Origin: an uncultured Bacteroidales bacterium | Lineage (GTDB): Bacteria > Bacteroidota > Bacteroidia > Bacteroidales > WCHB1-69 | DNA length: 64,000 nt | Direction: 5' to 3' | NCBI GenBank assembly: GCA_900315245.1 | Contig: OMYJ01000007.1 | Span: 93,256-157,255 of the forward strand | Shown: positions 1 through 64,000 of the stretch, piece after piece | Position numbering within the stretch: position 1 is the stretch's first letter | Layout: every line of letters begins with the position of its first letter | Made by a program: the position numbers and the translations under genes | The notes under the pieces: model-generated | Database searches by the model: none | The model's input: the letters and a program-made list of their open reading frames with translations, nothing else | Told to the model about the DNA's origin: nothing

Positions 1-26
1 TAGTCTATGAATTGTTCTTCTGCCAT
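1..26 (-). CDS. 5' end of a CDS that runs off the window (MAEEQFID...)
   Basis: ATG at 26..24. It is preceded by the same 40-nt leader module seen in front of nqrE and of 57983..59473, and by a TAnnTTTG box at 169..176. Confidence 0.35.
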
Positions 27-31
27 TCTTT

Positions 32-133
32 AATGGTTATTGGTTATGGGTTATTGGTTATTGAAGCTGGTGATTGTTGTTGGTGAATAGTGAATAGTGA
101 TTGGTGAATAGTGATTGGTGAATAGTGATTAGA
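32..133 (+). repeat. Leader 40-mer plus GTGAATA/GTGATTG heptamer array
   Basis: The 40-mer AATGGTTATTGGTTATGGGTTATTGGTTATTGAAGCTGGT is followed by 7-nt tandem units. The plus strand is C-free over the array. Confidence 0.85.
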
Positions 134-168
134 GGTTCTTCATCGTCATTAATCGTTGAATGACGCGG

Positions 169-176
169 CAAAAGTA
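169..176 (-). promoter_or_regulatory. Bacteroidota -7 box (TACTTTTG)
   Basis: Matches TAnnTTTG on the minus strand, ~140 nt upstream of the ATG at 26. Confidence 0.5.
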
Positions 177-192
177 CGATTTTTTCGGGATA

Positions 193-3100
193 TCATCGGA
201 TCAATGTGACATTCCCTTTCAGTTCCAACTCATCGCCGTCCATGCACTTGCCTTTGAAATAGTAGTCATAAACACCCCTTTGGCATTCTTTCTTCTTGAA
301 AGAGCCGTCCCAGCCGACGGTCTTGTCGTGCGTTTCGAAAATCTTTTCGCCTAAACGATTGTAAATCACGAAATAACATTCGTCTAATATGTCGCTGCGA
401 ACGTACAGAATATCGTTTACACCGTCACCGTTGGGGGTGAAACTGTTTGGGATAAACACAAACGGCATGTCACAAGTTACCGGATCCACTTTGACGGTGA
501 CCGTATCGGTGAGTGCGCATCCGAAAGTGTCAGTGACGGTAATGGTAAAGGTGGTTGTCTCGGTGGGGGAGGCGGTGGTGACGGGACGATAAGGCGTATC
601 CACTATGGTTGGGGGAGTCCATGAGTATGTGTAGTCGCTTCCATAATCGTTTGTATATAAGGTTGTTTTATGGTATGCGAGCACATTGGTGGGGGAGCAC
701 CAAGCCTGTAGTGAATCCTGAAATGTGCCTACTCTCACCTTAATCACGCCGTTTGCCGTGGCTGTGCATCCGTTGATGTCTGTGACGGTGACTGAGTAGT
801 TGGTGGTTTGTTGTGGGGTGAATGTCGGATTTGCCTCTGTGGATGCCTCGCCGTCGTCCAACTGCCATTGGTATTGGTAAGGTTGAGTGCCGCCACCGCA
901 AAGCACTTGTGCTGAAACCTCGTTTTCAAAACATAGCAGATAGTTCGGATTGTCAGTTATTTCCATTTTGATTACGGTGATAGAATGAGGGATTATTCTG
1001 ATACAGTAATCGGTAGTCACGCGTGCGTAATAGCTTCGCGAAGAAGTTGGAGATACCGTCGCGGATAAAGTGTTGGCTGCAATAATATTTTGGAAATCAG
1101 GGGATTCAGACCAATCCACCACATAATTGTCTGTGGTGGCAACATTGATGGATAGAGTGGTGCTTTCCCCGACGCAAATAATGGAGTCTCCAGATATTGA
1201 GGCGGAAACATCGTGAACATCCACTTGTTGGAAGATCGTGTCCACGCAGGCGGCGGTGGAGGCTGTTAATGAGTATAGAGTGGATTGGGTGGGGGTGGCT
1301 ATGGGGTTGGAAATGGTCGGATTGTTCAGGTTTTCCGCCGGCGACCACAGGTAGTCCACCCCGATAGACGGCGGGACTCCCAATTCGGCATATTCACCGG
1401 TGCAGATATTGACCGTGGGCAAGGTGGATTGGGTGTTGGAGAGCACCAGTATCCGTTTCCGAAGTGTGTCGGCCACATTGCAGCTTCCCAGATCATGTAT
1501 AATCAGGGTCACTTCGTAGTATCCCGTTTGGGCATAAACATGGTAGGGCTCCCACTGATTCGAGGTGTTGCCGTCACCGAAATTCCACGAAATGTCTGTT
1601 TGTGAACTGATTGTTTGCGAATAGTTGGTGAAGAAGACGGTGTCGGGCAGACAAACGACGTTGGGCATCAGGAAATCGGCCACCACCACGGGCAAACTGA
1701 AATCGATTTTGATAACTCCGAGATTGCAGTTGGAACTTCCGTTAAGGTTGGCATAGACGTTGTCGGGAGTTGTGGGGAAGCTGCTCTGTCCACCGCATCC
1801 CGCACACACGGCTTGGTAAATTTTGCCGTGTTTGTCGAACCGGCTGGTGCCGCCGTCCACGTGTTCTCGTGCGGAACCGGCCGCGCCACCGAAGTAAGTC
1901 GCATAAATCAGGTTGCTGGCATCGTCGCTGATGGCCATGAAATAGAAATCGCTGCCGTCGGTGGTGGATTGGAAAGCGCCATCGGTGACGGGAAGTCCGT
2001 TGGTGCCTCCGAATCCGTTCAACTGGCGGGAACCCCATCCGGAGAGGTAGATGTTGTCGCAGTAATCCACCAACATGGCGGTGGGGGAGATGTCCGGTCC
2101 GCCATTGCCGGACCCGAGGGCCGTGGACCAAATGGAAGTGCCAAGGTCTTTCGACAATTTGATCAAAAACTGACCGCCTCCGGTCACATAATAACCGACA
2201 TTTTGAACCCATTGGGTGCCATCGGCAGATGTCTGCCCCAGCAAATGTGGAAAGTCTTCGTCGTCACCCTTAATCAAATAGGCCTGATCGTAATTGGATT
2301 TTCCCAAATAGGTGCTTTGCAGTAACAAACTGCCGTTCGAGGAAAGGTGCGCCACGAATCCGTCAACGGAAGCGCCGTTGTCAGCATGGGCGGGTTGATA
2401 GACATTTGGGGTGATGGGTAGATCTACGGATGTGGTGCCGCCACAGAAATAGATGCTTTTGTCAGCCGCCACATACATGCTGTAACCCGCATCATTACTG
2501 GAACCGCCGAAATAGGTACACCAGATTAGCGAGGAAAGGTCTTGGCTGAATTTGAAGACACAGACACTTTGATTGCCGGAATTGCTTGGTTGGTAACAAT
2601 TTGCGGTGACGGGGAAGTCTGACGAACTTGTGGAGGAAACCACATAGACATTACTGTTCCCATCTACGATGATTTCACCCCGATTGTCGTCAGCGTAGTT
2701 TTTGCGAAGCCCGGAGGCGGTGTTGACCCCGTCGTTTCCGCTGCCACCGATGTAAGTGGATGCTGGCAGCTGCGTGCCGTCCGCACTTAGCTTGGCGACG
2801 AAGATATCGGATCCGGCGGGAAAATCCATGCTGGTGGAGAGGGAGATGTTCGGGCCGCCGTTGAAGGAGGTGTCGAACGCATCTGCAGTGACAGGGAAGT
2901 CAGCAGACCCCGTAGTACCGAAAATGTAAAGCTCGTCATTGTCGTTCACATACAGACTGTGCGGAATGTCGGCGGCGGTGCCTCCAATGTAAGTGGAATA
3001 GTGCAGGAAACTGCCCGTGGCATCAAATTTGGAGATGGCAATATCCACATCCCCGGCAAAGTCGGTTTGATAGGCGCCGAGGGCGGGGACGAGAGGATAA

Positions 3101-3951
3101 CCCACACCAAAGACAATGCCGCCGCCATAGAGGTTGCCGTGTGAGTCGTAGGTGGCGGTATAGCCCCAGTTGTCAGCGGTGGAACCTGAGTAAGAGGAGA
3201 AAACCACCGTCGGGTCAATCACTAACGGCAAAGCTGGGTCGTATTGGTCGAGGGTGAACGATACAATGTCTTTTGAAAGGGAGTAAGAACACTTGATGGG
3301 GATTGTATCTCCTTTATCATCAATTTGATAAGCGAACGGAGCGAGTTCCAATACGCGATCCACAGCAGTGTGCAGCAATAATTCTTCCCCCATTTTGGAG
3401 ATACTTTTCAGTCCGTCGTAGCGTAGCCGGATTTGCTTCGGGTCACCTCCCGGAGCAATATGAAATTCGTATTTCAGATAATCACCATCCCCTAAGAAAT
3501 ATAAATCAATATTGGGGTATAGCTGATTGTATTCCAAATGATGATAGGCGGATACATGGGATGCCCAGCCTTTGGCAGAGCGGCCTGTATAAAAATTGTA
3601 ATAATGTTCGAAAGGTTGAATGCCGTTCACCTTGATATCATTCAAGGCATTCATGAACGTCACCCGGTAGGCAGCGGCGTCGATAAAAGATGACGGGAAG
3701 GGTTTCCCCGAATGTTTGGCCTCGTGGAAAGCCTCTAATTGGTTCGGGTCTAATTGTGCGACAAGGAAAGAGTTATGTTCAAAGAAAAGAGCGCCGCCGT
3801 ACATAGTGGCTTTGTACAGCACGGGGGATTCCCATTGACCGAGATTCTGCACAAATTCCCATCGCCCTGCCGACAGGGTGTCGATGGGCTTTCGTGCCCA
3901 CAAATTCACCACGGACAATAAGGTGAGTGTGAATAAAATCAATCTCTTCAT
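193..3951 (-). CDS. Large secreted adhesin-like protein with beta-propeller-type repeats, a PKD domain and a T9SS type-B (gliding-motility) C-terminal sorting domain
   Basis: Track ORF 193..3969. The signal peptide MKRLILFTLTLLSVVNLWA starts at ATG 3951; 3969 is a TTG inside the -7 box. Repeated GGSxxD...DFPVT motifs. PKD-like ISWNFGDGNTS. C-terminal IPNSFTPNGDGVNDILYV motif. Confidence 0.85.
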   Translation of the reverse strand: MKRLILFTLTLLSVVNLWARKPIDTLSAGRWEFVQNLGQWESPVLYKATMYGGALFFEHNSFLVAQLDPNQLEAFHEAKHSGKPFPSSFIDAAAYRVTFMNALNDIKVNGIQPFEHYYNFYTGRSAKGWASHVSAYHHLEYNQLYPNIDLYFLGDGDYLKYEFHIAPGGDPKQIRLRYDGLKSISKMGEELLLHTAVDRVLELAPFAYQIDDKGDTIPIKCSYSLSKDIVSFTLDQYDPALPLVIDPTVVFSSYSGSTADNWGYTATYDSHGNLYGGGIVFGVGYPLVPALGAYQTDFAGDVDIAISKFDATGSFLHYSTYIGGTAADIPHSLYVNDNDELYIFGTTGSADFPVTADAFDTSFNGGPNISLSTSMDFPAGSDIFVAKLSADGTQLPASTYIGGSGNDGVNTASGLRKNYADDNRGEIIVDGNSNVYVVSSTSSSDFPVTANCYQPSNSGNQSVCVFKFSQDLSSLIWCTYFGGSSNDAGYSMYVAADKSIYFCGGTTSVDLPITPNVYQPAHADNGASVDGFVAHLSSNGSLLLQSTYLGKSNYDQAYLIKGDDEDFPHLLGQTSADGTQWVQNVGYYVTGGGQFLIKLSKDLGTSIWSTALGSGNGGPDISPTAMLVDYCDNIYLSGWGSRQLNGFGGTNGLPVTDGAFQSTTDGSDFYFMAISDDASNLIYATYFGGAAGSAREHVDGGTSRFDKHGKIYQAVCAGCGGQSSFPTTPDNVYANLNGSSNCNLGVIKIDFSLPVVVADFLMPNVVCLPDTVFFTNYSQTISSQTDISWNFGDGNTSNQWEPYHVYAQTGYYEVTLIIHDLGSCNVADTLRKRILVLSNTQSTLPTVNICTGEYAELGVPPSIGVDYLWSPAENLNNPTISNPIATPTQSTLYSLTASTAACVDTIFQQVDVHDVSASISGDSIICVGESTTLSINVATTDNYVVDWSESPDFQNIIAANTLSATVSPTSSRSYYARVTTDYCIRIIPHSITVIKMEITDNPNYLLCFENEVSAQVLCGGGTQPYQYQWQLDDGEASTEANPTFTPQQTTNYSVTVTDINGCTATANGVIKVRVGTFQDSLQAWCSPTNVLAYHKTTLYTNDYGSDYTYSWTPPTIVDTPYRPVTTASPTETTTFTITVTDTFGCALTDTVTVKVDPVTCDMPFVFIPNSFTPNGDGVNDILYVRSDILDECYFVIYNRLGEKIFETHDKTVGWDGSFKKKECQRGVYDYYFKGKCMDGDELELKGNVTLIR

Positions 3952-3966
3952 CCCGAAAATTTGCCG

Positions 3967-3974
3967 CAAACATA
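3967..3974 (-). promoter_or_regulatory. -7 box (TATGTTTG) for the T9SS adhesin gene
   Basis: TAnnTTTG match 16 nt upstream of ATG 3951. Confidence 0.55.
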
Positions 3975-4124
3975 CATAAAATATGAATATACGCGGAAAA
4001 TGTTCCGATCTTGTAATAAAAACAGAATGGTTAAAAAGTGGTGTACAGGCAGGAGATGTCGCCTTCGGAACGAACCATGAACAGCAATAATACCAGAATG
4101 AATATTGCTATGGTAATCAATACT

Positions 4125-5234
4125 TTAACGATTCTCTTTTTCCAAAACATATTCTCTGATTTTCTGATAGATTAAAAATGCGCCATAACTGTTTGGATGC
4201 TGCCAGTCATCGAAAGTGGCGGGATTGGCGGAGAGCTCGGAGCAGTCTATGTATTGCGCTCCCTCCTTTTCCAATAATCGGATGGTGTTGGTCACAACCA
4301 GTTGAATGTCATTTAGATATTCTGGATGAATTTGTTCGAAGGCGGCTCGGTTGTAGGGGCCGACCACAAACGTGGCATCCACCCCATGTTCGCGGCACAG
4401 TCGGACCATCGTGCGCAATTCGTCGTAACGGTACTGCTCCTCAGGATATGGTCGCAGCATATAGGAATAGACATTGAACGTGCTGGAAATATTCAACGAA
4501 TAGTTGTGCTGGTTGCTGTCCGGAGGAGTACAATTCCGTGCCTTTCGGTTTATCCAAGCTGTGTCAGCCCATGTCAGACGATGATAAAACTTGGTGGGAT
4601 CCAGCGCAAAGGCAAGGTCCTGATGATATTTCCGGCGAACCCGGTCTGCCATACACGAAAGAGGTTCCACAATCCTGTCCGATAATCGCACATTGCGACG
4701 ATTTACCTTCAAAATATGGTCAACATCTTGATCCTTAGGATGATTAGCCTTCCTGTATTCTGTAATCGAGACATATCGGTGGAAATAGTCCGCATTGCTT
4801 TTCGCCAGTTTGTTGCACCAATAGGAAGGGTTGACAAAATAGATAAGCTTGAGATTCCGCACATTCTCATTGCTCTGAATTAGAGGAAAATAGGTACAGG
4901 GAGTTCGTCCGGCACCGCCGATGACGGAGAAGAAGGCATGGATGGTGGTATCCGCATTCAGAAAGTCGAAATAGTTGCCGTTCGGTAGCTCGTTGGTCTC
5001 CGAAGTTCCCAACACCAAGTACCCGTCATGTTCTTTGATGCCCTTCAGCAGCAGATTTGTGTACAATGGGTTGTTGTCACGCAAATCCTGATGTCGGATG
5101 GTGTAGATTTGCGCACTGCTGTCAGGCGTGGTATAGGGTGGGATGCACCAAGCCACCGCCATCCAGAACAGGATCGCGACGAGTGCCGCCATCCCAATCC
5201 AAGCTAAAACTCTCAGTGTGTATATTTTTTTCAT
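4125..5234 (-). CDS. Membrane-anchored DltD/SGNH-like partner of the MBOAT acyltransferase (putative)
   Basis: N-terminal TM helix. Its ATG overlaps the stop of the upstream MBOAT gene (ATGA). LVLGTSETNEL resembles the GSSE motif of DltD-type proteins. The assignment is from memory only. Confidence 0.4.
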   Translation of the reverse strand: MKKIYTLRVLAWIGMAALVAILFWMAVAWCIPPYTTPDSSAQIYTIRHQDLRDNNPLYTNLLLKGIKEHDGYLVLGTSETNELPNGNYFDFLNADTTIHAFFSVIGGAGRTPCTYFPLIQSNENVRNLKLIYFVNPSYWCNKLAKSNADYFHRYVSITEYRKANHPKDQDVDHILKVNRRNVRLSDRIVEPLSCMADRVRRKYHQDLAFALDPTKFYHRLTWADTAWINRKARNCTPPDSNQHNYSLNISSTFNVYSYMLRPYPEEQYRYDELRTMVRLCREHGVDATFVVGPYNRAAFEQIHPEYLNDIQLVVTNTIRLLEKEGAQYIDCSELSANPATFDDWQHPNSYGAFLIYQKIREYVLEKENR

Positions 5235-6430
5235 CAGAACAGCAATTCAAACATTACCAATAACTTATCAACAGGATAGTTGAAGAAAACCCAACCGACG
5301 GTCACAAAAAGGAATGTGACAACAATGCCGACAACTTTACGTGTTGTGGTGAGGGGCTTTGCCGTTTTTCCATACGTAAACAGCTTATAGACAGAGAGTC
5401 CTATGCCATGCCAGAGGCCCCACAGAACAAAATTGAGCGTGCTGCCATGCCAAAGGCCGCAGACGAGGAAAGTGACGAGGTAGGCCGTGACGGAGACCGC
5501 CATCCGCCATTTAGCGATGGGCAGACGGTTCAGCAGTCCGATGACTGGCTTGAAGACATAGATTTTCAGGAATGTGGAGAAAGTGATGTGCCAACGTTTC
5601 CAGAATTCTGAAATGTTGCTTGAAAGATAGGGGTTGTCGAAGTTTTCGGGAGTTCGGACGCCCATTGTGTAGGCCATACCAATGGCCATGTCGCAATAGC
5701 CGGAGAAATCGATGTAGATGTAAAGCGAATAGAGTAGGGCGGCGGTACAGACCGCTCCCCATGGGCTGAGTTGAGGAATAAAGGCTTGGTAGTCAATGGC
5801 GTATGGCTTTATCAGCGGGACGATGAGCAAGGCCTTGACAGCTCCAATAAAGATCCTTCCAATGCCGGCAAGGAACATTCGCCTGTTGAAGCGTACGCGG
5901 GTTGTGCTCATCCAGTAGTGGAAGTTGTTGAATGTGTCGATAGGACCGGCCATGAAAGTCGGGAAGAAGAACAGGTAGTTTAAGAAAGACAAGAAGTTGC
6001 GACTTCGGAGGGTGTTTTTGTAACTTTCCACCAACCAATGGATGATGCGGAACAGAATGTACGACAGCCCGATTTTCTCCACCGAAAGGAAATGTTTGCC
6101 CAGCGTGTCGGTCCACCAGGTGCCGAGCCACGACTGCACCAGAGGGTAGTTGCGGACAGAGAAGAGGAGGATCAGTAAGGAAAGTGACAAAGCCAGCACC
6201 CAGCCAGACTTGCGCTTTCTTAACAGGAGTCCCGCGCCGTATGCCAACAGTGCCAGCAGCGAAAGCAGGAATAGCGATTTCCATGATACTATATGCGTCA
6301 GTATCAATATGTTGCCGCCGATGAGCAGGAGATTGTTGAGCCAACTCTTTTTGAGCCCCCATTTGACAATGACGAACAGGAGTATGAAAAGCAGGATTTC
6401 AAAGAAGAGTTCGTATGAGGTGAACAGCAT
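5234..6430 (-). CDS. MBOAT-family membrane-bound O-acyltransferase (AlgI/DltB-like)
   Basis: Polytopic membrane protein. FWKRWHITFSTFL and CGLWHGSTLNFVLWGLWHG motifs contain the conserved MBOAT histidine. Confidence 0.85.
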   Translation of the reverse strand: MLFTSYELFFEILLFILLFVIVKWGLKKSWLNNLLLIGGNILILTHIVSWKSLFLLSLLALLAYGAGLLLRKRKSGWVLALSLSLLILLFSVRNYPLVQSWLGTWWTDTLGKHFLSVEKIGLSYILFRIIHWLVESYKNTLRSRNFLSFLNYLFFFPTFMAGPIDTFNNFHYWMSTTRVRFNRRMFLAGIGRIFIGAVKALLIVPLIKPYAIDYQAFIPQLSPWGAVCTAALLYSLYIYIDFSGYCDMAIGMAYTMGVRTPENFDNPYLSSNISEFWKRWHITFSTFLKIYVFKPVIGLLNRLPIAKWRMAVSVTAYLVTFLVCGLWHGSTLNFVLWGLWHGIGLSVYKLFTYGKTAKPLTTTRKVVGIVVTFLFVTVGWVFFNYPVDKLLVMFELLF

Positions 6431-6442
6431 GTGGTGAATCGG

Positions 6443-6784
6443 TTAATAAAACAAGTGTTGCTTGGACTTGTTCTTCCAGCCGGCCTCGCTCTTGTAGTCG
6501 GTGAAATACACTTTGACATCCGCTTCGGAGCTGTATTCTGTAAAATAGATTTTCTTCTTCGCCTCACTCTTGTATTGAGTGAAATACCAGACCCCCTTGT
6601 TGTCCGTGGCTTCCGAACTGTATTTGGTCTTATAGACGACAAGATCCGCTTCGGAGCGATAGTTGGTCACATACACCTTCACGTCGGCCTCGGACTTGTA
6701 GTTTGTGGAATAGATCTTCTGCGCTTGAAGACCGCAGATTCCCAGCAACAGGAAAAGCAACAAGATAAATGTTCTCTTTTTCAT
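6443..6784 (-). CDS. Small secreted protein built from five Y-x-SEAD-x-KVY repeats
   Basis: Signal peptide MKKRTFILLLFLLLGICGLQAQ from ATG 6784. Repeats include YKSEADVKVYVT, YRSEADLVVYKT, YSSEADVKVYFT. A TAnnTTTG box lies at 6826..6833. Confidence 0.6.
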   Translation of the reverse strand: MKKRTFILLLFLLLGICGLQAQKIYSTNYKSEADVKVYVTNYRSEADLVVYKTKYSSEATDNKGVWYFTQYKSEAKKKIYFTEYSSEADVKVYFTDYKSEAGWKNKSKQHLFY

Positions 6785-6825
6785 ATATGTATAGTTTTGC
6801 TGAATGACAGATAACAATTTGACGG

Positions 6826-6833
6826 CAAAGATA
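6826..6833 (-). promoter_or_regulatory. -7 box (TATCTTTG)
   Basis: Extended GCAAAGATAC context, 42 nt upstream of ATG 6784. Confidence 0.55.
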
Positions 6834-6890
6834 CGCTTTTTTTTAGTTAGAAGTTAGTGGTTAGCAATTAGTAGTTGTTGGATATAAAAA

Positions 6891-6914
6891 GCGCCCACAG
6901 AATCCTGTGGGCGC
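6891..6914 (-). terminator. Rho-independent terminator of 6942..7532
   Basis: GCGCCCACAG-AATC-CTGTGGGCGC, followed on the minus strand by TTTTT. Confidence 0.75.
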
Positions 6915-6941
6915 CGTTTCGATTATATGTACGGATAACGC

Positions 6942-7532
6942 TTATGCAGCAGTTGCGTCGCGGTGGAACACCAACGGGAAGTTGATGGTGGTGTCTTCGT
7001 CCTCGGCGTTGGCGAATTGCAGGTTGATGGTGATGGTATCTTCGTCGTCATCGTAGGTGAAGACAATCTGATAGTTGATGGGGTTGCCGTTCTCGTCGTT
7101 GCCTACAGCCGTCAGAGTGCCGGTGTGTGTAGAACCGTCATAAACGTACGCAAGATCCATGTTTTCGATTTCCTCATTAGTATATTCGCCGGCCAGCTCA
7201 GCCACGTTGATCACAGTGATGTTGTCGCCAAAGGTGATATGGGCGTACTCGCTGTCGAAATTGATGTGGAACGTCATGTTAGCGTCAAATCCTTCAGGGA
7301 ATTCGCAACCGTAGTCGCTGAGGTTCATGCCGGTCATGGCTTGGAGCAAGTCTTCGAGGGCGAGGTTGGCTGTCCAGTCGGTGCCGATGAGGTCAGAAGT
7401 GACGGCCACTCTCGGAGTGTTGGCAGGGTTTTCACCATTCCCAGAGATGCCAGGGATGATTTCTTCTCTTTGACAAGATGCCATGCAGAGGGTGATGGCG
7501 ATGAATGCGATTGCAAAAATGTTTTTCTTCAT
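6942..7532 (-). CDS. Acidic lipoprotein, function unknown
   Basis: Lipoprotein signal MKKNIFAIAFIAITLCMASC. Followed by a strong hairpin + T-run terminator. Confidence 0.6.
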   Translation of the reverse strand: MKKNIFAIAFIAITLCMASCQREEIIPGISGNGENPANTPRVAVTSDLIGTDWTANLALEDLLQAMTGMNLSDYGCEFPEGFDANMTFHINFDSEYAHITFGDNITVINVAELAGEYTNEEIENMDLAYVYDGSTHTGTLTAVGNDENGNPINYQIVFTYDDDEDTITINLQFANAEDEDTTINFPLVFHRDATAA

Positions 7533-7709
7533 ACTCTTGATTTTTTTACTTTGATTGATTATTTGAATTAATTCGATTGTTTCTGTTGTAAGAACGCATC
7601 AAGAGAATGAAAAACTACAACGGCAAAAAAAATTTTTCGAATTGCAAAGAATGAAAAGAACCGCCCGTTTCTGTGTCATCGCGGGTTGTGTTCGTACTCA
7701 GGAGCAAAA

Positions 7710-7743
7710 AACTCCTAACTCTTAACTCCTAACTGCTAACTAT
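7710..7743 (+). repeat. AACTCCT-type heptamer array
   Basis: AACTCCT AACTCTT AACTCCT AACTGCT AACTATT. Confidence 0.8.
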
Positions 7744-8987
7744 TATTTCCCTCCAAAATCATCATAATGCACCATTTCCTTCGTGACGCCCAAGCTGTCG
7801 AGCATCTTCAGCACGGCCTGCAGCATCATGGGCGGACCGCAGATGTAGTACTCGATGTCCTCGGGTGCGGGGTGGTTCTTCAGGTACTGCTCGTAAATCA
7901 CGTCGTGGATGAAGCCCGTGGGACCGGTCCAGTGGTCCTCGGGGAGGGCGTCGGAGAGGGCGACGTGGAACTCGAAATTGTCGTGTTCCGCCGCAAGCCG
8001 CTCGAATTCGTCCATGTAGAAGAGTTCCTTGCGCGAGCGGCCGCCGTACCAGAAGGTGGTTTTCCGTTGTGTATGTTTCACTTTGAACTGGTCGAAGATG
8101 TGCGAGCGCATGGGGGCCATGCCCGCGCCGCCGCCGATGAACATCATCTCACGGTCGGTCTCTTCCACGAAAAAGTCGCCGTAAGGTCCTGAGACATAGA
8201 CTTTGTCGCCCGGCTTCAGGCTGTAGATGTAGGATGACGCCACGCCTGGGTTCACCTTCTCCATCCGTCCCTTCTTGCGGTTGAAGGGTGGGGTGGCGAT
8301 GCGCACGTTGAGCATCACGATGCCGTTTTCCGCCGGGTAGTTGGCCATCGAGTAGGCGCGCACCGTCGGGGTTCCGTTCTTCATCCGCAGGTCGAAGAGC
8401 CCCATCTTCTGCCAGTCGGCGCGGTAGGGTTCCTCCACCGTCATGTCGGAGAAGTTGACGGTGCCGGCGGGGATGTCGATCTGGATGTAGCCACCGGAGC
8501 GGAAGTCCATGACCTCGCCCTCGGGCAGCTGCAGCACCAGCTCTTTGATGAAGGTGGCCACGTTGTGGTTGGAGACGACCTCGCACGCCCACTTCTTGAT
8601 GCCGAAGAAACTCTCGGGAATCTCGATTTCCATGTCCTCGCGCACCTTCACCTGACAAAAGAGGCGGTAATGGTCGGCGGCCTCCTTGCGGGAGATGTGC
8701 GTCAGCTCGGTGGGCAAGATCTCGCCGCCGCCGCTGAACACTTTGCCCCGGCAGGTGCCGCAGGAACCACCCCCGCCGCACGCCGACGGCACGAAGACCT
8801 GGGCGTCGGCCAGCGCCTGCAACAACGTGCACCCGCGCTCATGCTCGATCTCCTTCTTTCCGTTGATGTTGATCTTCACCGATCCCTCGGGGATCATCTT
8901 CTTCCGCGCAAATAACAGTATTCCGACCAGTAACCAGATGATTACCAGGAAGATGCTGGTAGCGGATATGATGGTTAAGATGTTCAT
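7743..8987 (-). CDS. nqrF: Na+-translocating NADH:quinone oxidoreductase subunit F
   Basis: N-terminal TM. 2Fe-2S motif [17 protein letters not shown]-binding region RAYSMANYP. Position after nqrE. Confidence 0.95.
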
Positions 8988-9004
8988 AGTCTGATTCGTT
9001 TTAT

Positions 9005-9079
9005 ACCCCCCTGCCCTTCGGGCATCCCCCCTAAAGGGTTTTACCCCCCTGCCCTTCGGGCATCCCCCCTAAAGGGGGG
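9005..9079 (+). repeat. Two tandem copies of a GC-rich double-hairpin element
   Basis: ACCCCCTGCCCTTCGGGCATCCCCCCTAAAGGG(GGG) twice, with stems TGCCC/GGGCA and CCCCCC/GGGGGG. A third copy is at ~9907..9944. Confidence 0.85.
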
Positions 9080-9099
9080 AATGGTCCTTCGACCGTATT

Positions 9100-9160
9100 A
9101 TTCTACATTATTAATTCTTAATTCATAATTCATCATTCATCATTCATCATTCATAATTGG
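9100..9160 (+). repeat. CATTCAT/AATTCAT heptamer array (nqrE-nqrF spacer)
   Basis: ...TTAATTCTTAATTCATAATTCATCATTCATCATTCATCATTCATAATTGG. Confidence 0.8.
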
Positions 9161-9162
9161 AA

Positions 9163-9765
9163 TTACATTCCCAGGAACGCCATAAACCCCATGCCTAACA
9201 GTCCGGTGATGATGTAGGCGATGCCGTTGCCTTGCAGTTTGGGCGGGATTTTCGCGTATTTGAGGCGCTCGCGGATGGCGGCGAAGGCGGTGATGGCTAA
9301 TAGCCAGCCGATGCCGGAACCGAGCGCGTAGGCCAGACTGTGCGCCACGGTGGGGAAGTTGCGCTCCTGCATGAAGAGCGAGCCGCCGAGGATGGCGCAG
9401 TTCACGGCAATCAGCGGCAGGAAGATGCCTAACGTCATGTACAGCGCCGGAAGATACCGCTCGAAGACCATCTCCAACAACTGCACGATGCCCGCGATCA
9501 CCGCGATGAAGATGATCAGCGACAGGAACGAGAGATCCGTGCCGGCAAAGCTCGCGCTCAGCCACGTCAACGCCCCTTCGCGGAGCAGGTATTTGTCGAT
9601 CAGGTAGTTGACGGGCACGGTAACCGTCAGCACGAAGCAGACGGCCAGTCCCAACCCGAAAGCAGTCTTCACGTTCTTGGAAACGGCCAGATAGGAGCAC
9701 ATGCCCAGGAAGTAGGCGAAGACCATGTTGTCGATGAAGACGGAGCGGAGGAAGATTTCTATCAT
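9163..9765 (-). CDS. nqrE: Na+-translocating NADH:quinone oxidoreductase subunit E
   Basis: 200-aa polytopic protein, FIDNMVFAYFLGMCSYLAVS, typical NqrE/RnfA family. Confidence 0.95.
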   Translation of the reverse strand: MIEIFLRSVFIDNMVFAYFLGMCSYLAVSKNVKTAFGLGLAVCFVLTVTVPVNYLIDKYLLREGALTWLSASFAGTDLSFLSLIIFIAVIAGIVQLLEMVFERYLPALYMTLGIFLPLIAVNCAILGGSLFMQERNFPTVAHSLAYALGSGIGWLLAITAFAAIRERLKYAKIPPKLQGNGIAYIITGLLGMGFMAFLGM

Positions 9766-9802
9766 AATGGTTATAGGTTATGGGTTATTGGTTATTGAAG
9801 CC
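9766..9802 (+). repeat. Leader 40-mer variant abutting the nqrE start codon
   Basis: AATGGTTATAGGTTATGGGTTATTGGTTATTGAAGCC differs at 2 positions from the copies at 32..71 and 59474..59513. Confidence 0.85.
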
Positions 9803-9838
9803 CTACACTGCGGCTTCGCTGCGCCTATGTGGGCTAGT

Positions 9839-9908
9839 GCCCCACACTGCGCTTCGCTTATGTGGGGTTATTAGCGCTTCGCGCGTCTTGCCCCTTCGGG
9901 GCTGCTTA
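9839..9908 (+). repeat. ~70-bp direct repeat, left copy, flanking the methyltransferase gene
   Basis: GCCCCACACTGCGCTTCGCTTATGTGGGGTTATTAGCGCTTCGCGCGTCTTGCCCCTTCGGGGCTGCTTA. A further degenerate half-copy lies at 9801..9838. Confidence 0.8.
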
Positions 9909-9960
9909 CCCCCCTGCCCTTCGGGCATCCCCCCTAAAGGGGGGAATTGGGGATTTTCGC

Positions 9961-10030
9961 ATCTTCATTCAACATTCATAATTCAGCATTCATAATTCAG
10001 CATTCATAATTCATAATTCTTAATTCTTAA
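9961..10030 (+). repeat. CATTCA(T/G)-type heptamer array
   Basis: ATTCAACATTCATAATTCAGCATTCATAATTCAGCATTCATAATTCATAATTCTTAATTCTTAA. Confidence 0.8.
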
Positions 10031-11030
10031 TGGAGTTTCGTTCCCAGAAGACGCCGTCGGCGTATCCTTGTATTGTGGGATTCGTGTCGGCGAGGAGGAG
10101 GCGTTTGGCGGTCCAGAGGCAGTATTCGCGGTTGAGTTCGACGCAGCAGAAGCGACGGTTGAGCTTCTTGGCAACGACGGCGGCGGTGCCGCTGCCGGAG
10201 AAGGGGTCGAGGATGCGGTCGTCGGGGTTGGAGGAGGCGAGGATGAGTTTGGCGTAGAGTTTCTCGGGCTTCTGCGTGGGGTGGTCGGTGTTCTCGGGCA
10301 TCGACCAGAAGGGCACGCTAATGTCGTCCCAGAAGTTGGAAGGGTGGGTGAGTCGGAATTTGCCCTCGGCGGTGTCGTCCCAGTCTTTGGGCTTCCCGTT
10401 CACTCGATATGGGGCTATCACCTTGCGTTTCATCATGACGGCATCCAGGTTGAAGGTGTGGTGTTTCGGGTCTTTCACGGCGAACCAGATGTCCTCCATG
10501 CTGTTCTTCCAGTTGGATTTCGCCCCGCGGCCCTTCTCGCGTTGCCAGGTGATGCGGTTGAGGATGGTAAGTCGCTCTTCGATAACCCGTTGCATGGAGG
10601 AGGAACATTTCCAGTCGCCGCACATGTAGAGCGTGCCAGTCGGTTTCAGCTTGTCGCACACCTTGCCGAACCAGCTGCGCAGGAATTCCTCGTATTCGTC
10701 TGATTTCATAGACGAGAACTTCCGTCCGTTGAAGTCTTTGTCGAGGTTGTAGGGCGGGTCGAGGAGGATGAGGTCGAAGTGTTTGTCGGGGATGAGGTCG
10801 AGGCATTCGAGCAGGTCGCCGTTGACGAGCATGTTGTCGCGGAAGCCCGAGCGCAGGTCGTCCGGCGTGCTGACGATCGGTTCCAGCGCGGGGACTTCCC
10901 CGGCGGTGACCGTCAGCGTCTGATTACGCGGGGCACGTCCCCCACACTGTGGCTCCGCCTTGTGTGGGGTTAATTTTGCTTCGCGCGTCTTGCCCCTCCG
11001 GGGCTGCTCAAGGAATGAATTCGTTGTCAT
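10020..11030 (-). CDS. Orphan beta-class N6-adenine/N4-cytosine DNA methyltransferase (N6_N4_Mtase family)
   Basis: Motif IV LLDPPYNL precedes motif I DPFSGSGTAAV. The track start 11075 is a TTG inside the -7 box, so the first plausible ATG is 11030 (alternative 10832). The first ~35 codons are encoded by a repeat element. No adjacent endonuclease is recognisable. Confidence 0.85.
   Translation of the reverse strand: MTTNSFLEQPRRGKTREAKLTPHKAEPQCGGRAPRNQTLTVTAGEVPALEPIVSTPDDLRSGFRDNMLVNGDLLECLDLIPDKHFDLILLDPPYNLDKDFNGRKFSSMKSDEYEEFLRSWFGKVCDKLKPTGTLYMCGDWKCSSSMQRVIEERLTILNRITWQREKGRGAKSNWKNSMEDIWFAVKDPKHHTFNLDAVMMKRKVIAPYRVNGKPKDWDDTAEGKFRLTHPSNFWDDISVPFWSMPENTDHPTQKPEKLYAKLILASSNPDDRILDPFSGSGTAAVVAKKLNRRFCCVELNREYCLWTAKRLLLADTNPTIQGYADGVFWERNSIKN
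10939..11010 (+). repeat. ~70-bp direct repeat, right copy (inside the 5' end of the methyltransferase ORF)
   Basis: CCCCCACACTGTGGCTCCGCCTTGTGTGGGGTTAATTTTGCTTCGCGCGTCTTGCCCCTCCGGGGCTGCTCA, in the same orientation as 9839..9908. Confidence 0.8.
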
Positions 11031-11064
11031 TTGCTGCCTCTTTCTCTCATGCTTTTCGAAGCCG

Positions 11065-11072
11065 CAAAGGTA
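11065..11072 (-). promoter_or_regulatory. -7 box (TACCTTTG) for the methyltransferase, possibly also feeding nqrEF
   Basis: Extended CCGCAAAGGTACA context, 35 nt upstream of ATG 11030. Confidence 0.55.
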
Positions 11073-11146
11073 CAATTTTTTGGTGTTCGTGCATAATCAT
11101 CAGAAACAACAATCGCATTTCACCTGCGCACTATCGGATTTTTTTG

Positions 11147-11154
11147 TACTTTTG
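11147..11154 (+). promoter_or_regulatory. -7 box (TACTTTTG) reading into the plus-strand island genes
   Basis: TAnnTTTG match divergent from the methyltransferase promoter. Confidence 0.45.
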
Positions 11155-11430
11155 CACCTGTAAAAATGGATAAGAACCAAACTTTATTGAATATTAGAAG
11201 AGAGAAATAGACATTTATAATTTTTTGATATAAAGCGTTTTTGCTTTTCAAGTAATCGGAAATCTGGACAATTTCCACTGTGTTACAGAAGAAGGCAGAA
11301 ATGCTCACGGTGTATCCGTGGGCTTTCTCGTTTGTAACACAGGCAGTCCAGAGCCTCCGATTAGACAGAAAGACTCACGGATTCTTTTTTGTGACAGCTC
11401 GAAAGGCGAAGCGCCCCAAACGCCAAGCCT

Positions 11431-11634
11431 ATGAGCACCAAGTTTTTCAACAATATCGAGACGAGGCTGATGGACAAATTCCACGGCATCGCCTCCGCCA
11501 TGGCCAACTTCGACATCTTCCATGCCGTGGTTGGCTATTTTCGTTCCAGCGGCTACTTCAAACTGCGCAAGGAGCTGGAGAAGGTCAGCGAAATCCGCAT
11601 CCTCGTCGGCATCAATATCGACACAATATTCTGA
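11431..11634 (+). pseudogene. N-terminal 67-codon fragment of a PLD-like-domain / SNF2-type restriction-like helicase gene
   Basis: MSTKFFNNIETRLMDKF...FDIFHAVVGYFRSSGYFKLRKELEKVSEIRILVGINID matches, from memory, the N-terminus of large PLD-helicase(-methylase) proteins. The ORF stops exactly where GC-rich sequence switches to AT-rich sequence. Confidence 0.55.
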
Positions 11635-11669
11635 AAATAATAAATACACGATTGCTTTTTAAGAAGTAG

Positions 11670-14027
11670 TTGAAACTTGCGACTATTTTTTTAGTTTTGC
11701 AAAGTCATATTCAAAAGAATTGTTTTTACAAAATATCAATAGTTGTGGAAAATTATAAACATGCTTGGCAATATGCTTTAAGAAATCAATTAAAGCACTT
11801 GCGGTCCGAAGGTGAGATATCTGAAAGAGAGTGCCTGTCTTTAATAGATGATATAATATCTTGTGATTCTGAAGCGGAATTTTATCGTCGTCATGACATG
11901 GATAACATTTTGAGTGGCGATATCATTCCTGACTTTGTCACAACTGATGATATTATCACAGATGACCTAACTATTGAAGACGAAGCACGTAAAATTGTAT
12001 TAGAGAAAAATATACAACTTATTGATGGCGTTTATTATTGTTTGAAAGAAAAAAAAGTAATCGCTATTAAGGGCGATGTAACACATTGTCATATACGAGA
12101 AGGAATTAAAGAAATCACTTACTATGCTTTTAGAAACTACTCCGAATTTGATATTCGAGATATTCTTGAGGATTATTCTGTCTTCAGTCACAATGCTTTA
12201 CTGGATATCATATTGCCTGATAGTTTAAAAAAGATAGATGACCTCGTCTTTTATAATACTAGTTTACGTAATGTTAAATTACCTGATGGTTTAGAAATGT
12301 TGGGAGAAAAAACTTTTGCTGCTAATGATTCTTTAGAAACAATTGTTTTACCAACCAAACTGCGCACAATAGGGAAAGGATGCTTTTCTAATTGTCCAAA
12401 ACTTAAGGAAGTTGAGCTTCCCCAATCGGTAAAAATGATAAAAGATGATTGTTTCAATGGCTGCACTTCTTTAGAAAAGTTTATTTTCCCTCAAACAGTG
12501 AAATCCATTGGTAAGTGCGTTTTCGAAAAATGTGTCTCTTTAAAAGAAATTGAGCTTCCTCATTCTTTGGAAACTATAGGACAAGCCGCTTTTACTAAGT
12601 GTACATCCCTACAGTCTATTATTATACCTAAAAATGTAAAAAACATTTCCGATAATGTATTTGGATATTGTTCCTCTTTAAAGAAAATTGAGTTTTTAGG
12701 GAGCTTCGACGAATTGAAGGGTGGTTTTTTTCGCAGTTGCTATTCATTGAAAGAAGTATTGTTGCCAAATAGTTTAGTAGAAATCGGCAATGCTGCTTTT
12801 AGCTCATGTATATCCTTAAAGGGCATAAAGATTCCTGACACAGTAGAATTAATAGGCTGTAACACTTTTAGAGATTGTATTTTGTTGGAGGAGTTCAGAT
12901 TTCCGAATAATCTTCAAGTTATTTTATCGCAAGCTTTTAAGGGATGCAAGAGCCTACGAGTAGTATATGCAAACAACAATATTGTAAAGATTTTTCCTAA
13001 CGCCTTTGATGATTGTAGTTCATTACAAGCCATTGTTGTTCCACCAGGATCGCTAAAACGAATGCAAAGTATCTTCCCGAAACGTGTTGCTGAAAAACTA
13101 GTAGAAATAGACCAGTTTCGGCCAGAAACTATTGTTGCTGTGCAACTTTATAAGAAAGATTATGTAATTAACAATATCAATCGTTCTTTTTTGAATAGTT
13201 TTCCGTGGAAGTATATTAATACCAACAATGTTACTCTCTTGCATCCCAATTACGTAGTTGGGCCTTGTCCAAAGCACCTTATTTATGAACGGGAAGATTT
13301 ATTGTCTCTTGAAACAAAGTACCAAGATTATTATTATAAGATTCAAAATGATTTTATACGAGGAACATTTTACAATCTCGATGACGAAATGTATAAGACG
13401 TATGCTTTCATACTATTTTTCGACTTAATTGCATCATACAGAGACAATAAAGATTTGAGTAAATTGCTTAATCAATTAGAAATTGTGCGTATTTCCTGTC
13501 CTATAATAGGGGATTATGTCCCAGAAAAGCTAATGACAATAATAGATTATAAACAATTGACTGGCACCTCTAAATTAATGATTCTTAAGGCTTTTCCGGG
13601 TTTTCGAGGCATGATGTCCATAAAGGACTATGCCCTGTTGGTGTTAAATTATTCTGATTCTCAAATAATCAAATTGAAAATACTGGAAGACGTTCAGATT
13701 TGTGAAATACAATTGTTGAAGTCTTATGAGAAAAGATACAAAGTGACACAAGGAGAGATTATAAAAGAAACGATAGATCTTGTGCTGCAAGTCGCCGGAA
13801 AATATGATGATTTTTCAAAGGCAGCGTTGTTGGCAGCAAAAAGGCAAAAAATCACATCTCTAACAGAGATAGGTTCGAGATTTTTGCGCAGATGCTTTCA
13901 GGAAGTGCTTCGTAATCATAATCCAAATATTATTTATGGTGATGGGATAGGATATGGAGATTGTGGAATTGAGAAAATTGATGAATACCTAAAGGAAATC
14001 ATGGAATCGAACACGCCGATTCACTGA
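11670..14027 (+). CDS. Signal-peptide-less BspA-type leucine-rich-repeat (LRR_5) protein with an unknown ~320-aa C-terminal domain
   Basis: About 11 repeats of the form LP.SL..IG..AF..C.SL..I.IP. The start is uncertain: TTG 11670 or the first in-frame ATG at 11898. AT-rich. No signal peptide or TM is visible. Confidence 0.75.
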   Translation: MKLATIFLVLQSHIQKNCFYKISIVVENYKHAWQYALRNQLKHLRSEGEISERECLSLIDDIISCDSEAEFYRRHDMDNILSGDIIPDFVTTDDIITDDLTIEDEARKIVLEKNIQLIDGVYYCLKEKKVIAIKGDVTHCHIREGIKEITYYAFRNYSEFDIRDILEDYSVFSHNALLDIILPDSLKKIDDLVFYNTSLRNVKLPDGLEMLGEKTFAANDSLETIVLPTKLRTIGKGCFSNCPKLKEVELPQSVKMIKDDCFNGCTSLEKFIFPQTVKSIGKCVFEKCVSLKEIELPHSLETIGQAAFTKCTSLQSIIIPKNVKNISDNVFGYCSSLKKIEFLGSFDELKGGFFRSCYSLKEVLLPNSLVEIGNAAFSSCISLKGIKIPDTVELIGCNTFRDCILLEEFRFPNNLQVILSQAFKGCKSLRVVYANNNIVKIFPNAFDDCSSLQAIVVPPGSLKRMQSIFPKRVAEKLVEIDQFRPETIVAVQLYKKDYVINNINRSFLNSFPWKYINTNNVTLLHPNYVVGPCPKHLIYEREDLLSLETKYQDYYYKIQNDFIRGTFYNLDDEMYKTYAFILFFDLIASYRDNKDLSKLLNQLEIVRISCPIIGDYVPEKLMTIIDYKQLTGTSKLMILKAFPGFRGMMSIKDYALLVLNYSDSQIIKLKILEDVQICEIQLLKSYEKRYKVTQGEIIKETIDLVLQVAGKYDDFSKAALLAAKRQKITSLTEIGSRFLRRCFQEVLRNHNPNIIYGDGIGYGDCGIEKIDEYLKEIMESNTPIH

Positions 14028-14072
14028 GCATACTGATTAAAAATAGGCGTGATGCTCTTTCTTTCTTTTATT
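14026..14072 (+). terminator. Candidate terminator after the LRR gene
   Basis: GAGCATAC...GTGATGCTC imperfect stem followed by TTTCTTTCTTTTATT. Confidence 0.4.
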
Positions 14073-14247
14073 AGTTGAAGCTTGGAGTTGCATATTCCGG
14101 CGATACCCGTTGGAGTTTTTGAGTTTGCGGAAAATTAGTCAAATATCTTATGAAAAAGAAAAACGATAACAAATACCGAAAATCAATACAATCAATATGT
14201 GATTGAGGTAATATCATAATCTCAAACACAATGGGGATTTACTACAG

Positions 14248-14469
14248 TTGGATAAGGTTCAATTTCTTACAGTCCCGTTATACTGTCCTTCTACTAAGCA
14301 ACAAACACTCGTTGTCGCTTTGGTTGACAAAATCATTGATGCTAAGAAGTCCAATCCTTCGGCTGATACCTCCGCGTTGGAGCGTGAGATTGACGAGTTG
14401 GTGTACGAGTTGTATCAATTGTCACCTGAAGAGATTGCCACAACAGAGGGTTATTGTACACAGAATTAA
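14248..14469 (+). pseudogene. C-terminal fragment of a type IIG / Eco57I-like restriction-modification methyltransferase
   Basis: ...LVVALVDKIIDAKKSNPSADTSALEREIDELVYELYQLSPEEI is the characteristic C-terminal tail of gamma-class RM/BREX-type methylases (from memory). No upstream catalytic region is present. Confidence 0.55.
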
Positions 14470-14548
14470 AATAATAGTGTAAATCGCTGTGTGATTTCTT
14501 GTTCAAAAGGTCTATTCACCTGTAATTTACTGCAATTTGGTTGATAAG

Positions 14549-14594
14549 AAATAGCATTTTTTTCTGACAATTCACGAATTAAATGCTATTTTTG
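14549..14594 (+). promoter_or_regulatory. -7 box (TATTTTTG, 14587..14594) embedded in an 11-bp inverted repeat
   Basis: AAATAGCATTT (14549..14559) and AAATGCTATTT (14581..14591) are perfect reverse complements. The right arm overlaps the -7 box. Confidence 0.5.
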
Positions 14595-14631
14595 TGAAAT
14601 AATCAACCTAACGAAAGGAGGTATAAAAGAA

Positions 14632-14757
14632 ATGGCAAAAAAAGTACCATCAAGAAGAGTCGCATCTCTTGCAGCTCGTGCGTTAAGAAATCGCAAATCA
14701 AGCAGAGCCTTAAAAAGTTTGGCGGGAAGTGTGCTTTCACAGCGAGAAAAGAGATAA
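14632..14757 (+). CDS. 41-aa Arg/Lys-rich micro-ORF (MAKKVPSRRVASLAARALRNRKSSRALKSLAGSVLSQREKR)
   Basis: Not in the track because it is <60 aa. ATG is preceded by AAAGGAGG at -18..-11 and by a TAnnTTTG box at 14587..14594. Coding status is unproven. Confidence 0.3.
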   Translation: MAKKVPSRRVASLAARALRNRKSSRALKSLAGSVLSQREKR

Positions 14758-14801
14758 AGCAATAAAAATGTTTATAATTCTAACAATTAAATCTAAGTAA
14801 C

Positions 14802-15224
14802 ATGGATAGTAGCAAATTAAAAGATCTTATCGTGACTTTGCTCATAGAAGAGTCATCAAAAGTTGGGAACAGATTCACGTTTGATGCCTGCGCAACACCG
14901 ATAAAAGAATCAACGTCTGATGATGTTGAGCGCGTACTGCATTCGTTGGCGCAAGATGGATTCATCAATTGTGATGATTTATTAGAAAACAACTACTTTA
15001 TAACATTAAACCAGTCAATTTTTGATTTGAAAGAGCGCGGCGGGTTTTCAATGCAACTTGAAATCCTAAAGTTGAGATTTGAGAAACTACAAATAGAGGT
15101 TGAAAAACTTGAGAAAGAAGACTTCGAAAAAAGCTCCATGAAAGTTTCCGCGTTTCGTGACATTACGGGAATATTGAGCTCTCTTATCAATATCGTTTCT
15201 GCCATTGCAGATTCTTACAAATAA
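14802..15224 (+). CDS. Hypothetical protein (possible wHTH-like N-terminus, coiled coil, hydrophobic C-terminal helix)
   Basis: AT-rich ORF with a 12-nt gap to the next ORF. LEILKLRFEKLQIEVEKLEKEDFEK coiled coil. C-terminal ITGILSSLINIVSAIA. No family recognised. Confidence 0.55.
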   Translation: MDSSKLKDLIVTLLIEESSKVGNRFTFDACATPIKESTSDDVERVLHSLAQDGFINCDDLLENNYFITLNQSIFDLKERGGFSMQLEILKLRFEKLQIEVEKLEKEDFEKSSMKVSAFRDITGILSSLINIVSAIADSYK

Positions 15225-15236
15225 AATAATCATACA

Positions 15237-16073
15237 ATGAAGACATTTCAAGATAATAACAAAAATGAATGCCCTAAACCAGGAATTCGTCAGAGGTGTT
15301 TTCGACACTCGATTTTTAAAACGCTATCTGATATTAAGGACTTTTATGAAAGTTTGTCTGGGAATGATGATACATCTACTATTCTCGCAATTAAGGGTGA
15401 AATCAACGTTAACTGGAGCATTCTTGAATCTCTTTCTAATACTATTGACTCCATAATAACATTGTTGGAAAGAGGTCATGTGAATGACTCGCTTGCCTTA
15501 ATGAGAAAATACAGCGATGCTGTCTTTTTGCATGTTTACATGCTTGTGCTAATAGAACAAGGAGAACAAAACTTTTTCGAAAAAGAATATGCAGATATCT
15601 ATGACAATGTCCTTAACCAATGGGTTAGAGGGGAAAGTTGTTTGATTGAGAAAAAGGACAAAGATGAGAAAACAGACGCTTATTTAGCAGAAATACGAAA
15701 ACGAGACGCTATATTAACCAAGCTGTTGTTTACAAAAGGCAATAAAACATTGTATGGAGAAGGTAGGGCTTCTTTTAACGACAACATTCATTACAACAAC
15801 TTGAAATCGTTTCGGTGGAACAATAATGCCTTTTTGGATTATGAAACATGTTTAACTGTACTGAATCAAGCAGAAAAAGCAATCAAACTTATTTTGAGCA
15901 TTCATTTCGCTTACATAACTCTATTGCGCCCAATGGCTTTGAAATCAGAAGAGGTTGGATCTTGTGCGGCCAATCCTTTCGCAGACGAAATTTTCAAGAA
16001 GTATATTGTTCCTGAATACTGCGAGTTAGCCAGTTACTTGAGACATTGTTCTTTTTTAACATTCGAAGAGTGA
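15237..16073 (+). CDS. Hypothetical all-alpha protein
   Basis: 278-aa AT-rich ORF tightly linked to 14802..15224. No family recognised. A loose resemblance to AbiV/HEPN-like helical proteins is only a guess. Confidence 0.55.
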   Translation: MKTFQDNNKNECPKPGIRQRCFRHSIFKTLSDIKDFYESLSGNDDTSTILAIKGEINVNWSILESLSNTIDSIITLLERGHVNDSLALMRKYSDAVFLHVYMLVLIEQGEQNFFEKEYADIYDNVLNQWVRGESCLIEKKDKDEKTDAYLAEIRKRDAILTKLLFTKGNKTLYGEGRASFNDNIHYNNLKSFRWNNNAFLDYETCLTVLNQAEKAIKLILSIHFAYITLLRPMALKSEEVGSCAANPFADEIFKKYIVPEYCELASYLRHCSFLTFEE

Positions 16074-16118
16074 CCGACTATAACTATCTTCGTGTCTATT
16101 CTATAAAATCAAACTATT

Positions 16119-16424
16119 ATGAACCAAAACGACCCGCGCATCACCGAATATCAAAACGACTTACAGCGCTATCAATCTTGGGGAAATTTATTCCTCGGTT
16201 TCTCTTTTGGTAGCTTCTTCTCCCCAAACGTGCCGTGCGATTCGCTAACCCTTCACAACGGCTTAGAGTATCTCAAAGCCAAAATGAAACTAAACGCCTT
16301 TAACAGCCAACATCATTCGGACGAGGAAATCGAGCACCGTTTGCGACAAATCGATACGGACATCCGCCATGTGGAGGAGGCCCTGCGGAACGACCTCTCC
16401 TTCCGAGGCCTGCTCCGTCCGTAA
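16119..16424 (+). CDS. Small hypothetical protein whose 3' half belongs to the island composite repeat
   Basis: 101 aa. Hydrophobic WGNLFLGFSFGSFFSP. The C-terminus HRLRQIDTDIRHVEEALRNDLSFRGLLRP recurs at 19500..19609, and a paralogous tail recurs at 16800..16887. Confidence 0.45.
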   Translation: MNQNDPRITEYQNDLQRYQSWGNLFLGFSFGSFFSPNVPCDSLTLHNGLEYLKAKMKLNAFNSQHHSDEEIEHRLRQIDTDIRHVEEALRNDLSFRGLLRP

Positions 16425-16887
16425 CCGCCGTCACGCGCCTCCCTGCCTACACCGGCGTCAACCGCCACGCCTCCGGCATCCGCATCGAGCTGATGGACAG
16501 CATGGTGCCGGTGGAAGCACTGGTGTGCGGGGTGAATCATCCCCGTCAGGGGATGCCTGTCTGTAGCGGATGCCCATGCGCGGGTTCAAATCCCCGGAGG
16601 GGATTCATGTTCAGCGGGTTGCCGAAACATTGTTGTGCCCGATGTGCAACCCCTCACGGGGTTGTGGGGGCTGCCGCATCGCCAACGGCTACAGACAGGG
16701 AACCCCTAACGGGGTTCGGGGGTGCGGTCGGGAACGTCCTCGCGCTACAGATATGGAAGCCCTGACGGGCTTTGGAAGGATACGGAAACGAGCCCATCAC
16801 CGCCTTGCCGAAATCGACGACGACATTCGCAAGGCCGAGGAGGTTTTCCGCTACGACCTCTCCTTCCTCAGGCGGTTGGAAACATGA
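16281..16887 (+). repeat. Island composite repeat copy A (alpha + beta units)
   Basis: Alpha ~16281..16623 aligns with 19469..19813. Beta ~16624..16887 aligns with 20980..21200. It is made of short perfect hairpins such as ATCCCC-GTCA-GGGGAT. Confidence 0.85.
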
Positions 16888-17047
16888 ATGCCCTAGTTCC
16901 ATATAATATAATAAGAACGCCCTGTTGCCACTATCGCACGTCGGGAATCCCATCCAAGTGGAAAATGCATTCCGTTAACAATGCGAATAGCAGATTTCAA
17001 AAATAATTCCAATCATCCAATATTTATTGCATAGAACAAAAAAAATG

Positions 17048-17055
17048 TATTTTTG
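17048..17055 (+). promoter_or_regulatory. -7 box (TATTTTTG) for the DUF4062/AlbA_2 pair
   Basis: TAnnTTTG match 80 nt upstream of ATG 17135. A GCAAGC/GCTTGC hairpin lies in the leader. Confidence 0.55.
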
Positions 17056-17134
17056 CAATTGCAAGCCGAGTTCGTTTACTCAGCTTGCATGAACTAATTT
17101 GGTGTAGTCATTGAATGTTTATTGAATCGGTGTG

Positions 17135-17794
17135 ATGGTAGAAAAGGACAAATTTACGGTGATGGTGAGTTCATCAGTGAACGGATTTGAAGATCAATTG
17201 CTTCGCATTGAGGCACAATTCATCACGTTGGAATATGATGTAATAATGTCAATGTCGGGTTCAATGAAGGTTGACCCAAGACTGCACAACTTTGACAATT
17301 GCTTAAAAGCCGTTGAAGAGTGTGATCTGTTTTTTGGAATTATCAGACCTGATTGCGGTACAGGCAGAGACGGAAGTGAAAGTATTACCTTTCAAGAATT
17401 TAAACATGCTCGGGAATGTCATAAACCTTGTTGGTATGTGATTGATAATCGAATTAAAACATACAAGAATTTGCTGAAATCTTTAGTTCTGCGTGAACAT
17501 CCAGACACAAAAGATGAAGATTTGAACAAAGCCATCACATCTTTCTATGATAACACTATAAGACAAAGGAGGAAACTTCCAAGAGTGTTGGATCTTTTTG
17601 AGACCAAAGACTTACATCAGTTTGATCCTTTATGTTTTGTTATGGAAGATTTTGTGAACCACAAAGGTTTACCTAAAGAAGAAATCACCAATAATTGGAT
17701 GCACTATTATGACCATGAATTGGATATCGCAAAATATATCCGTACAAATTTTGGGGACAAGGTATTCATTGCTAATGTATTAAAAGAATTTTGA
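17135..17794 (+). CDS. DUF4062-like (TIR / nucleoside deoxyribosyltransferase-like fold) protein
   Basis: FTVMVSSSVNGFEDQL...CLKAVEECDLFFGIIRPDCGTG...ITFQEFKHARECHKPCWYVI follows the DUF4062 pattern (vFiSS...DL..eR...cD.fv.i.G.rYG...S.te.Ey..A...kp...f). GTG 17132 / ATG 17135. TAnnTTTG box at 17048..17055. Confidence 0.6.
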   Translation: MVEKDKFTVMVSSSVNGFEDQLLRIEAQFITLEYDVIMSMSGSMKVDPRLHNFDNCLKAVEECDLFFGIIRPDCGTGRDGSESITFQEFKHARECHKPCWYVIDNRIKTYKNLLKSLVLREHPDTKDEDLNKAITSFYDNTIRQRRKLPRVLDLFETKDLHQFDPLCFVMEDFVNHKGLPKEEITNNWMHYYDHELDIAKYIRTNFGDKVFIANVLKEF

Positions 17795-17796
17795 TT

Positions 17797-19356
17797 ATGA
17801 GCGACAATTCGTATATAGTGGATTTTTTACTCAAAGATAGGCAAAATGTGGTGCCTATTCCAACAGCAGACCCCGTAGAGATTGCTAAAAATGCTTGTGC
17901 TTTGGCCAACACACAAGGAGGTACTATGCTCATTGGGGTCAATAATCTTGGCGAACTTGTAGGTGTTGGCCTAAAAGAAGCCACGGACATCATAAACAAA
18001 TGCCTTATCAACAATGTACACCCAACACTTCCTTTTACTATTGGCCATTCTGAAAAAGAGGGCAAAAACATTGCAATAGTTTCTGTTTGGGAAGGCCCGA
18101 ACAAGCCCTATGTTGCAAACGGTGCCTTTTACATACGAAAAGAGGATACTACTGTTGCTGCCTCATCTGACGAAATGATTGGCCTTTTTGAAGAAAAATA
18201 TTCATTAGATGAAGGATGGGAACGGAGAACGCAAGTTTCTGCTTCTATTGATGATTTAGACAGTGTTGCCATATCAAAAATTCGAAACGTATTACTACGG
18301 AAAGATGGAAAGTATGCGACAGCTTCAGAAGTGGAAATTATGCGAACTATGGGATTTGTAAAAGACCAATCCTTCACAAATGCTGGTGTTGTGGTAATGT
18401 CAAAACAGCCTTCCATATTTATACCTCAAACAAGAATTAGAGTGTCGGTATTCACAACGGATAATGGTCAAGCATCTTTGGCAGATGTAAGGTTATACGA
18501 TATTAGTCTTATATCCGCTGTTGACGAAGTGGTCGCCTATCTTTACAATCTATATCCTAAGCGTGTTGTTATCGAAGGAATGTTACGCTCTGATGTCGAG
18601 TCATTGCCGTTGTTGGCCTTACGAGAAGGAATATTAAACGCCGTAGTTCATCGTTCGTATGAAAGCCATCAGTCTTTTGTTGCCATTAATGCATATAGCG
18701 ATTATCTGGAAATTGTTAATAGTGGGAATCTTATGGATGGTGTCACCTTGGATGGATTAAAGAGCGTTCATCGTTCTGTTTTACGTAATCCGGATATTGC
18801 AAATGCTTTTTACCAATTAAGATATATCGAAATGGTGGGAAGTGGTACTTTAAGGATTATTGAATCCTGCAGACAAAACAGATGCGAAGAACCAGTATGG
18901 ACATTGGCGAACAATTGCGTGATTCTGACTTTTCCAAATGTCCATCACAATTTACAACCATTGAAAGAAAAGAAATCTGTTGATGTTTCCAATCTGACGA
19001 CAGACAATTCGGTCAAAGTTTCATTAACTGCTATTATGGATTATTTAGCTACTCATGATCACGTTAAATTAAATGAGTTGACAGAACTGACAGGAAAGAG
19101 CTACCCTTCAGTGAAAAGATACATGCGAATTCTGAAAGACGCATCATTAATTGAATATCTTGGTAATTTGCGTTCTGGCGGCTGGGCATTATCTAATAGT
19201 GTCAGCACCTCGCGTCATAGCAGACCGCTTGATGATCCCAATGATAGTCCTAATGATGATCTTAATGGTGATCCCAATGACGATCCTAATGATGATCCCA
19301 ATAGTGATCCCAATGGTGATTCCAATGGTGTTCCTAATGGTGATCCTAATATATAG
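17797..19356 (+). CDS. Schlafen-type AlbA_2 domain + HATPase_c_4 + wHTH protein (RecG-like putative regulator family) with a low-complexity Asp-Pro-Asn tail
   Basis: N-terminal IAKNACALANTQGGTMLIGVNNLGELVGV (AlbA_2). LREGILNAVVHRSY...MVGSGTLRIIESC (HATPase_c_4). wHTH LNELTELTGKSYPSVKRYMRILKD. Start is either ATG 17797, 2 nt after the upstream stop, or TTG 17791 overlapping it. Confidence 0.8.
   Translation: MSDNSYIVDFLLKDRQNVVPIPTADPVEIAKNACALANTQGGTMLIGVNNLGELVGVGLKEATDIINKCLINNVHPTLPFTIGHSEKEGKNIAIVSVWEGPNKPYVANGAFYIRKEDTTVAASSDEMIGLFEEKYSLDEGWERRTQVSASIDDLDSVAISKIRNVLLRKDGKYATASEVEIMRTMGFVKDQSFTNAGVVVMSKQPSIFIPQTRIRVSVFTTDNGQASLADVRLYDISLISAVDEVVAYLYNLYPKRVVIEGMLRSDVESLPLLALREGILNAVVHRSYESHQSFVAINAYSDYLEIVNSGNLMDGVTLDGLKSVHRSVLRNPDIANAFYQLRYIEMVGSGTLRIIESCRQNRCEEPVWTLANNCVILTFPNVHHNLQPLKEKKSVDVSNLTTDNSVKVSLTAIMDYLATHDHVKLNELTELTGKSYPSVKRYMRILKDASLIEYLGNLRSGGWALSNSVSTSRHSRPLDDPNDSPNDDLNGDPNDDPNDDPNSDPNGDSNGVPNGDPNI
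19231..19353 (+). repeat. 12-nt tandem repeat (~10 units) encoding the (D/N/S)-(D/G)-P-N tail
   Basis: GATGATCCCAAT GATAGTCCTAAT GATGATCTTAAT GGTGATCCCAAT ... Confidence 0.85.
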
Positions 19357-19381
19357 CATTTGATGATTGAGGAAAAAGTGA

Positions 19382-19612
19382 CATTGGCATCTCATTTCTC
19401 AGCTACTTTTCTTCCGATCTCCCAGCGGTTCCATAATTCGCAACAACAGTTTGGAATTCTGCAAATCCCAAAAGAAGCTAAACGCCCTCACCGATGCCCG
19501 TCACTCTGACGAGGAAACCGCTCACCGTTTGCGGCAAATCGACACGGACATCCGCCATGTGGAGGACGTCCTCTGTCACGACCTCTCCTTCCGAGGCCTG
19601 CTCCGTCCGTAA
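19382..19612 (+). pseudogene. Start-less degenerate copy of the 16119..16424 ORF
   Basis: The in-frame translation ...KKLNALTDARHSDEETAHRLRQIDTDIRHVEDVLCHDLSFRGLLRP* parallels the C-terminal half of the 101-aa ORF. There is no ATG, and a TGA lies immediately upstream. Confidence 0.45.
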
Positions 19613-19813
19613 CCGCCGTCACGCACCTCCCTATCCCACACCGCCCCCAACCGCCACGCCTCCGGCACCCGCATCGGGCTGATGGACAGCACGGTGTCGG
19701 TGGAGGCGATGGTGGGCGGGGTGCCCCCATCCCCGTTAGGGGATGCCTATCTGTAGCGGATGCCCACGCGCGGGTTCAAATCCCCGGAGGGGATTCATAT
19801 TCAACGGGTTGCA
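19469..19813 (+). repeat. Island composite repeat copy B (alpha unit only)
   Basis: Near-identical by eye to 16281..16623, with scattered substitutions. Confidence 0.85.
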
Positions 19814-19917
19814 AGGTGAAAATTGTCGTGAAATTATGTTCGTGCAATAAATGCGCCCCGTCCTCGTTAATCTCTGAAATAAAACGGAATATTAAACAAA
19901 CAGTAAAAGAAAACAGA

Positions 19918-20658
19918 ATGGAAATAGGAAATTTCGGATACTACTGGTTGGACACCTGGGTGATGTCCAACGTGATACAACTCGCCACGCAGGATTTCTG
20001 CAGGCGCTATCTAAACCGTTCCAACGATCCGTGTGGCCGCCAATACGACCAGATGACGCAAGCGGCACGGTCGGTACCGGCCAACATCGCGGAGGGAAAC
20101 TCGCGACACGACACCTCTAAGGAGACCGAGATGCGGCTCACAGATGTGGCCCGCGCGAGCCTCGCAGAACTGGCCAACGACTACCTGAACTGGCTCCTCC
20201 AGCACGAAGAGCTCCCATGGTCGGTGAAATCGGACATCTACTGCAAGGTGTCAAACACCCACCTCGACAAGCCCTTATACAAGGACGATGTGCAATATCT
20301 AAGCAGCCAACATATTCTGGTCCAAAAGCACAAATTCGATGAGTGGCTGGAGGCAAAGAACTCGATTATGGCAGCCAACTGCTTGTTAGTCCTCTGCAAT
20401 CGTTTGATCATGATGCTGAGGAAACAACTGGCTAACCAACTGGAAACTTTCCGGGCCGAAGGCGGTTTCACAGAAGCCCTGACCGCCGAAAGACTCGCTT
20501 ACCGAGCCGAACAAAGCGCGAACTCCAACGCCCCTGTCTGCCCGAAATGCGGCAAACCGATGATAAAGCGGATGGCAAAGAAAGGCATAAATTCGGGAAA
20601 GGAGTTCTGGAGCTGTTCCGGATACCCGGCGTGCAGAGGGACCAGAAACGTAGAGTAA
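19918..20658 (+). CDS. Four-helix-bundle (23S rRNA IVS / Avd-like) domain fused to a topoisomerase-type C4 zinc finger
   Basis: From ATG 19918: WVMSNVIQLATQDFCRRY...SVPANIAEGNSRHDTSKETEMRLTDVARASLAEL (TIGR02436-like). C-terminal CPKCGKPMIKR...FWSCSGYPACRGT (zf-C4_Topoisom-like). Confidence 0.75.
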   Translation: MEIGNFGYYWLDTWVMSNVIQLATQDFCRRYLNRSNDPCGRQYDQMTQAARSVPANIAEGNSRHDTSKETEMRLTDVARASLAELANDYLNWLLQHEELPWSVKSDIYCKVSNTHLDKPLYKDDVQYLSSQHILVQKHKFDEWLEAKNSIMAANCLLVLCNRLIMMLRKQLANQLETFRAEGGFTEALTAERLAYRAEQSANSNAPVCPKCGKPMIKRMAKKGINSGKEFWSCSGYPACRGTRNVE

Positions 20659-20676
20659 GGGTAATGTCGATGTGTC

Positions 20677-20703
20677 ACGTTATCACGTGATAACGTTTAT
20701 CTT
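20677..20703 (+). terminator. Perfect 20-nt palindrome after the 4HB-zinc-finger gene (terminator or operator)
   Basis: ACGTTATCACGTGATAACGT followed by TTTATCTT. A third ACGTGATAACGT half-site lies at 20704..20715. Confidence 0.45.
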
Positions 20704-20732
20704 ACGTGATAACGTAATCTTCAAATTGACAT

Positions 20733-21275
20733 CTCCGTCACGACCTCTCCTCCCGTCGCCTGCTCCGTCCGTGACCCCCTGTCCCGCACCTCCCTTGTCC
20801 CTCACCGCCTCCACCCGCCACGCTTCCGGCACCCGCATCGGGCTGATGGACAGCACGGTGCCGATCGAGGCGCTGGCGAGCGGGGTGGCTCATCCCCGTT
20901 AGGGGATGCCTATCTGTAGAAACGGATGCCCATGCGCGGGTTCAAATCCCCGGAGGGGATTCATTTTCAACGGATTGCCAAAACATTGTCGTGACCGATG
21001 TGCAACCCCTCACGGGGTTGTGGGGGCTGCCGCATCGCCAACGGCTACAGAGAGGGAACCCCTAATGGGGTTCGGGGGGCGCGGCCGGGAACGTCCTCGC
21101 GCTACAGATATGGAAGCCCTGACGGGCTTTGGAAGGATACGGAAACGAGCCCATCACCGATTTGCCGAAATCGACGACGACATCCGCAAGGCCGAAGCCC
21201 CTCCGTCACGACCTCTCCTTCCGTGGCCTGCTCCGTCCGTGACCGCCGTCATGCATCTCCCTTGTCCTACACCGC
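20733..21275 (+). repeat. Island composite repeat copy C (5'-truncated alpha + beta + a second partial alpha abutting nqrD)
   Basis: 20733..20979 aligns with the distal part of alpha. 20980..21200 aligns with beta. 21200..21275 repeats the start of the alpha core and overlaps the nqrD stop codon. Confidence 0.8.
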
Positions 21276-21857
21276 CCTCGGTCCTTTCGCCCAAATAATC
21301 ACCCCAATCAAGATCAGCGCCATGGGCGGCAAAATCATCAGCCCGTTGTTGAGGTAGCCGGCGGCGTACCAGCTGTCGGGGACGACCTGGTGGTTCCACA
21401 ACGTGCCGGAGCCGAGCAATTCGCGGAAGAAGGCCACCACGACGAGCACCAGCCCGTAGCCGAGACCGTTCATCACGCCGTCCATGAACGACGGGAACGG
21501 TTTGTGTGACAGCGCGAAGGCCTCCAACCGGCCCATGATGATGCAGTTGGTGATGATGAGTCCCACGAAGACCGACAGCATCTTGCTCACATCATAGAGA
21601 TACGACTGCAGCAACAGATCCACGAGGATAACGAAGAAGGAGACCACCAGCAGCTGCACGATGATGCGGATGCGTGGCGGTATCGTGTTGCGCATCAAAG
21701 AGATGATGAAGTTGGAGCAGGCACAGACCACCGTCACGGAGAGCGCCATGACCACGGCGGGCTTGAGTTGCGCGGTCACTGCCAACGCAGAGCAGACGCC
21801 CAACGTCTGCACTAAAATCGGGTTGTCTTTGCTGAGAGGTCCGAGGTACTTTTTCAT
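21267..21857 (-). CDS. nqrD: Na+-translocating NADH:quinone oxidoreductase subunit D
   Basis: NPILVQTLGVCSALAVT, polytopic, 196 aa. The last codons and the stop lie inside an island repeat. Confidence 0.95.
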   Translation of the reverse strand: MKKYLGPLSKDNPILVQTLGVCSALAVTAQLKPAVVMALSVTVVCACSNFIISLMRNTIPPRIRIIVQLLVVSFFVILVDLLLQSYLYDVSKMLSVFVGLIITNCIIMGRLEAFALSHKPFPSFMDGVMNGLGYGLVLVVVAFFRELLGSGTLWNHQVVPDSWYAAGYLNNGLMILPPMALILIGVIIWAKGPRAV

Positions 21858-21861
21858 GGCA

Positions 21862-22476
21862 TTAATGGTGATTGGTGATTTGTGAAGAGTGAATGGAGGA
21901 TTGCATCATCTCATCCACTCCTTTGGAGGTCAGTGTGGCGCCGGAGATGGCATCCACGCGGTTCTCTTTGGCGATTTCGCTAGCGGTTCCAGCTTTCAGA
22001 ACCCTCACGGACACGAAGTTGCCATCCTTATCGTAGAGTTTCTTGCCTTCGAAGGCTTTCAGGAACGCCTTTTCTGTGATTTTCGCGCCCAAGCCGGGGG
22101 TTTCCGATTTGTGGTCGAAAGCGACACCTTTGAGCGTTTGTCCGTCCTCCGACACCACCGCGTAGCCCCATATCGGACCCCAAAGCCCTTTGCCATCGAG
22201 ACGGATTGCTGTGCCCTTCGAACCGTCGGCGCAGATGACACGGTACTGCTGACCGTCATCGGTCAACGGCTCGGCAAGGTTTGCGAACGCCGCCACAGCT
22301 TTCGAACGGTCGATGTCGTGTCCGGCCGCCCGCAGGATCTGCTGATACGTCTCGGCCTGCCGATTGCGGTCGCGTCGCGGCTTTAACCCCGTGGAAACCA
22401 GAGTAAGCACCACCGCTATCACCACAACTAACGCCGTGATATAGAGGAAGATGTAGGTGTTGCTGAATTTTTTCAT
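21862..22476 (-). CDS. nqrC: Na+-translocating NADH:quinone oxidoreductase subunit C
   Basis: N-terminal TM. FMN attachment motif SGATLTS. The C-terminal QITNHH is encoded by heptamer-repeat-like sequence. Confidence 0.95.
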   Translation of the reverse strand: MKKFSNTYIFLYITALVVVIAVVLTLVSTGLKPRRDRNRQAETYQQILRAAGHDIDRSKAVAAFANLAEPLTDDGQQYRVICADGSKGTAIRLDGKGLWGPIWGYAVVSEDGQTLKGVAFDHKSETPGLGAKITEKAFLKAFEGKKLYDKDGNFVSVRVLKAGTASEIAKENRVDAISGATLTSKGVDEMMQSSIHSSQITNHH

Positions 22477-22478
22477 TT

Positions 22479-22648
22479 AGTGATTGGTGATTAGTGATTG
22501 GTGATTAGTGATTGGTGATTAGTGATTAGTGATTGGTGATTAGTGATTAGTGATTGGTGATTAGTGATTGGTGATTAGTGAATAGTGATTAGTGATCGGA
22601 GCCAAAAGTCTCAAGTCTCAAGTCATAAGTCCAACGTCTTACGTCTCC
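22479..22648 (+). repeat. GTGATTA/GTGATTG heptamer array (~16 units) plus an AGTCTCA array in the nqrB-nqrC spacer
   Basis: ~115 nt are C-free on the plus strand. The AGTCTCA/CGTCTTA units run into the nqrB stop region. Confidence 0.9.
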
Positions 22649-23687
22649 GTTTGATGTGGTTTTGTACGATGCACCAGTCGATGAGGGGGGCGAAGATGTT
22701 CATGAGCAGGATGGCGAGCATCATGCCTTCGGGGTAGCCTTTGTTGAGGGTGCGGATGAGGATGGCCAAGATGCCGATGAGCAGTCCGTAGAAGTACTTG
22801 CCGTTGCGGGTGTGAGCGGCGGTGACAGGGTCGGTGGCCATGAAGACCGCGCCGAACATGAATCCGCCCATCAGCAATTGGTCGTGGGCGGCGACGGGAC
22901 AAAGACCTGTCAGCTGGCAGACCACCGCTGTTGCATAGCCGCCGACGAACACGGAGAGCATAATCCGCCAGTCGGCCACCTGCGTGAAAATCAGGATGGC
23001 TGCGCCGATGAGGATGGCGATCTTGCAAGTCTCCCCGATACAGCCGGGAATCGTGCCGAAGAAGAGTTCCCATGTGGAGGGCATCGCCTCGGGGTGACCG
23101 TTCATGACGAGGGCGAGGGGAGTGGCGCCGGTGACCGCGTCCGCACCGGAAATCCAGACTTTGTCACCGGAGATCACCGACGGGTAGGCGAAGAAGACGA
23201 AGGCACGGGCCAGCAACGCAGGGTTCAGGAAGTTGTAGCCGGTTCCGCCGAAGACCTCCTTGCCGAAGATCACGGCGAAGATAGTGGCCACCGCCACGAT
23301 CCAGAGCGGCACGTCGGGCGGCATGATCATCGGGATGAGGAAGCCCGTGACGAAGAAGCCCTCCGCCACCTCCTCCTTGCGGATTTGTGCGAAGAGGACC
23401 TCCACGCCGAGCCCGCTGACATAGGTCACGATGACCAACGGCAGCCATTTCAGAAAACCGTACCAAAGGCAAGGCCACAGTGCAGTCTCTCCCCCGATAG
23501 CGAGGAAATGCTGATAGCCCACGTTCCACCAGCCGAACAGTAGCGCGGGACAGAGCGCAATCATCACGGTAATCATGATGCGCTTCATATCGACCGCGTC
23601 GCGCACGTGGCAACGGCCGTCCGTGACTGTCGCGGGCGTGCGCAGGAACGTGTCCATGGCGTCGAGCAGGGCGTTGAACTTTCTCAT
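22623..23687 (-). CDS. nqrB: Na+-translocating NADH:quinone oxidoreductase subunit B
   Basis: Polytopic NqrB/RnfD-family protein, located between nqrA and nqrC. Confidence 0.95.
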   Translation of the reverse strand: MRKFNALLDAMDTFLRTPATVTDGRCHVRDAVDMKRIMITVMIALCPALLFGWWNVGYQHFLAIGGETALWPCLWYGFLKWLPLVIVTYVSGLGVEVLFAQIRKEEVAEGFFVTGFLIPMIMPPDVPLWIVAVATIFAVIFGKEVFGGTGYNFLNPALLARAFVFFAYPSVISGDKVWISGADAVTGATPLALVMNGHPEAMPSTWELFFGTIPGCIGETCKIAILIGAAILIFTQVADWRIMLSVFVGGYATAVVCQLTGLCPVAAHDQLLMGGFMFGAVFMATDPVTAAHTRNGKYFYGLLIGILAILIRTLNKGYPEGMMLAILLMNIFAPLIDWCIVQNHIKRRRKTLDL

Positions 23688-23688
23688 A

Positions 23689-25029
23689 TTAATTTTGCGT
23701 TCTCAATTCAAAAATAGCGTCTTCCACGATCTTTTGGCACTCTTTCTTTGATGGGCAAACCAGCTCGCACAGGGCGAAATCCTCGCTATCGACTTCGTAG
23801 ATGCCGAGCGCCTCCATCTGTTCTAAATCTTTGATTTCGCAGGCTTTGAGCAGTTGCAGCGGCATCAGGTCGAAGGGGAAGACTTTGTCATAGACGTCCG
23901 TCATCATGAAGGCGCGGCGGCCTCCCTGCAACGATGTGTTGACGGCATACGTGCGCTTGGGGGTGAGCCAAGCCAGGAAAGTGTGCGACAGACTCCACTT
24001 CTTCAACCCGGGCAGCAACCAGCCAATGAACTCCCGTTTGCCGCCTTCCGCAATGACAGATATTTGATGGTCATGGAAGCTAAGGGTTGGATTATCTGTT
24101 AACTTTCTGCCATTCAATATACTACCGCTGATTATGCGCACGTCCTTCTGCGTGAGGCTGTCGCTGAGAAAGGCGGAAAGATCGGCTCCGTGTATGGTCT
24201 GGAAATAGCCGGTCGCCTTAACCTCCGGACCCGTGAGCGCCGCCGTTTTCCCGAATTGCAGCTTGTGCTCCGCGAAGAAGCAACCGATGCGGGCAACCTC
24301 TTGTGGATCAATAAACCACACGGTCTCCCCTTTGCCGATGGGATCGATATGGTGGATATGGGTGCCGACATTGCCAGCCGGATGCGGACCACTGAAGTAG
24401 TGCTTCTGTACGTTCTCGACAGTTTCAAACAGTTCGTTCTCTGCGTCTTTCCGCATACAGAGATGGATCGGGGCGTTTTCTGCGGCCAAATGCAACATTT
24501 TAAGTCCGTGTCGGAAATGTTCCTCTTTGTCGCGCATCAGTATATTAAAGTCGGGAGCTAACGGATTGCTGTCGAAACAAGGGATGAAAACCGATTTCGG
24601 GCTGATGTCGGGATTTGGGATGACCGAATAAGGTCGTTGCCGCAGACAAGGCCATAAACCGTATTGTAACAGCAGTTTACGAGCCGATTCACCATCAGTG
24701 GGGTCGTCAAAATCTACCAAAGTTTCCAAAGCGGTCTCGCAGTTACGAACGATGGTGATCTCCTCGATGACGCGCTTTTCTCCCCTCACAATCTCTTTCA
24801 CGGAACCCGCCACGGGCGAGACCGTCACGACCCGTTCCTCTTTTTTGTCTGCGAACAGCGGGGTGCCGATTTGCACGCGGTCGCCGGGTTGCACAAGCAG
24901 CTTCGGGGTAAGCCATCGGAAATCGTCCGGGCGGATGTGGAACAGGTCCGGCAGCGCGAAATCCAACATCGTGTCGGTCGCGCCACCGTCAATCTTCAAA
25001 TCCAGCCCTTTGGTAATCTTGACGTTCAT
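23689..25029 (-). CDS. nqrA: Na+-translocating NADH:quinone oxidoreductase subunit A
   Basis: MNVKITKGLDLKIDG... is a typical NqrA N-terminus. The track start 25050 is a TTG inside the -7 box, so ATG 25029 is used. Confidence 0.95.
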   Translation of the reverse strand: MNVKITKGLDLKIDGGATDTMLDFALPDLFHIRPDDFRWLTPKLLVQPGDRVQIGTPLFADKKEERVVTVSPVAGSVKEIVRGEKRVIEEITIVRNCETALETLVDFDDPTDGESARKLLLQYGLWPCLRQRPYSVIPNPDISPKSVFIPCFDSNPLAPDFNILMRDKEEHFRHGLKMLHLAAENAPIHLCMRKDAENELFETVENVQKHYFSGPHPAGNVGTHIHHIDPIGKGETVWFIDPQEVARIGCFFAEHKLQFGKTAALTGPEVKATGYFQTIHGADLSAFLSDSLTQKDVRIISGSILNGRKLTDNPTLSFHDHQISVIAEGGKREFIGWLLPGLKKWSLSHTFLAWLTPKRTYAVNTSLQGGRRAFMMTDVYDKVFPFDLMPLQLLKACEIKDLEQMEALGIYEVDSEDFALCELVCPSKKECQKIVEDAIFELRTQN

Positions 25030-25047
25030 CGTTTCGTTTTGAAACTG

Positions 25048-25055
25048 CAAAGGTA
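25048..25055 (-). promoter_or_regulatory. -7 box (TACCTTTG) for nqrA
   Basis: Extended TGCAAAGGTACA context, 19 nt upstream of ATG 25029. Confidence 0.6.
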
Positions 25056-25066
25056 CAATTTTTTGG

Positions 25067-25115
25067 GATTAGTGATTAGTGAATAGTGAATAGTGAATGG
25101 TGATTTGTGATTGAA
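25067..25115 (+). repeat. GTGATTA/GTGAATA heptamer array upstream of nqrA
   Basis: GATTAGTGATTAGTGAATAGTGAATAGTGAATGGTGATTTGTGATTG. Confidence 0.8.
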
Positions 25116-25125
25116 GATGCCTTTG

Positions 25126-25560
25126 TCAAATAAGTGCGGAGAAAAGTCCCGCTACCGCCATGTAGCGCAGTCCTTTGCCGATGAACATGAGGAGGGTGGT
25201 GGGCACCACGCGGGTGCGCATAAGCCCCATGGCGAGTGCGATCGGGTCGCCGATGATGGGAATCCAAGTGAGGAGTGCGGCGAAAGAACCGTATTTTTCG
25301 ACTTTTTGATGCGCTTTGGCCAGCGTTTCCTCCTTCACTTTCAGGAAACGTTCAATCCAGGACCATTTGCAGAGCCAACCCAACAGGTAACAGGTCATGC
25401 CGCCGATGGTGTTGCCTAATGTCGCCACAAGGATTACTGTCCATGGCGAATAGTCAAGCAGCAGCGCCCCTGTCACTAATGCTTCCGATGAAAACGGGAT
25501 GATAGTGGCCGACAGCAGGCAGCCCAAAAACAACCCCCAAAGTCCAAGCTGATTCAGCAA
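25126..25560 (-). CDS. YqaA/DedA-type (VTT domain) small membrane protein
   Basis: 144 aa with 4 TM. FLGCLLSATIIPFSSEALV...LGNTIGGMTCYLLG. Only a TTG start is available. Confidence 0.65.
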   Translation of the reverse strand: MLNQLGLWGLFLGCLLSATIIPFSSEALVTGALLLDYSPWTVILVATLGNTIGGMTCYLLGWLCKWSWIERFLKVKEETLAKAHQKVEKYGSFAALLTWIPIIGDPIALAMGLMRTRVVPTTLLMFIGKGLRYMAVAGLFSALI

Positions 25561-25563
25561 CTC

Positions 25564-25597
25564 AACTACTAACTGCTAACTACTAACTGCTAACTGA
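25564..25597 (+). repeat. TAACTAC/TAACTGC heptamer array
   Basis: AACTACTAACTGCTAACTACTAACTGCTAACTGA. Confidence 0.8.
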
Positions 25598-27004
25598 TTA
25601 TAGCGTTCCCTGCTTCAGCTTCTCCACATATTCGTCCACCATCTGCATCATTTCGGGAATTCGGATGCGTTGTGGGCAATGCGTTACGCACTCGCCGCAG
25701 TGGGTGCAGTGGTCGGCTTGGCGAAGTTTCGGCACGCTGCGGTCGTAGCCGATGAGGAACGCCCGCCGCATCTTCTTGTATTCGCTCTCGTCCCGCGACT
25801 TGGCCAAGTTGCCCTCTTTGATGCACTTGTTGTAGTGTGAGAAGATGCCGGGAATGTCCAAACCGAAGGGACAGGGCATACAATACTGGCAGGCGGTGCA
25901 AGGAATGTTTTTCAGGTCGTAAATCTTTTTGGCGATCTCTTCCAAGAAGTTAAGTTCTTCATCCGTAAGCGGTTTCAGCGGACAGTGAGTGGCGAGGTTG
26001 TCGTCGAGGTGGTCCATGTAGGTCATGCCGCTGAGGGAGGTGAGCACATTGGGGAAGGTGCCGCAGAAGCGGAACGCCCACGAGGCCACGCTGCGCTCGG
26101 GTTCGCGGGTCTTCATCTCTTCCACGATGTGGTCGGGAACGTTGGCGAGGCGACCGCCCAACAGCGGTTCCATGATGACGGCAGGTATGTTTCTCTTTGT
26201 CAGTTCGTTGTAAAGATATTCGGCATCCGTGTTCCGGTCGTTGATCTCGTCGGCGAAGTGCCAGTCGAGGTAGTTCATCTCGATTTGCACGAAGTCCCAC
26301 TTGTACTCGTCGTGGCGCGACAGCAGGTAGTCGAACACCTTGACGTCGCCGTGGTAGGAGAATCCGAGGTTCCGGATGACCCCCTTCTCGCGCTGTTCCA
26401 ACAAGTAGTCGAGGATGCCGTTGTCGTAGTAGCGTTTGCGGAGCGTCTCCATGCCATCCTCGCCGCCACCGATGCTGTGCAAAAGCAGGTAGTCGATATA
26501 ATCGGTTTGCAACTCCTTGAGGGAGTTTTCGAACATTTTGATGGATTCCTCACGCGGCCAGGTGCCGGGCGCGAAGTTCGACATCTTGGTGGCGATGAAA
26601 TATTCGTCGCGTTTGTGCCGCGACAGGGCGATGCCCGTGGCATGTTCGCTGCGTCCCTGGCAATAGGCCGGGGAGGTGTCGAAGTAGTTGACCCCGTATT
26701 CGATGGCTTTATCGACCATCTTGTTGACCATCTCCTGGTCAATGGGGGCGGGCACCTCACGACCGGAGGCGCCGCTCGGGCCATCCTCCTCAATCACGGG
26801 AAGCCGCATCATCCCGAATCCTAACAACGACACTTTATCGCCGGTTTTCGGGTTCGTACGGTAGGTCATCTGCCCTTTCTGGGGCTTGATGGTGCCTTTG
26901 GGGTCAAGGTCGCTGTCGTTTTTGCACCCTGCCATCGTCGCGGCCGTCGCGACGGTGCCGGCACCTAATATTTTGAGGAAATCTCGTCTGGATATGTCTT
27001 TCAT
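25598..27004 (-). CDS. Tat-exported aldo/keto reductase with a C-terminal 4Fe-4S domain
   Basis: Twin-arginine signal SRRDFLKILGAGTVATAATMAGC. AKR core. CTACQYCMPCP and CTHCGECVTHCP cluster motifs. Confidence 0.85.
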   Translation of the reverse strand: MKDISRRDFLKILGAGTVATAATMAGCKNDSDLDPKGTIKPQKGQMTYRTNPKTGDKVSLLGFGMMRLPVIEEDGPSGASGREVPAPIDQEMVNKMVDKAIEYGVNYFDTSPAYCQGRSEHATGIALSRHKRDEYFIATKMSNFAPGTWPREESIKMFENSLKELQTDYIDYLLLHSIGGGEDGMETLRKRYYDNGILDYLLEQREKGVIRNLGFSYHGDVKVFDYLLSRHDEYKWDFVQIEMNYLDWHFADEINDRNTDAEYLYNELTKRNIPAVIMEPLLGGRLANVPDHIVEEMKTREPERSVASWAFRFCGTFPNVLTSLSGMTYMDHLDDNLATHCPLKPLTDEELNFLEEIAKKIYDLKNIPCTACQYCMPCPFGLDIPGIFSHYNKCIKEGNLAKSRDESEYKKMRRAFLIGYDRSVPKLRQADHCTHCGECVTHCPQRIRIPEMMQMVDEYVEKLKQGTL

Positions 27005-27163
27005 TAATTATGAATGTTGAATGATGAATGATGAATGATGAATGCTGAATGCTGAATGTAGAATGAAGAATAGTAGTTGATAGTTATTAGTCTAAGTCTA
27101 AGTTTAAGTCATTATTAGTTAAAAGCTAATAGCCAACAGCCAAAGGCCAACAGCCAACAGCCG
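27005..27163 (+). repeat. Spacer composed almost entirely of several short tandem-repeat families
   Basis: TGAATGA/TGAATGC x8. AGTCTA hexamers x4. AGCCAAC/GGCCAAC heptamers x4. Confidence 0.9.
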
Positions 27164-28696
27164 TTAAATCGTCCGTTGTTGTTCGACGCCTTCGACGTAA
27201 ATGGCGGACAATGGGCGGGCGGGGCAGACGTATTCGCAGGCGCCGCAGCCGATGCACTTGCTCTCGTTTATGGCGGGGATGAGCAGTTTGCCGGTGTCGT
27301 CGCCGCGTTTGGGCACCATCTCGATGGCTTCGGCGGGACAGTGGCGGGCGCAGTTGCCGCAGGGGATGCCGTCAGCCACCACGATGCAGTTTTGGACCAA
27401 CCAGATGGCCTGCCCTTTCTTGGTCACCGCTTTCTCCTCCTTGAGCAGTTTCTGGATCGCGCCGGTGGGGCACACATCGCTGCAGGCGGTGCATTCGGGA
27501 CGACAGTAGCCGCGTTCGAACGACATCACCGGCTGCATCAAGTGCATGAGGTCGGTGGAAGGACGCAGTACATCGTTAGGACACTGTGACACACAGAGTT
27601 GGCAGCCAGTGCAACGGGTGCGGAACCGTTGGAGGGAACCCGCGCCGGCAGGTACGATAGGCGTTTTCCGTTCGGGAGCCACCTTGTCCTCAATGGCCGC
27701 CAAACCACCATCGACTTTCTTCTTCTCCTGTGCGAAGGCGGCGGTGCCGAGGGCCACGGCGGAACCAATCAGGAAGGCGCGCTTGCCGGTATCAACGGTT
27801 TCGGAGGGCGTTTCGTTGTTGCCCGATAGGGGCGAATGATTATTCGCCTCTACAACGGTGGTATTGCCCTTAACGTGTTTGTATTCAATCGCCTCTTTCG
27901 GGCACACCGCCATGCAATTGCCGCAGGTCACGCACCGCGAATAATCGACAAAACCGTTCTTGCCATCAATGCAGGAGGCCTTGCAGTTCTTGGTGCAGAG
28001 ACCGCATTGCACGCATTTCTCCTCGTTGATGTGCATCTTGAACCAAGAAAACCGGCTGAAGAAGCTGAGGAAAGTGCCTACGGGGCAGATGTTGTTGCAG
28101 TAAGTGCGGCCGTTGCGCCACGCCAACACCACGATGACCACGAATGTCACCGCCGCAATGATGAAAGTGGGCAGACTGCGCATCCACACTTCTTTGCTGT
28201 AGAAGGCGTAGCTGTTGAAATGTTCGCTGAGACTGGCCAGACCGTTGTTGCACCACTGCCATATCGGGGCGAAGAGGTTCTGCACGATTCGGCCGTAGGC
28301 GGAGTAGGGGGCAAAAAGCGCAGCCAGTGAGCTCACACCTGCGATGAGCGTAATGACGAATACTCCCAACATGATGTAACGCAGGATGTTGTTCGCCTTT
28401 GAGAACGTGTAGCGGTTCTTCTTTGTCCAGTTGTGGACGTGCGCCACCCCGTCCTGGAACACGCCTAACGGACAGATGACGGAGCAGTAGATACGGCCGA
28501 ACAGCAAAGTGATAATCAATAGGATGACGACAACTATGAAGTTGAGGGCGAGCACTGCAGGCAGGAACTGCACCTTGGCCATCCAGGCCAAAAATTTGTG
28601 CAATGTGCCAGTGAAATCGAGGAACATCAGCGTGATGCCGAGGAAAAAGATAGCCGCGAGCACCCGCCGGATCCGTTGTAAGGTTTTCTTGTGCAT
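27164..28696 (-). CDS. Membrane-bound polyferredoxin (NapH/MauN-like 4Fe-4S binding protein)
   Basis: N-terminal TM segments with CxxC, and multiple CxxCxxCxxxCP motifs (CVQCGLCTKNC, CVTCGNCMAVCP, CTGCQLCVSQCP, CIGCGACEYVCP). Confidence 0.8.
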   Translation of the reverse strand: MHKKTLQRIRRVLAAIFFLGITLMFLDFTGTLHKFLAWMAKVQFLPAVLALNFIVVVILLIITLLFGRIYCSVICPLGVFQDGVAHVHNWTKKNRYTFSKANNILRYIMLGVFVITLIAGVSSLAALFAPYSAYGRIVQNLFAPIWQWCNNGLASLSEHFNSYAFYSKEVWMRSLPTFIIAAVTFVVIVVLAWRNGRTYCNNICPVGTFLSFFSRFSWFKMHINEEKCVQCGLCTKNCKASCIDGKNGFVDYSRCVTCGNCMAVCPKEAIEYKHVKGNTTVVEANNHSPLSGNNETPSETVDTGKRAFLIGSAVALGTAAFAQEKKKVDGGLAAIEDKVAPERKTPIVPAGAGSLQRFRTRCTGCQLCVSQCPNDVLRPSTDLMHLMQPVMSFERGYCRPECTACSDVCPTGAIQKLLKEEKAVTKKGQAIWLVQNCIVVADGIPCGNCARHCPAEAIEMVPKRGDDTGKLLIPAINESKCIGCGACEYVCPARPLSAIYVEGVEQQRTI

Positions 28697-28812
28697 TATC
28701 GGTTGTTTTTGTTGACAGAATCAGGGTGCAAAAATAATATTTTTCACGATAATACACATTGGTCTTAAGTTTGCAGAATATAGTTGCAATTGCATTTGTG
28801 GTCAACCGTATG

Positions 28813-30060
28813 TTATGATTGGCAGTTATTTCCCTCATTTATAAATTTGCAGAATTCTTCCAGACTTCGTTGAATGACACTGCCAGCCTGCAGATGTTCT
28901 TTATAGAGTGCTACCATTGTGGGTGACATACTACGGTTCAGGGCGTATCGTACCACCTCCATGTTGGCATCTTTACATAGGATGATTCCAATGCTTGGAT
29001 TTTCGTTCGAACGACGTTCTTCTTGATCAAGTGCTTCCAGATAAAATTCTAGTTGTCCCAAATCCTTTGGTTGGAATTCTTCCGTTTTTAATTCAATAGC
29101 TACCATACATTGCAACAATCTGTGGTAGAACAACAAATCCACCTTGAATGTTTTTCCGCCCACTGACAAACGATGTTCTTCGTCGATAAACAGAAAATCT
29201 TTGCCCATCTCCAAAATGAAATCCTTCATGTGGGCTGTTATTTTTTTCCTCAGTTTCGATTCTTTATATTTCATGGGTAGCCCGAACATTTCCAGATAAA
29301 CTGTATCTTTAAACACTATGCCGCTTTGCGGGTATTTCCGTTTCATCATTTCAGACTGCATTTTCTTGCTCCCAAGTATAGCAGACATCGCATCTGTTTT
29401 CAGCGCACGCTGAAGTTCTTTATATTCTAACTGTTCGTGACCTGCATAAAGTATGTAAAACAACCGTTGTTCATTGGTTTTGCATTGTCTCATAATCAGT
29501 TGATGGTTACTCCAACCTGTGGAAAAAAGCACATTGGGGATTTGTATCATTTCAAATGGCACAAGTTCATCTTTTTCAATTTGTGTCAATTCGATTGACA
29601 CAAAATCGTTCTTTGGTAATGAAGCCAAGCGAACTGGCAATGATGACTCTTTGTCAGAAGATGACTCGTTGGATATTGTCCCCAACAAGTGGTTTTGCAT
29701 TCCATAATGATTGACCAGTTGAGCAAAACTCTTTGTGGAATAAGTATCATAAAACCTCACCATTCTGTATATGGTACTATAGCTCCATCCTTTGGCTTTG
29801 GGATTCCGAGTGCGGATGTAATCTGCAAGCATTCGGATTACCCGGTCACCCCAAACGGCTTTCTTCAAACGGTCTGACACGTAGGCACCCACTTCCCAAA
29901 GCATGCGGAGCGACTCGTTGTGCACAGCATTCATTGCCCGTCGCTTATGGGCTGATATGATGCCATAAATCATTTCAAAATCATCTTTGTAAACTAGAGG
30001 ATTACTGTCAGTATCAATAACTGTTGAGGGATTATTCTTTTTTGTCTTATTCTTTGCCAT
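28813..30060 (-). CDS. YhcG-family (DUF1016) PDDEXK nuclease-domain protein
   Basis: N-terminal ...AMNAVHNESLRMLWEVGAYV...WSYSTIYRMVRFY. C-terminal VAIELKTEEFQPKDLGQLEFYLEAL. An AT-rich gene in a GC-rich context. Confidence 0.75.
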   Translation of the reverse strand: MAKNKTKKNNPSTVIDTDSNPLVYKDDFEMIYGIISAHKRRAMNAVHNESLRMLWEVGAYVSDRLKKAVWGDRVIRMLADYIRTRNPKAKGWSYSTIYRMVRFYDTYSTKSFAQLVNHYGMQNHLLGTISNESSSDKESSLPVRLASLPKNDFVSIELTQIEKDELVPFEMIQIPNVLFSTGWSNHQLIMRQCKTNEQRLFYILYAGHEQLEYKELQRALKTDAMSAILGSKKMQSEMMKRKYPQSGIVFKDTVYLEMFGLPMKYKESKLRKKITAHMKDFILEMGKDFLFIDEEHRLSVGGKTFKVDLLFYHRLLQCMVAIELKTEEFQPKDLGQLEFYLEALDQEERRSNENPSIGIILCKDANMEVVRYALNRSMSPTMVALYKEHLQAGSVIQRSLEEFCKFINEGNNCQS

Positions 30061-30095
30061 TTTTTTTGTTTATAAACATTTTGTTTTTTTGCCGA

Positions 30096-30103
30096 CAAAG
30101 ATA
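30096..30103 (-). promoter_or_regulatory. -7 box (TATCTTTG) for the YhcG-like gene
   Basis: Extended GACAAAGATACA context, 36 nt upstream of ATG 30060. Confidence 0.55.
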
Positions 30104-30108
30104 CAACA

Positions 30109-30133
30109 AAACCTCTTGTTTGTCAAGAGGTTT
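30109..30133 (-). terminator. Candidate rnr terminator
   Basis: AAACCTCTTG-TTTGT-CAAGAGGTTT 10-bp stem with a U-rich tail on the minus strand. Confidence 0.5.
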
Positions 30134-30308
30134 GTTGAAATTTTTGTTGTCCCTGAACAACAATAAGTTGTGATTAAAATTTACAATTTAAATCACTGAT
30201 TGTTAAATTATAAGAAAGAGTTTTTGCAATAAGATGTGTGAGTTGCGGTATCGAATCGCAAAACGCAAAATGCTGAAAGAGGGCGGAAAGATTCATGGAT
30301 TGCAGTCC

Positions 30309-32447
30309 CTACACCCTCTCGAAATCCATCCTCCGTTTGATAATATCCACCGCAACCACACGCACGCGCACCGGGTCGCCGAAACGGAGGTTCTTGCCGT
30401 GATGCAAACCCACCAACGTGTAGTTTTCTTCGTCAATGTAGTAGAAGTCGTCGTCGAAACTGCGCATCGGGATCATGCCCTCGCAGTGGGAATCCTTCAG
30501 CTCGGCATAGACGCCCCACTTGGAGATGCCCGACACCACCGCGTCGAACTCCTGCCCGATCTTGTCGGACAGGTACTCGGCCTGCTTGTACTTGATGGAG
30601 TTGCGCTCGGCCTCCATTGCCTGCCGCTCCATGTCGGAACAGTGCTTGCAGTAGTCCTCGTATTGTTCTTTGTTCACCGACGGCTCATGCGCCAAATAGC
30701 GGTCTAACAATCTGTGTACCATCAAGTCAGGATAACGACGGATGGGCGAGGTGAAGTGGGTGTAGTAGGGGAATGCGAGCCCGTAGTGGCCGATGTTGTC
30801 GGTGGTATAGACGGCGCGAGCCATAATGCGGATGGAGAGCTTGCTCAACATGTCGTAGTCGGGCTTGCCCTTCTCGCCCTCCAGCATTTTGTTCAGCGAG
30901 CTGCTGAAGGCCTTCGTGGAGGTGGTCTTCAGGTCGAAGCCCAACTTCTTGACGAAATTCTTGAAGATGCCCAATTTGTCCTCCAACGGTTTGTCGTGGA
31001 CACGATAGACGAAGACGTTCGTGGGCTGCGTGGCCGTGCGTTTCTTGCCGATTTTCTCGGCCACGCGCTTGTTGGCTAACAGCATGAACTCCTCGATGAG
31101 CCAGTTGGCCTCTTTCTGCTCTTTGAGATAGACGCCGATGGGCTTGCCGTTCTCGTCGAGTTTGAACTTGACTTCCTCGGTTTCGAAACTGATGGCGTTG
31201 TTGTCGAAACGTTGCTTGCGCATCACCTGCGCGAGCTTGTGCAGTTGCAGGATGGCCTCGCTGAGGTCGCCTTCGCCCGTCTCAATGATTTGCTGCGCCT
31301 GCTCGTAGTCGAAGCGGCGGTTGGAGCGGATGACCGTGTGGCCGAACCACTCCTTGTGGACTTTGGCCTTGTCGTCGAGGTCAAAGACGGCACTGTAGCA
31401 GAGTTTGTCCTCGTCGGGACGGAGCGAGCAGAGGTTGTTGGAGAGTGCTTCGGGAAGCATCGGGATAGTGCGATCGACGAGATAGACGGAAGTGCCTCGG
31501 CTGTAGGCCTCCGCGTCGATGCCGCTGCCGGGCTTCACGTAGTAGGAGACGTCGGCGATGTGGATGCCCACGCGGTAGAGACCGCTCTCAAGCACCTCGA
31601 AGGAGAGGGCGTCGTCGAAGTCCTTGGCATCGGCGGGGTCGATGGTGAAGGTGGTCACGTCGCGGAAGTCGCGGCGGCGCAGGATCTCCTTTTCAGGGAT
31701 TTCCGTGGGGATCGCTTCGGCCTCCAGCTCGACGGCTTTCGGGAAGGAGACAGGGAAGTCGCTCTCGGCGAGGATGCTGAGCATCTCCACATCGTTGCTG
31801 CCGGGCTTGCCGAGCACGTTGAGGACTTCGCCGATGGGATTGCGGTGGTTGCCCGACCAGTCGAGGATGCGCACCACCACCTTGTCGCCGGTCTTGGCTT
31901 TGCGCAGGTTTTTGCCGGGGATGATGACGTCGCGGCGCAGAATCGTGTTGTCGGGCACGAAGAAGGCGATGCCTTGCTTGATGTGGATGGTGCCGACGAG
32001 TTGCCGTTTACTGCGCTGCACGACCTCGACCACCTGACCTTCAAGGCGTTTGCCTTTGCGGGCGGGGAAGAGGACCACCTTCACGAGGTCGCCGTTGAGG
32101 GCGTTGCCGAGGTTGCCGTCTGCCACGAAGATGTCATCGATGGTGGATTCGTCGGGCGTGTCGTCCTGCTTGCCCTGCGGGATGACGAAGGCCATGCCGC
32201 TGCGTTTCTGCTCCACGCGGCCGATGATGTAGTGCTTGCCGGTGGTCTTGGTGTCCTGGAACTTGCTGTTCAGCTTGTACTTGCCGCGGCCGGCCTTCAG
32301 CACGACCTTGGCGTTGATGAGCTTTTCAAGCTCTTTCTTCACTTCCTCGCGGCCTTTCTTGTCGAAAATCTTCATTTTGGCCGCTATCTGCTTGTAATTC
32401 AGTTTTTCGCTGCTGTTCGACAGCACTTCTATGATTTGTTTGTTCAT
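30309..32447 (-). CDS. rnr: Ribonuclease R
   Basis: 712 aa. Cold-shock/OB N-terminus. RNB core (DPADAKDFDDALS, SPIRRYPDLMVHR). C-terminal S1 domain. Confidence 0.95.
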   Translation of the reverse strand: MNKQIIEVLSNSSEKLNYKQIAAKMKIFDKKGREEVKKELEKLINAKVVLKAGRGKYKLNSKFQDTKTTGKHYIIGRVEQKRSGMAFVIPQGKQDDTPDESTIDDIFVADGNLGNALNGDLVKVVLFPARKGKRLEGQVVEVVQRSKRQLVGTIHIKQGIAFFVPDNTILRRDVIIPGKNLRKAKTGDKVVVRILDWSGNHRNPIGEVLNVLGKPGSNDVEMLSILAESDFPVSFPKAVELEAEAIPTEIPEKEILRRRDFRDVTTFTIDPADAKDFDDALSFEVLESGLYRVGIHIADVSYYVKPGSGIDAEAYSRGTSVYLVDRTIPMLPEALSNNLCSLRPDEDKLCYSAVFDLDDKAKVHKEWFGHTVIRSNRRFDYEQAQQIIETGEGDLSEAILQLHKLAQVMRKQRFDNNAISFETEEVKFKLDENGKPIGVYLKEQKEANWLIEEFMLLANKRVAEKIGKKRTATQPTNVFVYRVHDKPLEDKLGIFKNFVKKLGFDLKTTSTKAFSSSLNKMLEGEKGKPDYDMLSKLSIRIMARAVYTTDNIGHYGLAFPYYTHFTSPIRRYPDLMVHRLLDRYLAHEPSVNKEQYEDYCKHCSDMERQAMEAERNSIKYKQAEYLSDKIGQEFDAVVSGISKWGVYAELKDSHCEGMIPMRSFDDDFYYIDEENYTLVGLHHGKNLRFGDPVRVRVVAVDIIKRRMDFERV

Positions 32448-32451
32448 TTTT

Positions 32452-32535
32452 GTAATGGTTATTGGTTATGGGTTATAGGTTATTGAGGGTTAATGGTTTA
32501 TGGTTATTGAGGGTTAATGGTTTATGGTTGGTGGG
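32452..32535 (+). repeat. GGTTATT/GGTTAAT-type repeat array upstream of rnr
   Basis: AATGGTTATTGGTTATGGGTTATAGGTTATTGAGGGTTAATGGTTTATGGTTATTGAGGGTTAATGGTTTATGG. C-free on the plus strand. Confidence 0.85.
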
Positions 32536-33633
32536 TTAATGGGGTAGTGGGTTGGAAGTGTGGAGTACGTCTTTTACTTCGTGGATGATTTGTAGGCATC
32601 GTTCACGACTCATTTTGGTGTTCATGCCGACGGTAATCATGTCTTCATCCGATGGCAATCCCTTGAAATTAACGGATGTGGCATGTTCTCCAAGTGTCTC
32701 GTTGTACGTCAGATCGTATGCTGGAGAGAGTTCCCAATGTTCGTCGCGGTAGATGAAACTGAAATTGCGGGCGTGGTCATCGTAGTTGTGGGCGTAATGG
32801 TTGAAAACCATCCTTCGGAATTGTTGTTCCACAGCCGCAGGCGATTGCGTGAGGTAGCCTGTGAGCTGCAAGAGCGTGTAGTAATCCATTTTGGGTGGGG
32901 AGATGGGTTCGTTGAGCAGTCCACTGGCAGTGGCCACATGCAGCCGTTTGCCGTTTTCATCAATATCGAACCGTTTCGTGGCGAAATACTTCCCTTCCAT
33001 CAATCGGAACTCAGGCACGTCAATGCCAGCACGTTTTGCAACCTCATTGTAGCGGTATTCCATTTGCCCGATGTCCTTCGGGTCATAGATATGCCGGAAT
33101 TTGACGAGCCAGTGCCCATCCGCGTCATGGTAAACACATTTGGGACGGACCCCCCCCGAGTTGCCGCTGTGCATCAACAGCAGACCTGCGTTCTCGTCTT
33201 TTTTCTCCGAAAGCACCTCTGTCGCCATAGCCTGCATCTCATCAAGAGTGACAGACGAATCCATTTCCATCAGCCTGTTTTCAGGGACGTAGCATAGCGC
33301 CCCCATTCCAGAACTCCCTACAATACTCAGTTGTTGGATTGGTGTAAGACTTTGATAGTCAATTCCATTACGACGCAAAACCTTGTGCAAGAGATAGTCG
33401 CCATAACCTCCTGGAAGACTGTCTTTGAAGATGCCGAAATTGCCGTTAAAGGGTCGGTAGTCTGCGGTGAAAAGTCCCGTTTTCAAGGGCAAATGTAACG
33501 GTGATATAGAAAAGCCGTCGCGAAGCCATTCCCGATTGTATTCAAACTGGCAACACGAATGGGTATCCATTGAAAGTGTTCCCACGTTACGTTCATGGCA
33601 CATCACGCGCACATATTTCACATCCTTTATCAT
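32536..33633 (-). CDS. hipA: Type II toxin HipA-family Ser/Thr kinase
   Basis: HipA N-terminal coupling region and C-terminal kinase motifs (NYDDHARNFSF, SPAYDLT). 4-nt overlap with the upstream HTH gene. Confidence 0.85.
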   Translation of the reverse strand: MIKDVKYVRVMCHERNVGTLSMDTHSCCQFEYNREWLRDGFSISPLHLPLKTGLFTADYRPFNGNFGIFKDSLPGGYGDYLLHKVLRRNGIDYQSLTPIQQLSIVGSSGMGALCYVPENRLMEMDSSVTLDEMQAMATEVLSEKKDENAGLLLMHSGNSGGVRPKCVYHDADGHWLVKFRHIYDPKDIGQMEYRYNEVAKRAGIDVPEFRLMEGKYFATKRFDIDENGKRLHVATASGLLNEPISPPKMDYYTLLQLTGYLTQSPAAVEQQFRRMVFNHYAHNYDDHARNFSFIYRDEHWELSPAYDLTYNETLGEHATSVNFKGLPSDEDMITVGMNTKMSRERCLQIIHEVKDVLHTSNPLPH

Positions 33634-33941
33634 ACGCCGCGTTTTCTGGTTTTGTTCTTGTTTATTTCCAGCAATTCCTCCATCGTGTCGTATTTAGGTT
33701 CGGCAAGAAGTTGCATCATCTCTTCGGAGTAGCCAAGGGCCTTTGCCAGACGAACGTATGATTCCAATGAAATGGCATGTTTCAGTTCAAACCGTTGGAT
33801 AGTGGAGGCCGGAACACCGCTCATTGTCGCCAAACTCTTGGTGGATAGCTTTTTCTCCAAACGACGGGCACGGAGATTCACTGCCAACTGTTGCATGGTT
33901 TGCGACAAAGGGTACGGGTCAAATACATATTCGTTACGCAT
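33630..33941 (-). CDS. XRE-family HTH antitoxin (HipB-like)
   Basis: 103 aa. HTH LSTKSLATMSGVPASTIQRFE. Overlaps the hipA start. Palindromic operator-like sites lie upstream. Confidence 0.75.
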   Translation of the reverse strand: MRNEYVFDPYPLSQTMQQLAVNLRARRLEKKLSTKSLATMSGVPASTIQRFELKHAISLESYVRLAKALGYSEEMMQLLAEPKYDTMEELLEINKNKTRKRGV

Positions 33942-33972
33942 ATAATACTATGTGTAAAAAGATATTTCGTTG

Positions 33973-34015
33973 TTTTACGCAGCATATATTATGCGTAAAA
34001 TTTTCGGCAAAGATA
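33973..34015 (-). promoter_or_regulatory. -7 box (TATCTTTG, 34008..34015) plus a 9-bp inverted repeat operator candidate for hipBA
   Basis: TTTTACGCA (33973..33981) / TGCGTAAAA (33992..34000). An extra TTACGCA half-site lies at 33934..33940. Confidence 0.55.
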
Positions 34016-34139
34016 CAAAAAATTCTAATTTAGTAATTGCGTCAAACATTATAAATCGACAACATCCCCTGATAATCATTCAGCATTCAACATTCATAAT
34101 TCTACATTCTTCATAGTTGGCGCATATTCGTAATTTGTG

Positions 34140-34147
34140 TACTTTTG
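34140..34147 (+). promoter_or_regulatory. -7 box (TACTTTTG) for the Ser/Thr kinase
   Basis: TAnnTTTG match 9 nt before ATG 34156. Confidence 0.5.
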
Positions 34148-34155
34148 CGCCCGTT

Positions 34156-35538
34156 ATGCCTACATCTCGCAAAATGCAAACGGAATCGCATCAGGCTTCC
34201 TCTTCTGGCGAAATCACCTCTTCATTCGAGAATATCTCGGACGTGTTCACCGCGTATGCGGAAATCCCGTCGGGTGGGTTCAACCGCTTGTATAAGGCGA
34301 AGCGGTACGGAAAGTGGTTTGTGTTGAAGGGCCTGAAGCCGGAATTTCAGAGGAAGGCTGTCTATAATGAGCTGCTGACCAAAGAGTTTGAGTTGGGGGT
34401 ACAGATGGATCACCCCAACATCGCGCATACGTTCAGCTTTGAGACCGACCCTGTTGCCGGGCCGTGCATCGTGATGGAGTATGTGGATGGATGTACGCTC
34501 AAGGAGTTCCTCACACAGAGTCCATCTCGGGCCGTACGGATGAAGGTTGCGAAGGAGATACTATCGGCAATGTCCTACTTCCATGGCAAACAGATTATCC
34601 ATCGCGATCTGAAGCCCGACAACATCTTGATCACGCACAACGGACACAACGTGAAAATTATCGATTTTGGGTTGGCGGACACCGATTACCACGGCATTCT
34701 GAAGCAGCCGGCGGGTTCGGACAAATACGCTGCGCCCGAGCAGGTGGCCGGCAGCGTGCCGTTGGACTGCCGTGCCGACCTGTATGCGTTCGGGGTCATC
34801 TTCCGGCAGATTTTCCCGCATCGCTATGGGGGCATCTTCCGCAAATGTACGCAACCCGACCGCAATCGGCGGTTCAACAACGCGGAGGAGATTCTGCAGC
34901 GGCTGCAACGGAGCCAGCGACAAATCCCCGTTTTCATCACTTTGACCTCTCTACTCGTTATTGCGGTGGGCGCGTGGGTGTTGTGGCCAACGGCAAGCGA
35001 GGTGCAACCCAAGCCTTTGTCGCCAGAGACAGAGGAAACCGCACCCTCGGAAACACCATCTGGAAATGTCGGGGAGCAGCAGGAGCTTCAGACAGTGCCA
35101 TTGCCTCAAGTTGAACCGGGCAATACGGCTGCGCCAATAGCCCAAGTGGAGCAGAATAGCCAGACCGCACAGGAAAAGGAGGTGGATGTGTTTTCGGAAG
35201 AGTATATTTACCGGCAGATTCCTGCAGAGGCCAAGAAGATGATAGAAACCTCCTTGGACACGCTTTTCCGTCCGTTCTGGGATTGGAACCGGGCTGCGGA
35301 GGCGCAAGGGATGACTCCTATTGACAAACTTGCGCATTACACCCAGTCGGATTTTTTCAAGAACAATTACGAAATCCGGGAACGGCATCGCGAGGTGGTG
35401 GTAAACGACCTCCTGCGGCGTTACCCGCAGTGTGAGCCTGTCAAGGAGAAAGTGACCATGTACTACAATCTCCTGTTTGCAAGGCGGATGATTGCGGTGG
35501 GCAACGTGGTGTATGAGTGGCAGAAGGCCGCGCGCTAA
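34156..35538 (+). CDS. Membrane-spanning Ser/Thr protein kinase with an unknown C-terminal domain
   Basis: Hanks kinase motifs VLKGL, HRDLKPDNIL, DFGLA, APE. TM VFITLTSLLVIAVGAWVLW. ATG 34156 (alternative 34174) lies just after the TAnnTTTG box at 34140..34147. Confidence 0.85.
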   Translation: MPTSRKMQTESHQASSSGEITSSFENISDVFTAYAEIPSGGFNRLYKAKRYGKWFVLKGLKPEFQRKAVYNELLTKEFELGVQMDHPNIAHTFSFETDPVAGPCIVMEYVDGCTLKEFLTQSPSRAVRMKVAKEILSAMSYFHGKQIIHRDLKPDNILITHNGHNVKIIDFGLADTDYHGILKQPAGSDKYAAPEQVAGSVPLDCRADLYAFGVIFRQIFPHRYGGIFRKCTQPDRNRRFNNAEEILQRLQRSQRQIPVFITLTSLLVIAVGAWVLWPTASEVQPKPLSPETEETAPSETPSGNVGEQQELQTVPLPQVEPGNTAAPIAQVEQNSQTAQEKEVDVFSEEYIYRQIPAEAKKMIETSLDTLFRPFWDWNRAAEAQGMTPIDKLAHYTQSDFFKNNYEIRERHREVVVNDLLRRYPQCEPVKEKVTMYYNLLFARRMIAVGNVVYEWQKAAR

Positions 35539-38500
35539 TTGCGGAGGCAGCGGACGGAAAACGCACTGTTTTGACCATGGGAAGTGAAGTTGAAACCACA
35601 GAAGTCTGAACAAGAGCTTCTCAAACAGGCGTGCTCAACATTAACATTTGACGGGTCGTCGGTAATCCAAAACACTGCTTCTTCAAGGAAATGGCTTGCA
35701 GAGCCGCAGCCCGCAGGCAGAGCGGAGAACCCCGAGGCGTTATTGGTTGCGGGAGTATTGCCCACGGAGCATTCGTTGTCGGAATAAGACCAGAACTTTG
35801 TGGAAGCCAATGCCTTGGCGACGAGATTGCTGTCGTCACCGCATCTGTATTCTGCTTGGCTGCCTACGTAATCGACAAGTTGATGCCACTCTGCGGCACT
35901 CGGTACGTGCCAACCTGCAGGGCAGACGCCTTGCAAGCCGCTGGGGTTGGCACTGCTGGTGTCCGAACCATGCAAAGCAGCCGCTCTGTTGTAGAGATAT
36001 CCGAATATGGGGACCGCCTCGTTATCGCCATTCCAAGGGGCAAAGCGATAGGGTGTGGTTGCGTATGTGGTTGCATTATAGCCAAGAGCTATCGCCGAGC
36101 CGTCGGCAAAGTGCGTGGCCCGCAAGTTCTCCCTCAGCCAGCACTGGGTGCCGATTTGAATGGTGCGGTAGATGTTGCCGTCGAAGTCCATCACGGTACT
36201 GCCTCCGCAGGAGTCAGGCCAGTAGGTGGTGAAACTCCGCTCTTCCCCGTAGGCAGTGCCCACATCGCTGGTGGCGTAGGGTCGCAAATAGTAGGTGGTG
36301 CCGGGCGACAGACCTGTGATTTCGCTGTTGAAGCGGCCTGTGCCGATGCCTTCGGAGGTGTGGCTGTCACCCACGGTAGGGTTTTGGGAGGTGCTCCAGC
36401 AAAATCCTCTGGTGGTTACCGCCGATCCGCCGCTGGCCGTCACAAAACCTATGCAGGAGGCCGAAGTGGCGTCAATGCCGTCGAGAGTGATAAGCGAGAC
36501 GACCGGCAAAACAGCCGTACTGCTGTCCACCCCCGAATCATTTAGAAGACAACGTACGGAAACGACATCGTAACCACTGTTGAAGGAAATATCCCCCCAG
36601 TTACGGAACGTCTTTTCCTCGGTGTCCTGGCCGCCATCGCCGAGCCCCGATCCGAAAAACGAAAAGGAATCGTAACAGAAGAAACGGGCTTCATCATGGT
36701 AGTAAAAATTCCAGGAAAAGAAGCCTGCCGGCAACGCAGAAAAACCGGTGGCATTGTTGGAAGGCAAATCCATCTTAGGAGAACACAAACTTAGAGGAGG
36801 GATCACTCCTGCGCCATTTTCCCATCGGGTGGTGGAGGCCAATGCTTTGGATATGTTGTTGCCGTTGCAAGTATATTGGCTTTGGCTACCCACAAAATTC
36901 ATCAACTGTTCGGATTCAGTACAACTGGGTATATGCCATCCCTCAGGACAAATCCCTTGCACCCCGTCGGGATTGGAGTCGTTTCCGTTAGCTCCATGCA
37001 TTGCTGCCCCCATATTGTAAAGGTAGCCATAAATGGGCACATTGCCACTGTTGTCTCCGGGTGCTCTTCGATAATTGTCATAGGAAGAGGGGTACTCGGG
37101 GATGGTCATGCCATCGGGATAGTGCGTGGTGCGAAGGTTCTCCTTCATCCAGCACTGGGTGCCGATTTCGACCGTGGGATAGCGGTTGCCGTCGTAGTCG
37201 GCCACTGAGTCGATGCCGCAGTAGAACGGACCTATGACCGTGTCGGAAGGCAAGGTGGTAAAGCTGCGCTCCTCCCCGTAGGCCGTGCCCACACTGTTGG
37301 TGGCGTAGGCCCGGACATAATAGGTGGTGTTGGCGTACAAGCCGAAGATGTGGCTTGTGAAACTGCCGACACCGCTGCCGTCGCTGGTGTGGATGTTGCT
37401 CAAGGTAGGGCTCTGCGTCGTGCTCCAGCAGACACCGCGCATCGTCACGGCACTGCCGCCGTCATACGTCACATTGCCGCCGCAGACCGCCCCGTGGATT
37501 GCGGTGTCCGTCACCATGAATGTGTGCACCTCCGGCAGATCCGACTGCGTGTCGAAGTAAAGTATGTCTCCATAGGTGATTCCCAGGTCCGTCCTGGCAT
37601 AGGCCCGGTAGTAGTATCGGGTGCCCATCTGCAGGCCGCTGACCTCATAATGGAAACTTCCGCCGCCCGCGCCGTCCGTGTAGTCGGAGGCCCCGACCAA
37701 CTGGGCGTTGTCGGTGATCAGGAAACCGCGGCTGAAAACAGGATATCCGGAGGTCTCCACTACCAAACCGTTCAGCTTGGCCTCCGTGGGCGTGATGTTG
37801 GTCGCGGCTTCGGTCGTCACGGTGGGCAGCGGCAAGTTGAACGGAAGCGTAATCAATTCCGAACCGTTTTGCATCTGAAGCACCGGATCACTGGTGAAAT
37901 CCGTTCCCGCCAAATGGACGTCGCCCACATACAGCATCCAGTCGCCGTAGTTGAACGGCAGGTTGGTGTTGCCCTTGGCGTTGTCATCCGACTTTGCCAT
38001 GGGAGAAGTCTCCCCTTTGCCGAGGTATTCGAGGCGGTTCTGTCCGGCGCGGCCTGCATTGACCATCTTGATCTGGATGGTGCCGCCGTCTGTCCGGGCG
38101 TTGAGCAGGTAGGTCTGCGGGGACGCTAACCAGGAGCGGAATCTGTGGCTTCCCGGATCTAATGAACCTGAGTGGGTGGCCGTCACGATGCCGTTCAAAT
38201 CGCAGATTTCGAGCAGCACCGCTGAAGCTTCCGGCAGGTAGAGTACAAAGTCAGTCACCCCGTCAAAAGGGTTCGGCACATTCTGGAAAAGCCGCACGCC
38301 GTCACTGAGCTGTTCGATTTCTTCAATGCCGGTTTGCCCGATGAAGAGAGTTGTGTCGGGATAGTAGAGCATCTCCTGCCAGTGTTTGGTGACATTCTCC
38401 ACGGTGACGGTGCTCAACGGCACGTGCTGGCCGAATTAGTCTTGTCCGGTAAATTGCAGGGTGACGGGGGCTTGGGCGTGGCCTAACAATGAGCAAACGA

Positions 38501-38546
38501 CCAAGACGGTCATATAGACAATCTTATTCAAGTCAAGTTGGGCCAT
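35535..38546 (-). pseudogene. FISUMP (Fibrobacter succinogenes major paralogous domain) surface protein interrupted by an in-frame TAA after the signal peptide
   Basis: ATG 38546 encodes MAQLDLNKIVYMTVLVVCSLLGHAQAPVTLQFTGQD. TAA follows at 38438..38436. The same frame then continues FGQHVPLSTVTVENV... as track ORF 35535..38423. Two FISUMP-type modules are present (DYDGNRYPTVEIGTQCWMKENL; DFDGNIYRTIQIGTQCWLRENL). Confidence 0.7.
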
Positions 38547-38570
38547 ACAAATTTTCGCGAATAAAACGTG

Positions 38571-38578
38571 CAAAAATA
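38571..38578 (-). promoter_or_regulatory. -7 box (TATTTTTG) for the FISUMP gene
   Basis: 25 nt upstream of ATG 38546, inside three imperfect copies of ACAAATTTTCGCGAATAAAA. Confidence 0.55.
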
Positions 38579-38642
38579 CAAATTTTCGCGAATAAAAGTG
38601 GGAAATACACAAATTTTCGCAAATAACGGTCTTGCGGCGTGG

Positions 38643-39572
38643 CTAAGGGTGGCGTTCCATTGTCACCCTGAAACCGACGGAAACGCTGACATCATCGCCG
38701 TTGTAGAAGTCCCGGCCGGTCACGCGGCAATAGGTGGGGAAATAGGTCCATGCGCCGCCTCGCAGCACGAACAGGCTTCCGGAATCGGCAAGCGGGTCTG
38801 TCTGTGGCGTGCTGGGGTACGGTCCGTAGGTGTCCAGGCACCACTCCCACAGACTGCCGCTCATGTCGTGGAGACCCAATTCGTTGGGAAGTTTCCCGCC
38901 CACGGGATGCAATGAACCGTTGGCGTTTTCCTTGTGCCAGGCTACCTCATCTACATCGTTGCTGCCACTGTAACGCAAATGCAGAGACTGGTTCCCGCCC
39001 CGTGCGGCGTATTCCCATTGCGCCTCGGTAGGCAGCCGGAAGGGAAGACGGGTCATGGCACTCAGCCTTTCCACAAACCGCAATGCGTCGGTTCGCGACA
39101 CATTGTAGGCGGGGAAATCATCCCCTCTCCCGTATTGTTCCGGCCAGTCCAGCTCGTCGCCCATGATTGTGCGCCATTCCTGTTGGGTGATTTCGAACTT
39201 GCCGATAAAGTAATTGCTGAGTGTCACCTCATGTACGGGATTTTCGTTGTCGCGGGCCTCGGTGTCGTAATTGTCGGATTGGGGATCACTGTTTTGCGCA
39301 CCCATTCTAAAAGTTCCACCCGACACGCTCACCATATTCGCAACGAGGTTCCGCACCACAATTTTCTGTTCGTCGCTGATGTCCATCGTGTCGGCCCAGT
39401 GGATGAGGATCCCGTTGATATCATCCACCTTCGAGAAATCGTCGTGCTCGTAGAGGTAGTCCCCCTGCTCAAAGACGGGATCCTTCCCGCAAGAGAAAGC
39501 TGCAAGTCCCATGAAAACAAGAGCGACCACAACGAACAGGGGTGATATACGTTTATACTGTTGCAAGTTCAT
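38643..39572 (-). CDS. Formylglycine-generating-enzyme (FGE-sulfatase/SUMF1) family protein
   Basis: GGTFRMGAQ, NPVHEVTLSNYFIGKFEITQQEW, LPTEAQWEYAARGG, LHDMSGSLWEWC, RGGAW. Confidence 0.85.
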   Translation of the reverse strand: MNLQQYKRISPLFVVVALVFMGLAAFSCGKDPVFEQGDYLYEHDDFSKVDDINGILIHWADTMDISDEQKIVVRNLVANMVSVSGGTFRMGAQNSDPQSDNYDTEARDNENPVHEVTLSNYFIGKFEITQQEWRTIMGDELDWPEQYGRGDDFPAYNVSRTDALRFVERLSAMTRLPFRLPTEAQWEYAARGGNQSLHLRYSGSNDVDEVAWHKENANGSLHPVGGKLPNELGLHDMSGSLWEWCLDTYGPYPSTPQTDPLADSGSLFVLRGGAWTYFPTYCRVTGRDFYNGDDVSVSVGFRVTMERHP

Positions 39573-39597
39573 AACATGAATTGTCCATTATCAATTA

Positions 39598-40815
39598 TCA
39601 ATTATCAATTCCAAAACTGTACCCAATCCCCACACGAGCACCCCATGCACACTTCATGTCGTTAATCCGATTCAGGTTGTACATCATGCCCGTGGCTTCG
39701 GCGGAAAGGGCGAGGCGCCAGACGTGGAACATCACGCCGAGCGAGGCGGTGGGACCATAGTAGTTCCGTTTCGGGAAGTTATGCCAGCCCTGGTCGCTTT
39801 CGAAGTTGAGGGTTCGGTAGCCGAAACCGGCTCCAATATGGAGGGAGAACAGGTCGTGGGGACGGACAACCAATCCCAACTGTCCTTCAAGGTAGGTGGT
39901 CTTGGAGACACCAGTGAGAACGTAATGTACGTTGGGACTGAAGGTGGAGAATGCGCCTTTGTAGTTGAAGTTGGTCATCGCGCTGAGATACCAGCCGAGT
40001 CTCCGCATGGTGCCGACCTTGAATCCGAAGGACCATTGTGGCATCGCGGTGTAGGTGGTGTTGAGGGTGAAGAAGGTGGTCAGCGGGTAGGCGTTGAGGA
40101 ATGCCTTTCGTTTGGCGGCTTTTCCTTGTCTTTCGGCGGCCTTTTCGGCGGCGAGAAGGGCACGTATGGAGACCTTCGTGGTGTCGTTGGCAGTCGTTCG
40201 GGAGGGTGGGGAAACTGTTTCTGTCTTCCCAACGCTATCCCTCTCATCACGCCTTAAGTTATAGTCATTGCCATAGTTATTGTTATAGTTGTTGTTATTG
40301 TCCCCGTCCTCGTCCCCGCCATCGTAATCCATCGCCAGTCGGAATCCCGTGGAGGCATCGTTGCCACCAAGGTAGAAGGAGGGGGTGACGTCCGGGAGGA
40401 GACCCGTCTGGACGGCACACGTCCATTCCGATTCCGTGGGGAGGCGGTACTGCATATTCGTTTTCTGGTTAAGCCAGAAGATGAAAAGCTGCACCTCGTC
40501 GCGGGAGACGTTGGTCACGGGCAGATAGTCGTCGGCCTCTCCGTTCGCGTGGGTACCCATGACCTCGTTCCAAAGCCGTCGCGTGACCTTATGCTTGGCG
40601 ATATAGAAACCTTTAGCGAGGGCAGTGCCTGTTTGCGCGGCTGAAGCGTCGTTCATGGACAGACAAGACGGCACAAAGCGCATCTCGATGACGGGGTTGC
40701 TATTGTGCGAGATGTCGTTTTGGGAATAGAGAAGTGACGGGAATACGGTTGATAAAAGACACACTATCAGCGTGATAAGAAATATTTGCCGTGATGCTGA
40801 TGTGTTCTTTGCCAT
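39598..40815 (-). CDS. Secreted protein with a partial FGE-sulfatase-like N-domain, an Asn/Asp-rich linker and a beta-barrel-like C-domain
   Basis: Signal peptide. FYIAKHKVTRRLWNEVMG...LPTESEW. Linker GGDEDGDNNNNYNNNYGNDYN. The C-terminal 170 aa show alternating hydrophobic strands. Confidence 0.5.
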   Translation of the reverse strand: MAKNTSASRQIFLITLIVCLLSTVFPSLLYSQNDISHNSNPVIEMRFVPSCLSMNDASAAQTGTALAKGFYIAKHKVTRRLWNEVMGTHANGEADDYLPVTNVSRDEVQLFIFWLNQKTNMQYRLPTESEWTCAVQTGLLPDVTPSFYLGGNDASTGFRLAMDYDGGDEDGDNNNNYNNNYGNDYNLRRDERDSVGKTETVSPPSRTTANDTTKVSIRALLAAEKAAERQGKAAKRKAFLNAYPLTTFFTLNTTYTAMPQWSFGFKVGTMRRLGWYLSAMTNFNYKGAFSTFSPNVHYVLTGVSKTTYLEGQLGLVVRPHDLFSLHIGAGFGYRTLNFESDQGWHNFPKRNYYGPTASLGVMFHVWRLALSAEATGMMYNLNRINDMKCAWGARVGIGYSFGIDN

Positions 40816-40853
40816 AAAGTCCGAAATTCTTCCATGATCTTTGAAAGATTCGG

Positions 40854-40861
40854 CAAAATTA
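40854..40861 (-). promoter_or_regulatory. -7 box (TAATTTTG)
   Basis: 39 nt upstream of ATG 40815. Confidence 0.5.
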
Positions 40862-40967
40862 CAAAAAAATCCAAATCATAGCCTTTTGAGACAACATACT
40901 CACTATAGTAATTAAACATATCAGGAAAGAGAGCAATACATGATAAAGATTCCTATTGTTTTTTTCA

Positions 40968-42437
40968 TTAAATGAGTGTTGGTTGCTGGAAAAGATGGTT
41001 TAAGGTAACCACGTGCTGGAAAATCCCGCTGTGCACATTTTGGTGAAGACCGAAAGTGGTGACCAACACATGTTGCAAGGCTTTTTTTGTTTTGGTTTCT
41101 TTGCGAAACAAGGTTTCCCTGTTGCGAAGATGTTCTGCATAACTGGCATCCACCGTGAAATTATCTTGAGCGTATTTCATTTCGCAAACACTGATTACAT
41201 TGTCGTTCCGGTCTATCAGCAAGTCAATCTGCCCTCCTTTCCAGTGTGTCCCATCGCTATCGGTGAATGGTTTGCAAAGCCAAGTGTATGCGTTGCTCAA
41301 AATCCCCAGAATGCTCATGCTGCTTTTGATTTGATTCAAATGCAGCAGACACACCTGTTCGAAAGCATATCCAGACCATGCGTTTTTAGCCCCTGACCCT
41401 TGTATGTTGGTCCAGAAAAGCTCGTCTTGCCCGCTCCCTTTGGCTACAAATCGCAGGTGAAAAAGTGAAAAAAGGTCAGTAAGCTGATACAAGGTGTTCT
41501 TTTCCTTTTTTCCGAATTCGGTATATTTTCGTATGAAGTCGCATTTGCACAGATTCTCCAAGGCGAGGGTCAGTACCCCTCCATCTCCTATGCCGATTTC
41601 AGACATGATCTCTTTTCTGGTAAGTCCTTTGAGTTTCGTGGACAGAGCCTCCACGATGTTTTGGTAGAGTTTGGATTCTTTGAAAAGAGAGCGGAACAGA
41701 AAGGTATATTCATTCCTCAGAGGAGCGTCTTTCCCGAAAAACAGTCGGTCGATGTTGCGGCTCAACGGCAGATTGGTTTCCATCATGTCAAGATAATAGG
41801 GAATACCGCCCATAATCATATACGTTTCCAGAATCTGCATTCTTCCCCAATTTAATCCTTTGATTTTCAGAAAGTATTGTTCAGTTTCATCCAACGAGAA
41901 AGGGGACAAATGGATGGGACGGCAAACGCGTCCGTAAAGGCCGCCCTTGTCGCCGACAAATTTGTCAAGCATCCAAGTGGTGGCTGATCCGCATACAAAC
42001 AGTTTGAGGTTGGGTTGTGTGGATCCCCATGTGTTCCAAAAGTTGGAGAAAGCGGCCAGAAAATTGCTCCGTGGAGTGTCCATCCAAGGCAACTCATCCA
42101 AAAACACGACCAGCTTCTTCTTGTTCAGCGTTTTCAAATAGTCTTTCAATGCGTCAAAAGCGGTGAACCAGTCCTTCAAAGGGGGCATTTTTTCGGTTGT
42201 AAGACGTGAAAGCTCTTTCCGGAACAGAGAAAGATGCACCGCGCGGGAGGTCTCGTACATCCCCGTGAAATAAAAGTCGAACTGATTCTGAAAAAAGGAC
42301 TTCACCAAGTACGTTTTGCCAACCCGTCGTCGTCCGTAAATAGCGACAAGCTCGGCTTTTGGCGAGTCTAAGTATTGCTGTATCAAGGATTTCTCGTATT
42401 CTCTTCCAATAAATAGAGGTGTTGAAACAGTATCCAT
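40968..42437 (-). CDS. AAA ATPase (archaeal-type ATPase domain + DUF234-like C-terminus)
   Basis: From ATG 42437: FIGREYEKSLIQQYL...VAIYGRRRVGKTYLV (Walker A), VVFLDELPW (Walker B). TAnnTTTG box at 42457..42464. Confidence 0.75.
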   Translation of the reverse strand: MDTVSTPLFIGREYEKSLIQQYLDSPKAELVAIYGRRRVGKTYLVKSFFQNQFDFYFTGMYETSRAVHLSLFRKELSRLTTEKMPPLKDWFTAFDALKDYLKTLNKKKLVVFLDELPWMDTPRSNFLAAFSNFWNTWGSTQPNLKLFVCGSATTWMLDKFVGDKGGLYGRVCRPIHLSPFSLDETEQYFLKIKGLNWGRMQILETYMIMGGIPYYLDMMETNLPLSRNIDRLFFGKDAPLRNEYTFLFRSLFKESKLYQNIVEALSTKLKGLTRKEIMSEIGIGDGGVLTLALENLCKCDFIRKYTEFGKKEKNTLYQLTDLFSLFHLRFVAKGSGQDELFWTNIQGSGAKNAWSGYAFEQVCLLHLNQIKSSMSILGILSNAYTWLCKPFTDSDGTHWKGGQIDLLIDRNDNVISVCEMKYAQDNFTVDASYAEHLRNRETLFRKETKTKKALQHVLVTTFGLHQNVHSGIFQHVVTLNHLFQQPTLI

Positions 42438-42456
42438 AACGATGATTTTTCGCGGG

Positions 42457-42464
42457 CAAAAATA
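42457..42464 (-). promoter_or_regulatory. -7 box (TATTTTTG) for the AAA ATPase
   Basis: 20 nt upstream of ATG 42437. Confidence 0.55.
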
Positions 42465-42528
42465 CAAAAATATTCGGATACCATATCCGAAACCTGTCAA
42501 AAAATAGTAGTTTCGGATATAGTATCCG

Positions 42529-42888
42529 CTATTGTTTATCCGTAACTATGTAAAAATATAGGGTTTCGGATGTGCTATTGACGAGGAAGGCCGTTAAGGC
42601 TGCGGGCTCGGTGGCACAGGCTATTTCCTGATTTCCGGCTCCACAATTCTCCGTCTCCAGATCCATGATCTTGAGTCCTTCGAAGAGTTCCTTCTGTCCT
42701 TTGAAATACGAGTCTAACGTGGTGGACAGCAGGCTCTTGCCGAACCGACGCGGCCGGCAGAGGAAGACGAAAGGACTCTCCTTGGTGACCTTCCAGACCA
42801 AGTCTGTCTTGTCGATATAGAGGTAGTTCTCTTTTCTCAGCCTTTCAAAGGTCTGGATTCCCACGGGGTATTTGTGGACGGTGTTCAT
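42529..42888 (-). pseudogene. Truncated N-terminal fragment of an AAA-ATPase_like (PF09820-type) / PDDEXK_9 protein
   Basis: YPVGIQTFERLRKENYLYIDKTDLVWKV...FLCRPRRFGKSLLSTTLDSYF is the N-terminus of a family that is normally ~500 aa. Only 119 codons remain. Confidence 0.6.
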
Positions 42889-42908
42889 GACGGGCGGTTT
42901 TATCGCGG

Positions 42909-42916
42909 CAAAGGTA
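42909..42916 (-). promoter_or_regulatory. -7 box (TACCTTTG) for the truncated ATPase fragment
   Basis: 21 nt upstream of ATG 42888. Confidence 0.5.
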
Positions 42917-43033
42917 CAAATTTTTCGTTTATGGCTCATATACGATGCAAGGGCTTGGGAACGCCTTGCCGGCGAAATGTCAGCGTTGTTCTGTTCGAAT
43001 GCTCCTCAGCCGCGGGACAGGGTGTAGCCGTCC

Positions 43034-44371
43034 TCACTCCTTGACAACATACTTCGCCCGGTAGTATTCCGTGGTGGGCATCGTGGCCAAGGATTCGAGC
43101 CACAGATAGACGGAGTAGCGCACGCGGGTGTTCTCGAAGCCGAAGTAGAGGGTCTTCACACCTTTGGTGGGGATGCGGTCGTTGCACGACTGGGTGCCCT
43201 TCTTGGAGAGATCGACGTTGTACTTCAGGTCTGCCACGGGCTTGCCGTCGGCGAACTTCTTGGCCTCGGCGGAGCTGGTGAAGATGTAGAGGTTACAGTA
43301 GGCCTCCTCCTCGCGGTAGGGCTCGCAGGCGTTGAGCAGCTCGCGGAAGATGTTGGAGGAAGAGTTGTGGGATTCGTAAAGTGGTAATCCTAACAGCTTG
43401 ATTTCCTTGTATTTTTCGTCCATTCTGCGGCAGAACTGTCCGTCGGCGTTTTGGTCGCTTTGTGAAGTGGAGATACGCAGGCTGTAGGCTACGTCGGTGC
43501 TGCCGGCGGGTACTTGCATGGCTACCACCGAGCGGGTGCCGCCGCCCGAAAACAGAGCCTTGCCCTGCGAGCGCAGCGTGACCTTTCTTGGTTCCTCGAA
43601 CACGCTCTTCAGCTTAATGCCCTGGATTTTCTTTGCCCCGAAGTCTTTGGCGGTGCATTCCGACTTTTCCTCTTCGATGTCGGGGGTTTCTTTGGAGAGA
43701 TCCTCGGCCTTCGCCACGGATTTTGTTGCCGTGAAATCAACGTACTGGCTGCCCACGGGCTTGAATTCCACCACATACACGGCGGTGTGGGCGACCGGGA
43801 TGGAGTCGTGTACCACTTTCTTCCCGGCGTACGTTTTCAGCGCGGAATGGCTGTCGGCGTTATAGACCCGCAAGGTAACGTTGCCCTGCGTCTCGAAATC
43901 GAGGAACAGTTTCTCGCCTTTGCGCAGATATACCGGGTGGGATTCCGTTTCCGCAATCAGGTGGTCGCTTTCGGAGAACAGCGGCTTGCGAATGCGTTTC
44001 AGTCCTGTTTCCAACAGGGCTTTGACGGACTGTGCGGTGGAGTCGGCCTCTGCCGCCAGCTTCCGGTCCGCACGGAAAAGATCCTCATCGTCGCAGAGCG
44101 TCTGCAGCTCCTTATGGACTTTCATCAGCCGTTTGAAGTTCTTCTCCGAGGGTTCCCGTTCGAACTTGCGCACGGCGAGGGCGGCATCGCCCAACAGGTC
44201 GTCGGCTTTCTCCTTGATTATCTCCTCCGGGCTTTTCTGGGGTTGTTCGCTCATCAAGCCGTTTTTAGTAGTTTCTTGCGAGGACTGGTTTTTGCTTCCG
44301 CAAGCGGAGAGGCCCAACGACAGGGTCAGGAGGGCGATGGATGCGAGTGTGAATTGTTTTAAGGGGGTCAT
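43034..44371 (-). CDS. Lipoprotein, function unknown
   Basis: Lipobox LSLGLSACGS. 445 aa. No family recognised. Confidence 0.6.
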   Translation of the reverse strand: MTPLKQFTLASIALLTLSLGLSACGSKNQSSQETTKNGLMSEQPQKSPEEIIKEKADDLLGDAALAVRKFEREPSEKNFKRLMKVHKELQTLCDDEDLFRADRKLAAEADSTAQSVKALLETGLKRIRKPLFSESDHLIAETESHPVYLRKGEKLFLDFETQGNVTLRVYNADSHSALKTYAGKKVVHDSIPVAHTAVYVVEFKPVGSQYVDFTATKSVAKAEDLSKETPDIEEEKSECTAKDFGAKKIQGIKLKSVFEEPRKVTLRSQGKALFSGGGTRSVVAMQVPAGSTDVAYSLRISTSQSDQNADGQFCRRMDEKYKEIKLLGLPLYESHNSSSNIFRELLNACEPYREEEAYCNLYIFTSSAEAKKFADGKPVADLKYNVDLSKKGTQSCNDRIPTKGVKTLYFGFENTRVRYSVYLWLESLATMPTTEYYRAKYVVKE

Positions 44372-44397
44372 ATTGTCGTTTTTTTGTTATGTCGGTG

Positions 44398-44423
44398 TAT
44401 AGACGTTGTGCGCAACGTCTATA
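44398..44423 (-). terminator. 11-bp perfect hairpin between 44452..45225 and 43034..44371
   Basis: TATAGACGTTG-TGCG-CAACGTCTATA. There is no clear U-tract, so its function is uncertain. Confidence 0.3.
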
Positions 44424-44451
44424 CAGAGGGTAACTATTGTTCCTGGAATCA

Positions 44452-45225
44452 CTAATTGATCAGCCACGCCCCCCCGAGCCCAATTCCGTTGAAACTCCGG
44501 GGATCCTGGCAGTTGAACATCCCGTAGAGGTCGAGTTGCACACGCGGGTGTACGAGGCAGTTGAAGCCGAAGTCTAAGTCGCATTCCGCTTCGGTGTTTT
44601 TCTTTCCGTAACGGGTGAAGTAGTTGTAACTCTCCACAAAGGCTCCGAAGCGGTCGGACATATTGAAGCCGAGGCAGAGGGCAAGGAAGGTGGACGGGAT
44701 GTGCGAGACGCCTGACCATTCCGCTCCAACATTGTAGCCGATGTTGAACCACTCGGTGACGTCGTTTTGGAAGAGCAGGTAGAGCGACGGGGCCACATGG
44801 GGTTGCACACCTCCGTCGGGCACGCGGGTGAGTGGGATGGCGAGGTTGGCCATCAGGGAGATTTTGGGCACCCACTTGTAGCCTTCGAAGATTTTGACTT
44901 TGGTGCCGATGACGAGCGGCTGCACGTCGTAGGACCAGTAACGGAGTCCATGATGGTCGAAGCGGCAGTACGAGCCATCGTACTCAAGTCGCAGTTCAGC
45001 GAAGCGGGTTACGCCGAAGCGCAGCATTGTGGTGGGCAGCAGGAATCCTGGGGAACCGTTCCAGGTGCTTTCAAAGCCGGTCTCCCACACCACTTTCAGG
45101 AAGGGGGTGACGTCGGGTCCCGTCGCCATTCCGGGCCGGTCGGCGGAGAGGGTGGGGGAGTCGGTTTGGGCGTTGGCGGTAACGAAGCACGCCAGGAGGA
45201 GGAAAAGGGGGAATAGTTTCTTCAT
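44452..45225 (-). CDS. Outer-membrane beta-barrel protein (MetA-pathway/phenol-degradation-like transporter family, tentative)
   Basis: Signal peptide. N-terminal LSADRPGMATGPDV motif. Beta-strand periodicity. Confidence 0.45.
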   Translation of the reverse strand: MKKLFPLFLLLACFVTANAQTDSPTLSADRPGMATGPDVTPFLKVVWETGFESTWNGSPGFLLPTTMLRFGVTRFAELRLEYDGSYCRFDHHGLRYWSYDVQPLVIGTKVKIFEGYKWVPKISLMANLAIPLTRVPDGGVQPHVAPSLYLLFQNDVTEWFNIGYNVGAEWSGVSHIPSTFLALCLGFNMSDRFGAFVESYNYFTRYGKKNTEAECDLDFGFNCLVHPRVQLDLYGMFNCQDPRSFNGIGLGGAWLIN

Positions 45226-45274
45226 ATTCTATAGGAGGTGTGGTTGTTTTGTTAAAATGTTTGTTTTCAGTTTT

Positions 45275-47035
45275 TTACAGTTTTACCACCGCATTGTAAA
45301 ACTCGATACAGGATTCCTTGATCTGGTCGGTGTTGGTGCGGTAGTCACCCTCCAGTTGCGCTTCCCATTTGTGGAGGTTTTGATTTTTCTTCCCCAAATG
45401 ATAGTTGAAATGGTATTTGGCTAAGTCGCCACCAGCCATAACGTTTATCTTTTCCACCATATCCGGGTTTTCTGTTTGAATCTGCAACGTGAAGGAATTG
45501 TCTTTGGGCGAGCAGCGGAATTCCGCCTTTAAGTTGTTGCGTTCGTAAATCCTGCCGTAGGTCTTGCCTTTTACCGCCCTTATGCTCGGAATGGAGGGTT
45601 TCAAGTCGGCCACGAAATGCTCAAAGAAACTCATTATTTCAAGGGCGGCCTGGCTCTTGCCCCTCTTCGGAGCCGTGTCGAACGCCTTGAGGTTGGTGAC
45701 CGCCGACAGGGCGATGACCGATTCCACGATGTCGCCCAATTTGTCGTCATTGCCGATGATTTCGGCGATTTTGTTGAGCAGTCTCGACACTTGGAAGGCG
45801 CGTATGCTCAGATAGGTCTCCTTTTGACACATCCGGAACAACACTTTCTCCCACTCCTCGTCGAACTCTGTGGCAGCGTTCAGGCTCTCCTTCTCATCTT
45901 CGGTCAGATGGCGCAGTTTCAGCTTCGCGGCAGTGCCATCGTTCCAATTCTTGAAATCGGGTTCTTCCGTCAGCTGGTTATACACGTACGGATAGGCGAT
46001 CTGCATACAGACCAACGCGAAATTGATCAGTTTGGCCTGTGTGGCATTGGTGTCATTCACCTCGTCATCGTCATCCCCTTCGTTGATGATGGAGATGAGC
46101 GACAGGGTGTTGCTCAGGCGTTTCAACGAGCGCGGGTTGCTTCCGACCGACAGGCGGGCAATCTCACTGAGGTTTTCGGCCAGAGACTCGTTTTCCAATT
46201 CCTTTGGTGAAAAAAATTCGATTTTCTGGAGGGCATCCACCAGGAAGGTGTCAACGTTGTAGGAGGCCACGGGCATCGAGAAGGGCAGTTGGATGATCTT
46301 GTCGAAGAATGCGCGGAACTCGCGCTCGTTCTTGTCGGTCAGCTCGCCGAATTTGGATCTCAGGCCCTTGATGACCACGTCGTAGTCTATGGCGAGGATG
46401 AACACGCACTTGTCGAGGTCGAAGATGTTCTTCATCAGTTCCAGAATCTCCACGGCGACAGGCGGGTCGATGCGGTCGAGGTCGTCAATGTAGAAAGTGA
46501 AGCCGATTTTCGACGGGTTCATCTTGAGGGCCTCCTCGATGAGTTTGGCGATTTCATTTTTCAGCTGGAGGATATCGGACTCAGCGCTTTCGCCGCCGAA
46601 CAGTTCGTCCACCACATCTCCGTCCACGCCCACGGTGCTGGCCGCCACCTTGGCGCCCACCGAGGCCATTTTCTTGAAGATGCCGCCAATTTTCTTCTTG
46701 CTCTCGTTCCATTTGTGGTCGGGATTGATTTCGCCGATTTGGTTTATACACCCTTCGAGGATGCTCATAATGGCCTGCGGTGGCGTTTTCATCAGCGAAT
46801 ACTGCCACGTGTTGACCCATACGGGGAAATAGGGTGCTCCCTCTTTGTCACACAGCTCATAGCGGAGCTGGTTCATCAGCGAGGTCTTTCCGCTGCCCCA
46901 CTCGCCTTGCAGGGCGATGGTGATGGGCGTGTTGGTGAGCCGGATGAACTTGACTAGCGCGTTCTGGTATTTTTGGATTCCGAACAAATCTGCCTCCGAA
47001 TATTTGCGAGGCACATCAATGATGCTGGATTTCAT
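45275..47035 (-). CDS. KAP-family P-loop NTPase
   Basis: Walker A LQGEWGSGKTSLMNQL. YIDDLDR Walker B/KAP signature. 586 aa. Confidence 0.85.
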   Translation of the reverse strand: MKSSIIDVPRKYSEADLFGIQKYQNALVKFIRLTNTPITIALQGEWGSGKTSLMNQLRYELCDKEGAPYFPVWVNTWQYSLMKTPPQAIMSILEGCINQIGEINPDHKWNESKKKIGGIFKKMASVGAKVAASTVGVDGDVVDELFGGESAESDILQLKNEIAKLIEEALKMNPSKIGFTFYIDDLDRIDPPVAVEILELMKNIFDLDKCVFILAIDYDVVIKGLRSKFGELTDKNEREFRAFFDKIIQLPFSMPVASYNVDTFLVDALQKIEFFSPKELENESLAENLSEIARLSVGSNPRSLKRLSNTLSLISIINEGDDDDEVNDTNATQAKLINFALVCMQIAYPYVYNQLTEEPDFKNWNDGTAAKLKLRHLTEDEKESLNAATEFDEEWEKVLFRMCQKETYLSIRAFQVSRLLNKIAEIIGNDDKLGDIVESVIALSAVTNLKAFDTAPKRGKSQAALEIMSFFEHFVADLKPSIPSIRAVKGKTYGRIYERNNLKAEFRCSPKDNSFTLQIQTENPDMVEKINVMAGGDLAKYHFNYHLGKKNQNLHKWEAQLEGDYRTNTDQIKESCIEFYNAVVKL

Positions 47036-47112
47036 AAGTGTTCTAAGGTGTTTAAATTATTGTTTCCCAAAGTCCGTTTTGTTAATGAGTTGACCGATTT
47101 TGCGACGCCCAG

Positions 47113-47355
47113 TTACTTCTCCCGCTTCAATGCCTCCTTGGCGTTTTCGATGTTGCGCTTGATGGACTCGATGTTGCGGTCGTGGGAGGCCGCATGGTCG
47201 ATCTTGGATTTGCGGTAGGAAGCCTTTGAGGAGGGCGAGGACGCGCTCTTGATCAGGCTCGCATAGCGTTCGTTGTCTCTTTTCTTGGCCTCGCGCTCGC
47301 GTTCCAGCTGCGCCCGCAGGTCGATGATTTTCTTTTTGTAGTACTCTTTGCTCAT
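47113..47355 (-). CDS. 80-aa charged coiled-coil protein
   Basis: Lys/Glu/Arg-rich heptad-like sequence on the same strand as its neighbours. Confidence 0.45.
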   Translation of the reverse strand: MSKEYYKKKIIDLRAQLEREREAKKRDNERYASLIKSASSPSSKASYRKSKIDHAASHDRNIESIKRNIENAKEALKREK

Positions 47356-47377
47356 AATTCTTTATTACTGTTGTTTC

Positions 47378-47417
47378 GCCTACTCTTTTCCGGATTTTTG
47401 GCGGGCTCCGTGGTAGG
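47378..47417 (+). repeat. Conserved intercistronic motif, copy 1
   Basis: GCCTACTCTTTTCCGGATTTTTGGCGGGCTCCGTGGTAGG. Compare 49961..50000 and 50900..50935. Confidence 0.8.
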
Positions 47418-47422
47418 AATTG

Positions 47423-49043
47423 TTATTTCTCGTAATTCTTTCGTGCCATTTCCAAGATGGTGAGCGCGGCCTTCGTCTGCTCAGTGGTCGGGGCTTTGTC
47501 CACCGGGAACTTGAAGGTGTGGTAGCTGACATTGCGTGAGGTGACCTTGTGCTCGAAGTTCGGAAGCGCTTTGCCAATCTTTTCAATCGCCACCGAATCC
47601 TCCATACCCCAGGCATTGACAACGAGAGCCTTGGGCTGTGGGGCAAAGGTGACGAAGTTCTTGGCCTTGCCATTCTGCGAAAAGCCGATGTAGCTTTTGC
47701 TGTCGTAGTTCACTTGGTAGGTGCCGTCTTGTACGTATGGCATCCCCGCAACGAGCCTGTCCAAAATCTGCAGCGCAGGTTTCACATCCTTCACCATGTT
47801 CTCCCAAACATCGCGGCCGGGAGCGGTCGAGCTGGCAGACTTTGCGGTTTGTTTCACTTCTTTGGGCGTCTCTTTTTCTTTCTTGGGTTCTTCTATTTTC
47901 TCGACAACTTTCTTCTCTGCCTTTGGTGTTTCTTTCTCTTTTTTTTGGTGCGTTTTTCTGCTGAGCCTCGTAAATGCGAGCATCCAGCAGCAGCTCGAAC
48001 TCATCGGTGTCGCCGCCGGCTTCTTTTACCTTTTTGATGAGGATGGCACGCTCTTTGTCGGTGACCACACCATCCACTAGGGCGGCTTGGATGAGTTTCT
48101 CCAGGTCAATGGAGGCTCCTTTGGCCGGGACTGTTTCCTTTTTCTTTTCCTTGGTTACTTTTTCCGCTGCCGGTTTCGGAGCTTTCTTTTTGCCCAGGTA
48201 GTTGATTTTTACACGATTGGTGAATGCGGTAGGGTGAATGACCACCTCTCCCTCCTCGTTCAAGATGTTAGCGATCTCAAGACCACATAACTGATCTCCA
48301 TTATCACCAAAGGCATCGTTGGCAACTGCAGTGACAGAATCGGGTATTGTGATTTCTTTTAATGAAGAACAGCCCTTGAAAACAGAGGAATTAATAAAAA
48401 TGACAGAATCGGGTATTGTGATTTCTTTTAATGAAGAACAGTCGGAGAAAGCATCGGGACCAATGGAAGTGACGGAATCGGGTATTGTGATTTCTTTTAA
48501 TGAAGAACAACGCTCGAAAGCAGAATCACCAATTTCAGTGACAGAATCGGGTATTGTGATTTCTTTTAATGAAGAACAGCCCAAGAAAGTACCGTAACGA
48601 ATGGAAGTGACAGAATCGGGTATTGTGATTTCTTTTAATGAAGAACAGCCCAAGAAAGCACAGCAATCAATGAGAGTGACAGAATCGGGAATTGTGATGG
48701 TTTCCAACGAGGAAGGAAAACGACAAGAAATTTTTTTGATTGTTTTAGGCAACACCACTTCTCTAGTTTGTGAATTAAAAATCTGCTCATACACTTTCGA
48801 GCTTCCTTTTTTTCTTTTATCAAAATATATCTCGGCTTCTTTGTATCTATCCAGAGCGGTGACTGTATATTCCACTCCGTTATATCTGACTCTTATAGGG
48901 ATGACGCACCTCTCAGAAGAATTTGTAGCATGTATTAGCGCCACCTCTTTTTGGGATTCATCTATGATTTTATAATAGAAACCGTAGAATTCAAAGGATG
49001 TTTTTTCGTCAGTACTGGTAATTTTTGTGTAATAATCTGCCAT
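47423..49043 (-). pseudogene. BspA-type LRR + TerB-like helical module + unknown C-domain protein, split by a frameshift in an A8 tract
   Basis: Track ORFs 47583..49043 and 47423..48004 overlap. Removing one A from the A8 run (47939..47946) joins ...YEAQQKNAPKK to EKETPKAEKK.... Six LRRs of consensus SLKEITIPDSVT. No signal peptide. Confidence 0.7.
48333..48720 (-). repeat. Six 69-bp tandem units encoding the LRRs of the frameshifted gene
   Basis: Units start at 48333, 48402, 48471, 48540, 48609 and 48678. A ~41-nt block (GACAGAATCGGGTATTGTGATTTCTTTTAATGAAGAACA) is invariant and ~28 nt are variable. Confidence 0.9.
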
Positions 49044-49091
49044 ATTTTTAAATTTATTTGTTTAGTCGTTATTGTTGTTGTTTCAAAAATG

Positions 49092-49931
49092 TCATATTTT
49101 TTTGCTTGCCGGATAAATCTGCGTATCTTTCTTGTCGTTACATCTTAAAATATCCTTATGGTTATGTCGCAAATAGTTTCTGACCATCCATATCAAGTTG
49201 TCCTTACTGCCGTTGTCCAATGCACGTTGTCCAGAAAGCATAGAGGAGAAGTACATCTGGGCCTTGAAACCCTTTGTGGAAAAGGTGTAGCCTCCGAGTT
49301 GGTCGTTTTGGGTCAAGCTATACTTGGCATTCTTGTAGAAATTGTCGTATTTGGGTTGGTCGAGTTTCAAGAGATCCCTACATAACATTTTGCAAGCAAG
49401 AGCATTGGCAACAATAATGACTTTTGGCTGAGTCAGTATCAAATACTTCAAAAAAAGTTCAAACATCTCCTTGTAATAGTCTGGGTTTTCCAGAAAATCC
49501 TCTCTTACGACAGACTGGTTGCTCTGCACGATACCGAAAAGATCCAATTCTGAAAAACTATTCGTACAACCTAAACATTTTTCCGCAAACTCCCCCATCT
49601 CTCTATAGTACGGGCTGTCCCCACCATAGGCAAACACATCTTCTTTGTTGCGGGAATAGCTTTTCTTGTCAGTTCCGGAAGGATTCATGCCGACAAACAG
49701 GAGAGGAGCTCCCTCGCAAAGCCGGTCGCTTATTTCAATGCAGGGAATCTCATCCGGTTTGTCACCGCTATTTTTCTTCTCAGAATACTTGCACTTGTCG
49801 CGTTCAAGAACCCATTCTTCCGTCTTGTTGTCAAGTCTTATCTTGCGGTTGCAGAATCTTTCTCTAAAACTTGGAACATTCCATAGCGCGACGTATTCTT
49901 CTTTCAACTGCGTTGTCAATGGGCTTATCAT
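49092..49931 (-). CDS. Uracil-DNA-glycosylase-superfamily-like protein (Mug/TDG-like motifs; tentative)
   Basis: PLLFVGMNPSGTD resembles the Mug motif LFVGINPG. FSSMLSGQRAL resembles the PNPSGLS second motif. From memory only. Confidence 0.35.
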   Translation of the reverse strand: MISPLTTQLKEEYVALWNVPSFRERFCNRKIRLDNKTEEWVLERDKCKYSEKKNSGDKPDEIPCIEISDRLCEGAPLLFVGMNPSGTDKKSYSRNKEDVFAYGGDSPYYREMGEFAEKCLGCTNSFSELDLFGIVQSNQSVVREDFLENPDYYKEMFELFLKYLILTQPKVIIVANALACKMLCRDLLKLDQPKYDNFYKNAKYSLTQNDQLGGYTFSTKGFKAQMYFSSMLSGQRALDNGSKDNLIWMVRNYLRHNHKDILRCNDKKDTQIYPASKKI

Positions 49932-49960
49932 TGTTTTTTTGACAAAGGATAAATAGTAAT

Positions 49961-50000
49961 GCCTACTCTTTTTCGGATTTTCGGCGGACTCCGTGATAGC
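49961..50000 (+). repeat. Conserved intercistronic motif, copy 2
   Basis: GCCTACTCTTTTTCGGATTTTCGGCGGACTCCGTGATAGC. Confidence 0.8.
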
Positions 50001-50138
50001 GTTTTATTCAGCTCAAGCTCCATTCCGTTGGAGTCTCTGCTTGATTAATCCGTTCGGTGGAAAGGCGGTTCGTGAAAGTCTAGTTCAAAAAAAGATGACT
50101 ATCTGGCAAAACTGTCAGATAGTCATCAATAATTATGG

Positions 50139-50876
50139 TTAGTTATTTCCAGCGTCTTTCAACATGGAGCTGTCGTTGGAAAGTTTGCTGTCATCCGAGC
50201 GGGCCACCTGGACATTGATGCCGAAAATGGATTTCATCTTATATTCAAAGTCCATCACCTTCATTTCGTTGGTGGCCTCGAAACTACCCACTTGGGTGGC
50301 ATCACCGTCAATGCGAAGACCGGCGAGGTGTGCCTTCGGGTTCGCCTTTTTGCCGCTGGGTTCATAAACACGCAGGCAGGCATTGAAAGCATCTTTGAAT
50401 TCCTGCTGCAAGGTGTTCACCGTCATACGGCCGTCCACTTGGAAGGTGAAGCCGGCAAGATATTCCAACTCGTAGGAGCCGCGTTCAGTGCCTCCTTTGG
50501 TCTTTTCGAAGGAGGCAACCTCTATGCCGAGTCCCTTTGCGTGCTCCACTATGGTTGGGAAGTTGCTTTCTCCCCACATTATCTTGTAGAAGATAACTTC
50601 GGTGCCGTCTTCCAAGGTGAGATACCAGTGAATTTTTCTCCATTGGGCGACGTCTGCTTTCTCGCGATCGGTGCCGTTTGCCTCGACTCCATTCTCCAGT
50701 TCATTCAAATCAACGAGAAGTTTGTCAGTGCTTTTAGTCGAGGCGAACTTATCGCGCGGGAAAGCCTTGTTCAGGTCTTCCAATGTGGCGTAAGGATAAA
50801 TCTTCAAATAGGCATTAATTATGCCAAGGGCAGTCCACCCTTTTGCTTTTCCATAAACTAAAACTTTAGGTTCCAT
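50139..50876 (-). CDS. Hypothetical protein carrying module X at its C-terminus
   Basis: The C-terminal ~95 aa (VNTLQQEFKDAFNACLRVY...FEYKMKSIFGINVQVARSDD) are paralogous to 52040..52342 and 52388..52750. Confidence 0.55.
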   Translation of the reverse strand: MEPKVLVYGKAKGWTALGIINAYLKIYPYATLEDLNKAFPRDKFASTKSTDKLLVDLNELENGVEANGTDREKADVAQWRKIHWYLTLEDGTEVIFYKIMWGESNFPTIVEHAKGLGIEVASFEKTKGGTERGSYELEYLAGFTFQVDGRMTVNTLQQEFKDAFNACLRVYEPSGKKANPKAHLAGLRIDGDATQVGSFEATNEMKVMDFEYKMKSIFGINVQVARSDDSKLSNDSSMLKDAGNN

Positions 50877-50899
50877 AATAATATTGTTTTTGTTGTTTT

Positions 50900-50935
50900 G
50901 CCTACTCTTTTCCGGATTTTCGGCTTACTCTGGTT
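50900..50935 (+). repeat. Conserved intercistronic motif, copy 3
   Basis: GCCTACTCTTTTCCGGATTTTCGGCTTACTCTGGTT. Confidence 0.8.
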
Positions 50936-50975
50936 ACACTTATCTTCGGTGTTTTTATTCTACAGTTGTAATAGA

Positions 50976-51407
50976 TTATTCGAATAATTTTGTGATGTTG
51001 GATATCTTTTTTGCGAAGTCAGAGACATCATCCATCATTTTCATTGCGTCGTCCAATTCAGCCAAATCTTTCCGTTTCCGTTCTTCCTCCGTCAGGAAAG
51101 TCTTGTCGAAATCGTCATCGAATTCGAATTCGAAATAGTCGTCGTAGTTGGGTTTCCGGAAGAGGGATTTTTTAGCGCCTCGTTTTTTGGAGGTCACCAT
51201 AGCGTCCAACAACAGTCCGAACTCCTCGGCATCGAACCCTATTGCCACGGCTTTGCGTATCAGGATGCCCGCATCAAGTTCGGAGAGTTCGTCCTTCATC
51301 AGGGCGGAGCGTACGAGTGGGCGCAACGATTCAACCTGCGGCAACGGTGTTTTATCCCCGTTGCCGCCAGCTGAATGGTTGAAAATGTCAATATCGTTGG
51401 TGTTCAT
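50976..51407 (-). CDS. Hypothetical acidic protein with a TerB-like helical module
   Basis: ATG 51407 (MNTNDIDIF). LSELDAGILIRKAVAIGFDAEEFGLLLDAMV parallels VTDKERAILIKKVKEAGGDTDEFELLLDARI in the LRR gene. Confidence 0.5.
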   Translation of the reverse strand: MNTNDIDIFNHSAGGNGDKTPLPQVESLRPLVRSALMKDELSELDAGILIRKAVAIGFDAEEFGLLLDAMVTSKKRGAKKSLFRKPNYDDYFEFEFDDDFDKTFLTEEERKRKDLAELDDAMKMMDDVSDFAKKISNITKLFE

Positions 51408-51459
51408 TATAGTATGTGTCGTAAGGATTGGTATGAAAGATGTTGGGAATAGCGAGGCT

Positions 51460-51768
51460 TTACATTTCCTTTTCTTCAACAAGTTCCGTTAGAATACCTT
51501 TGGCATGTTCTGTGTCAATGCCAAGAATGCCGGCAAGGACAAAGAAATTGTTGATCTCTTCTTCTGCAAGGTAGGAATCGCATCCCATCAGTTGGAGGCA
51601 GAGGGCTAATATCCCGTCTTTTTCTTCGGGATTTACCTTTTTGGCGGCGTCGGTGAGCTTTTTAGTCAGTTCATCAGCAGATAGATTTGTGACATCTGCT
51701 ATACAAGCCTGAACATCGTCAACTAAGGTGTCTAGTTCGAGATTGGCTGCGATTTCTTGTGTCGCCAT
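51460..51768 (-). CDS. Small acidic helical protein (TerB-like, tentative)
   Basis: 102 aa. DGILALCLQLMGCDSYLAEEEINNFFVLAGILGID. Its start overlaps the stop of the upstream peptide ORF. Confidence 0.45.
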   Translation of the reverse strand: MATQEIAANLELDTLVDDVQACIADVTNLSADELTKKLTDAAKKVNPEEKDGILALCLQLMGCDSYLAEEEINNFFVLAGILGIDTEHAKGILTELVEEKEM

Positions 51769-51938
51769 TATTTACGTTTTTTCCTGCCTGTGAAAAGGTT
51801 GAGGATTCCCCTCCCGATTTTGCGTTCCAGGCCGCCTTTGGTGGTTGGTATGCGTGTCTTGCGGGCGATTTTGGTCTTGAGACCAGAGATGCCGATGGCC
51901 CGTTTTAAGGAAAATGAAAGACCACGTACACGAGACAT
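51768..51938 (-). CDS. 56-aa Arg/Lys-rich peptide
   Basis: MSRVRGLSFSLKRAIGISGLKTKIARKTRIPTTKGGLERKIGRGILNLFTGRKKRK. This is the distal part of track ORF 51768..52175. Its stop overlaps the next start (TAATG). Confidence 0.3.
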   Translation of the reverse strand: MSRVRGLSFSLKRAIGISGLKTKIARKTRIPTTKGGLERKIGRGILNLFTGRKKRK

Positions 51939-52039
51939 AATGTGATATTTTAGTGGTGGATTGGTGCTTTTTTGAATTAAACTCATAAAAGTTGTACGCT
52001 GTTGTGCCAGCGTACAACTTTGCGATTTAAAACGAAATA

Positions 52040-52342
52040 CTATCTGCCGGCGGCAGCGATAGTGATGTCGTTGTCGGCCAGTGCGCTGTCGTCCTTGGTG
52101 GCGACTTGCACGGTGACGCCGAACAGCTCTTTCATTTTGGTCTCGAAGTTGCCGACCTTGAGGTTTCCGGCGCATTTGAGTTCACCGCCCTTGGCGTCGC
52201 CCACGCGGATAGACGCGAGCGTGGCGTCATCGTCAGCGAATTGTTTGCCCTTGTAAACTCTCAGCGTTGCACCGAAAGCTTCTTTGAATTGTTTCTTCAG
52301 ACTTTTGACCGTCAAGCGGCCGCTAATGTTAAATTCTGCCAT
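52040..52342 (-). CDS. Hypothetical 100-aa protein consisting of module X
   Basis: LTVKSLKKQFKEAFGATLRVYKG...KVGNFETKMKELFGVTVQVATKDD. Confidence 0.55.
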   Translation of the reverse strand: MAEFNISGRLTVKSLKKQFKEAFGATLRVYKGKQFADDDATLASIRVGDAKGGELKCAGNLKVGNFETKMKELFGVTVQVATKDDSALADNDITIAAAGR

Positions 52343-52387
52343 AATGAATGTTTTTTTAGTGAATAATTGGGTTGAAAAAGGTTTCTG

Positions 52388-52750
52388 TTAATATTCGCCA
52401 CGAGCAGCCTGCCCGATGGTGATGTTGTTCGGCACACACTCCTTGCCGGCCTTGTCCTTGATTTGGACGGTTACGCCAAAAGCATCGTTAAACATTTTCT
52501 CTGCATCTCCCACCTTGGTGCTGCCCTTGAGTTTGATCTCTGCGTTAGCTTTTTTCACATTTTTGGAAGTGTGCTTGTCCAATTCCGCAAGCGTCATGTC
52601 GCCGTCCGCGATCATCGACCCTTTGTAGAAGACAAGTGTGCAGTCGAAATTTTTCTTGAATTCCGCTGAAATGGTTTTCAATTTCTTGTTCGGAGCGACC
52701 GTGAACTCCGCGTTGTTGAATCGGTCTTTGATGTTGTTGAGAATACCCAT
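52388..52750 (-). CDS. Hypothetical protein consisting of module X
   Basis: ATG 52750 (track start 52780 is a TTG). LKTISAEFKKNFDCTLVFYKG...KVGDAEKMFNDAFGVTVQIKDK. Confidence 0.55.
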   Translation of the reverse strand: MGILNNIKDRFNNAEFTVAPNKKLKTISAEFKKNFDCTLVFYKGSMIADGDMTLAELDKHTSKNVKKANAEIKLKGSTKVGDAEKMFNDAFGVTVQIKDKAGKECVPNNITIGQAARGEY

Positions 52751-53018
52751 AACAATTAAGTTTTGATTGTTTTTGATCAATGAATCAATACTGCAAGGGC
52801 TTCACTAACAGGCACGAAAAAAGGCGTGGCCTGTCTTTGTCGTCAAAGAGGTTCTAGCAAAACCCAAGCAGAAAACAAAAAACAATCCACGCCTGTTGCA
52901 GGCATGATCACTGTAATTGCTTTTCTGCTGTTGATTAAAATTTGCTAGATTTCTTTGACAAACAAAAAGCGATTGCACGATAACTAAAGAACGTCAGTTT
53001 TTCGAGGAAAACATGCTG

Positions 53019-53026
53019 CAAAAATA
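53019..53026 (-). promoter_or_regulatory. -7 box (TATTTTTG) ~265 nt upstream of 52388..52750
   Basis: TAnnTTTG match. It implies a long structured leader. Confidence 0.45.
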
Positions 53027-53027
53027 T

Positions 53028-53099
53028 AAAAAAATCATACACAAGCGTGAATTGTGTTTTTTTTCAAAGAACGACGTGAAATCCGTTGCCTGTGATTTC
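53028..53099 (-). ncRNA. Candidate ~70-nt small RNA or promoter-proximal attenuator
   Basis: -7 box at 53106..53113. 9-bp hairpin CGTGAAATC/GATTTCACG (53075..53102). Second hairpin ACACAA/TTGTGT (53039..53057) followed by a T-run on the minus strand. Confidence 0.25.
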
Positions 53100-53105
53100 A
53101 CGCCG

Positions 53106-53113
53106 CAAAGATA
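53106..53113 (-). promoter_or_regulatory. -7 box (TATCTTTG)
   Basis: Extended CCGCAAAGATAA context. Followed by two hairpins and a T-run. Confidence 0.45.
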
Positions 53114-53362
53114 ATATCTTGATTGATTGCCCGTTTGGTCCGAATTGGTCCGAATTAGGGTCGGCTGTTAGGGGTTGCTCTCGCAAGAGCCCCTATCATC
53201 ATCGCTTCATCGTTTCATCGCTTCATCGTTTCATCGTTTCGTCGCTTCATCGTCAAATTTTTCGCCAAATCACGACCTTAAAATTTACAATTAGAAATCG
53301 AATAGTTAACTGAATTTTTGTAAACAATTGACTCTCAGCGAGAAATAAATTACGCAAAACCC

Positions 53363-53393
53363 TTGACAAACGGGATGTTTTGTTGTACCTTTG
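53363..53393 (+). promoter_or_regulatory. Promoter for 53501..53950: TTG (53363..53365) and TACCTTTG (53386..53393)
   Basis: 20-nt spacing between the -33-like TTG and the -7 box. The ~100-nt leader contains the hairpin AGAGACGCGCCATGGCACGTCTCT. Confidence 0.55.
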
Positions 53394-53500
53394 TCATCGG
53401 AAATGCGGTTGAACAATGGGGCATTTGTGTTCCCGTTTCAGAGACGCGCCATGGCACGTCTCTACGGATGACTGCCTGACCGGAACGAACAAAAAAAAGA

Positions 53501-53950
53501 ATGACGAAAACTAATATTAAAGAAGCAGTTGTAGAAACAGGGAAATATGGTCCAGTGTACAGACAATTTGCGGGGAAGCCAAAAGAGGCTATCAAATTTC
53601 TACGTGAAAAGAAAAATGGCGAATGTATAGCAGCCCTGTACCGCAGCGACATTGGGGACATTGACATCGTTTGGGGAGAAATTACAGACCCGATCAAACA
53701 CAAAGGATATGGTTTGGCTCACATTATTGACAAGCACGAACTTGAAATCAATAAGTTGGGATTTAATGTGGAAGATTTTGTACCTATCGTCGTTCAATTT
53801 GGCAATTTCAATCTAAAGAAGTCAGACAGTCAGAAAAAAGTGTTTGAAAGCGAGACTTTCAGATTTGTTGTGGCATTGGAAAACGAACAGAATGGGAAGA
53901 TAAAGAAATGGTTGCTCTCAGCCTTTGATATATTAAAAAGACCGAAGTGA
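53501..53950 (+). CDS. Small stand-alone protein resembling the N-terminal nuclease-like domain of phage/ICE polyvalent proteins (PBECR-like; tentative)
   Basis: GPVYRQFAGKPKEAIKFLREKKNGECIAALYRSDIGDIDIVWGE...GYGLAHIIDKH resembles, from memory, a domain at the N-terminus of giant conjugative-element/phage proteins. It has its own TAnnTTTG promoter and a terminator hairpin. Confidence 0.4.
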   Translation: MTKTNIKEAVVETGKYGPVYRQFAGKPKEAIKFLREKKNGECIAALYRSDIGDIDIVWGEITDPIKHKGYGLAHIIDKHELEINKLGFNVEDFVPIVVQFGNFNLKKSDSQKKVFESETFRFVVALENEQNGKIKKWLLSAFDILKRPK

Positions 53951-54030
53951 ACCTTCGGTCTTATATTGTTCGTCACTGCCAAAAACATCGACGCTGACAG
54001 TCTTCGTTACCTGCGCTGTATGGTAAAACG
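53935..54030 (-). ncRNA. Candidate ~95-nt small RNA convergent with 53501..53950
   Basis: -7 box at 54037..54044, no ORF, and a terminator hairpin + T-run at 53962..53935 that overlaps the stop codon of the opposite gene. Confidence 0.3.
53938..53962. terminator. Bidirectional terminator hairpin at the end of 53501..53950
   Basis: AAGACCGAAG-TGAAC-CTTCGGTCTT. The minus-strand version is followed by a T-run. Confidence 0.65.
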
Positions 54031-54036
54031 ACACCG

Positions 54037-54044
54037 CAAAGATA
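54037..54044 (-). promoter_or_regulatory. -7 box (TATCTTTG) pointing into the 3' end of the plus-strand gene 53501..53950
   Basis: Extended CCGCAAAGATACA context. No CDS lies downstream on that strand. Confidence 0.45.
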
Positions 54045-54152
54045 CACTTTTTTAATGTCCACACAATATTCGATATTTTTTTTATAAACCGAAAAGGCAC
54101 GTTTTGTCAACCAACGCACCATCTATCGTTCCAATCATCGTCATTCATCGCT

Positions 54153-54722
54153 TCATCGCATCATCGACACTTCCGTGAGCCCGCCTTTGTTGCCGACCAC
54201 GAACAGCGTCGGGGCGTTGCTGCCGTGTACGAAGTTGTCGAGGTAGAGCGGTTCCCCGATGACGAAACAAGAACAGGAGAAGGAGTCGCCGGGCTTGAGC
54301 TTGGAATTCTCGCTTTCCATCACCATGAAACTCCCTTCGCCGAGGTGACGCAGCAGCACACGGCGGTCAGGAGACCACGCGATGCGCACGAGACCTTCCT
54401 CAGGGATCTCTTCGGGATGCAGGGCGCGGCCGAGCACCAGGTTCGAGGATTCGCCCATGCGGTTGTGGTTGGTCAGGAAGTCCTCCCAGTCGCGGAAACC
54501 CACGCAACGGGCGAGGACCGAGAGGGTGGAGTAGCGGGTGGTGTCGTAGCCCTCCACATAACCCCAGATGCGCTTGAGGGTGGTCACGCCGAGCGTTTCT
54601 TTGCAACGCTCCTGGATCACGCCGGTCAGGAATTGGAAGTCAGCCGGGGTTTTCATCTTGCGCGACACGGACTCCTCTACCATTTCGCGAAGTTGCAGGA
54701 TTTCGGTTTCGTTGGGTTTCAT
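54153..54722 (-). CDS. Hypothetical protein
   Basis: 189-aa ORF with a TAnnTTTG box 20 nt upstream. No family recognised. Confidence 0.55.
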   Translation of the reverse strand: MKPNETEILQLREMVEESVSRKMKTPADFQFLTGVIQERCKETLGVTTLKRIWGYVEGYDTTRYSTLSVLARCVGFRDWEDFLTNHNRMGESSNLVLGRALHPEEIPEEGLVRIAWSPDRRVLLRHLGEGSFMVMESENSKLKPGDSFSCSCFVIGEPLYLDNFVHGSNAPTLFVVGNKGGLTEVSMMR

Positions 54723-54741
54723 AAAGGGAATTTTAGACGCG

Positions 54742-54749
54742 CAAAATTA
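54742..54749 (-). promoter_or_regulatory. -7 box (TAATTTTG)
   Basis: 20 nt upstream of ATG 54722. Confidence 0.5.
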
Positions 54750-54785
54750 TAAAATTCGGAAATCTGTTGACGGTCCGATTTGGTC

Positions 54786-55793
54786 CTAATGCTGGCCCTC
54801 CGTTGTAGGATGTTTCCTCATTGTGAACCCTCCGTCCTCTTCCGCAACAATAAACCACGCCTCCAGTTCCGGATGCTGCTTCACGATTTGTTCGGACTTT
54901 TCGTGGCCGAGTACCATGAAGGCGGTGGCGTAGGCGTCGGCGGTGGCGCAGTCGGGGGCGACAACCGTGACGCTCAGCAGGTTGGTGCGCTCGGGCTGGC
55001 CGGTGCGCGGGTCGAGGATGTGGGTGTAGCGCACACCGCCCTCCTCGAAGTAGTTGCGGTAGTTGCCGCTCGTGGCCACGGCCCGACGGTCGGGCAGGGG
55101 AATCGTTTCGAAGCTCTCACGCGCCCCGTCGGCTGTCTTGGTCGGCACCTGGATGCCCACCTTCCAGGGCTTGCCGTTCTTGGTGCCGCGGGCCGCCACC
55201 TCGCCGCCAATCTCGACGAGACAGTCCGTGTAGCCGTTTTCCACCAACCAGTCGGCCACACGATCAACAGCATAGCCCTTCGCCACGGCATTGAAGTTCA
55301 GCTGCACGCGCGGGTCTTTCCGAAGGATGCTGTCCCCTTGGATGTCAACAAGTTGGAAACCGACGAACTCGCGAATCGCTGCGAGCGTGTCGTCACCAAC
55401 CGTGTGGCGCACGCCGTCCTTGCCGAAGCCCCACAGCTGCACCAGCGGCTGCACGGTGCAGTCGAACGCGCCGTCGGTGACTGCACTCACACTCTTGGAA
55501 AGCCGCAGCACGTACAGGAAGTCTTCGTTCAACTTGACATCTTCCCCCTTGTTCCAGTGGTATATGATGGAGGTGGTGTCGAAAATGGAGAAGGTGTGTG
55601 ACAAATCCGCCAACAGCGAGTCGATTTGCGGACGCAATATTCTGCTTTCATCCGAAGCGCTGTTGCCGATGCAGTTGATGGAGTACATTGTTCCAAAAGC
55701 CTGACCTTCAAAGTGAATGACAGATTTCTGATGACAGGAACACATCGTCAGTGTCAGGCAGGACAACAATATGTATATGAAATTTTTTTTCAT
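54786..55793 (-). CDS. apbE: FAD:protein FMN transferase (ApbE)
   Basis: Lipoprotein signal from ATG 55793 (MKKNFIYILLSCLTLTMCSC). SGNYRNYFEEGGVRYTHILDPRTGQP. ADAYATAFMVLG. ATGA overlap with the upstream ORF. Confidence 0.9.
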   Translation of the reverse strand: MKKNFIYILLSCLTLTMCSCHQKSVIHFEGQAFGTMYSINCIGNSASDESRILRPQIDSLLADLSHTFSIFDTTSIIYHWNKGEDVKLNEDFLYVLRLSKSVSAVTDGAFDCTVQPLVQLWGFGKDGVRHTVGDDTLAAIREFVGFQLVDIQGDSILRKDPRVQLNFNAVAKGYAVDRVADWLVENGYTDCLVEIGGEVAARGTKNGKPWKVGIQVPTKTADGARESFETIPLPDRRAVATSGNYRNYFEEGGVRYTHILDPRTGQPERTNLLSVTVVAPDCATADAYATAFMVLGHEKSEQIVKQHPELEAWFIVAEEDGGFTMRKHPTTEGQH

Positions 55794-57250
55794 TTCGAGG
55801 ATTTTTGTGAAATAAGACAAATGGAAGGTGGAATGGCGATCAATAGCAGGCAGAAAATGATTAGTAGGTATGCTAACGGATTTTGTCGGTGCTGATATTC
55901 GATAAGTTGGGATTGATACAGTTTTTCCGGCGCCATTGCGTTGATGCGCTCCAAACGCTCACTGGACAGACACCGTAGCACAAGTTGGTGCGAGCCGGTA
56001 GGGACATCTTCGGAAAAGACAATGTCCAGTCGGCTTGAGGTGGTGTTGGAGTCCAAAGTGAATGTTTTGTCCTCCCGCTCTGTTCCATTAAAAAACAGTT
56101 GGAAATCAGATTCTTGAATGTTGTTGAAGGAAAGTTGGAAGAGTGCGGTGGCATTGTTTCGACGAGCTTCTTTGTTCATGAAATCCTCCAAACGGATGTG
56201 GAGCGTGTCGGGCCGGTTGGCTTTCCAGAACAGAAACGTGGGGTAATGTTGTATTTGAAGTTCGGAAAACCATCTGAGCGGAAGATAAAGGATTCGTTCG
56301 GGCTTGTTCACCACACGGACATGGATGCTGTCGGTGACGAGCCAAAGGTCGTGGGTGTCCGCTTTTATTCGGATGTCAAAGTGGTATTCGTTCCTGCCTG
56401 ACAAGCTGTCCTCAATGGTTTTGGGGAATTTGGGCATGATGTTGATACTGCCGTAGCTGTTTGCAAGCTGGATTTTGTTTTGCACATGGAAGAGAGGGTC
56501 ATCCGTGTTTGCGGAAAAGGTGAACGGGCCGTCGATGGAGAAATGAATCTCTTGCCTTGATGAAATGCCAAAGGGCCAGCTGTTACGGCTGTTGTCCTGC
56601 ATGTCTTGCAGGTTCACCACGATTTCGCGTGGCATAAAGGCACATACGGGTTTTGGCTTCCGCCCTTTTGATTCAAGGAGAAAGACATCCGGACAACAAT
56701 TGATAGCTTCTACAACAGACTCGTTGTATGCGTTTTGGGAGAGCATGATGTAGAAGACATGGACGTTTTCGGGCTTCATGACGCACCAGTTTCGGATAAA
56801 ACGGCAGAGCGCTTCCGCATCGCTTGTTTGAACGGGACTGTTCGTCAAAATGTAGATGAAATTGTCTTTTTTGTTGTCAATATGTTTTACCGCTTCCTTT
56901 ATGGCGTTGTAATGATTCGCTTGTTCCTTTTTCCGCATCAATCGTCCCATTTCGTTTTCCACCTTGCTGACAAACCCATTTAGTTGATTTTCAGTCTGTT
57001 CGTTGGCGTTGAAAGAGATGGAGGGGGAAGTTTCTTCTTGGAAGGGGATGAAGGTCACTTTCCCCTCATGTTGATTCTGGATGTCGTGCTCAAGCCATTT
57101 CAGGGTGTTTTTCCAAAGGCTTTGGGTGTTGTTCATGGCGGAGCTTGCGTCAACCATGTAAATGAGGTTGCGTTCGCGCTGCGCATGAAGGATCATAGCG
57201 GAGAATATACAGCAGAAGAGGACTAATATTTTGACAATGAGGTGCTTCAA
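55790..57250 (-). CDS. Hypothetical exported protein with a C-terminal TM anchor (possible vWA-like N-domain)
   Basis: Signal-like N-terminus (TTG start). LIYMVDASSAMNN weakly resembles a MIDAS motif. C-terminal TM YLLIIFCLLLIAIPPSICLI. Confidence 0.55.
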   Translation of the reverse strand: MKHLIVKILVLFCCIFSAMILHAQRERNLIYMVDASSAMNNTQSLWKNTLKWLEHDIQNQHEGKVTFIPFQEETSPSISFNANEQTENQLNGFVSKVENEMGRLMRKKEQANHYNAIKEAVKHIDNKKDNFIYILTNSPVQTSDAEALCRFIRNWCVMKPENVHVFYIMLSQNAYNESVVEAINCCPDVFLLESKGRKPKPVCAFMPREIVVNLQDMQDNSRNSWPFGISSRQEIHFSIDGPFTFSANTDDPLFHVQNKIQLANSYGSINIMPKFPKTIEDSLSGRNEYHFDIRIKADTHDLWLVTDSIHVRVVNKPERILYLPLRWFSELQIQHYPTFLFWKANRPDTLHIRLEDFMNKEARRNNATALFQLSFNNIQESDFQLFFNGTEREDKTFTLDSNTTSSRLDIVFSEDVPTGSHQLVLRCLSSERLERINAMAPEKLYQSQLIEYQHRQNPLAYLLIIFCLLLIAIPPSICLISQKSSK

Positions 57251-57279
57251 AACGATAGACAGATCTTTTTTTTATGCCG

Positions 57280-57287
57280 CAAATGTA
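57280..57287 (-). promoter_or_regulatory. -7 box (TACATTTG)
   Basis: 30 nt upstream of the TTG start at 57250. Confidence 0.5.
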
Positions 57288-57339
57288 CGAAATAAACCAA
57301 AAGGTTTGATAACAGTCATTCTATATCCGATGAAAAATG

Positions 57340-57347
57340 TACTTTTG
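57340..57347 (+). promoter_or_regulatory. -7 box (TACTTTTG)
   Basis: 28 nt upstream of ATG 57375. Divergent from the 57280 box. Confidence 0.55.
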
Positions 57348-57374
57348 CACGCGAATTTGATTCGAATCTTGTTT

Positions 57375-57926
57375 ATGAAAAAGATAATTTTTACCGTGTT
57401 GTTTTGTGTAGCTTTGGTTGCCGGTTATGCGCAGACGCAGCCGATGAAGTTTTTGGGTGTCAGCATGAACAGCACAATGTCCACATTCGTTTCCAAACTC
57501 AAGGGCAAGGGTTTCGTGGAGGATGTCAGCCATACAAAACCCAATTATACTGTGATGAAAGGCACTTTCGCGGGCGAGCGCGTGAAAGTGGAAATCCGTT
57601 CTGCCGCCAAGACCCACCTCATCTACAAGGTGGATGTCTATTTCAATATGAGCACCCAGTTCACTTATCCGGATTTGCAGGACCGCCTCAGTGGCAAGTA
57701 CGGAGAAATCACGCAGGAGGTTAATAATATTAAAGGGGAGCCGGTTTATGTGAAATACACTTCCGACTACTCCAAATGGCAGACCGACACCGACACGCTG
57801 ACCCAAGGATTTAACACGATCATCCTTTCCAAATGCAGCTATCACAGCACCTCACCAGTGGTAATATCCTATATTGACGGGAAAAATTCCAAGGTGGAGG
57901 CGTTGGAGGTTAATTCGGATTTTTAA
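57375..57926 (+). CDS. Secreted hypothetical protein
   Basis: ATG 57375 gives MKKIIFTVLFCVALVAGYAQ. TAnnTTTG box at 57340..57347. Confidence 0.6.
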   Translation: MKKIIFTVLFCVALVAGYAQTQPMKFLGVSMNSTMSTFVSKLKGKGFVEDVSHTKPNYTVMKGTFAGERVKVEIRSAAKTHLIYKVDVYFNMSTQFTYPDLQDRLSGKYGEITQEVNNIKGEPVYVKYTSDYSKWQTDTDTLTQGFNTIILSKCSYHSTSPVVISYIDGKNSKVEALEVNSDF

Positions 57927-57982
57927 TGGTTATGGGTTATAGGTTATTGATGTGTTCGCTGGCGAGAAGCAGAACCTTGAAC

Positions 57983-59473
57983 CTAAAACAGCAGATACAA
58001 ATTCACGGGCAGCAAATTCCTTCCTTTCTCCATGGCATCGCAGCTGAGGGAGAAGATGCGCATCTCCTTTCCAAAATGTGAAGATTTCCCTTTTTCAGAG
58101 AGCTGTGATGGCCAATAAGGGTCTGCATCTTCATGTAAAATCACATAATTGAATATGGAAGACGATGCAACAGCTTCGTTGACAAAACCATAGTAGCGGT
58201 TTTTACTCAAGTCTTCATTGCTCTTGAAACTTTTCAGGTAGGCAGTTGCCGCTTCTGAAGAGGGGGCGAAGACGAGGGCGCGGTCATTGGCGACCACCCA
58301 ACTCATGCTGTCTGGCATCAGCACTGGCATCATGGGTGCAAGCATATAAGGCAGCGGATAAATGCCATTGGGATACGCGTTTCGTACGGAGTCGCCACAA
58401 TTGGTGTTCGAGTACAATAAGCCGAGGAAATCGTTTGTGGAATCGGGAAGAAGGACGAAATATTGGTATTTGTTTGTGTCTGCGCAGAGTGAAAAACAAC
58501 CGGCATGCGTGGGGGCAAGTTTGTTTAAGGTGGCCTTTTGACCCTCGTTAAGGCCCGGGGTGCGGTCAATGACATTTGCCCAGTAGGATTTGCCGTTGCA
58601 GGCCCGAGTGTACCAGCTCACAAGATTGGGGAAGACGGACAGAAAGTCTTCCATGCCGTCAGATTTGGAAACGTTGAAACGTTCACTGGTGTAACGGTCG
58701 GGATTGTCCATGAACGCATAGCCGGAAAGATACATCTCATTGCCGGAAAAGCGCAGCTGCAATGCTGTCCAACCAGTGGCTGCCAAGCCGTCTGTGATTG
58801 TTTTCACCATATCCTCTTTCAGAAAAGAGGAGAGATATTTGGTATAACTCTTCGGATTGATAATCAGCCAGTTTTGTTTGTTGTTTTTCTCCGTAAGATT
58901 ATACATCTCCTTGAACTGTTTGTCCGACAACAGATTTTTGGGATGGGAATGTTGCACGATGGCGCGTTTCAACAGCTCTATGTCGGTGGAGAAGGATATG
59001 ACATGGTTGAGAAAGACAAACTTCATGCTTTTGAAATTGGTGCCGTAGGTGTAGATTCGGTTGTTCTCAAAAGCCGTGTAATTGTTGGGGTCGATGCTGA
59101 GGGCGCGCAAAAGCCGTTTGAAAGCCGCCTTGTCGGCGTGCGTGTTGAAAAGGACACTGACTCCCTCATTGTTGGTGTGTCCTGAAACGGTGAGGTCGTA
59201 CTCGCCGTCAGGCAGCTTGCCGCGCATGGTCTCGTATGCGGGCAGCGCATCCATTGCGAAAATCTCGTTCAGGTAAGTCGCCACCTTTGCCGAACTGACC
59301 ACGAAACCGTCATTGTCGTTCAATGTGAAGATGAACGTTGCATCCGTCGGGATAGCCTCGATCAGCTCCGACTTCGATTGCCGGAAAAGGTTGTAATAGA
59401 AAAAGATGCCTACACCGGCAAGGATGACAGCAATGATGGTGAGCCAAATGAGCCATGGACGGTTTTCTTTCAT
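57983..59473 (-). CDS. Membrane-anchored hypothetical protein (DUF3352-like, tentative)
   Basis: N-terminal TM WLIWLTIIAVILAGVGIFFYY. 496 aa. Confidence 0.55.
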   Translation of the reverse strand: MKENRPWLIWLTIIAVILAGVGIFFYYNLFRQSKSELIEAIPTDATFIFTLNDNDGFVVSSAKVATYLNEIFAMDALPAYETMRGKLPDGEYDLTVSGHTNNEGVSVLFNTHADKAAFKRLLRALSIDPNNYTAFENNRIYTYGTNFKSMKFVFLNHVISFSTDIELLKRAIVQHSHPKNLLSDKQFKEMYNLTEKNNKQNWLIINPKSYTKYLSSFLKEDMVKTITDGLAATGWTALQLRFSGNEMYLSGYAFMDNPDRYTSERFNVSKSDGMEDFLSVFPNLVSWYTRACNGKSYWANVIDRTPGLNEGQKATLNKLAPTHAGCFSLCADTNKYQYFVLLPDSTNDFLGLLYSNTNCGDSVRNAYPNGIYPLPYMLAPMMPVLMPDSMSWVVANDRALVFAPSSEAATAYLKSFKSNEDLSKNRYYGFVNEAVASSSIFNYVILHEDADPYWPSQLSEKGKSSHFGKEMRIFSLSCDAMEKGRNLLPVNLYLLF

Positions 59474-59577
59474 AATGGTTATTGGTTATGGGTTATTGGT
59501 TATTGAAGCTGGTTTATAGTTTGTAGTGAGTAGTGAATAGTGAGTAGTGAGTGGTGAATAGTGAATAGTGATTGGAA
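59474..59577 (+). repeat. Leader 40-mer plus GTGAGTA/GTGAATA heptamer array
   Basis: A 40-mer identical to 32..71 directly abuts the ATG of 57983..59473. Confidence 0.9.
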
Positions 59578-59580
59578 AAT

Positions 59581-59608
59581 GTAGAGACGCAAAATTTTGC
59601 GTCTCTAC
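59581..59608 (-). terminator. Perfect 28-nt palindrome after 59618..60055
   Basis: GTAGAGACGCAAAATTTTGCGTCTCTAC, followed on the minus strand by ATTTTCC. Confidence 0.6.
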
Positions 59609-59617
59609 GGTCGGGAA

Positions 59618-60055
59618 TTATTCGTTGTCAGATTTCTCTGCGGGTTCCTCGGTCTTTTCCTCGGTTGCCGGTTCCTCTAAATCCACCAGATTGTGCTCCA
59701 CGAGGATGTTGTACCAAGAGAAGACCTTCTTCATGTTGGAAACATAGACGCGATCGCGGTCGTATTCGGGCAGAATCTCAGCGAAATAGGCCTTGATGGC
59801 GTTGCTGTCTTTCGGAATCTCCAATTTCTTGCCGTCCTCTTTGCGGTAGATGTTTTGGAAAACGGTCTGCAACGGCACTTCGTCCGTTTCAGTGAAAATA
59901 GCGATGTTGTCCAGTGCGGCCACACCGTCGCTGGAGAAGGCAGGAAAACGTTTGCCGTCATCCAACCCTTCCACGATGAAGCTGTTGGTCGTTTTAGAGA
60001 GGAACTTGAACAGGCCTCCTTTGCCTGTGATCGATAAAATCTTGCTTAAATCCAT
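59618..60055 (-). CDS. Conserved Bacteroidota protein (DUF5606-like)
   Basis: MDLSKILSITGKGGLFKFLSKT...GKRFPAF...DNIAIFTE pattern. Acidic C-terminal tail. Confidence 0.55.
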   Translation of the reverse strand: MDLSKILSITGKGGLFKFLSKTTNSFIVEGLDDGKRFPAFSSDGVAALDNIAIFTETDEVPLQTVFQNIYRKEDGKKLEIPKDSNAIKAYFAEILPEYDRDRVYVSNMKKVFSWYNILVEHNLVDLEEPATEEKTEEPAEKSDNE

Positions 60056-60079
60056 CTTTTTTAAGTTTATAGGTTAATT

Positions 60080-60117
60080 ACTTCGTGTTTTTTACTTCGT
60101 GTTTTTTACTTCGTGTT
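60080..60117 (+). repeat. 14-nt tandem repeat ACTTCGTGTTTTTT (2.7 copies)
   Basis: A further ACTTCGTGTT follows the 18-mer array at ~60248. Confidence 0.8.
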
Positions 60118-60120
60118 AGT

Positions 60121-60246
60121 TAGCCTTCGGCTGTTGATTAGCCTTCGGCTGTTGATTAGCCTTCGGCTGTTGATTAGCCTTCGGCTGTTGATTAGCCTTC
60201 GGCTGTTGATTAGCCTTCGGCTGTTGGATAGCCTTCGGCTGTTGAT
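60121..60246 (+). repeat. 18-nt tandem repeat x7 (TAGCCTTCGGCTGTTGAT)
   Basis: Seven head-to-tail units, six identical and one with a single substitution. Each contains the mini-hairpin AGCC-TTC-GGCT. Confidence 0.95.
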
Positions 60247-60261
60247 TACTTCGTGTTGGGC

Positions 60262-60333
60262 AATCCCCGTCAGGGGATCCATATCTGTAGAACGGTGCAT
60301 CCACGCGGTTTTAAAATCCCCGTAGGGGATACA
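60262..60333 (+). repeat. Solo copy of the hairpin pair found in the alpha repeat
   Basis: AATCCCCGTCAGGGGATCCATATCTGTAGAACGGTGCATCCACGCGGTTTTAAAATCCCCGTAGGGGAT parallels 16537..16610. Confidence 0.7.
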
Positions 60334-60335
60334 TG

Positions 60336-61244
60336 TTAATAATAAGAGAACGTCCGTTTTTTGATATAGACGATTTGTCCATCAACGGCGCAGACCTCGG
60401 TCTGCCAGTTTTTGTGGGTGTCGTAGTCGAAGAAGTAGTGGAATTCCTTGACGTGGTGCAGTTTGTCCTCGTAAATGACCTTGCGCACGCGGCCGTCCTG
60501 GGCGTATTCCGTGTAGGTGTATTCAATCATCTGGTTGCCGGCCTTATAGACGCAGCGGTTGACTTCGTCGCCGTAGTTGTCGTACTCCATTTTTGCGGTC
60601 TTGAAGACCTTGCCGTTGGGTTCGTATTCTATGATTTCCGTCACCAGCCCTTGCTCGTTGTACTTGTTCTCCAGCGTGGTCTTATACCTGCCGAACGACT
60701 GTACGGTTCGAATGGCGTTGCCGATACCGTCGGTGGTGTGACTGAACGACATCACCATACTGTCGCCTTGGAAAATCTGTTCGCCCACGAGAAACCCGTT
60801 ACGGTCGTAGGTGTAGTTCCCGTGCGTAACCTGCGCCCCGTCAGCGTCATACTCTTCCCATCCTGTGATGTGCGCTTCCTTGTCGTACGTGTAGTTGCGG
60901 CGAAGGATCGTGTCGGATTCGGAGAGCTTGATGAACTCCATCAACCATCCGTCAGAGGTGTAGCGTTGAATGGAGCTGGCACGGTCGGAAACCCCGCATG
61001 TTGAATCGCAAACGGCCATCAGTCTCTTCAGGTCCGCTGTGTCCTTCACGGGTATGGAATCCCGCTGCACATAAAAGGTCGCAGTTCCCAACTCCTTGAC
61101 ATTCCCGAATATATGGTTCCTTTGCAGGTGGTTCTTCTCAATGTCGGGGGTAATGACGATAGGGGCGGGCTTCTTGCGGCAGCCGGAAAGGCACGCAACG
61201 AGCGTTAGGATCAATATCGTTATGGTTGGAGTACGCATTATCAT
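60336..61244 (-). CDS. Lipoprotein, function unknown
   Basis: Lipobox LVACLSGC. 302 aa. Confidence 0.6.
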   Translation of the reverse strand: MIMRTPTITILILTLVACLSGCRKKPAPIVITPDIEKNHLQRNHIFGNVKELGTATFYVQRDSIPVKDTADLKRLMAVCDSTCGVSDRASSIQRYTSDGWLMEFIKLSESDTILRRNYTYDKEAHITGWEEYDADGAQVTHGNYTYDRNGFLVGEQIFQGDSMVMSFSHTTDGIGNAIRTVQSFGRYKTTLENKYNEQGLVTEIIEYEPNGKVFKTAKMEYDNYGDEVNRCVYKAGNQMIEYTYTEYAQDGRVRKVIYEDKLHHVKEFHYFFDYDTHKNWQTEVCAVDGQIVYIKKRTFSYY

Positions 61245-61246
61245 TT

Positions 61247-61278
61247 TAGTGATCAGTGAATAGTGATCAGTGATCAGG
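61247..61278 (+). repeat. GTGATCA/GTGAATA heptamer array
   Basis: TAGTGATCAGTGAATAGTGATCAGTGATCAGG. Confidence 0.8.
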
Positions 61279-61654
61279 ATTTGGGGTTCGATGTTGATTG
61301 TTTGGTTAGTTTTGTATTGAGATAACTGATATATCCTGATAAAATTTTTCTAACCGTAATAAGTTGCTCGAATATGTCATTATTTGATTTAATGTAATCA
61401 AGTTCAGCAGAAATCAGCAATTGAGTTTCTAATTCAGCTAATGAACCTTGGGAAATAAGGCAAAAACGTAAAAGTTCCTTGTCGCTGTTTCGTCCCGCAC
61501 CTTCTGCAATGTTAGAAGGAATAGACACCGCAGTCCTTCTCATCTGAGAACAAATTCCGAATTGTTCATAAGACGGATATGATTTCAGTAAAAGATAAAC
61601 TTCCTTTACCAATTTCATACTCTCTTTCCAAACCGCCAAATCCTTATGATTCAT
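61274..61654 (-). CDS. Four-helix-bundle protein (23S rRNA intervening-sequence / Avd-like family)
   Basis: LAVWKESMKLVKEVY...RRTAVSIPSNIAEGAGRNSDKELLRFCLISQGSLAELETQL is the canonical TIGR02436 pattern. Confidence 0.85.
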   Translation of the reverse strand: MNHKDLAVWKESMKLVKEVYLLLKSYPSYEQFGICSQMRRTAVSIPSNIAEGAGRNSDKELLRFCLISQGSLAELETQLLISAELDYIKSNNDIFEQLITVRKILSGYISYLNTKLTKQSTSNPKS

Positions 61655-61680
61655 AGTAACACGCTAAATCGTCACAACCA

Positions 61681-61712
61681 ACTGCTCACTGCTCACTGTT
61701 CACTGTTCACTG
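61681..61712 (+). repeat. CTCACTG/TTCACTG heptamer array
   Basis: ACTGCTCACTGCTCACTGTTCACTGTTCACTG. Confidence 0.8.
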
Positions 61713-63710
<1,998 letters not shown>

Positions 63711-63720
63711 ATCTTTTGGT

Positions 63721-64000
63721 TTATTGTTTGCTGTTTAAGGGAAGAAGATTTTCTATATTATCTACAAACTCGTGGGATAAAGGAGCCATTTCACGGACTT
63801 CCGTTTCCGAAACTTCTGCTATGCTGTTGTAATCTGCTTTGATGCGAAGTTGAATCATTCGGGCAAAAAAGCGACCAAATTGTTTGTCTAATTTACCTGT
63901 AAGAATGAAGTGCTTGCCAAGTTCTGTAAGAGTTCCATCGTGGGTCTTTACGATAATGTTGTTGGAAATAAAAACGGCATGGACTATATGATAGCAGGCA
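63721..64000 (-). CDS. HEPN-domain protein (toxin half of an MNT-HEPN pair), 5'-truncated by the window edge
   Basis: Not in the track. My translation of the minus strand gives ...ACYHIVHAVFISNNIIVKTHDGTLTELGKHFILTGKLDKQFGRFFARMIQLRIKADYNSIAEVSETEVREMAPLSHEFVDNIENLLPLNSKQ*, with R-x4-ADY typical of HEPN. The stop is at 63721..63723. Confidence 0.65.
   Translation of the reverse strand, partial: ACYHIVHAVFISNNIIVKTHDGTLTELGKHFILTGKLDKQFGRFFARMIQLRIKADYNSIAEVSETEVREMAPLSHEFVDNIENLLPLNSKQ

Follow-up and report, generated by a model that had tools for sequence, protein, structure and literature searches.

Integron and CALIN arrays are rows of gene cassettes with structured repeats between them and content that varies among strains. 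The repeats of integrons, known as attC sites, are imperfect palindromes of 57–141 nt (R''-L''/L'-R') with a fixed crossover. In rhs/cdiA orphan arrays, fragments of a conserved gene recur between variable cassettes and the full-length gene heads the array; newer modules displace older ones, and homologous recombination between the fragments reshuffles them. Core defense hotspots lie between conserved genes, as in the cdHS of Pseudomonas aeruginosa and the integration hotspots of E. coli. In Neisseria, the small gene cassettes of minimal mobile elements and of NIME/dRS3 arrays pass from strain to strain by homologous recombination via conserved flanks or repeats, and intergenic repeat arrays are substrates for recombination. 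Finally, the REP, BIME, and REPIN elements of Proteobacteria are short GC-rich stem-loops. Described REP families are tagged by GTAG, which is adjacent to the palindrome or 2 nt away, or by CGTC, and a 2013 survey found only the CGTC type in Bacteroidetes (PMC3733652).

We analyzed a window of 64,000 nt (OMYJ01000007.1 of assembly GCA_900315245.1, positions 93,256 to 157,255, forward strand) from an uncultured rumen Bacteroidales of the WCHB1-69 lineage. The nqrABCDEF genes are normally one operon. Here, a hypervariable defense island lies between nqrD and a DNA methyltransferase that is followed by nqrEF, and within the island, three copies of a composite repeat (roughly 0.5 kb) bracket two cassettes, DUF4062+AlbA_2 and 4HB/Zn-ribbon (Table 1). 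The array looks like recombination debris that doubles as a recombination substrate and not like an integron-like machine. On present evidence, we consider the locus instructive rather than categorically new.

Anatomy of the repeat array

When copy A (query 16237–16890) was compared to the window with BLASTN, it matched copy C (20740–21222, 88.7% over 485 nt), copy B (19443–19812, 85.3% over 373 nt), and a terminal fragment (21155–21274). Overall, identity among the three copies is 85–89%, with perfect shared runs of 36–74 nt and 12 perfect GC-rich hairpins in total. This confirms the three composite copies of the first-pass annotation, except that copy B begins some 26 nt to the left of its stated start, and a two-hairpin module far to the right had been missed. 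Other claims of that annotation also held: the first of the two units that it distinguished starts within the small gene that we term orf101, copy B keeps that frame as an N-terminally truncated fragment, the second unit ends in a paralogous tail, and the listed hairpins are perfect (stems of 6–7 bp, with predicted folding energies of −9 to −14 kcal/mol per hairpin). The hairpins of copy A have counterparts in copies B and C. The second T block of copy A (T2) continues past the shared core ACGACCTCTCCTTCC as the left end of cassette 1.

Table 1. Features of the defense island and its repeat array, in window coordinates.
Feature	Position	Strand	Description
Left flank	9163..11091	−	Conserved; box, DNA methyltransferase, and nqrE
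nqrE	9163–9765	−	Left flank
N6/N4 DNA methyltransferase	10020 to about 11033	−	Left flank
Promoter-like box	11054–11091	−	Left flank
Island, left portion	11100..16118	+	Gene relics, LRR_5 gene, and two unknown genes, 5' of orf101
PLD-helicase relic	about 11430–11633	+	Island, left portion
LRR_5 gene	11670–14027	+	Island, left portion
Type IIG RM enzyme relic	14248–14469	+	Island, left portion
Two unknown genes	14802–15224, 15237–16073	+	Upstream of orf101
orf101	16119..16424	+	Small conserved gene (101 aa), intact; last in upstream defense operon
Copy A	16281–16890		T1, S, H12, H345, T2
Block T1	16281..16444	+	3' 164 nt of orf101, with 20 nt past stop codon
Block S	16436..16536	+	Orphan relic, last ~95 nt of gene X (GIY-YIG/ResIII)
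Block H12	16537..16622	+	REP-like doublet, hairpins h1 and h2
h1	16538–16555		H12; perfect stem
CTGTAG	16561–16566		H12; 3' of h1
h2	16589–16605		H12; perfect stem
Block H345	16623..16790	+	Three further hairpins
H345 hairpins	16647–16664, 16700–16717, 16757–16772		Perfect stems
Block T2	16791..16890	+	Orphan orf101 tail (16791–16887), from about aa 72 to DLSF
Cassette 1	16891..19442	+	DUF4062 and AlbA_2 genes; GC 0.38
TAnnTTTG box	17048–17055	+	Cassette 1; only such box on + strand of 16000–21300
DUF4062 gene	17132–17794	+	Cassette 1
AlbA_2/HATPase_c_4 gene	17791–19356	+	Cassette 1
Copy B	19443..19812	+	orf101 tail, S, H12
orf101 tail	about 19443–19632 (alternative start 19470)	+	Copy B; orphan (19443–19612), derived from different allele
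S	19626–19723	+	Copy B
H12	19728–19812	+	Copy B
Cassette 2	19813..20731	+	4HB-Zn gene and palindrome; GC 0.50
4HB-Zn gene	19918–20658	+	Four-helix bundle (23S_rRNA_IVP, 4helix_suffix) with Zn_ribbon_Top1
Palindrome ACGTTATCACGTGATAACGT	20677–20696		Cassette 2
Copy C	20732..21274	+	T fragment, S, H12, H345, second T, start of S
First T tail fragment	20740–20795	+	Copy C; orphan
S	20789–20887	+	Copy C
H12	20890–20978	+	Copy C
H345	20981–21147	+	Copy C
Second T tail	21148–21262	+	Copy C; orphan; then first ~12 nt of S, into nqrD stop codon
nqrD	21267..21857	−	Conserved right flank; last codons overlap repeat and differ among strains (stop codon 21267–21269)
Solitary module	60263..60337	+	Two REP-like hairpins; abuts stop codon of gene 60336–61244 (−)

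As noted in the first pass, the cassettes differ in GC content, and that of the repeats is 0.60–0.64; the promoter box that it assigned to cassette 1 is indeed the sole TAnnTTTG on the + strand of 16000–21300. The 4HB-Zn protein (246 aa) belongs to a family of over 4100 clusters. Most annotatable cassettes are defense genes. Other strains contain intact versions of the helicase and type IIG genes that are relics in the window.

Origin of the repeat blocks

The repeats were said to carry the 3' end of a gene, and in fact they carry the 3' ends of two. The 3' half of orf101 is block T. Among its homologs (n = 34, down to 50% identity over all 101 aa), the sequence varies in the N-terminal half and is conserved in the C-terminal one, and in other strains orf101 lies downstream of different defense genes. 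Block S derives from gene X, a highly conserved restriction-type gene of ~850 aa that is absent from this strain. S matches the end of the intact X of L141 at 90.8% identity, and X reads in frame through S in L038, L129, L132, L137, and L141. In L038 and L141, an intact X is at the head of the array. The tail that S encodes is conserved in 120/120 homologs of X.

Polymorphic sites at the three codon positions number 22/17/20 in orphan S (48 copies) vs 4/1/6 in intact X (7 copies); the orphan copies show no codon-position bias, and S evolves neutrally once orphaned. The orphan fragments have indels and no start codons, and the point at which the X relic begins varies from −45 to +20. By these sequence features, the orphan fragments are non-functional relics. 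S is rare (29 metagenome stretches), and searching viral contigs for the repeat sequences gave 0 matches.

REP-like hairpins

The motif CCCCGTNAGGGGATNCNTNTCTGTAG has 8 matches in the window at ≤3 mismatches vs 0 in 100 shuffles. Related hairpins are dispersed across 77 stretches from 25 rumen Bacteroidales MAGs, and they are mostly solitary, as 71/84 instances have no S motif just upstream. In L080, orphan RHS toxin/immunity cassettes are separated by the same REP module. The covariation that the first pass had suggested looking for is seen in h2, with C-G changed to T-A (6 copies) or G-C (5), T-A to A-T (8), and A-T to C-G (9); the stem variants are ATCCCC/GGGGAT, ATCTCC/GGAGAT, AACGCC/GGCGTT, and AACCCC/GGGGTT. 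In h4 and h5, the REP unit recurs in inverted orientation, so h1 and h4 form a REPIN-like long stem. CTGTAG, 8 nt 3' of the stem, is invariant. Their repetition and compensatory stem changes mark these hairpins as a REP-like family of intergenic stem-loops. In the likeliest reading, the hairpins work at the RNA level, where they would form 3' ends, terminate transcripts, or insulate convergent transcription units from one another.

Like REP, BIME, and REPIN elements, these hairpins have 6–7 bp stems and 3–4 nt loops and occur as many dispersed copies just 3' of genes, sometimes providing the stop codon. They are also found singly, as doublets, or in clusters, in both orientations, with compensatory stem changes. 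Unlike the proteobacterial elements, this family is from rumen Bacteroidales, its GTAG is 8 nt beyond the stem and not at the stem's end, and no link to RAYT is seen in the ~1 Mb of fetched sequence.

Variation among strains

The Pfam-annotated neighborhoods that we inspected extend 10 kb to either side of each of more than 40 loci. At least 7 layouts between nqrD and the left flank are seen among independently assembled contigs that share an identical NqrD or 4HB-Zn protein, the assemblies with the same NqrD being conspecific; most of the sequences compared come from metagenomes, whose assemblies may be chimeric where repeats occur. As the first-pass annotation expected, this is a cassette array whose content varies between close relatives, and its alternative, a cassette order identical in all relatives, fell away. 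It had also named as refuting a scattered repeat with no tie to variable gene content; half of this holds, since the hairpins are dispersed genome-wide and are mostly solitary, but content at the array is variable.

Cassettes in other strains' hotspot include Abi_2, AbiE, AAA_14, and type IIG RM. The 4HB-Zn, DUF4062/AlbA_2, and Abi_2 cassettes are encoded on one strand and the AAA_14, 413-aa, AbiE, and Ion_trans cassettes on the other. At least two cassettes have their own TAnnTTTG box, cassette 1 and Abi_2 each being preceded by one. Any given cassette has the same boundaries at every occurrence (for cassette 1, in L018, L082, L090, L119, and L131), which fits a single founding event for each cassette, followed by re-assortment. 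An identical 4HB-Zn sequence is present in at least 6 layouts. Across cassettes, more than 10 different unit coordinates serve as boundaries on each side. Left-end junctions are at T124, T2-100, S25/66/74/81/86/90, H12-86, and H345-22/98/117/168; right-end junctions are at T1/33/79/83/110/148/156 and S2/5/11/13/16/20/74/78/83. Breakpoints cluster near the 5' side of h1 (S81–S92) and near H345-22.

Around four cassettes there are in-register duplications (60–235 nt): 4HB-Zn (T110–H12, ~235 nt), AAA_14 (S20–81), the 413-aa gene (S2–91), and DUF4062/AlbA_2 (T1–124, ~125 nt). The last has nothing in common with the S-only duplications. Because no segment is common to all of them, no single crossover core is possible. 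Abi_2 replaces sequence and has no flanking duplication.

The arrays are visibly mosaic. Units of L018 and L011 are 100% identical to copy A over H12 (in L018, on through T2) but only 85–89% identical in S and T. Relative to the window, L119 and L131 have a precise deletion of one unit, with a T1/T2 crossover within a shared 15-nt core.

The first-pass annotation saw no recombinase in the window, and we found none among the window's ORFs, in the cassettes, or in the flanks. Pfam lists included no Phage_integrase within ±10 kb of the more than 40 loci; the one exception to the lack of recombinases was an unrelated IS3. The search that the first pass suggested for a RAYT linked to the repeat turned up none in these neighborhoods, and the only Y1 transposase motif in ~1 Mb of fetched sequence was a weak RAYT-like ORF in a related MAG (L084), which falls short of the Pfam cut-off and has at its flanks a palindrome unlike the repeat's hairpins.

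How the array may have formed

With a little more than even confidence, we propose that homologous or illegitimate recombination uses the orphaned gene tails and REPs as portable homology, with no dedicated recombination site. Incoming defense modules would push out earlier terminal genes, whose 3' ends would stay behind. The unit is a stack of orphaned modules (T from orf101, S from X, and the H12/H345 hairpins). This stack would have been duplicated and re-assorted within the hotspot. The conserved tails and the near-identical hairpins would then support homologous recombination (unequal crossover, gene conversion, or circles that loop out and re-integrate), and illegitimate joins would contribute now and then, so that cassettes between repeats are added, deleted, or swapped. 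We infer that the recombination is of the RecA type. Some considerations run against this proposal: homologous recombination re-assorts existing adjacencies and cannot make a cassette's first junction; integration of a circle via an att-like segment would equally give in-register flanking duplications; breakpoints cluster at S81–S92 and H345-22; and the absence of a recombinase covers ±10 kb per locus in mostly metagenome assemblies, with possible chimeras.

The repeats might instead be passive scars, that is, relics of successive illegitimate insertions and deletions that play no part in later rearrangement. The neutral evolution of orphan S, the heterogeneous junctions, and the other gene relics in the island would all fit, but we think this unlikely given the precise one-unit indel with its crossover in a shared core, the blocks of 100% identity across array positions and strains, and the re-assortment of fixed-boundary cassettes into several layouts. 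The first-pass annotation suggested an att duplication or an integron-like platform. Cassette circles would carry S or T, the 3' end of the target gene, as an att site, and a recombinase encoded elsewhere would integrate them at the terminal gene's 3' end, in an integron-like manner or by tandem accretion of small integrative elements. Such a platform now seems rather improbable: no segment unites the flanking duplications, Abi_2 was substituted without one, junctions are at many registers, cassettes occur in both orientations, two or more with a promoter box of their own, none of the ±10 kb neighborhoods encodes an integrase, S is rare and missing from viral contigs, the hairpins are a dispersed and mostly solitary family, and the copies on either side of a cassette are only ~85–88% identical. 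This is despite the attL/attR-like register of the duplications around four cassettes, the gene 3' ends (as with elements that restore their target gene), and the strain-variable content.

We see only a slight chance that the T/S/REP unit is the attachment platform of a new Bacteroidales cassette-capture system, an integron analog in which a trans-encoded HUH/RAYT-like or tyrosine recombinase would read the REP hairpin beside a gene tail and insert circular defense cassettes with a matching tail, with later erosion making the junctions heterogeneous. It is very unlikely that an HUH/RAYT-type or IS200/IS605-like enzyme moves REP-flanked cassettes by recognizing the hairpins and the nearby GTAG as single-stranded DNA. 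Structure-preserving covariation, both orientations, REPIN-like pairs, CTGTAG after h1, breakpoint clusters at the edges of H12, and the RAYT-like ORF in L084 are in keeping with it, but that ORF is weak and has a different flanking palindrome, no other Y1 motif is in the ~1 Mb, the GTAG is farther off the stem than in described GTAG REPs, and several junctions are in S or T, distant from hairpins. Finally, contigs frequently end at repeats and L016 and L017 have odd right flanks, as if the variety of layouts reflected metagenome mis-assembly, but each main layout recurs with identical junctions in several independent assemblies (ENA, NCBI MAGs, JGI, and Logan), and we give this explanation hardly any weight.

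Implications

If homology within the array is what drives its turnover, then a defense hotspot without mobility genes can still change quickly, as orphaned gene ends and REP-like hairpins would provide the internal homology for cassette shuffling, duplication, and loss. Discovery of a dedicated enzyme would make the locus an integron analog. The locus also shows that the nqr operon can be split and can tolerate a hypervariable island; it provides candidate defense cassettes for testing (DUF4062+AlbA_2, 4HB-Zn, and several unknown genes); and its hairpins belong to a REP-like family that is abundant in uncultured rumen Bacteroidales, in a phylum where such elements are little described.

Comparison with known systems

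The array shares with integrons and CALINs its row of cassettes, structured repeats, and strain-variable content. Unlike attC sites, its repeats are 235–600 nt composites of gene tails and perfect mini-hairpins (stems of 6–7 bp), and cassette boundaries vary instead of sharing a crossover coordinate. No IntI was seen within ±10 kb of the more than 40 loci, and the cassettes are neither all promoterless nor co-oriented. As for attL/attR, the flanking duplications lack a common core, and neither cassettes nor flanks encode an integrase.

Core defense hotspots are similar in their fixed core flanks (here nqrD and MTase–nqrE), variable defense content, and lack of mobility genes; this one differs in being inside the nqr operon and in being partitioned internally by a repeated scaffold. 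The Neisseria arrays would be alike in their exchange of small cassettes through repeated sequences, but they are built from unrelated repeat families, and, unlike in Neisseria, we know of no natural-transformation uptake signal for this lineage's array. The rhs/cdiA orphan arrays (of which L080, with the same REP module, is a true RHS example) are like this array in that gene fragments recur between variable cassettes and an intact gene is at the head (orf101 here, X in L038 and L141), with displacement of older modules and reshuffling by homologous recombination in our proposal. They differ in that the fragments here come from the 3' ends of orf101 and X, both of them upstream genes, and in that the cassettes are unrelated stand-alone defense genes rather than alternative C-terminal domains of one protein with cognate immunity.

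Repeat Copies and Hairpins

The first-pass annotation had described three copies of a hairpin-rich composite repeat, and a BLASTN search of the window with copy A (16237–16890) bore this out: copy B aligned at 85.3% identity over 373 nt and copy C at 88.7% over 485 nt. The search also found a terminal repeat fragment, which overlaps the stop codon of nqrD, and one extra 75-nt module of two hairpins. All of the hairpins that had been listed are indeed perfect, with stems of 6–7 bp and loops of 3–4 nt, and the folding energy per hairpin is −9 to −14 kcal/mol. Eight matches to the motif CCCCGTNAGGGGATNCNTNTCTGTAG were counted in the window, with both orientations represented, and shuffles gave zero. 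The contrast in GC content also holds (repeats, 0.60–0.64; DUF4062/AlbA_2 cassette between copies A and B, 0.38; cassette between copies B and C, which carries a four-helix-bundle and Zn-ribbon gene, 4HB-Zn, 0.50).

A tRNA-derived att site was suggested by a GGTTCAAATCC-like string near hairpin h2 that resembles a T-arm, but ARAGORN detected neither a tRNA nor a tmRNA there or elsewhere in the window. For 16100–21400, Rfam gave no known structured RNA except for a chance match of a miRNA model to the palindrome after 4HB-Zn. The combination of an Avd-like four-helix-bundle protein and a repeat at the 3′ end of a gene prompted us to consider a diversity-generating retroelement. However, the differences between the copies are not adenine-specific (by eye), and neither the scanned window proteins nor the neighborhoods' precomputed Pfam lists include a reverse transcriptase domain.

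Origin of the Repeat Blocks

We split copy A into five blocks (T1, S, H12, H345, and T2). T is the 3′ half of orf101, the gene that ends the upstream operon. It belongs to a real family of 101-aa genes (the N-terminal half is variable and the C-terminal half is conserved) that terminates different defense operons in different strains. The tail in copy B derives from another orf101 allele than the intact upstream gene. S is the last ~95 nt of a ~850-aa GIY-YIG/ResIII restriction-type gene, X, which other strains carry as an intact gene that reads in frame through S. S might have been an add-on element that gives X a new C terminus, but the tail that it encodes (ASLAYTGVNRHASDTRIGLMDSTVPIEA...) is kept in 120 of 120 X homologs, so S is native coding sequence. 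Polymorphic sites in orphan S copies are spread evenly over the codon positions (22/17/20, n = 48 copies) instead of 4/1/6 for intact X, so the orphan copies are decaying relics.

With 29 stretches in the metagenome collection, S is rare, unlike the REP-like elements, which are blocks H12 and H345 and include the CCCCGTNAGGGG...CTGTAG module. An exact-pattern scan found 77 stretches of these hairpins across 25 rumen Bacteroidales MAGs (one genome per species), and most copies are solitary, have one or two hairpins, and adjoin gene ends. The covariation check that had been proposed earlier turned out positive: the second hairpin has compensatory changes on both sides (ATCCCC/GGGGAT, ATCTCC/GGAGAT, AACGCC/GGCGTT, and AACCCC/GGGGTT). 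The h1 loop provides the stop codon of X in some contexts, and h1 together with inverted h4 makes a long, REPIN-like stem. Judging by their location between convergent genes, and by known REPs, the hairpins may act in RNA as 3′-end or insulator elements.

Other short repeats were seen as well. A second type of palindrome (GTAGAGACGCAA-AATT-TTGCGTCTCTAC) has GTAG at its start and CTAC at its end. An 18-nt tandem repeat, TTAGCCTTCGGCTGTTGA, is present in seven copies immediately upstream of the solitary two-hairpin module. Tandem arrays of 7-nt units (TTAGTGA, ATTCATA, AATGATG, and others) are found in many intergenic regions of the window, with several adjoining gene starts, and related MAGs have similar heptamer runs beside REP modules. 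In one related MAG, GTAGAGCCGCC...GGCTCTAC repeats precede a RAYT-like ORF, and one of the repeats is found within the ORF as well.

Coordinates of features in the window and, where a locus is named, in contigs from relatives
Feature	Position	Remark
T1	16281–16444	copy A block
S	16445–16536	copy A block
H12	16537–16622	copy A block
H345	16623–16790	copy A block
T2	16791–16890	copy A block
Copy B	19443–19812	
Copy C	20740–21222	
Terminal repeat fragment	21155–21274	
Extra two-hairpin module	60263–60337	
nqrD	21267–21857	minus strand
nqrABCD	21267–25074	
Methyltransferase-nqrE-nqrF unit	11033–7743	minus strand
MTase-nqrEF part of divided operon	7743–11091	
Promoter core, nqrA	25037–25074	
Promoter core, methyltransferase	11054–11091	
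Variable NqrD end	21267–21290	and homologous loci
~85-nt direct repeat	9796–9947, 10925–11010	
Hairpins flanking nqrE	9063, 9928	
38-nt tandem duplication	9004–9076	
Helicase relic	11430–11633	N terminus
Type IIG RM relic	14248–14469	C terminus
LRR_5 gene	11670–14027	
DUF805b motifs	49960–49994, 50899–50933	minus strand
12-nt tandem repeat	19230–19350	AlbA_2 C terminus
20-nt palindrome	20677–20696	3′ of 4HB-Zn
Second palindrome type	59581–59608	
18-nt tandem repeat	60120–60248	
7-nt-unit arrays	22477–22596, 25067–25112, 9112–9158, 9967–10031, 27006–27071, 59523–59571	and others
RAYT-like ORF	L084 400–520, 585–1139 (with its repeats)	
ATAACG-rich repeats	L143 4286–4470, 5275–5421; L151 downstream of 4741	
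Differing right flanks	L016 12883–16851; L017 5956–9485	
RHS cassette array	L080 1–5500	

A Hypervariable Interval in a Split nqr Operon

The array has nqrD, the final gene of nqrABCD, on its right and a methyltransferase-nqrE-nqrF unit with its own promoter-like box on its left, so the nqrABCDEF operon is divided here: nqrABCD forms one part and MTase-nqrEF the other. The same 20-nt putative promoter core (CCAAAAAATTGTACCTTTGC, which contains TAnnTTTG) lies upstream of nqrA and of the methyltransferase; the sequence suggests a duplicated or convergent promoter that would keep nqrEF expressed. The final residues of NqrD change with the adjacent junction (AKGPRAV at 17 loci; also AKGPKAV, AKGPREV, AKNGATER, and AKNGVAEKR), so the recombination zone extends into the 3′ end of nqrD. 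On the left, the methyltransferase gene is flanked by a ~85-nt direct repeat with the hairpins CCCCACA...TGTGGGG and GCCCCTTCGGGGC, nqrE is flanked by TCCCCCC-TAAA-GGGGGGA hairpins, and a 38-nt unit is tandemly duplicated. A PLD/SNF2 helicase gene and a type IIG RM gene are also present as relics. (These genes are intact in other strains, at 1100 aa and 1034–1068 aa; an LRR_5, or BspA-type, gene takes their place in the window strain.) Elsewhere, the window has two DUF805b RNA motifs (Rfam RF02914) above the gathering threshold.

The window species, an uncultured rumen Bacteroidales, is also represented by MAG GCA_017525245.1 and by rumen assemblies from sheep, cattle, and yak. The interval between nqrD and the left flank ranges from 2.6 kb (4HB-Zn and Abi_2, locus L019) to over 15 kb, and in some strains it also carries a sulfate-transport/cys operon. 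Among contigs that encode identical NqrD or identical 4HB-Zn protein, there are at least seven layouts beside nqrD, which agrees with the earlier prediction that cassette content varies between strains: the window layout; HNH_5 / 4HB-Zn; orf101 / 354/413-aa gene; 4HB-Zn / AAA_14/DUF4143; MTase / 4HB-Zn / Abi_2; cys operon / DUF4062-AlbA_2 / 4HB-Zn; and orf101 / AbiEii-AbiEi. Every layout was seen in several independent assemblies. The cassettes that can be annotated are mostly defense-related (Abi_2, AbiE, type IIG RM, KAP NTPase, and a Schlafen/AlbA_2 protein with pAgo-associated domains). The right flank differs at two loci: in L016, the gene after nqrD is a Peptidase_C10 gene and not nqrC, and in L017, Peptidase_M1 comes after 4HB-Zn, without nqrD. 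Either repeat-mediated rearrangement or chimeric assembly could explain these.

4HB-Zn is very widespread (over 4100 protein clusters). We considered whether it is self-mobile and produces long duplications of its target, but flanking direct repeats, which are present in the window lineage and at locus L149, are absent at L150 and L151, and at L143 the flanks have only short periodic repeats. A perfect 20-nt palindrome, ACGTTATCACGTGATAACGT, lies 3′ of the gene in the window, and Prevotella homologs are also flanked by ATAACG-rich short repeats. The data suggest that a conserved operator-like element travels with 4HB-Zn. In the other cassette, a 12-nt tandem repeat encodes a (D/N)-P-N-rich low-complexity tail at the C terminus of the AlbA_2 protein.

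How the Cassettes May Have Been Assorted

The first-pass annotation had proposed att duplication or an integron-like platform. Our results argue against this, and we consider a site-specific cassette system unlikely. In a catalog of all junctions on unit coordinates, many registers are used on both sides. If the S relic had one fixed 5′ boundary beside unrelated neighbors, a specific site would be implied, but the junctions show that the start of the X relic varies between −45 and +20 nt relative to its most frequent position. In-register duplications lie on either side of four cassettes (4HB-Zn, ~235 nt; AAA_14, 62 nt; 413-aa gene, ~90 nt; DUF4062/AlbA_2, ~125 nt). These would also be expected from integrating circles with a homologous segment, but no segment is common to all four, and Abi_2 substitutes for sequence without duplication. 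Also, over 40 neighborhoods (±10 kb views) have no linked integrase, resolvase, or Y1 transposase, apart from an unrelated IS3. REP/HUH-mediated movement of the cassettes seems more doubtful still, and very improbable; the search for a RAYT beside the hairpins found a single weak Y1-like ORF, with a different palindrome. A phage or satellite attP was rejected as the S and REP patterns had zero matches in viral contigs (IMG/VR).

Instead, we favor homologous recombination between relic modules, with occasional illegitimate founding joins, because of the varied registers, the lack of a common duplicated segment, and the lack of a linked recombinase, and also because of fixed boundaries, mosaicism, and a one-unit difference. 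The boundaries of a given cassette are constant in every layout, which fits one founding event and then re-assortment. Units are mosaic: copies at loci L018 and L011 are 100% identical to copy A across H12 (through to T2 in L018), whereas S and T are only 85–89% identical. Between the window and loci L119 and L131 the difference is exactly one unit, and the T1/T2 crossover falls within a shared 15-nt core. The perfect runs that unit copies have in common (36–74 nt) are enough for RecA-type recombination. Homologous recombination by itself leaves the first arrival of each cassette unaccounted for, and breakpoints do concentrate around the margins of the H12 module. An enzyme encoded in trans, farther away than the ±10 kb views reach, is a less likely alternative.

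Comparison with Known Systems

The array fails every defining test of an integron. Its hairpins fit the structural and distributional definition of REPs, but the position of GTAG differs and the link to a RAYT was not found. In how it works, the array resembles Rhs/CDI orphan-module arrays and core defense hotspots. A related MAG (locus L080) has an array of orphan RHS C-terminal toxin/immunity cassettes, with the REP module within the inter-cassette repeat unit; this is a classic displacement array, and it shares the REP module with the array in the window.

Follow-up and report, generated by a model that had tools for sequence, protein, structure and literature searches.

Introduction

DUF4062/NIR NADases and bacterial Schlafen proteins have each been recognised as immune modules only in 2025–2026. 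For DUF4062 proteins other than the one described here, NAD+-depleting anti-phage effector activity has been shown experimentally; the characterised enzymes yield ADP-ribose and nicotinamide, act by bulk NAD+ depletion, and carry a domain that clusters apart from canonical TIR domains (three 2026 preprints). Vesta consists of VstA, a small NIR/DUF4062 protein, and VstB, an alkaline phosphatase, and depletes NAD+ in a defence of the abortive-infection type (Le Mouellic et al., bioRxiv 10.64898/2026.09.04.749371). Swarozyc and Evangelion are single-gene DUF4062+AUX systems (bioRxiv 10.64898/2026.05.01.722283 and 10.64898/2026.06.25.731849).

Schlafen and Schlafen-GHKL proteins defend against phage as well (2026 papers). 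The Slfn-GHKL-HTH architecture accounts for 19% of prokaryotic Schlafens, and for 53% when the Slfn-HisKinase class is added; descriptions are available for the pSlfn "HisKinase-HTH" class (Perez Taboada et al. 2026, PMC13056530) and for the "Schlatpase" supradomain and SLFN-pAgo (bioRxiv 10.64898/2026.05.29.728809). Human counterparts exist on both sides, namely TEP1, NWD1, and NPHP3 for NIR and SLFN11/13/14 for Schlafen.

Here we describe an operon from an uncultured Bacteroidales bacterium in which a DUF4062 gene (gene A) is followed by a Schlafen-GHKL-wHTH gene (gene B). The window, by which we mean the whole stretch of DNA analysed, spans 64,000 nt (assembly GCA_900315245.1, contig OMYJ01000007.1, positions 93,256–157,255 of the forward strand). 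A first-pass annotation, made from the sequence alone, had proposed the two genes as a candidate defence module and had added that the pairing was not known to it as a described system. The latter remark agrees with all searchable texts: the searchable literature holds none that names the pair, and it might be depicted in the Swarozyc preprint (Figure S1G) or in the NIR preprint (Figure 2). As to function, we infer that the pair is very probably an anti-phage system. We see roughly even chances that A and B form one two-component system of the abortive-infection type, directed against phage or mobile elements, in which A is the effector and B the sensor or regulator.

Organisation of the locus

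The features of the locus, numbered by position in the window, are listed below.

10020–11075: N6_N4 DNA methylase gene, intact
14248–14469, + strand: 73-aa ORF, C-terminal tail of a type IIG (Eco57I/TaqI_C/MmeI-like) restriction-modification enzyme (blastp)
16237–16900, + strand: GC-rich inter-cassette repeat, upstream copy
17048–17055, + strand: TATTTTTG, match to the Bacteroidetes-type −7 promoter box, 77–80 nt 5' of the gene A start
17132–17794, + strand: gene A, stand-alone DUF4062/NIR TIR-like domain protein (Pfam, AF2, Foldseek)
17797–18201, + strand: gene B, N-terminal Schlafen/AlbA_2 domain, about residues 1–135 (Pfam, Foldseek)
18202–18561, + strand: gene B, middle alpha/beta linker domain, about residues 136–255 (AF2, alignments, DIP2311 homology)
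18562–18951, + strand: gene B, GHKL-type ATPase domain, HATPase_c_4 (Pfam, Foldseek)
19006–19194, + strand: gene B, C-terminal wHTH, about residues 404–466 (weak Pfam, AF2, Foldseek)
19201–19356, + strand: gene B, disordered acidic tail with a 12-nt tandem repeat, then the stop codon (Tandem Repeats Finder, pLDDT)
19443–19812, + strand: GC-rich inter-cassette repeat, downstream copy
20740–21274: GC-rich inter-cassette repeat, third copy, beyond the next cassette

The cassette is AT-rich, as first noted, with a GC content of 36–39% at 17–19 kb compared to 53–58% in the flanking nqr genes, and copies of a GC-rich repeat do bound it on both sides. The upstream copy contains structured hairpins (DNA fold z-score −3.2). 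The repeat also borders the cassette in L013, L014, L093, and L094, and diverged copies detected by blastn were confined to the four near-identical cassettes. The pair had further been credited with its own −7 box. The match itself is present, and it is plausibly the promoter of gene A; however, because the TAnnTTTG pattern turns up often in the window (45 times, with 34 expected), a single match says little by itself.

The methyltransferase reported nearby corresponds to the intact N6_N4 DNA methylase gene, whereas the restriction remnants reported with it could not be recognised as such and come down to one tail match: the 73-aa ORF resembles residues 976–1035 of a 1055-aa protein (blastp, 40% identity, E 2e-8) that is encoded 5' of the pair in L045 and shows Eco57I, TaqI_C, N6_Mtase, and MmeI domain matches. 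A type IIG gene of this kind directly precedes the pair in other genomes. In the window, no intact restriction-modification system adjoins the cassette and no known defence gene was identified beside it, which counts against the defence reading.

Gene A product

Gene A encodes 220 aa from the GTG at 17132, the length originally given, and 219 aa from the ATG at 17135, as in the database protein P0001; the product is probably the 219-aa form. Its assignment to DUF4062 was confirmed by a Pfam match well above the cutoff (PF13271, residues 10–93, E 4e-11, 43.4 bits against a cutoff of 24.7). The AF2 model (pLDDT 90, pTM 0.85) consists of one compact TIR-like domain with an insertion between strands D and E, and its top Foldseek matches were TIR-STING, SPARTA TIR-APAZ, SARM1 TIR, DNPH1, CMP N-glycosidase, and NDT, in keeping with the TIR/nucleoside-deoxyribosyltransferase-like fold that had been suggested. 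A separate C-terminal sensor domain was looked for in the model and is not present.

All 81 orthologs share six residues without exception, E62, C64, D65, G76, T86, and E89. The putative catalytic Glu is E89, which lies within S-I-T-F-Q-E-F. Judged by motif and position and not by direct alignment, it is equivalent to E87 of Eva01, E97 of KpSwz, E98 of Vulcan, E103 of VstA, and E108 of PsAvs2, all of which the corresponding systems (Evangelion, Swarozyc, Vulcan, Vesta, and Avs2-NIR) require for depleting NAD+ and for defence (2026 preprints). We presume that the gene A product of the window has NADase activity. A PDB sequence search with the A profile gave chance matches only, and the PADLOC-DB v2.0.0 models gave no match to A at E values up to 0.1.

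Gene B product

Both starts first considered for gene B are available: the ATG at 17797 lies 2 nt past the A stop codon and gives 519 aa ending at 19356, and the TTG at 17791 overlaps the A stop by 4 nt and gives 521 aa. The ATG fits the family N-terminus and the database protein P0062. Two of the three domains originally read from the sequence match Pfam above the cutoffs (SLFN_AlbA_2, E 1e-15; HATPase_c_4, E 5e-17). The third, the wHTH, shows sub-threshold matches at residues 414–456 (HTH_IclR, HTH_5, and HTH_24) and is backed by the AF2 model, in which three helices and a beta-wing are formed, and by Foldseek matches to MepR, IscR, CadC, and SmtB, with MarR/ArsR wHTH proteins among the matches. 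Foldseek also matched the Schlafen domain to the N-domains of SLFN11, SLFN14, and SLFN5 and to 2kyy, and the GHKL domain to the kinase domains of BCKDK and HK853. The full-length protein matches DIP2311 (PDB 3lmm, E 1e-23), and W141-E142-R143 and R215 of the linker domain are invariant. Signal-binding domains of the SLOG, Macro, CARF, or SAVED type were not found in B by Pfam and Foldseek. The PADLOC-DB v2.0.0 matches of B were partial only, to the pAgo model (its SLFN-GHKL region) and the Aga SIR2-PNTD model, and neither A nor B fits a PADLOC v2 system model, a point against the defence reading.

In the window, the GHKL domain keeps its ATP-binding residues, with E277/N281 in the N-box and N308/G310 and G348/G350 in the Gly boxes. 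E277, N281, H285, and R286 are kept in all aligned orthologs (76 of 78, the other two being gaps), as are G310, N331, G348, and G350 (75 of 78, with three gaps); position 308 is Asn in 65 orthologs, Ser in nine, and Cys in one. E314 and N318 of RzAgo, equivalent to E277 and N281, bind ATP-Mg, and ATP binding by the homologous GHKL domain drives tetramerisation of RzAgo.

Judged from its residues, the Schlafen nuclease site of B is lost in the lineage of the window: the Ex4(E/D)xK motif is replaced by Q16, V19, and I21, and the pocket Asp by N50. The same four replacements are found in L013–L015, and the motif is also absent from several other B lineages, whereas at least 40 of the 75 scored orthologs keep the full motif together with the pocket Asp. 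These orthologs speak for an inverse division of labour, in which B would be the effector, through Schlafen tRNA cleavage, and A a sensor or accessory that detects infection or modulates B. Schlafen domains are proven bacterial tRNase effectors (pSlfn5, Cash, and SLFN-pAgo), and in RzAgo it is the GHKL domain that drives the active nuclease to assemble. However, all four catalytic-pocket positions are replaced in the window, and it is A that carries an invariant catalytic Glu and has no recognisable sensor domain; we thus regard this arrangement as unlikely. Our preference for A as the effector rests on the same observations: the Schlafen motif has been lost in several lineages, while the Glu of A is invariant and E277/N281 of the GHKL domain are kept, and the A model lacks a separate sensor domain. 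With the Schlafen site lost, NAD+ depletion would be the sole killing activity in the lineage of the window. In the orthologs with a full Schlafen tRNase site, B may be a second effector. These make up most of the scored orthologs, and B might just as well be the effector in them, which counts against our assignment.

The tail repeat (19230–19350, about ten copies; Tandem Repeats Finder) encodes (D/N)PND-like units, and residues 469–519 have pLDDT values below 50. The copy number varies, B being 521 aa long in the window, 513 aa in L013, and 509 aa in L014; the tail is shorter in P0063 and missing in most homologs (about 465 aa). We considered the repeat as a phase-variation device and rejected it, since the in-frame 12-nt unit shifts the length and leaves the reading frame unchanged.

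Linkage and distribution of the pair

A lack of conserved linkage across genomes was one of the outcomes that the first-pass annotation had named as refuting its proposal. The opposite was found: whichever gene one starts from, and whatever the phylum, the other is almost always beside it. B is directly 3' of A in 78 of the 80 reference-genome loci, the other two being cut by contig ends, and A directly precedes B in 74 of the 75 metagenome loci that could be evaluated. The junctions are overlaps of 4–14 nt or gaps of 1–3 nt in 115 of 116 loci, an overlap of 4–11 nt being usual. In addition, a natural 640-aa DUF4062-SLFN-GHKL fusion occurs as three sequence variants on four contigs. The pairing is conserved in about 150 independent loci and is beyond chance.

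The hosts belong to many bacterial phyla and include the archaeal Methanothrix. In four other assemblies, A and B are intact and about 99% identical to those of the window; among the near-identical copies synonymous change exceeds non-synonymous change, an estimate from only 5–11 substitutions. Relatives of A were found neither in 2.9 million viral contigs nor in 50,697 phage genomes, and the system is therefore apparently not phage-borne. The plasmid search yielded one true A-B pair only, from Hymenobacter and beside tra genes, and distant DUF4062 proteins to which A shows weak partial similarity (35% identity over 76 residues); A had no match in S. aureus plasmids at an E value of 1e-3.

Genomic neighbourhood

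In unrelated genomes, the pair is recurrently located beside known defence genes. The genes immediately next to it mostly run in the same direction and often belong to type I or type IIG restriction-modification systems, and restriction-modification domains (Eco57I, N6_Mtase, MmeI, HsdS, and HsdR) head the Pfam census of these neighbours. Hsd genes are present in at least 20 of the 80 pair loci, and type I restriction-modification operons enclose the pair in L011 and L012, in keeping with a defence-island location. The pair adjoins ThsB_TIR genes in L004, and a near-identical cassette adjoins DUF4238 and NERD genes. In most pair loci, the immediate neighbour is not a restriction-modification gene. 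Some homologous pairs are found within capsule or polysaccharide biosynthesis loci; this is not a classic defence context and counts against the defence reading.

Suicide effectors of the PrrC/RloC type are encoded within type I restriction-modification operons; EcoprrI, with its prrC gene, is an example. The pair itself is found in many genomes on the strand of hsdR, hsdM, and hsdS, either between these genes or immediately behind them, and this prrC-like placement suggests, by analogy, that the pair may be a back-up for restriction. The proteins are unrelated to PrrC and RloC, however, and the window copy has no intact adjoining restriction-modification system. The placement between hsdS, hsdM, and hsdR, the wHTH of B, and the mobility of the cassette, which is repeat-bounded, occurs in varied contexts, and reached the Hymenobacter plasmid, would also fit an addiction or guardian module. 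In such a module A would be a NADase toxin and B a wHTH repressor or antitoxin, and the pair would stabilise the island or the restriction-modification operon, or it would fire in a PrrC-like manner when restriction-modification is inhibited instead of sensing phage directly. This is improbable in our view: restriction-modification genes are not the immediate neighbours in most loci, no intact system is near the window copy, and an ATPase of 465–520 aa far exceeds the typical size of an antitoxin. It also overlaps the two-component defence reading that we prefer, because a guardian of restriction-modification is still a defence system.

Discussion

The pair shares with Vesta the two-gene operon, the small DUF4062/NIR protein in first place, the catalytic Glu, and the strong co-conservation of the genes. 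It differs in the partner, which is a Schlafen-GHKL-wHTH protein here, whereas Vesta has an alkaline phosphatase, VstB, that defence can do without; furthermore, VstA has a putative C-terminal ligand-binding domain, while A is essentially the TIR-like domain alone. No alkaline phosphatase is among the top 25 Pfam families in either neighbour census, which sets the pair apart from Vesta. With Swarozyc and Evangelion it shares the DUF4062 TIR-like core, the Glu in an S-x-T-x-x-E-like motif, a conserved Trp motif, and, by analogy, the presumed effector logic of NAD+ depletion. The sensor AUX of Swarozyc has an HTH/winged fold, and a wHTH ends B. Those systems nevertheless combine sensor and effector in one self-sufficient polypeptide, whereas A lacks an AUX-type domain, and B accompanies it in all 78 loci that could be evaluated. 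The putative sensor here is a second protein, B, of 519 aa and with an ATPase domain.

B has the exact Slfn + GHKL + HTH architecture of the commonest pSlfn class, and both its domain order and its GHKL ATP-binding residues place it among the Schlatpase and pSlfn HisKinase-HTH proteins. Its alignment to the pAgo model covers the SLFN-GHKL part, and the ATP-binding residues are kept. The B protein of the window, lacking Ex4(E/D)xK and the pocket Asp, falls outside the prokaryotic Schlafen nucleases. In pSlfn and SLFN-pAgo, by contrast, the Schlafen domain is a tRNase effector and no conserved partner gene has been reported, whereas a DUF4062 gene is obligate upstream here. Schlafen-histidine-kinase fusions in E. 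coli gave no protection against the phage panel tested (Perez Taboada et al., PMC13056530), which counts against the defence reading of the pair; we hypothesise that a missing DUF4062 partner could be one explanation for these negative Slfn-HisKinase results.

The likeness to SPARTA and Thoeris lies in the TIR-fold effector, SPARTA TIR-APAZ being among the best structural matches of A, and in the coupling of a TIR protein to a separate sensor with oligomerisation-dependent activation, as we propose for the pair. A belongs to another TIR lineage, and the operon has no Argonaute and no SLOG or Macro partner. Thoeris TIR-fold enzymes make cyclic or isomeric ADPR signals. Accordingly, one might suppose that A, a small TIR-like enzyme in a two-protein system, makes a signal nucleotide from NAD+ and that B, having bound it through, for example, its GHKL pocket or middle domain, responds by RNA cleavage, DNA binding, or transcriptional shutdown; the ThsB_TIR neighbours in L004 would fit. 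But the characterised DUF4062 enzymes release ADP-ribose and nicotinamide in bulk NAD+ depletion, and B has neither a SLOG, Macro, CARF, or SAVED-type domain nor, in this lineage, an active effector site, so that we consider such signalling quite unlikely. A role outside conflict, with A as a nucleoside or nucleotide N-glycosidase or deoxyribosyltransferase-like metabolic enzyme and B as its transcriptional regulator, would accord with the DNPH1, CMP N-glycosidase, and NDT matches of A and with the pairs in polysaccharide loci, but it is highly improbable given the patchy distribution with horizontal transfer across phyla and into archaea, the AT-rich, foreign-looking DNA, the restriction-modification and defence neighbours, the experimentally established NADase immune activity of DUF4062 domains, and the defence association of Schlatpase proteins.

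We therefore return to the two-component defence system with A as the effector. In this mechanism, B would bind ATP and oligomerise like the homologous module in SLFN-pAgo, and its Schlafen, wHTH, or middle domains would detect a cue of infection. Candidate cues are a nucleic acid, a phage protein, or the failure of a neighbouring restriction-modification system. B would then release A or assemble it into an active oligomer, which presupposes an A-B complex with signalling from B to A. Once licensed, A, a minimal NIR NADase effector, would hydrolyse NAD+ and the infected cell would stop, giving an abortive phenotype.

A more specific version is tentative and, in our estimation, rather doubtful: the pair would be an unnamed, widespread, obligate two-protein immune system joining a TEP1-type NIR NADase with a Schlafen, the two prokaryotic modules conserved in human immunity-related proteins, in which the Schlatpase protein, as an ATP-gated sensor or scaffold, gives the licence for NAD+ depletion and is not itself the killer, and which guards restriction-modification operons by firing when restriction fails. 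If so, the nuclease-dead lineages would show that a Schlafen fold can be a pure RNA or protein sensor, and the insertion in type I and type IIG restriction-modification operons would reflect a guard that fires upon restriction failure. To our knowledge, the operon would be the first case in which NIR and Schlafen are obligately coupled. It offers a natural experiment on the role of Slfn-GHKL-HTH, the commonest bacterial Schlafen architecture, and the comparison of nuclease-intact with nuclease-dead lineages is a direct test of whether the Schlafen domain is effector or sensor. The system occurs in gut and rumen Bacteroidales, where defence systems are poorly charted; charting them is of relevance for phage therapy and microbiome engineering.

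Some minor observations concern the repeats and the database entries. An integron-like cassette array was considered and set aside, as no integrase was seen and the repeats, at 0.2–0.65 kb, are far longer than attC. An exact-match search of the repeat cores against the fetched loci found none. The GGTTCAAATCC stretch within the GC-rich repeat resembles a tRNA T-arm and is not a tRNA; Rfam and tRNA scans of the window gave nothing within or near the cassette. NCBIfam has no model for A or B, and PHROGs has none for A. B matches phrog_12156 (PHROGs), which is mislabelled "DNA helicase", and B-like proteins are named "RNA-binding domain-containing protein", "ATP-binding protein", or "RecG-like helicase" in NCBI and JGI.

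Gene products and conserved sites

The DUF4062 gene (A) and the Schlafen gene (B) are encoded side by side in the window.

Open reading frames of the pair (window positions)
17132-17794, plus strand: A (DUF4062), 220 aa from a GTG start
17797-19356, plus strand: B, 519 aa from ATG 17797

The database twin of A (P0001) starts one codon downstream, at ATG 17135, giving 219 aa. For B, ATG 17797 agrees with its twin (P0062) and with the N-terminus of the family. The alternative start, TTG 17791, lies 5' of this ATG and would overlap A by 4 nt. Both options (B starting 2 nt after A, or overlapping it from a TTG) had been given in the first-pass annotation.

The 220-aa protein had been described as DUF4062-type with a TIR or nucleoside-deoxyribosyltransferase-like fold, and both parts of this description held. 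Pfam DUF4062 was matched with an E value of 4e-11. AF2 modelled A with confidence (pLDDT 90, pTM 0.85) as one alpha/beta domain, in which an insertion separates strands four and five. A Foldseek search of the PDB with this model found TIR-STING, the SPARTA TIR-APAZ protein, and SARM1 and plant TIR domains, and also DNPH1, CMP N-glycosidase, and nucleoside 2-deoxyribosyltransferase. DUF4062, also named NIR, is the TIR-like NADase of several defence systems (bioRxiv 10.64898/2026.09.04.749371, 10.64898/2026.05.01.722283, 10.64898/2026.06.25.731849). According to the same three 2026 preprints, the systems Avs2-NIR, Vulcan, Vesta, Swarozyc, and Evangelion act by NAD+ depletion and aborted infection and need a conserved glutamate. 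Among 81 orthologs of A, E89 (in S-I-T-F-Q-E-F), E62, C64, D65, G76, and T86 are all invariant, and E89 appears, by its position, to correspond to the glutamates essential in other DUF4062 proteins.

Several variations on A were also observed. In double-length relatives of 359-411 aa (P0182, P0187, P0188, P0198, and P0201), two separate segments align to the A-family profile; in the two that were scanned with Pfam (P0182 and P0188), the DUF4062 match was confined to the C-terminal half. Some loci carry an extra, faintly DUF4062-like gene just 5' of A (L007-L010, 7195-8001; L008, 4013-4846). In P0276, DUF4062 is fused to a canonical TIR_2 domain. In another operon of a small NIR protein and a partner, on the Acinetobacter baumannii plasmid pC9_4 (NZ_CP113446.1, L174, 2477-4351), a gap of 3 nt separates the DUF4062 protein from a Fic-family protein downstream, which suggests a range of partners for small NIR proteins.

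The AlbA_2, HATPase_c_4, and winged-helix (wHTH) composition assigned earlier to B was recovered by Pfam, the structural model, and Foldseek, the wHTH matches (residues 414-456) being below the Pfam threshold. The Pfam E values were 1e-15 for SLFN_AlbA_2 and 5e-17 for HATPase_c_4. The model (pLDDT 82) has four parts (the Schlafen, middle, GHKL, and wHTH domains), and residues 469-519 are disordered in it. Foldseek matched DIP2311 (PDB 3lmm) over the full length (E 1e-23), followed by the N-domains of human and pig SLFN11, SLFN14, and SLFN5, GHKL kinases, and MarR/ArsR-type wHTH proteins. The tail of B is encoded by about 10 copies of a 12-nt unit, and through this tail its length differs among near-identical cassettes (521, 513, and 509 aa).

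The GHKL residues E277, N281, G310, G348, and G350 are kept by all aligned orthologs of B, and position 308 varies (asparagine in 65, serine in 9, and cysteine in 1). At least 40 of the 75 orthologs retain in full the Ex4(E/D)xK motif of the Schlafen nuclease and the pocket aspartate; orthologs with an intact motif include those of Flavobacterium cheongpyeongense (L024), Chryseobacterium sp. Leaf394 (L035), and Pseudomonas mosselii (L072). The motif and the aspartate are wholly replaced in the window B and its closest relatives (Q16, V19, I21, and N50), and the motif is altered in several other B lineages too.

Bacterial Schlafens are tRNase effectors (2026 papers; Perez Taboada et al., PMC13056530). 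The commonest prokaryotic Schlafen architectures are Slfn-HisKinase (34%) and Slfn-HisKinase-HTH (19%), and the HisKinase fusions that were tested gave no phenotype (PMC13056530). The unit of SLFN and GHKL was named Schlatpase in a preprint on SLFN-pAgo (bioRxiv 10.64898/2026.05.29.728809). In a comparative study, Schlafen-minimal-histidine-kinase-wHTH proteins were noted as widespread neighbours of BREX systems, with a putative role as back-up effectors.

Linkage and distribution of the pair

Conserved linkage, which the first-pass annotation had proposed as a check on the pair, was found in both directions. In neighbourhood look-ups, a B gene adjoins homologs of A at 73%, 54%, and 39% identity, each time in an unrelated context, and a DUF4062 gene likewise lies directly 5' of B homologs at 33-34% identity. 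A scan of 185,579 species, each represented by a single genome, with one conserved peptide pattern gave 172 relatives of A. In 78 of the best 80 of these, B lies directly 3' of A on the same strand, and the remaining two are cut by contig ends. A reciprocal metagenome scan with the B alignment placed A directly 5' of B in 74 of the 75 loci with room for it; the sole B ortholog without A upstream is at L149, 642-2129.

The A stop and the B start overlap by 11 nt in 47 of 116 loci, by 8 nt in 16, by 4 nt in 13, and by 14 nt in 5, and a gap of 1-3 nt separates the genes in 24. Such overlapping or near-abutting junctions are a signature of translational coupling. Four contigs encode a 640-aa fusion protein of DUF4062, SLFN_AlbA_2, and HATPase_c_4, in three sequence variants, a Rosetta-stone argument that A and B act as one unit.

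Hosts of the pair include Bacteroidota, Ignavibacteria, Alpha-, Beta-, and Gammaproteobacteria, Campylobacterota, Desulfobacterota, Verrucomicrobiota, Planctomycetota, Acidobacteriota, Firmicutes, Spirochaetota, and Methanothrix. An exhaustive profile search gave 120 clusters at 50% identity (E up to 1e-30). No relatives of A were found in the viral contigs or phage genomes searched.

We conclude that the two-gene system of A and B is real and strongly conserved, and that it combines two immune modules that have each been validated recently. As the first-pass annotation had supposed, no description of the DUF4062-Schlafen combination was found in the searchable literature: it is unmentioned in the running text of the openly accessible DUF4062 and Schlafen papers, and PADLOC v2 and NCBIfam hold no model for the pair.

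Genomic neighbours and proposed mechanism

In a single-sequence phmmer screen, Hsd genes were present in 20 of 80 genome loci, often abutting the pair directly. The gene order is hsdR-hsdM-hsdS-A-B in L011 (Arenibacter) and hsdR-hsdS-A-B-hsdM in L012. Most nearest neighbours run in the same direction as the pair, with 68 of 73 loci on the upstream side and 57 of 70 on the downstream side. The Pfam families leading the census were Eco57I (15), N6_Mtase (11), MmeI_Mtase (8), Methylase_S (7), and HsdM_N (6) upstream, and N6_Mtase (7), ResIII (7), AAA_5 (4), and PLDc_2 (3) downstream. Some Bacteroidales copies are housed in capsule/polysaccharide loci, in one of which ThsB_TIR, TPR, and ThsB_TIR genes come after the pair. 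On a Hymenobacter plasmid, the pair adjoins traK, traM, and traN. A 23S_rRNA_IVP/bAvd gene was seen near the pair in L004. The location inside restriction-modification operons resembles that of PrrC, and by this analogy suggests a back-up role once restriction is evaded.

The glutamate of A and the ATP-binding site of B are unvarying, the Schlafen site is variable, and A has no sensor domain, which together point to A as the core effector. In the most economical reading, A would deplete NAD+, and B, as an ATP-gated sensor or scaffold, would hold A off until infection. The switch is likely to be oligomerisation, judging from TIR NADases in general and from the Schlatpase module in RzAgo, an SLFN-pAgo protein. 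We infer the trigger, the A-B complex, and the phenotype. In lineages with an intact Schlafen site, B may act as an additional effector by cleaving tRNA; the window B, judged by its motif, cannot do so. B as the effector is a rival reading, for which the intact-site lineages speak and against which the loss of the site in other lineages tells. Thoeris-like signalling by the pair, an addiction or guardian module, and a non-defence, metabolic role are further rival readings. The pair is a good candidate for experiments, for which the nuclease-dead lineage of the window offers an informative natural variant.

The island and the mobility of the cassette

The Na+-NQR operon is interrupted by the AT-rich island in which the window copy lies (about 11.5 kb long, at roughly 9.8-21.26 kb), and most island genes are oriented opposite to the nqr genes.

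Features of the island and its flanks (window positions)
7743-8987, minus strand: nqrF, on one side of the island
9163-9765, minus strand: nqrE, on the same side as nqrF
10020-11075: N6_N4 DNA methylase, intact
14248-14469: C-terminal tail remnant (73 aa) of a type IIG Eco57I/TaqI_C/MmeI-like enzyme
16237-16900, 19443-19812, and 20740-21274: GC-rich repeat copies, with a weak piece at 60263-60337
21267-21857, minus strand: nqrD, on the side opposite to nqrF and nqrE
21862-22476, minus strand: nqrC, on the same side as nqrD
22623-23687, minus strand: nqrB, on the same side as nqrD

The pair had been called AT-rich and repeat-bounded, correctly: GC content is 36-39% in the A-B segment versus 53-58% in the surrounding nqr genes, and repeat copies lie on both sides. 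The methyltransferase reported nearby is there. A "restriction remnant" as such was not confirmed; the type IIG tail is a remnant that does lie nearby. A Bacteroidetes-type -7 box (TATTTTTG) does occur at 17048-17055; with 45 matches to this motif in the window versus 34 expected, it is a plausible promoter only.

The nearest relatives of the window pair (97-99% identity) are in four loci from uncultured Bacteroidales MAGs and metagenomes (L013, L014, L093, and L094).

GC-rich repeat copies in two of these loci (locus positions)
L013: 3822-4397, 6921-7105, and 7851-8059
L014: 121-557, 3070-3460, and 4322-4581

These copies share no more than the cassette with its flanking repeats (about 16255-19812 in the window), and the outer DNA differs. 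In L013, the cassette comes after genes for NERD-domain and DUF4238 proteins, with the same repeat in between; in L014, ORF6N/Rha and RhuM genes come after it. The shared cassette and repeats in differing surroundings indicate a mobile or shuffled unit in repeat-separated arrays. Coding parts of the near-identical cassettes are about 99% identical, and each gene differs by 3-6 synonymous and 2-5 non-synonymous substitutions; the dN/dS of about 0.1-0.24 is consistent with maintenance of both genes, albeit statistically weak.

The repeat (0.2-0.65 kb) is lineage-specific, spaces AT-rich gene cassettes, and moves with the A-B cassette between genomic contexts. It contains CCCC-N4-GGGG hairpins and a long-range stem (DNA fold z-score -3.2), as well as peptide-like in-frame pieces (HRLRQIDTDIRHVE..DLSF) without a family match. 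Candidate identities for the repeat are a recombination site, a MITE, and att remnants of tandem insertions. A second repeat family flanks nqrE (9003-9172 and 9906-10039), with a 42-nt unit (TTACCCCCCTGCCCTTCGGGCATCCCCCCTAAAGGGGGGAAT) and 7/14-nt ATTCATA-type tandem arrays.

The next repeat-bounded cassette (19816-20658) encodes a 280-aa protein with a four-helix bundle (23S rRNA IVP / TIGR02436 and a "4helix_suffix" domain) and a C-terminal topoisomerase-type zinc ribbon. Upstream of the repeat, another cassette holds two adjacent ORFs, 14802-15224 (140 aa) and 15237-16073 (278 aa), which had no significant match in Pfam, NCBIfam, PHROG, or PADLOC and may be another uncharacterised cargo pair. 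The island also contains a 785-aa BspA-type leucine-rich-repeat protein (11670-14027), whose long C-terminal region of about 330 aa is without a family match. Elsewhere in the window, two DUF805b RNA motifs (Rfam RF02914) lie on the minus strand at 49960-49994 and 50899-50933, both above the gathering threshold.

Follow-up and report, generated by a model that had tools for sequence, protein, structure and literature searches.

Ten open reading frames (ORFs) lie on the minus strand at 45275-52780 of a 64,000-nt contig segment from an uncultured rumen Bacteroidales (the window, i.e., the whole stretch of DNA analysed here; all coordinates refer to it). The question raised by this locus is whether the ten genes make up one undescribed conflict system, as an earlier note on the sequence had proposed. 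All ten ORFs were found where that note placed them, with intergenic gaps of -1 to 207 nt. We consider it probable that this interval represents a single allele of an array of same-strand cassettes, variable between strains and of the defence-island type, built on an uncharacterised conserved frame. The features are as follows.

52388..52750, minus strand: g1, 120-aa stand-alone module X protein (ORF extendable to TTG 52780)
52040..52342, minus strand: g2, 100-aa stand-alone module X protein, near-constant frame
51768..51938, minus strand: g3, 56-aa highly basic peptide (pI 12), near-constant frame
51460..51768, minus strand: g4, 102-aa acidic protein (pI 4.05), variable cassette
50976..51407, minus strand: g5, 143-aa acidic protein (pI 4.72) with a TerB-like helical motif also in g8, variable cassette
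50899..50933, minus strand: DUF805b copy 1, 22 nt upstream of the g6 ATG (RF02914, 37.2 bits; gathering score 35.6)
50139..50876, minus strand: g6, 245-aa protein with an N-domain and a C-terminal module X, variable cassette
50087..50127, minus strand: terminator-like hairpin 3' of g6 (12-bp stem, 10-nt loop, T7), read directly from the sequence
49960..49994, minus strand: DUF805b copy 2, 28 nt upstream of the g7 ATG (RF02914, 43.2 bits)
49092..49931, minus strand: g7, 279-aa UDG-superfamily protein with a MUG/TDG-type GMNPS motif, variable cassette
47423..49043, minus strand: g8, cytoplasmic BspA-type LRR protein with a TerB-like motif and a C-terminal domain, frameshifted, variable cassette
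47377..47411, minus strand: DUF805b copy 3, 21 nt upstream of the g9 ATG (31.4 bits, E 1.2e-5, below the gathering score)
47113..47355, minus strand: g9, 80-aa basic protein, near-constant frame
45275..47035, minus strand: g10, KAP-family P-loop NTPase with a C-terminal region of ~270 aa, variable cassette

Two genes fall into known families, in agreement with the earlier note. The g10 product matches the KAP NTPase family (Pfam PF07693) with 126 bits (cut-off 20; E 2.4e-36) over profile positions 3-289 of 293, and its Walker A (GEWGSGKTS) and Walker B (TFYIDDLD) motifs are both intact in the translation. In PADLOC it gave sub-threshold matches to PDC-S20 (1.4e-30) and PifA (3.2e-30); the matches to PifA and QatA are confined to the NTPase part. 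Transmembrane helices in or beside the P-loop domain are common in the KAP family and not universal. No obvious hydrophobic stretch was seen by eye in the g10 translation. PDB sequence searches returned no match for the KAP protein, the 305-aa partner protein or the PDC-M09A-like protein. In several lineages g10 sits downstream of the conserved 80-aa gene. It may act as a stand-alone NTP-driven defence protein, by analogy with EF_KAP or PifA.

The second, g8, matches the BspA-type LRR family (LRR_5, PF13306) above threshold (179.6 bits, E 2.8e-53) and contains 69-nt tandem LRR repeats at 48330-48698. Residues 298-352 gave sub-threshold matches to DUF533 (18.3 bits, cut-off 29.6) and DjlA (E 0.0013), and the g8 homologue P0148 has a precomputed PF04391 match. 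The reading frame is broken by a +1 A insertion in an A8 tract (47939-47946). This frameshift is real: the tract is identical in 9 assemblies of the strain, and intact homologues (95-96% identity) read ...APKKEKETPK..., equal to A7. The A8 tract would either inactivate g8 in this strain or make it slippage-dependent. The C-terminal domain of g8 and the C-terminus of the KAP protein are not similar. The motif ILI(K/R)K...DEF.LLLDA, reported as common to g5 and g8, was recovered by BLASTP (9e-7), and the g5 tie to TerB/DUF533 runs solely through its similarity to g8. Both g4 and g5 are acidic, as had been described; g4, which the earlier note had also called TerB-like, has no family match at all (Pfam, NCBIfam, PADLOC, PHROG) and no similarity to g5. 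Its start codon overlaps the g3 stop (TAATG, 51766-51770), as also noted before.

The UDG/Mug-like call for g7 had been made from sequence, and structure prediction backs it. The AF2 model (pLDDT 88, pTM 0.87) matched TDG, UdgX, family-4 UDG and MUG in Foldseek (E ~1e-4, prob 1.0). All 31 PDB structure matches at E<=1e-3 belong to the UDG superfamily (target-normalised TM 0.4-0.64). The alpha/beta UDG fold is thus confirmed at the level of the predicted structure. Motif A of g7 reads LFVGMNPS, and neither G81 nor N83 varies among 37 members of its family; motif A of the family 2 MUG/TDG enzymes is G-[IM]-N-P-G. By analogy, N83 would be the catalytic residue. There was no g7 match in Pfam, NCBIfam, PADLOC or PHROG, which places it outside the curated UDG sequence families, and a g7 profile searched against PDB sequences found only SMUG1 (E 2.9). 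The protein carries an extra N-terminal segment of ~60-80 residues, and its family is small (49 clusters). On the strength of the model, g7 is a candidate DNA glycosylase. It could be a repair enzyme. It may also flip out a non-canonical base, excise it via a MUG/TDG-like Asn and leave abasic sites, in the manner of Brig1/Brig2.

Module X is shared by g1, g2 and g6, as had been claimed (37% identity between g1 and g2, 44-45% between g2 and the g6 C-terminus). The family comprises ~980 clusters at 50% identity. Module X frequently precedes long stretches that are unannotated or acidic, and it is fused to LRR_5, DUF4116, FGE-sulfatase or OmpA. P0199 combines module X, the TerB-like motif and LRR_5 in a single polypeptide, and P0155 combines the TerB-like motif and module X. 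The g1 start is ATG 52750 in every metagenome gene call, not TTG 52780. The g6 AF2 model has a pLDDT of 91 and shows no significant fold match in PDB or BFVD. A known fold for g6 or module X was rejected (best PDB E 0.09); weak ubiquitin-like Pfam matches for g2 and two family members do not suffice to assign one. The g3 peptide has no family match in Pfam, NCBIfam, PADLOC or PHROG, and g9 is probably helical. Our guess is that the module X frame has an adaptor or a regulatory role.

Comparison of strains shows how these genes are inherited. At least nine architectures were found among strains with 96-100% identical g2. Only g1, g2, g3 and g9 are near-constant in the presence/absence matrix: g1 is kept in nearly every variant whose contig covers its position, and g3 is 76-100% conserved in close-relative variants. 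The genes g4, g5, g6, g7, g8 and KAP come and go independently, each missing from some strain that keeps others. For example, g4 is missing from L010, L011 and L003 and found in L044 and L052, while g8 is missing in L010 and L044. The array has at least four interchangeable slots. The slot 3' of g3 holds g4/g5, a 92-aa membrane protein or nothing, and the next one holds g6 or is empty. The slot 3' of the g6 position carries g7 alone, g7 and g8, g7 with a radical-SAM/SPASM enzyme, or a PvuRts1I-like modification-dependent endonuclease, which replaces g7 in L011, L027 and L055. The slot 3' of g9 is either empty or filled by the KAP NTPase or by three genes that form a PDC-M09A-like set. The breakpoints are precise: the KAP indel spans exactly the g9 stop to the MetA start, the g8 indel spans 49148-47426 and the g4-g5 indel spans 51778-50956.

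The PvuRts1I-like occupant contains PvuRts1I_N and SRA domains (3.6e-31 each; PADLOC mREase_II 4.7e-80), and the alternative to KAP matches PDC-M09A (PADLOC, 4e-30). The many architectures, the precise breakpoints and the recognised defence genes in the same slots all count in favour of a defence cassette array. The conflict or defence character suggested earlier is upheld by these sister-strain genes, the KAP matches to PDC-S20/PifA, the g7 UDG fold and an adjacent gene with a PBECR1 nuclease domain, but a single ten-gene system is not, since g4, g5, g6, g7, g8 and g10 assort independently among near-identical strains. The cargo genes may act independently against invading DNA.

The repeated motif of ~35 nt in three of the gaps is present as the earlier note described; it was already named. 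By its Rfam matches it is the catalogued DUF805b RNA element (RF02914, clan CL00115) (Weinberg et al. 2017, PMC5737381). The motif has three exact 16-mer cores (~1 loose match expected) and 7 matches at <=3 mismatches, a number reached by no shuffle. Each of the three local copies consists of a small hairpin and a conserved AAAAGAGUAGGC tail immediately 5' of an ORF. Across loci, 11 distinct copies were found, and DUF805b heads several cassette genes 21-29 nt ahead of the start codon, preceding g6, g7, g9 and the PvuRts1I-like gene. The element is reportedly named for its position upstream of DUF805-domain genes. No DUF805 match was found in g6, g7 or g9 (Pfam). The stem in the local copies is 97.7% paired with one compensatory pair, no better than shuffles (79/500), and these copies show no significant covariation.

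Cassette junctions cluster 15-23 nt upstream of DUF805b copies, and one deletion, that of g6 in L003, lies between two DUF805b leaders. A role as a site-specific recombination site was considered and rejected. No integrase or transposase was found within ~10 kb of the locus (recombinase families are absent from the precomputed Pfam annotations of these genes, and locus-adjacent ORFs were scanned too). As there is neither a fixed crossover point nor a recombinase, the junctions are taken as ordinary homology-driven loss. DUF805b may serve as a shared expression leader of the cassettes, and its repetition may supply the homology for their loss. Only two instances of the Bacteroidetes -7 consensus TAnnTTTG lie on the locus strand, both of them upstream of g1; a sigma-70 promoter scan was set aside since the model is inapplicable to the host phylum. 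The hairpin after g6 was missed by the terminator scanner because its loop exceeds 8 nt.

More distant loci show a looser core at ~62% identity, made up of a module X gene, g6, the UDG-like gene, the 80-aa protein and sometimes KAP. The earlier note had made co-occurrence outside this genome a test of its proposal. Part of the set does co-occur, with KAP (62-70% identity) in three loci (L029-L031), but several genes do not. The order g2, g6, UDG-like gene, g9 is conserved in distant loci (g2 orthologues 58-67% identical, g9 65-72%), so that g6 is conserved there yet dispensable in close strains. This order is a point against the array reading and hints at some functional coupling beyond independent cargo. 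Also counted against the array are the missing enrichment of module X proteins in PADLOC families (3/98), a stand-alone module X gene amid housekeeping genes in Bernardetia (Cytophagales), the absence of an integrase or transposase noted above, the possible repair role of g7, and the restriction of the sub-threshold PifA match to its NTPase half.

One alternative takes the frame as the chassis of an undescribed modular immune system, which we regard as unlikely. Here g1, g2 (often g6), g3 and g9 would stand under DUF805b leaders, homotypic module X contacts would couple effectors to an NTPase, and DUF805b would be the common switch. The effectors would be the UDG-like glycosylase, the PvuRts1I-like nuclease and LRR-TerB-module X proteins, and the NTPase would be KAP or the PDC-M09A-like set. 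P0199-type fusions and the synteny at 62% identity are compatible with such a chassis.

Quite unlikely, in our estimate, is an accessory locus with no part in conflict, serving DNA repair and an envelope or 'Ter-like' stress response, with the defence genes as chance neighbours. The inner membrane would then be the site of action of module X, the g6 N-domain and OmpA proteins, stress would be sensed by the TerB-like modules, and g7 would act as a glycosylase in repair. The g6 N-domain is indeed fused elsewhere to TM+OmpA (~70 clusters), the L052 array carries TerB, DUF533, TPM_phosphatase and DUF4230 genes, g5 and g8 share TerB-like motifs, and the Cytophagales gene has its housekeeping context. 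However, stress or repair genes do not usually show such extreme presence/absence between strains, the same slots are held by bona fide restriction genes and defence candidates, and the g7 family is tiny and belongs to none of the curated UDG families.

It is very unlikely that all ten genes work together as a single integrated conflict system, as yet undescribed, made up of an NTPase, an LRR sensor, a glycosylase-like effector and small adaptor modules in duplicate. The single strand, the short gaps, module X in three proteins, the P0199 and P0155 fusions, the recurring core order with KAP in L029-L031, and an intact g8 copy directly upstream of KAP in L038 would fit it. Against this, KAP is found without g6, g7 or g8 and g7 without KAP, six of the genes are each lost in strains retaining others, the g8 frameshift is fixed across the nine assemblies, and the terminator-like hairpin follows g6.

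We give equally little credence to an interbacterial-antagonism island of orphan immunity or toxin-related cassettes like rAID-1, whose small acidic and basic proteins would neutralise toxins and whose motif would be integron-like. The rAID-1 arrays have 'repetitive intergenic sequences reminiscent of integrons' (bioRxiv 10.1101/471110), and the present locus resembles them in its co-directional small unannotated genes, repeated intergenic element, rapid gene gain and loss and Bacteroidales host; a gene with a toxin-type PBECR1 nuclease domain adjoins it. [quoted passage not shown] A phage origin was rejected: IMG/VR holds no g6 or g7 relatives, PHROG matches exist only for the LRR and KAP genes, and g6 BFVD fold matches are marginal (best E 0.036).

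If the locus is a strain-variable defence array, as we favour, the apparent 'ten-gene system' captures one momentary state of an array that keeps shuffling, and this alters the choice of what to clone and test. The orphan Rfam motif DUF805b gains a concrete, testable context at the head of interchangeable defence-type cassettes including a restriction enzyme. The g7 family, with its predicted UDG fold and MUG/TDG-type active site, is nominated as a candidate antiviral glycosylase in rumen Bacteroidales, a group with few characterised defences. Two uncharacterised modules, module X and the g6 N-domain, are defined by confident models with no structural relatives found.

Antiviral glycosylases of the UDG fold are established (Brig1/Brig2; PMC11078745; bioRxiv 10.1101/2025.10.29.685425). 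Like them, g7 has a predicted UDG-superfamily fold and little resemblance in sequence to repair UDGs, and it lies in a variable defence context, swapped with a modified-base-dependent nuclease and flanked by KAP or the PDC-M09A-like set. It differs in the MUG/TDG-type GMNPS Asn motif and the extra N-terminal segment; Brig entries are absent from the best 50 PDB structure matches to g7. A stand-alone KAP NTPase with an uncharacterised C-terminal region is an experimentally shown defence (EF_KAP; PMC13552941). The g10 product shares with EF_KAP, PifA, PDC-S20 and QatA the P-loop KAP domain, intact Walker motifs and a C-terminal region without known domain; EF_KAP has transmembrane helices, and none is evident by eye in g10. 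DUF805b here heads the UDG-like gene, the restriction enzyme, g6 and g9, none of them encoding a DUF805 protein. The locus resembles defence islands and hotspots in that a given position holds different defence or defence-candidate genes in near-identical strains, and the breakpoints are sharp. It differs from them in that neither a flanking integrase nor a prophage/satellite backbone was found, small uncharacterised genes interspersed among the cargo make up the constant frame, and an RNA motif is common to the cargo genes.

Ten ORFs (g1 to g10 in transcription order) lie head-to-tail on the minus strand at window 45275-52780, as the earlier note had proposed. The intergenic gaps are -1 to 207 nt, and the g3 stop and g4 start share a TAATG overlap. 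The window sequence is a 100% match to an ENA rumen-metagenome contig (L001); the nearest named genomes are ruminal Bacteroidales MAGs.

Genes of the array in transcription order.
g1, 52388-52750, minus: 120 aa, module X; extendable to TTG at 52780, ATG used by every metagenome gene call
g2, 52040-52342, minus: 100 aa, module X
g3, 51768-51938, minus: 56 aa, pI 12
g4, 51460-51768, minus: 102 aa, pI 4.05
g5, 50976-51407, minus: 143 aa, pI 4.7
g6, 50139-50876, minus: 245 aa, C-terminal module X
g7, 49092-49931, minus: 279 aa, UDG-like
g8, 47423-49043, minus: LRR gene in two overlapping frames
g9, 47113-47355, minus: 80 aa
g10, 45275-47035, minus: 586 aa, KAP NTPase

Upstream of g1, a segment of about 185 nt (52881-53065) is present in one related locus (L044) and missing in four others (L010, L011, L038, L003). 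It ends with a terminator-like hairpin and T-run (52907-52887) and contains, at 53026, a TAnnTTTG match, of which the array strand has just one more; the segment may represent a small mobile insert or act as an attenuator in the array leader. Farther upstream, a divergent gene encodes a 149-aa protein (53501-53950, plus strand) with a PBECR1 (Barnase-EndoU-ColicinE5/D-RelE-like) nuclease domain (5.5e-20); most close variants retain this gene where their contig covers its position. The intergenic region between this gene and g1 holds a tandem repeat (53199-53253, period 8/24 nt, TCATCGCT / TCATCGTTTCATCGTTTCATCGCT, ~6.8 copies). Elsewhere, the block at 11000-16000 has a GC content of 0.33-0.36, compared to 0.45-0.57 in the rest of the window; it is probably another horizontally acquired segment.

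All genes were mapped onto 45 related loci. Strains whose g2 is 96-100% identical display at least nine architectures, among them the following.

Architectures of the array and related loci.
Window type: g1, g2, g3, g4, g5, g6, g7, g8 (frameshifted), g9, KAP
L010: g1, g2, g3, g6, g7, g9, KAP
L011, L027: g1, g2, g3, g6, PvuRts1I-like, g9; without KAP
L055: g1, g2, g3, g6, PvuRts1I-like, g9, then a 635-aa PDC-M09A-like protein and 271- and 210-aa genes
L002, L003: g1, g2, g3, g7, radical-SAM/SPASM, g9, KAP; without g6
L044, L046: g1-g7 and g9, then the PDC-M09A-like set in place of KAP
L049, L051, L053, L054, L056: g1, g2, g3, 92-aa membrane protein, g9, PDC-M09A-like set; without g6, g7, KAP
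L052: insertion carrying TerB, DUF533, TPM-phosphatase and DUF4230 genes
L038, L039: PvuRts1I-like, intact g8, KAP; without g9

The PvuRts1I-like gene matches Pfam PvuRts1I_N and SRA (3.6e-31 each) and PADLOC mREase_II (4.7e-80), and the 635-aa protein matches PADLOC PDC-M09A (4e-30). Variant breakpoints are sharp. The ends of the KAP indel coincide exactly with the g9 stop (47113) and the start of the following gene (45225), the g8 cassette spans 49148-47426 and the g4-g5 cassette 51778-50956. The g6 deletion of L003 falls between two leaders carrying the RNA motif DUF805b (50871 to 49937). Only g1, g2, g3 and g9 are near-constant; therefore, the ten genes are not inherited together as one system. 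The array is probably a defence-island-type cassette array on a conserved frame, in which each cargo gene would work on its own.

Several strain-specific details were also recorded. In L002 (1999-2076) and L003 (2168-2245), the radical-SAM/SPASM gene is closely preceded by a second, partial coding segment for a g3-like basic peptide (residues 1-26, 69% identical), which might be a leftover or encode a peptide that partners the rSAM enzyme. In L011 (11839-11958), a g8 remnant, the final ~50 nt of its coding sequence, is left downstream of the PvuRts1I-like gene, implying that a g8-type gene formerly occupied that slot. More cargo is found between the MetA-like and 445-aa lipoprotein genes (L011 13194-16109, L049 14660-17562): a GIY-YIG_2 nuclease, an ion-transport protein and a 127-aa protein in which a GF.YDPEW module is repeated; an LRR-TerB-like protein (P0159) ends in this module too. 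The genes surrounding the array in L038/L039 are rearranged when compared with the window: g3 is followed by a paralogue (66% identical) of the 445-aa lipoprotein found downstream, and the '189-aa' gene, which is upstream in the window, follows KAP. This order suggests larger-scale recombination or a second locus copy.

g10 is a KAP-family P-loop NTPase as first read (Pfam 2.4e-36), with intact Walker A and B motifs. Its PADLOC matches are PDC-S20 (1.4e-30), PifA (3.2e-30) and also QatA.

The UDG/Mug-like call for g7 was likewise borne out. With 49 clusters the g7 family is small, and Pfam offers no model for it. Its alignment shows invariant G81 and N83 within LFVGMNPS, and conserved DLF, VANA and SMLSGQRALDN blocks. 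The AlphaFold2 model is confident (pLDDT 88, pTM 0.87), and Foldseek against PDB returned UDG-superfamily enzymes only (E ~1e-4, prob 1.0; target-normalised TM scores up to 0.64): UdgX, human TDG, family-4 UDGs, and E. coli and Deinococcus MUG. UDG family 2 (MUG/TDG) carries the motif G-[IM]-N-P-G with a catalytic Asn, and we take GMNPS of g7 to be its counterpart. Together, model and motif make a glycosylase mechanism plausible. PvuRts1I-like enzymes cut hmC/ghmC DNA, and because sister strains replace g7 by such an enzyme, a candidate antiviral role of g7 analogous to that of Brig1 and Brig2 is supported. UDG-fold enzymes are by now established antiviral effectors: Brig1 removes alpha-glucosyl-hmC from DNA (PMC11078745) and Brig2 acts on modified thymidines (bioRxiv 10.1101/2025.10.29.685425).

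g8 encodes a BspA-type LRR protein (LRR_5, 2.8e-53). For the TerB-like part of the proposed LRR and TerB-like fusion (residues 298-376), the DUF533/DjlA (TerB-fold) matches were all sub-threshold. The motif said to be shared by g5 and g8 was recovered by BLASTP (9e-7). No relationship of g4 to g5 or TerB was detected by pairwise comparison or Pfam. The frameshift is real: intact homologs (95-96% identical) read ...QQKNAPKKEKETPKAEKK... (A7) while the window has A8 (47939-47946), and the same A8 is found in nine assemblies of the window's strain from several samples. The extra A is thus a fixed +1 insertion and not an assembly error, and g8 would be a pseudogene or slippage-dependent. The LRR region is a 69-nt (23-aa) tandem array (48330-48698, 5.3 copies, 83% nucleotide identity), which points to a recent expansion of the repeat or to a gene prone to recombination.

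The ~35-nt motif noticed in three gaps is present in three copies and is the already named DUF805b (RF02914). Scanning the entire window with Rfam gave just two matches, both DUF805b (49960-49994 and 50899-50933); the third copy (47377-47411) scored 31.4 against a threshold of 35.6 bits (E 1.2e-5). They sit 28, 22 and 21 nt upstream of the g7, g6 and g9 start codons, respectively. A 16-nt core occurs as three exact copies and nowhere else in the 64 kb. Across related loci we found 11 distinct copies, upstream of g6, g7, g9 and the restriction-enzyme gene; none of the downstream genes encodes a DUF805 protein. The 4-bp stem is kept (97.7% paired, one G-C to A-U compensation), with no excess over shuffled controls for the 11 local copies (79/500). 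The loop (GCCGAAAAU) and tail (AAAAGAGUAGGC) are conserved more strongly than the stem.

More distant Bacteroidales, whose g6 is 61-65% identical, have a related gene order in at least two different genomic contexts, where DUF805b is absent: g1-like, 113-aa protein, g6 N-terminal region-TM-OmpA, g2-like, g6, 250-aa protein, 305-aa protein and g9-like. The 250-aa protein carries GLNPS, and a profile-profile alignment (hhalign prob 59%, E 9e-5) matches it to the g7 family across the GMNPS, DLF and VANA blocks. In three loci (L029-L031) a KAP NTPase (62-70% identical) follows g9. The recurring order makes some functional linkage of the module X genes, g6, the UDG-like gene and g9 possible. On that ground a modular system of chassis and interchangeable effectors may be entertained, as an unlikely alternative.

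Alignment of g1, g2 and the last 100 residues of g6 gives 37-45% identity, in agreement with the module X assignment. A module X profile of three sequences, run against 1.84 billion proteins, found 980 representative clusters, 516 at E<=1e-10. In most, module X is N-terminal and long unannotated regions, often very acidic, come after it; some hold tandem copies (up to eight). Fused Pfam domains include DUF4116, LRR_5, FGE-sulfatase, OmpA and an endonuclease. Two fusions stand out: one protein (P0199) combines LRR_5, module X and the TerB-like motif in a single chain, and another (P0155) the TerB-like motif and module X. PADLOC families were not enriched among module X proteins. A stand-alone module X gene of Bernardetia lies between rRNA methyltransferase-like and DprA-like genes (translations judged by eye). 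About 1.4 kb upstream of the stand-alone gene in Bernardetia sp. OM2101 (L015 6068-8587), ORFs for a 530-aa ATPase-like and a 275-aa HNH-like protein (by eye) are reminiscent of a two-gene defence pair. In ~70 clusters, the N-terminal ~140 residues of g6 are found again, fused to a transmembrane helix and an OmpA peptidoglycan-binding domain. The g6 model is confident (pLDDT 91) and had no significant match in PDB (best E 0.09) or BFVD (best E 0.036). An envelope or Ter-like stress locus is quite unlikely.

The earlier note's candidate undescribed conflict system stands as conflict-related; that the ten genes form one integrated system is very unlikely given the architectures among strains with near-identical g2. 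Its likeness to a prophage remnant is argued against, since relatives of g6 and g7 were searched for in viral contigs and none were found.

The cassette array on a conserved frame, our preferred reading, is new in its unusual frame, the genomic context it gives DUF805b, a candidate glycosylase family (g7) and two domains without structural relatives. A rAID-like interbacterial immunity array is highly improbable: rAID is defined by a XerD recombinase and low GC; no such recombinase was found within about 10 kb of the array, and the array is not low in GC. Enterococcus is defended by a stand-alone KAP NTPase with a C-terminal region of unknown function (PMC13552941). g10 would likewise act as a stand-alone KAP NTPase, here as cargo of a variable array.
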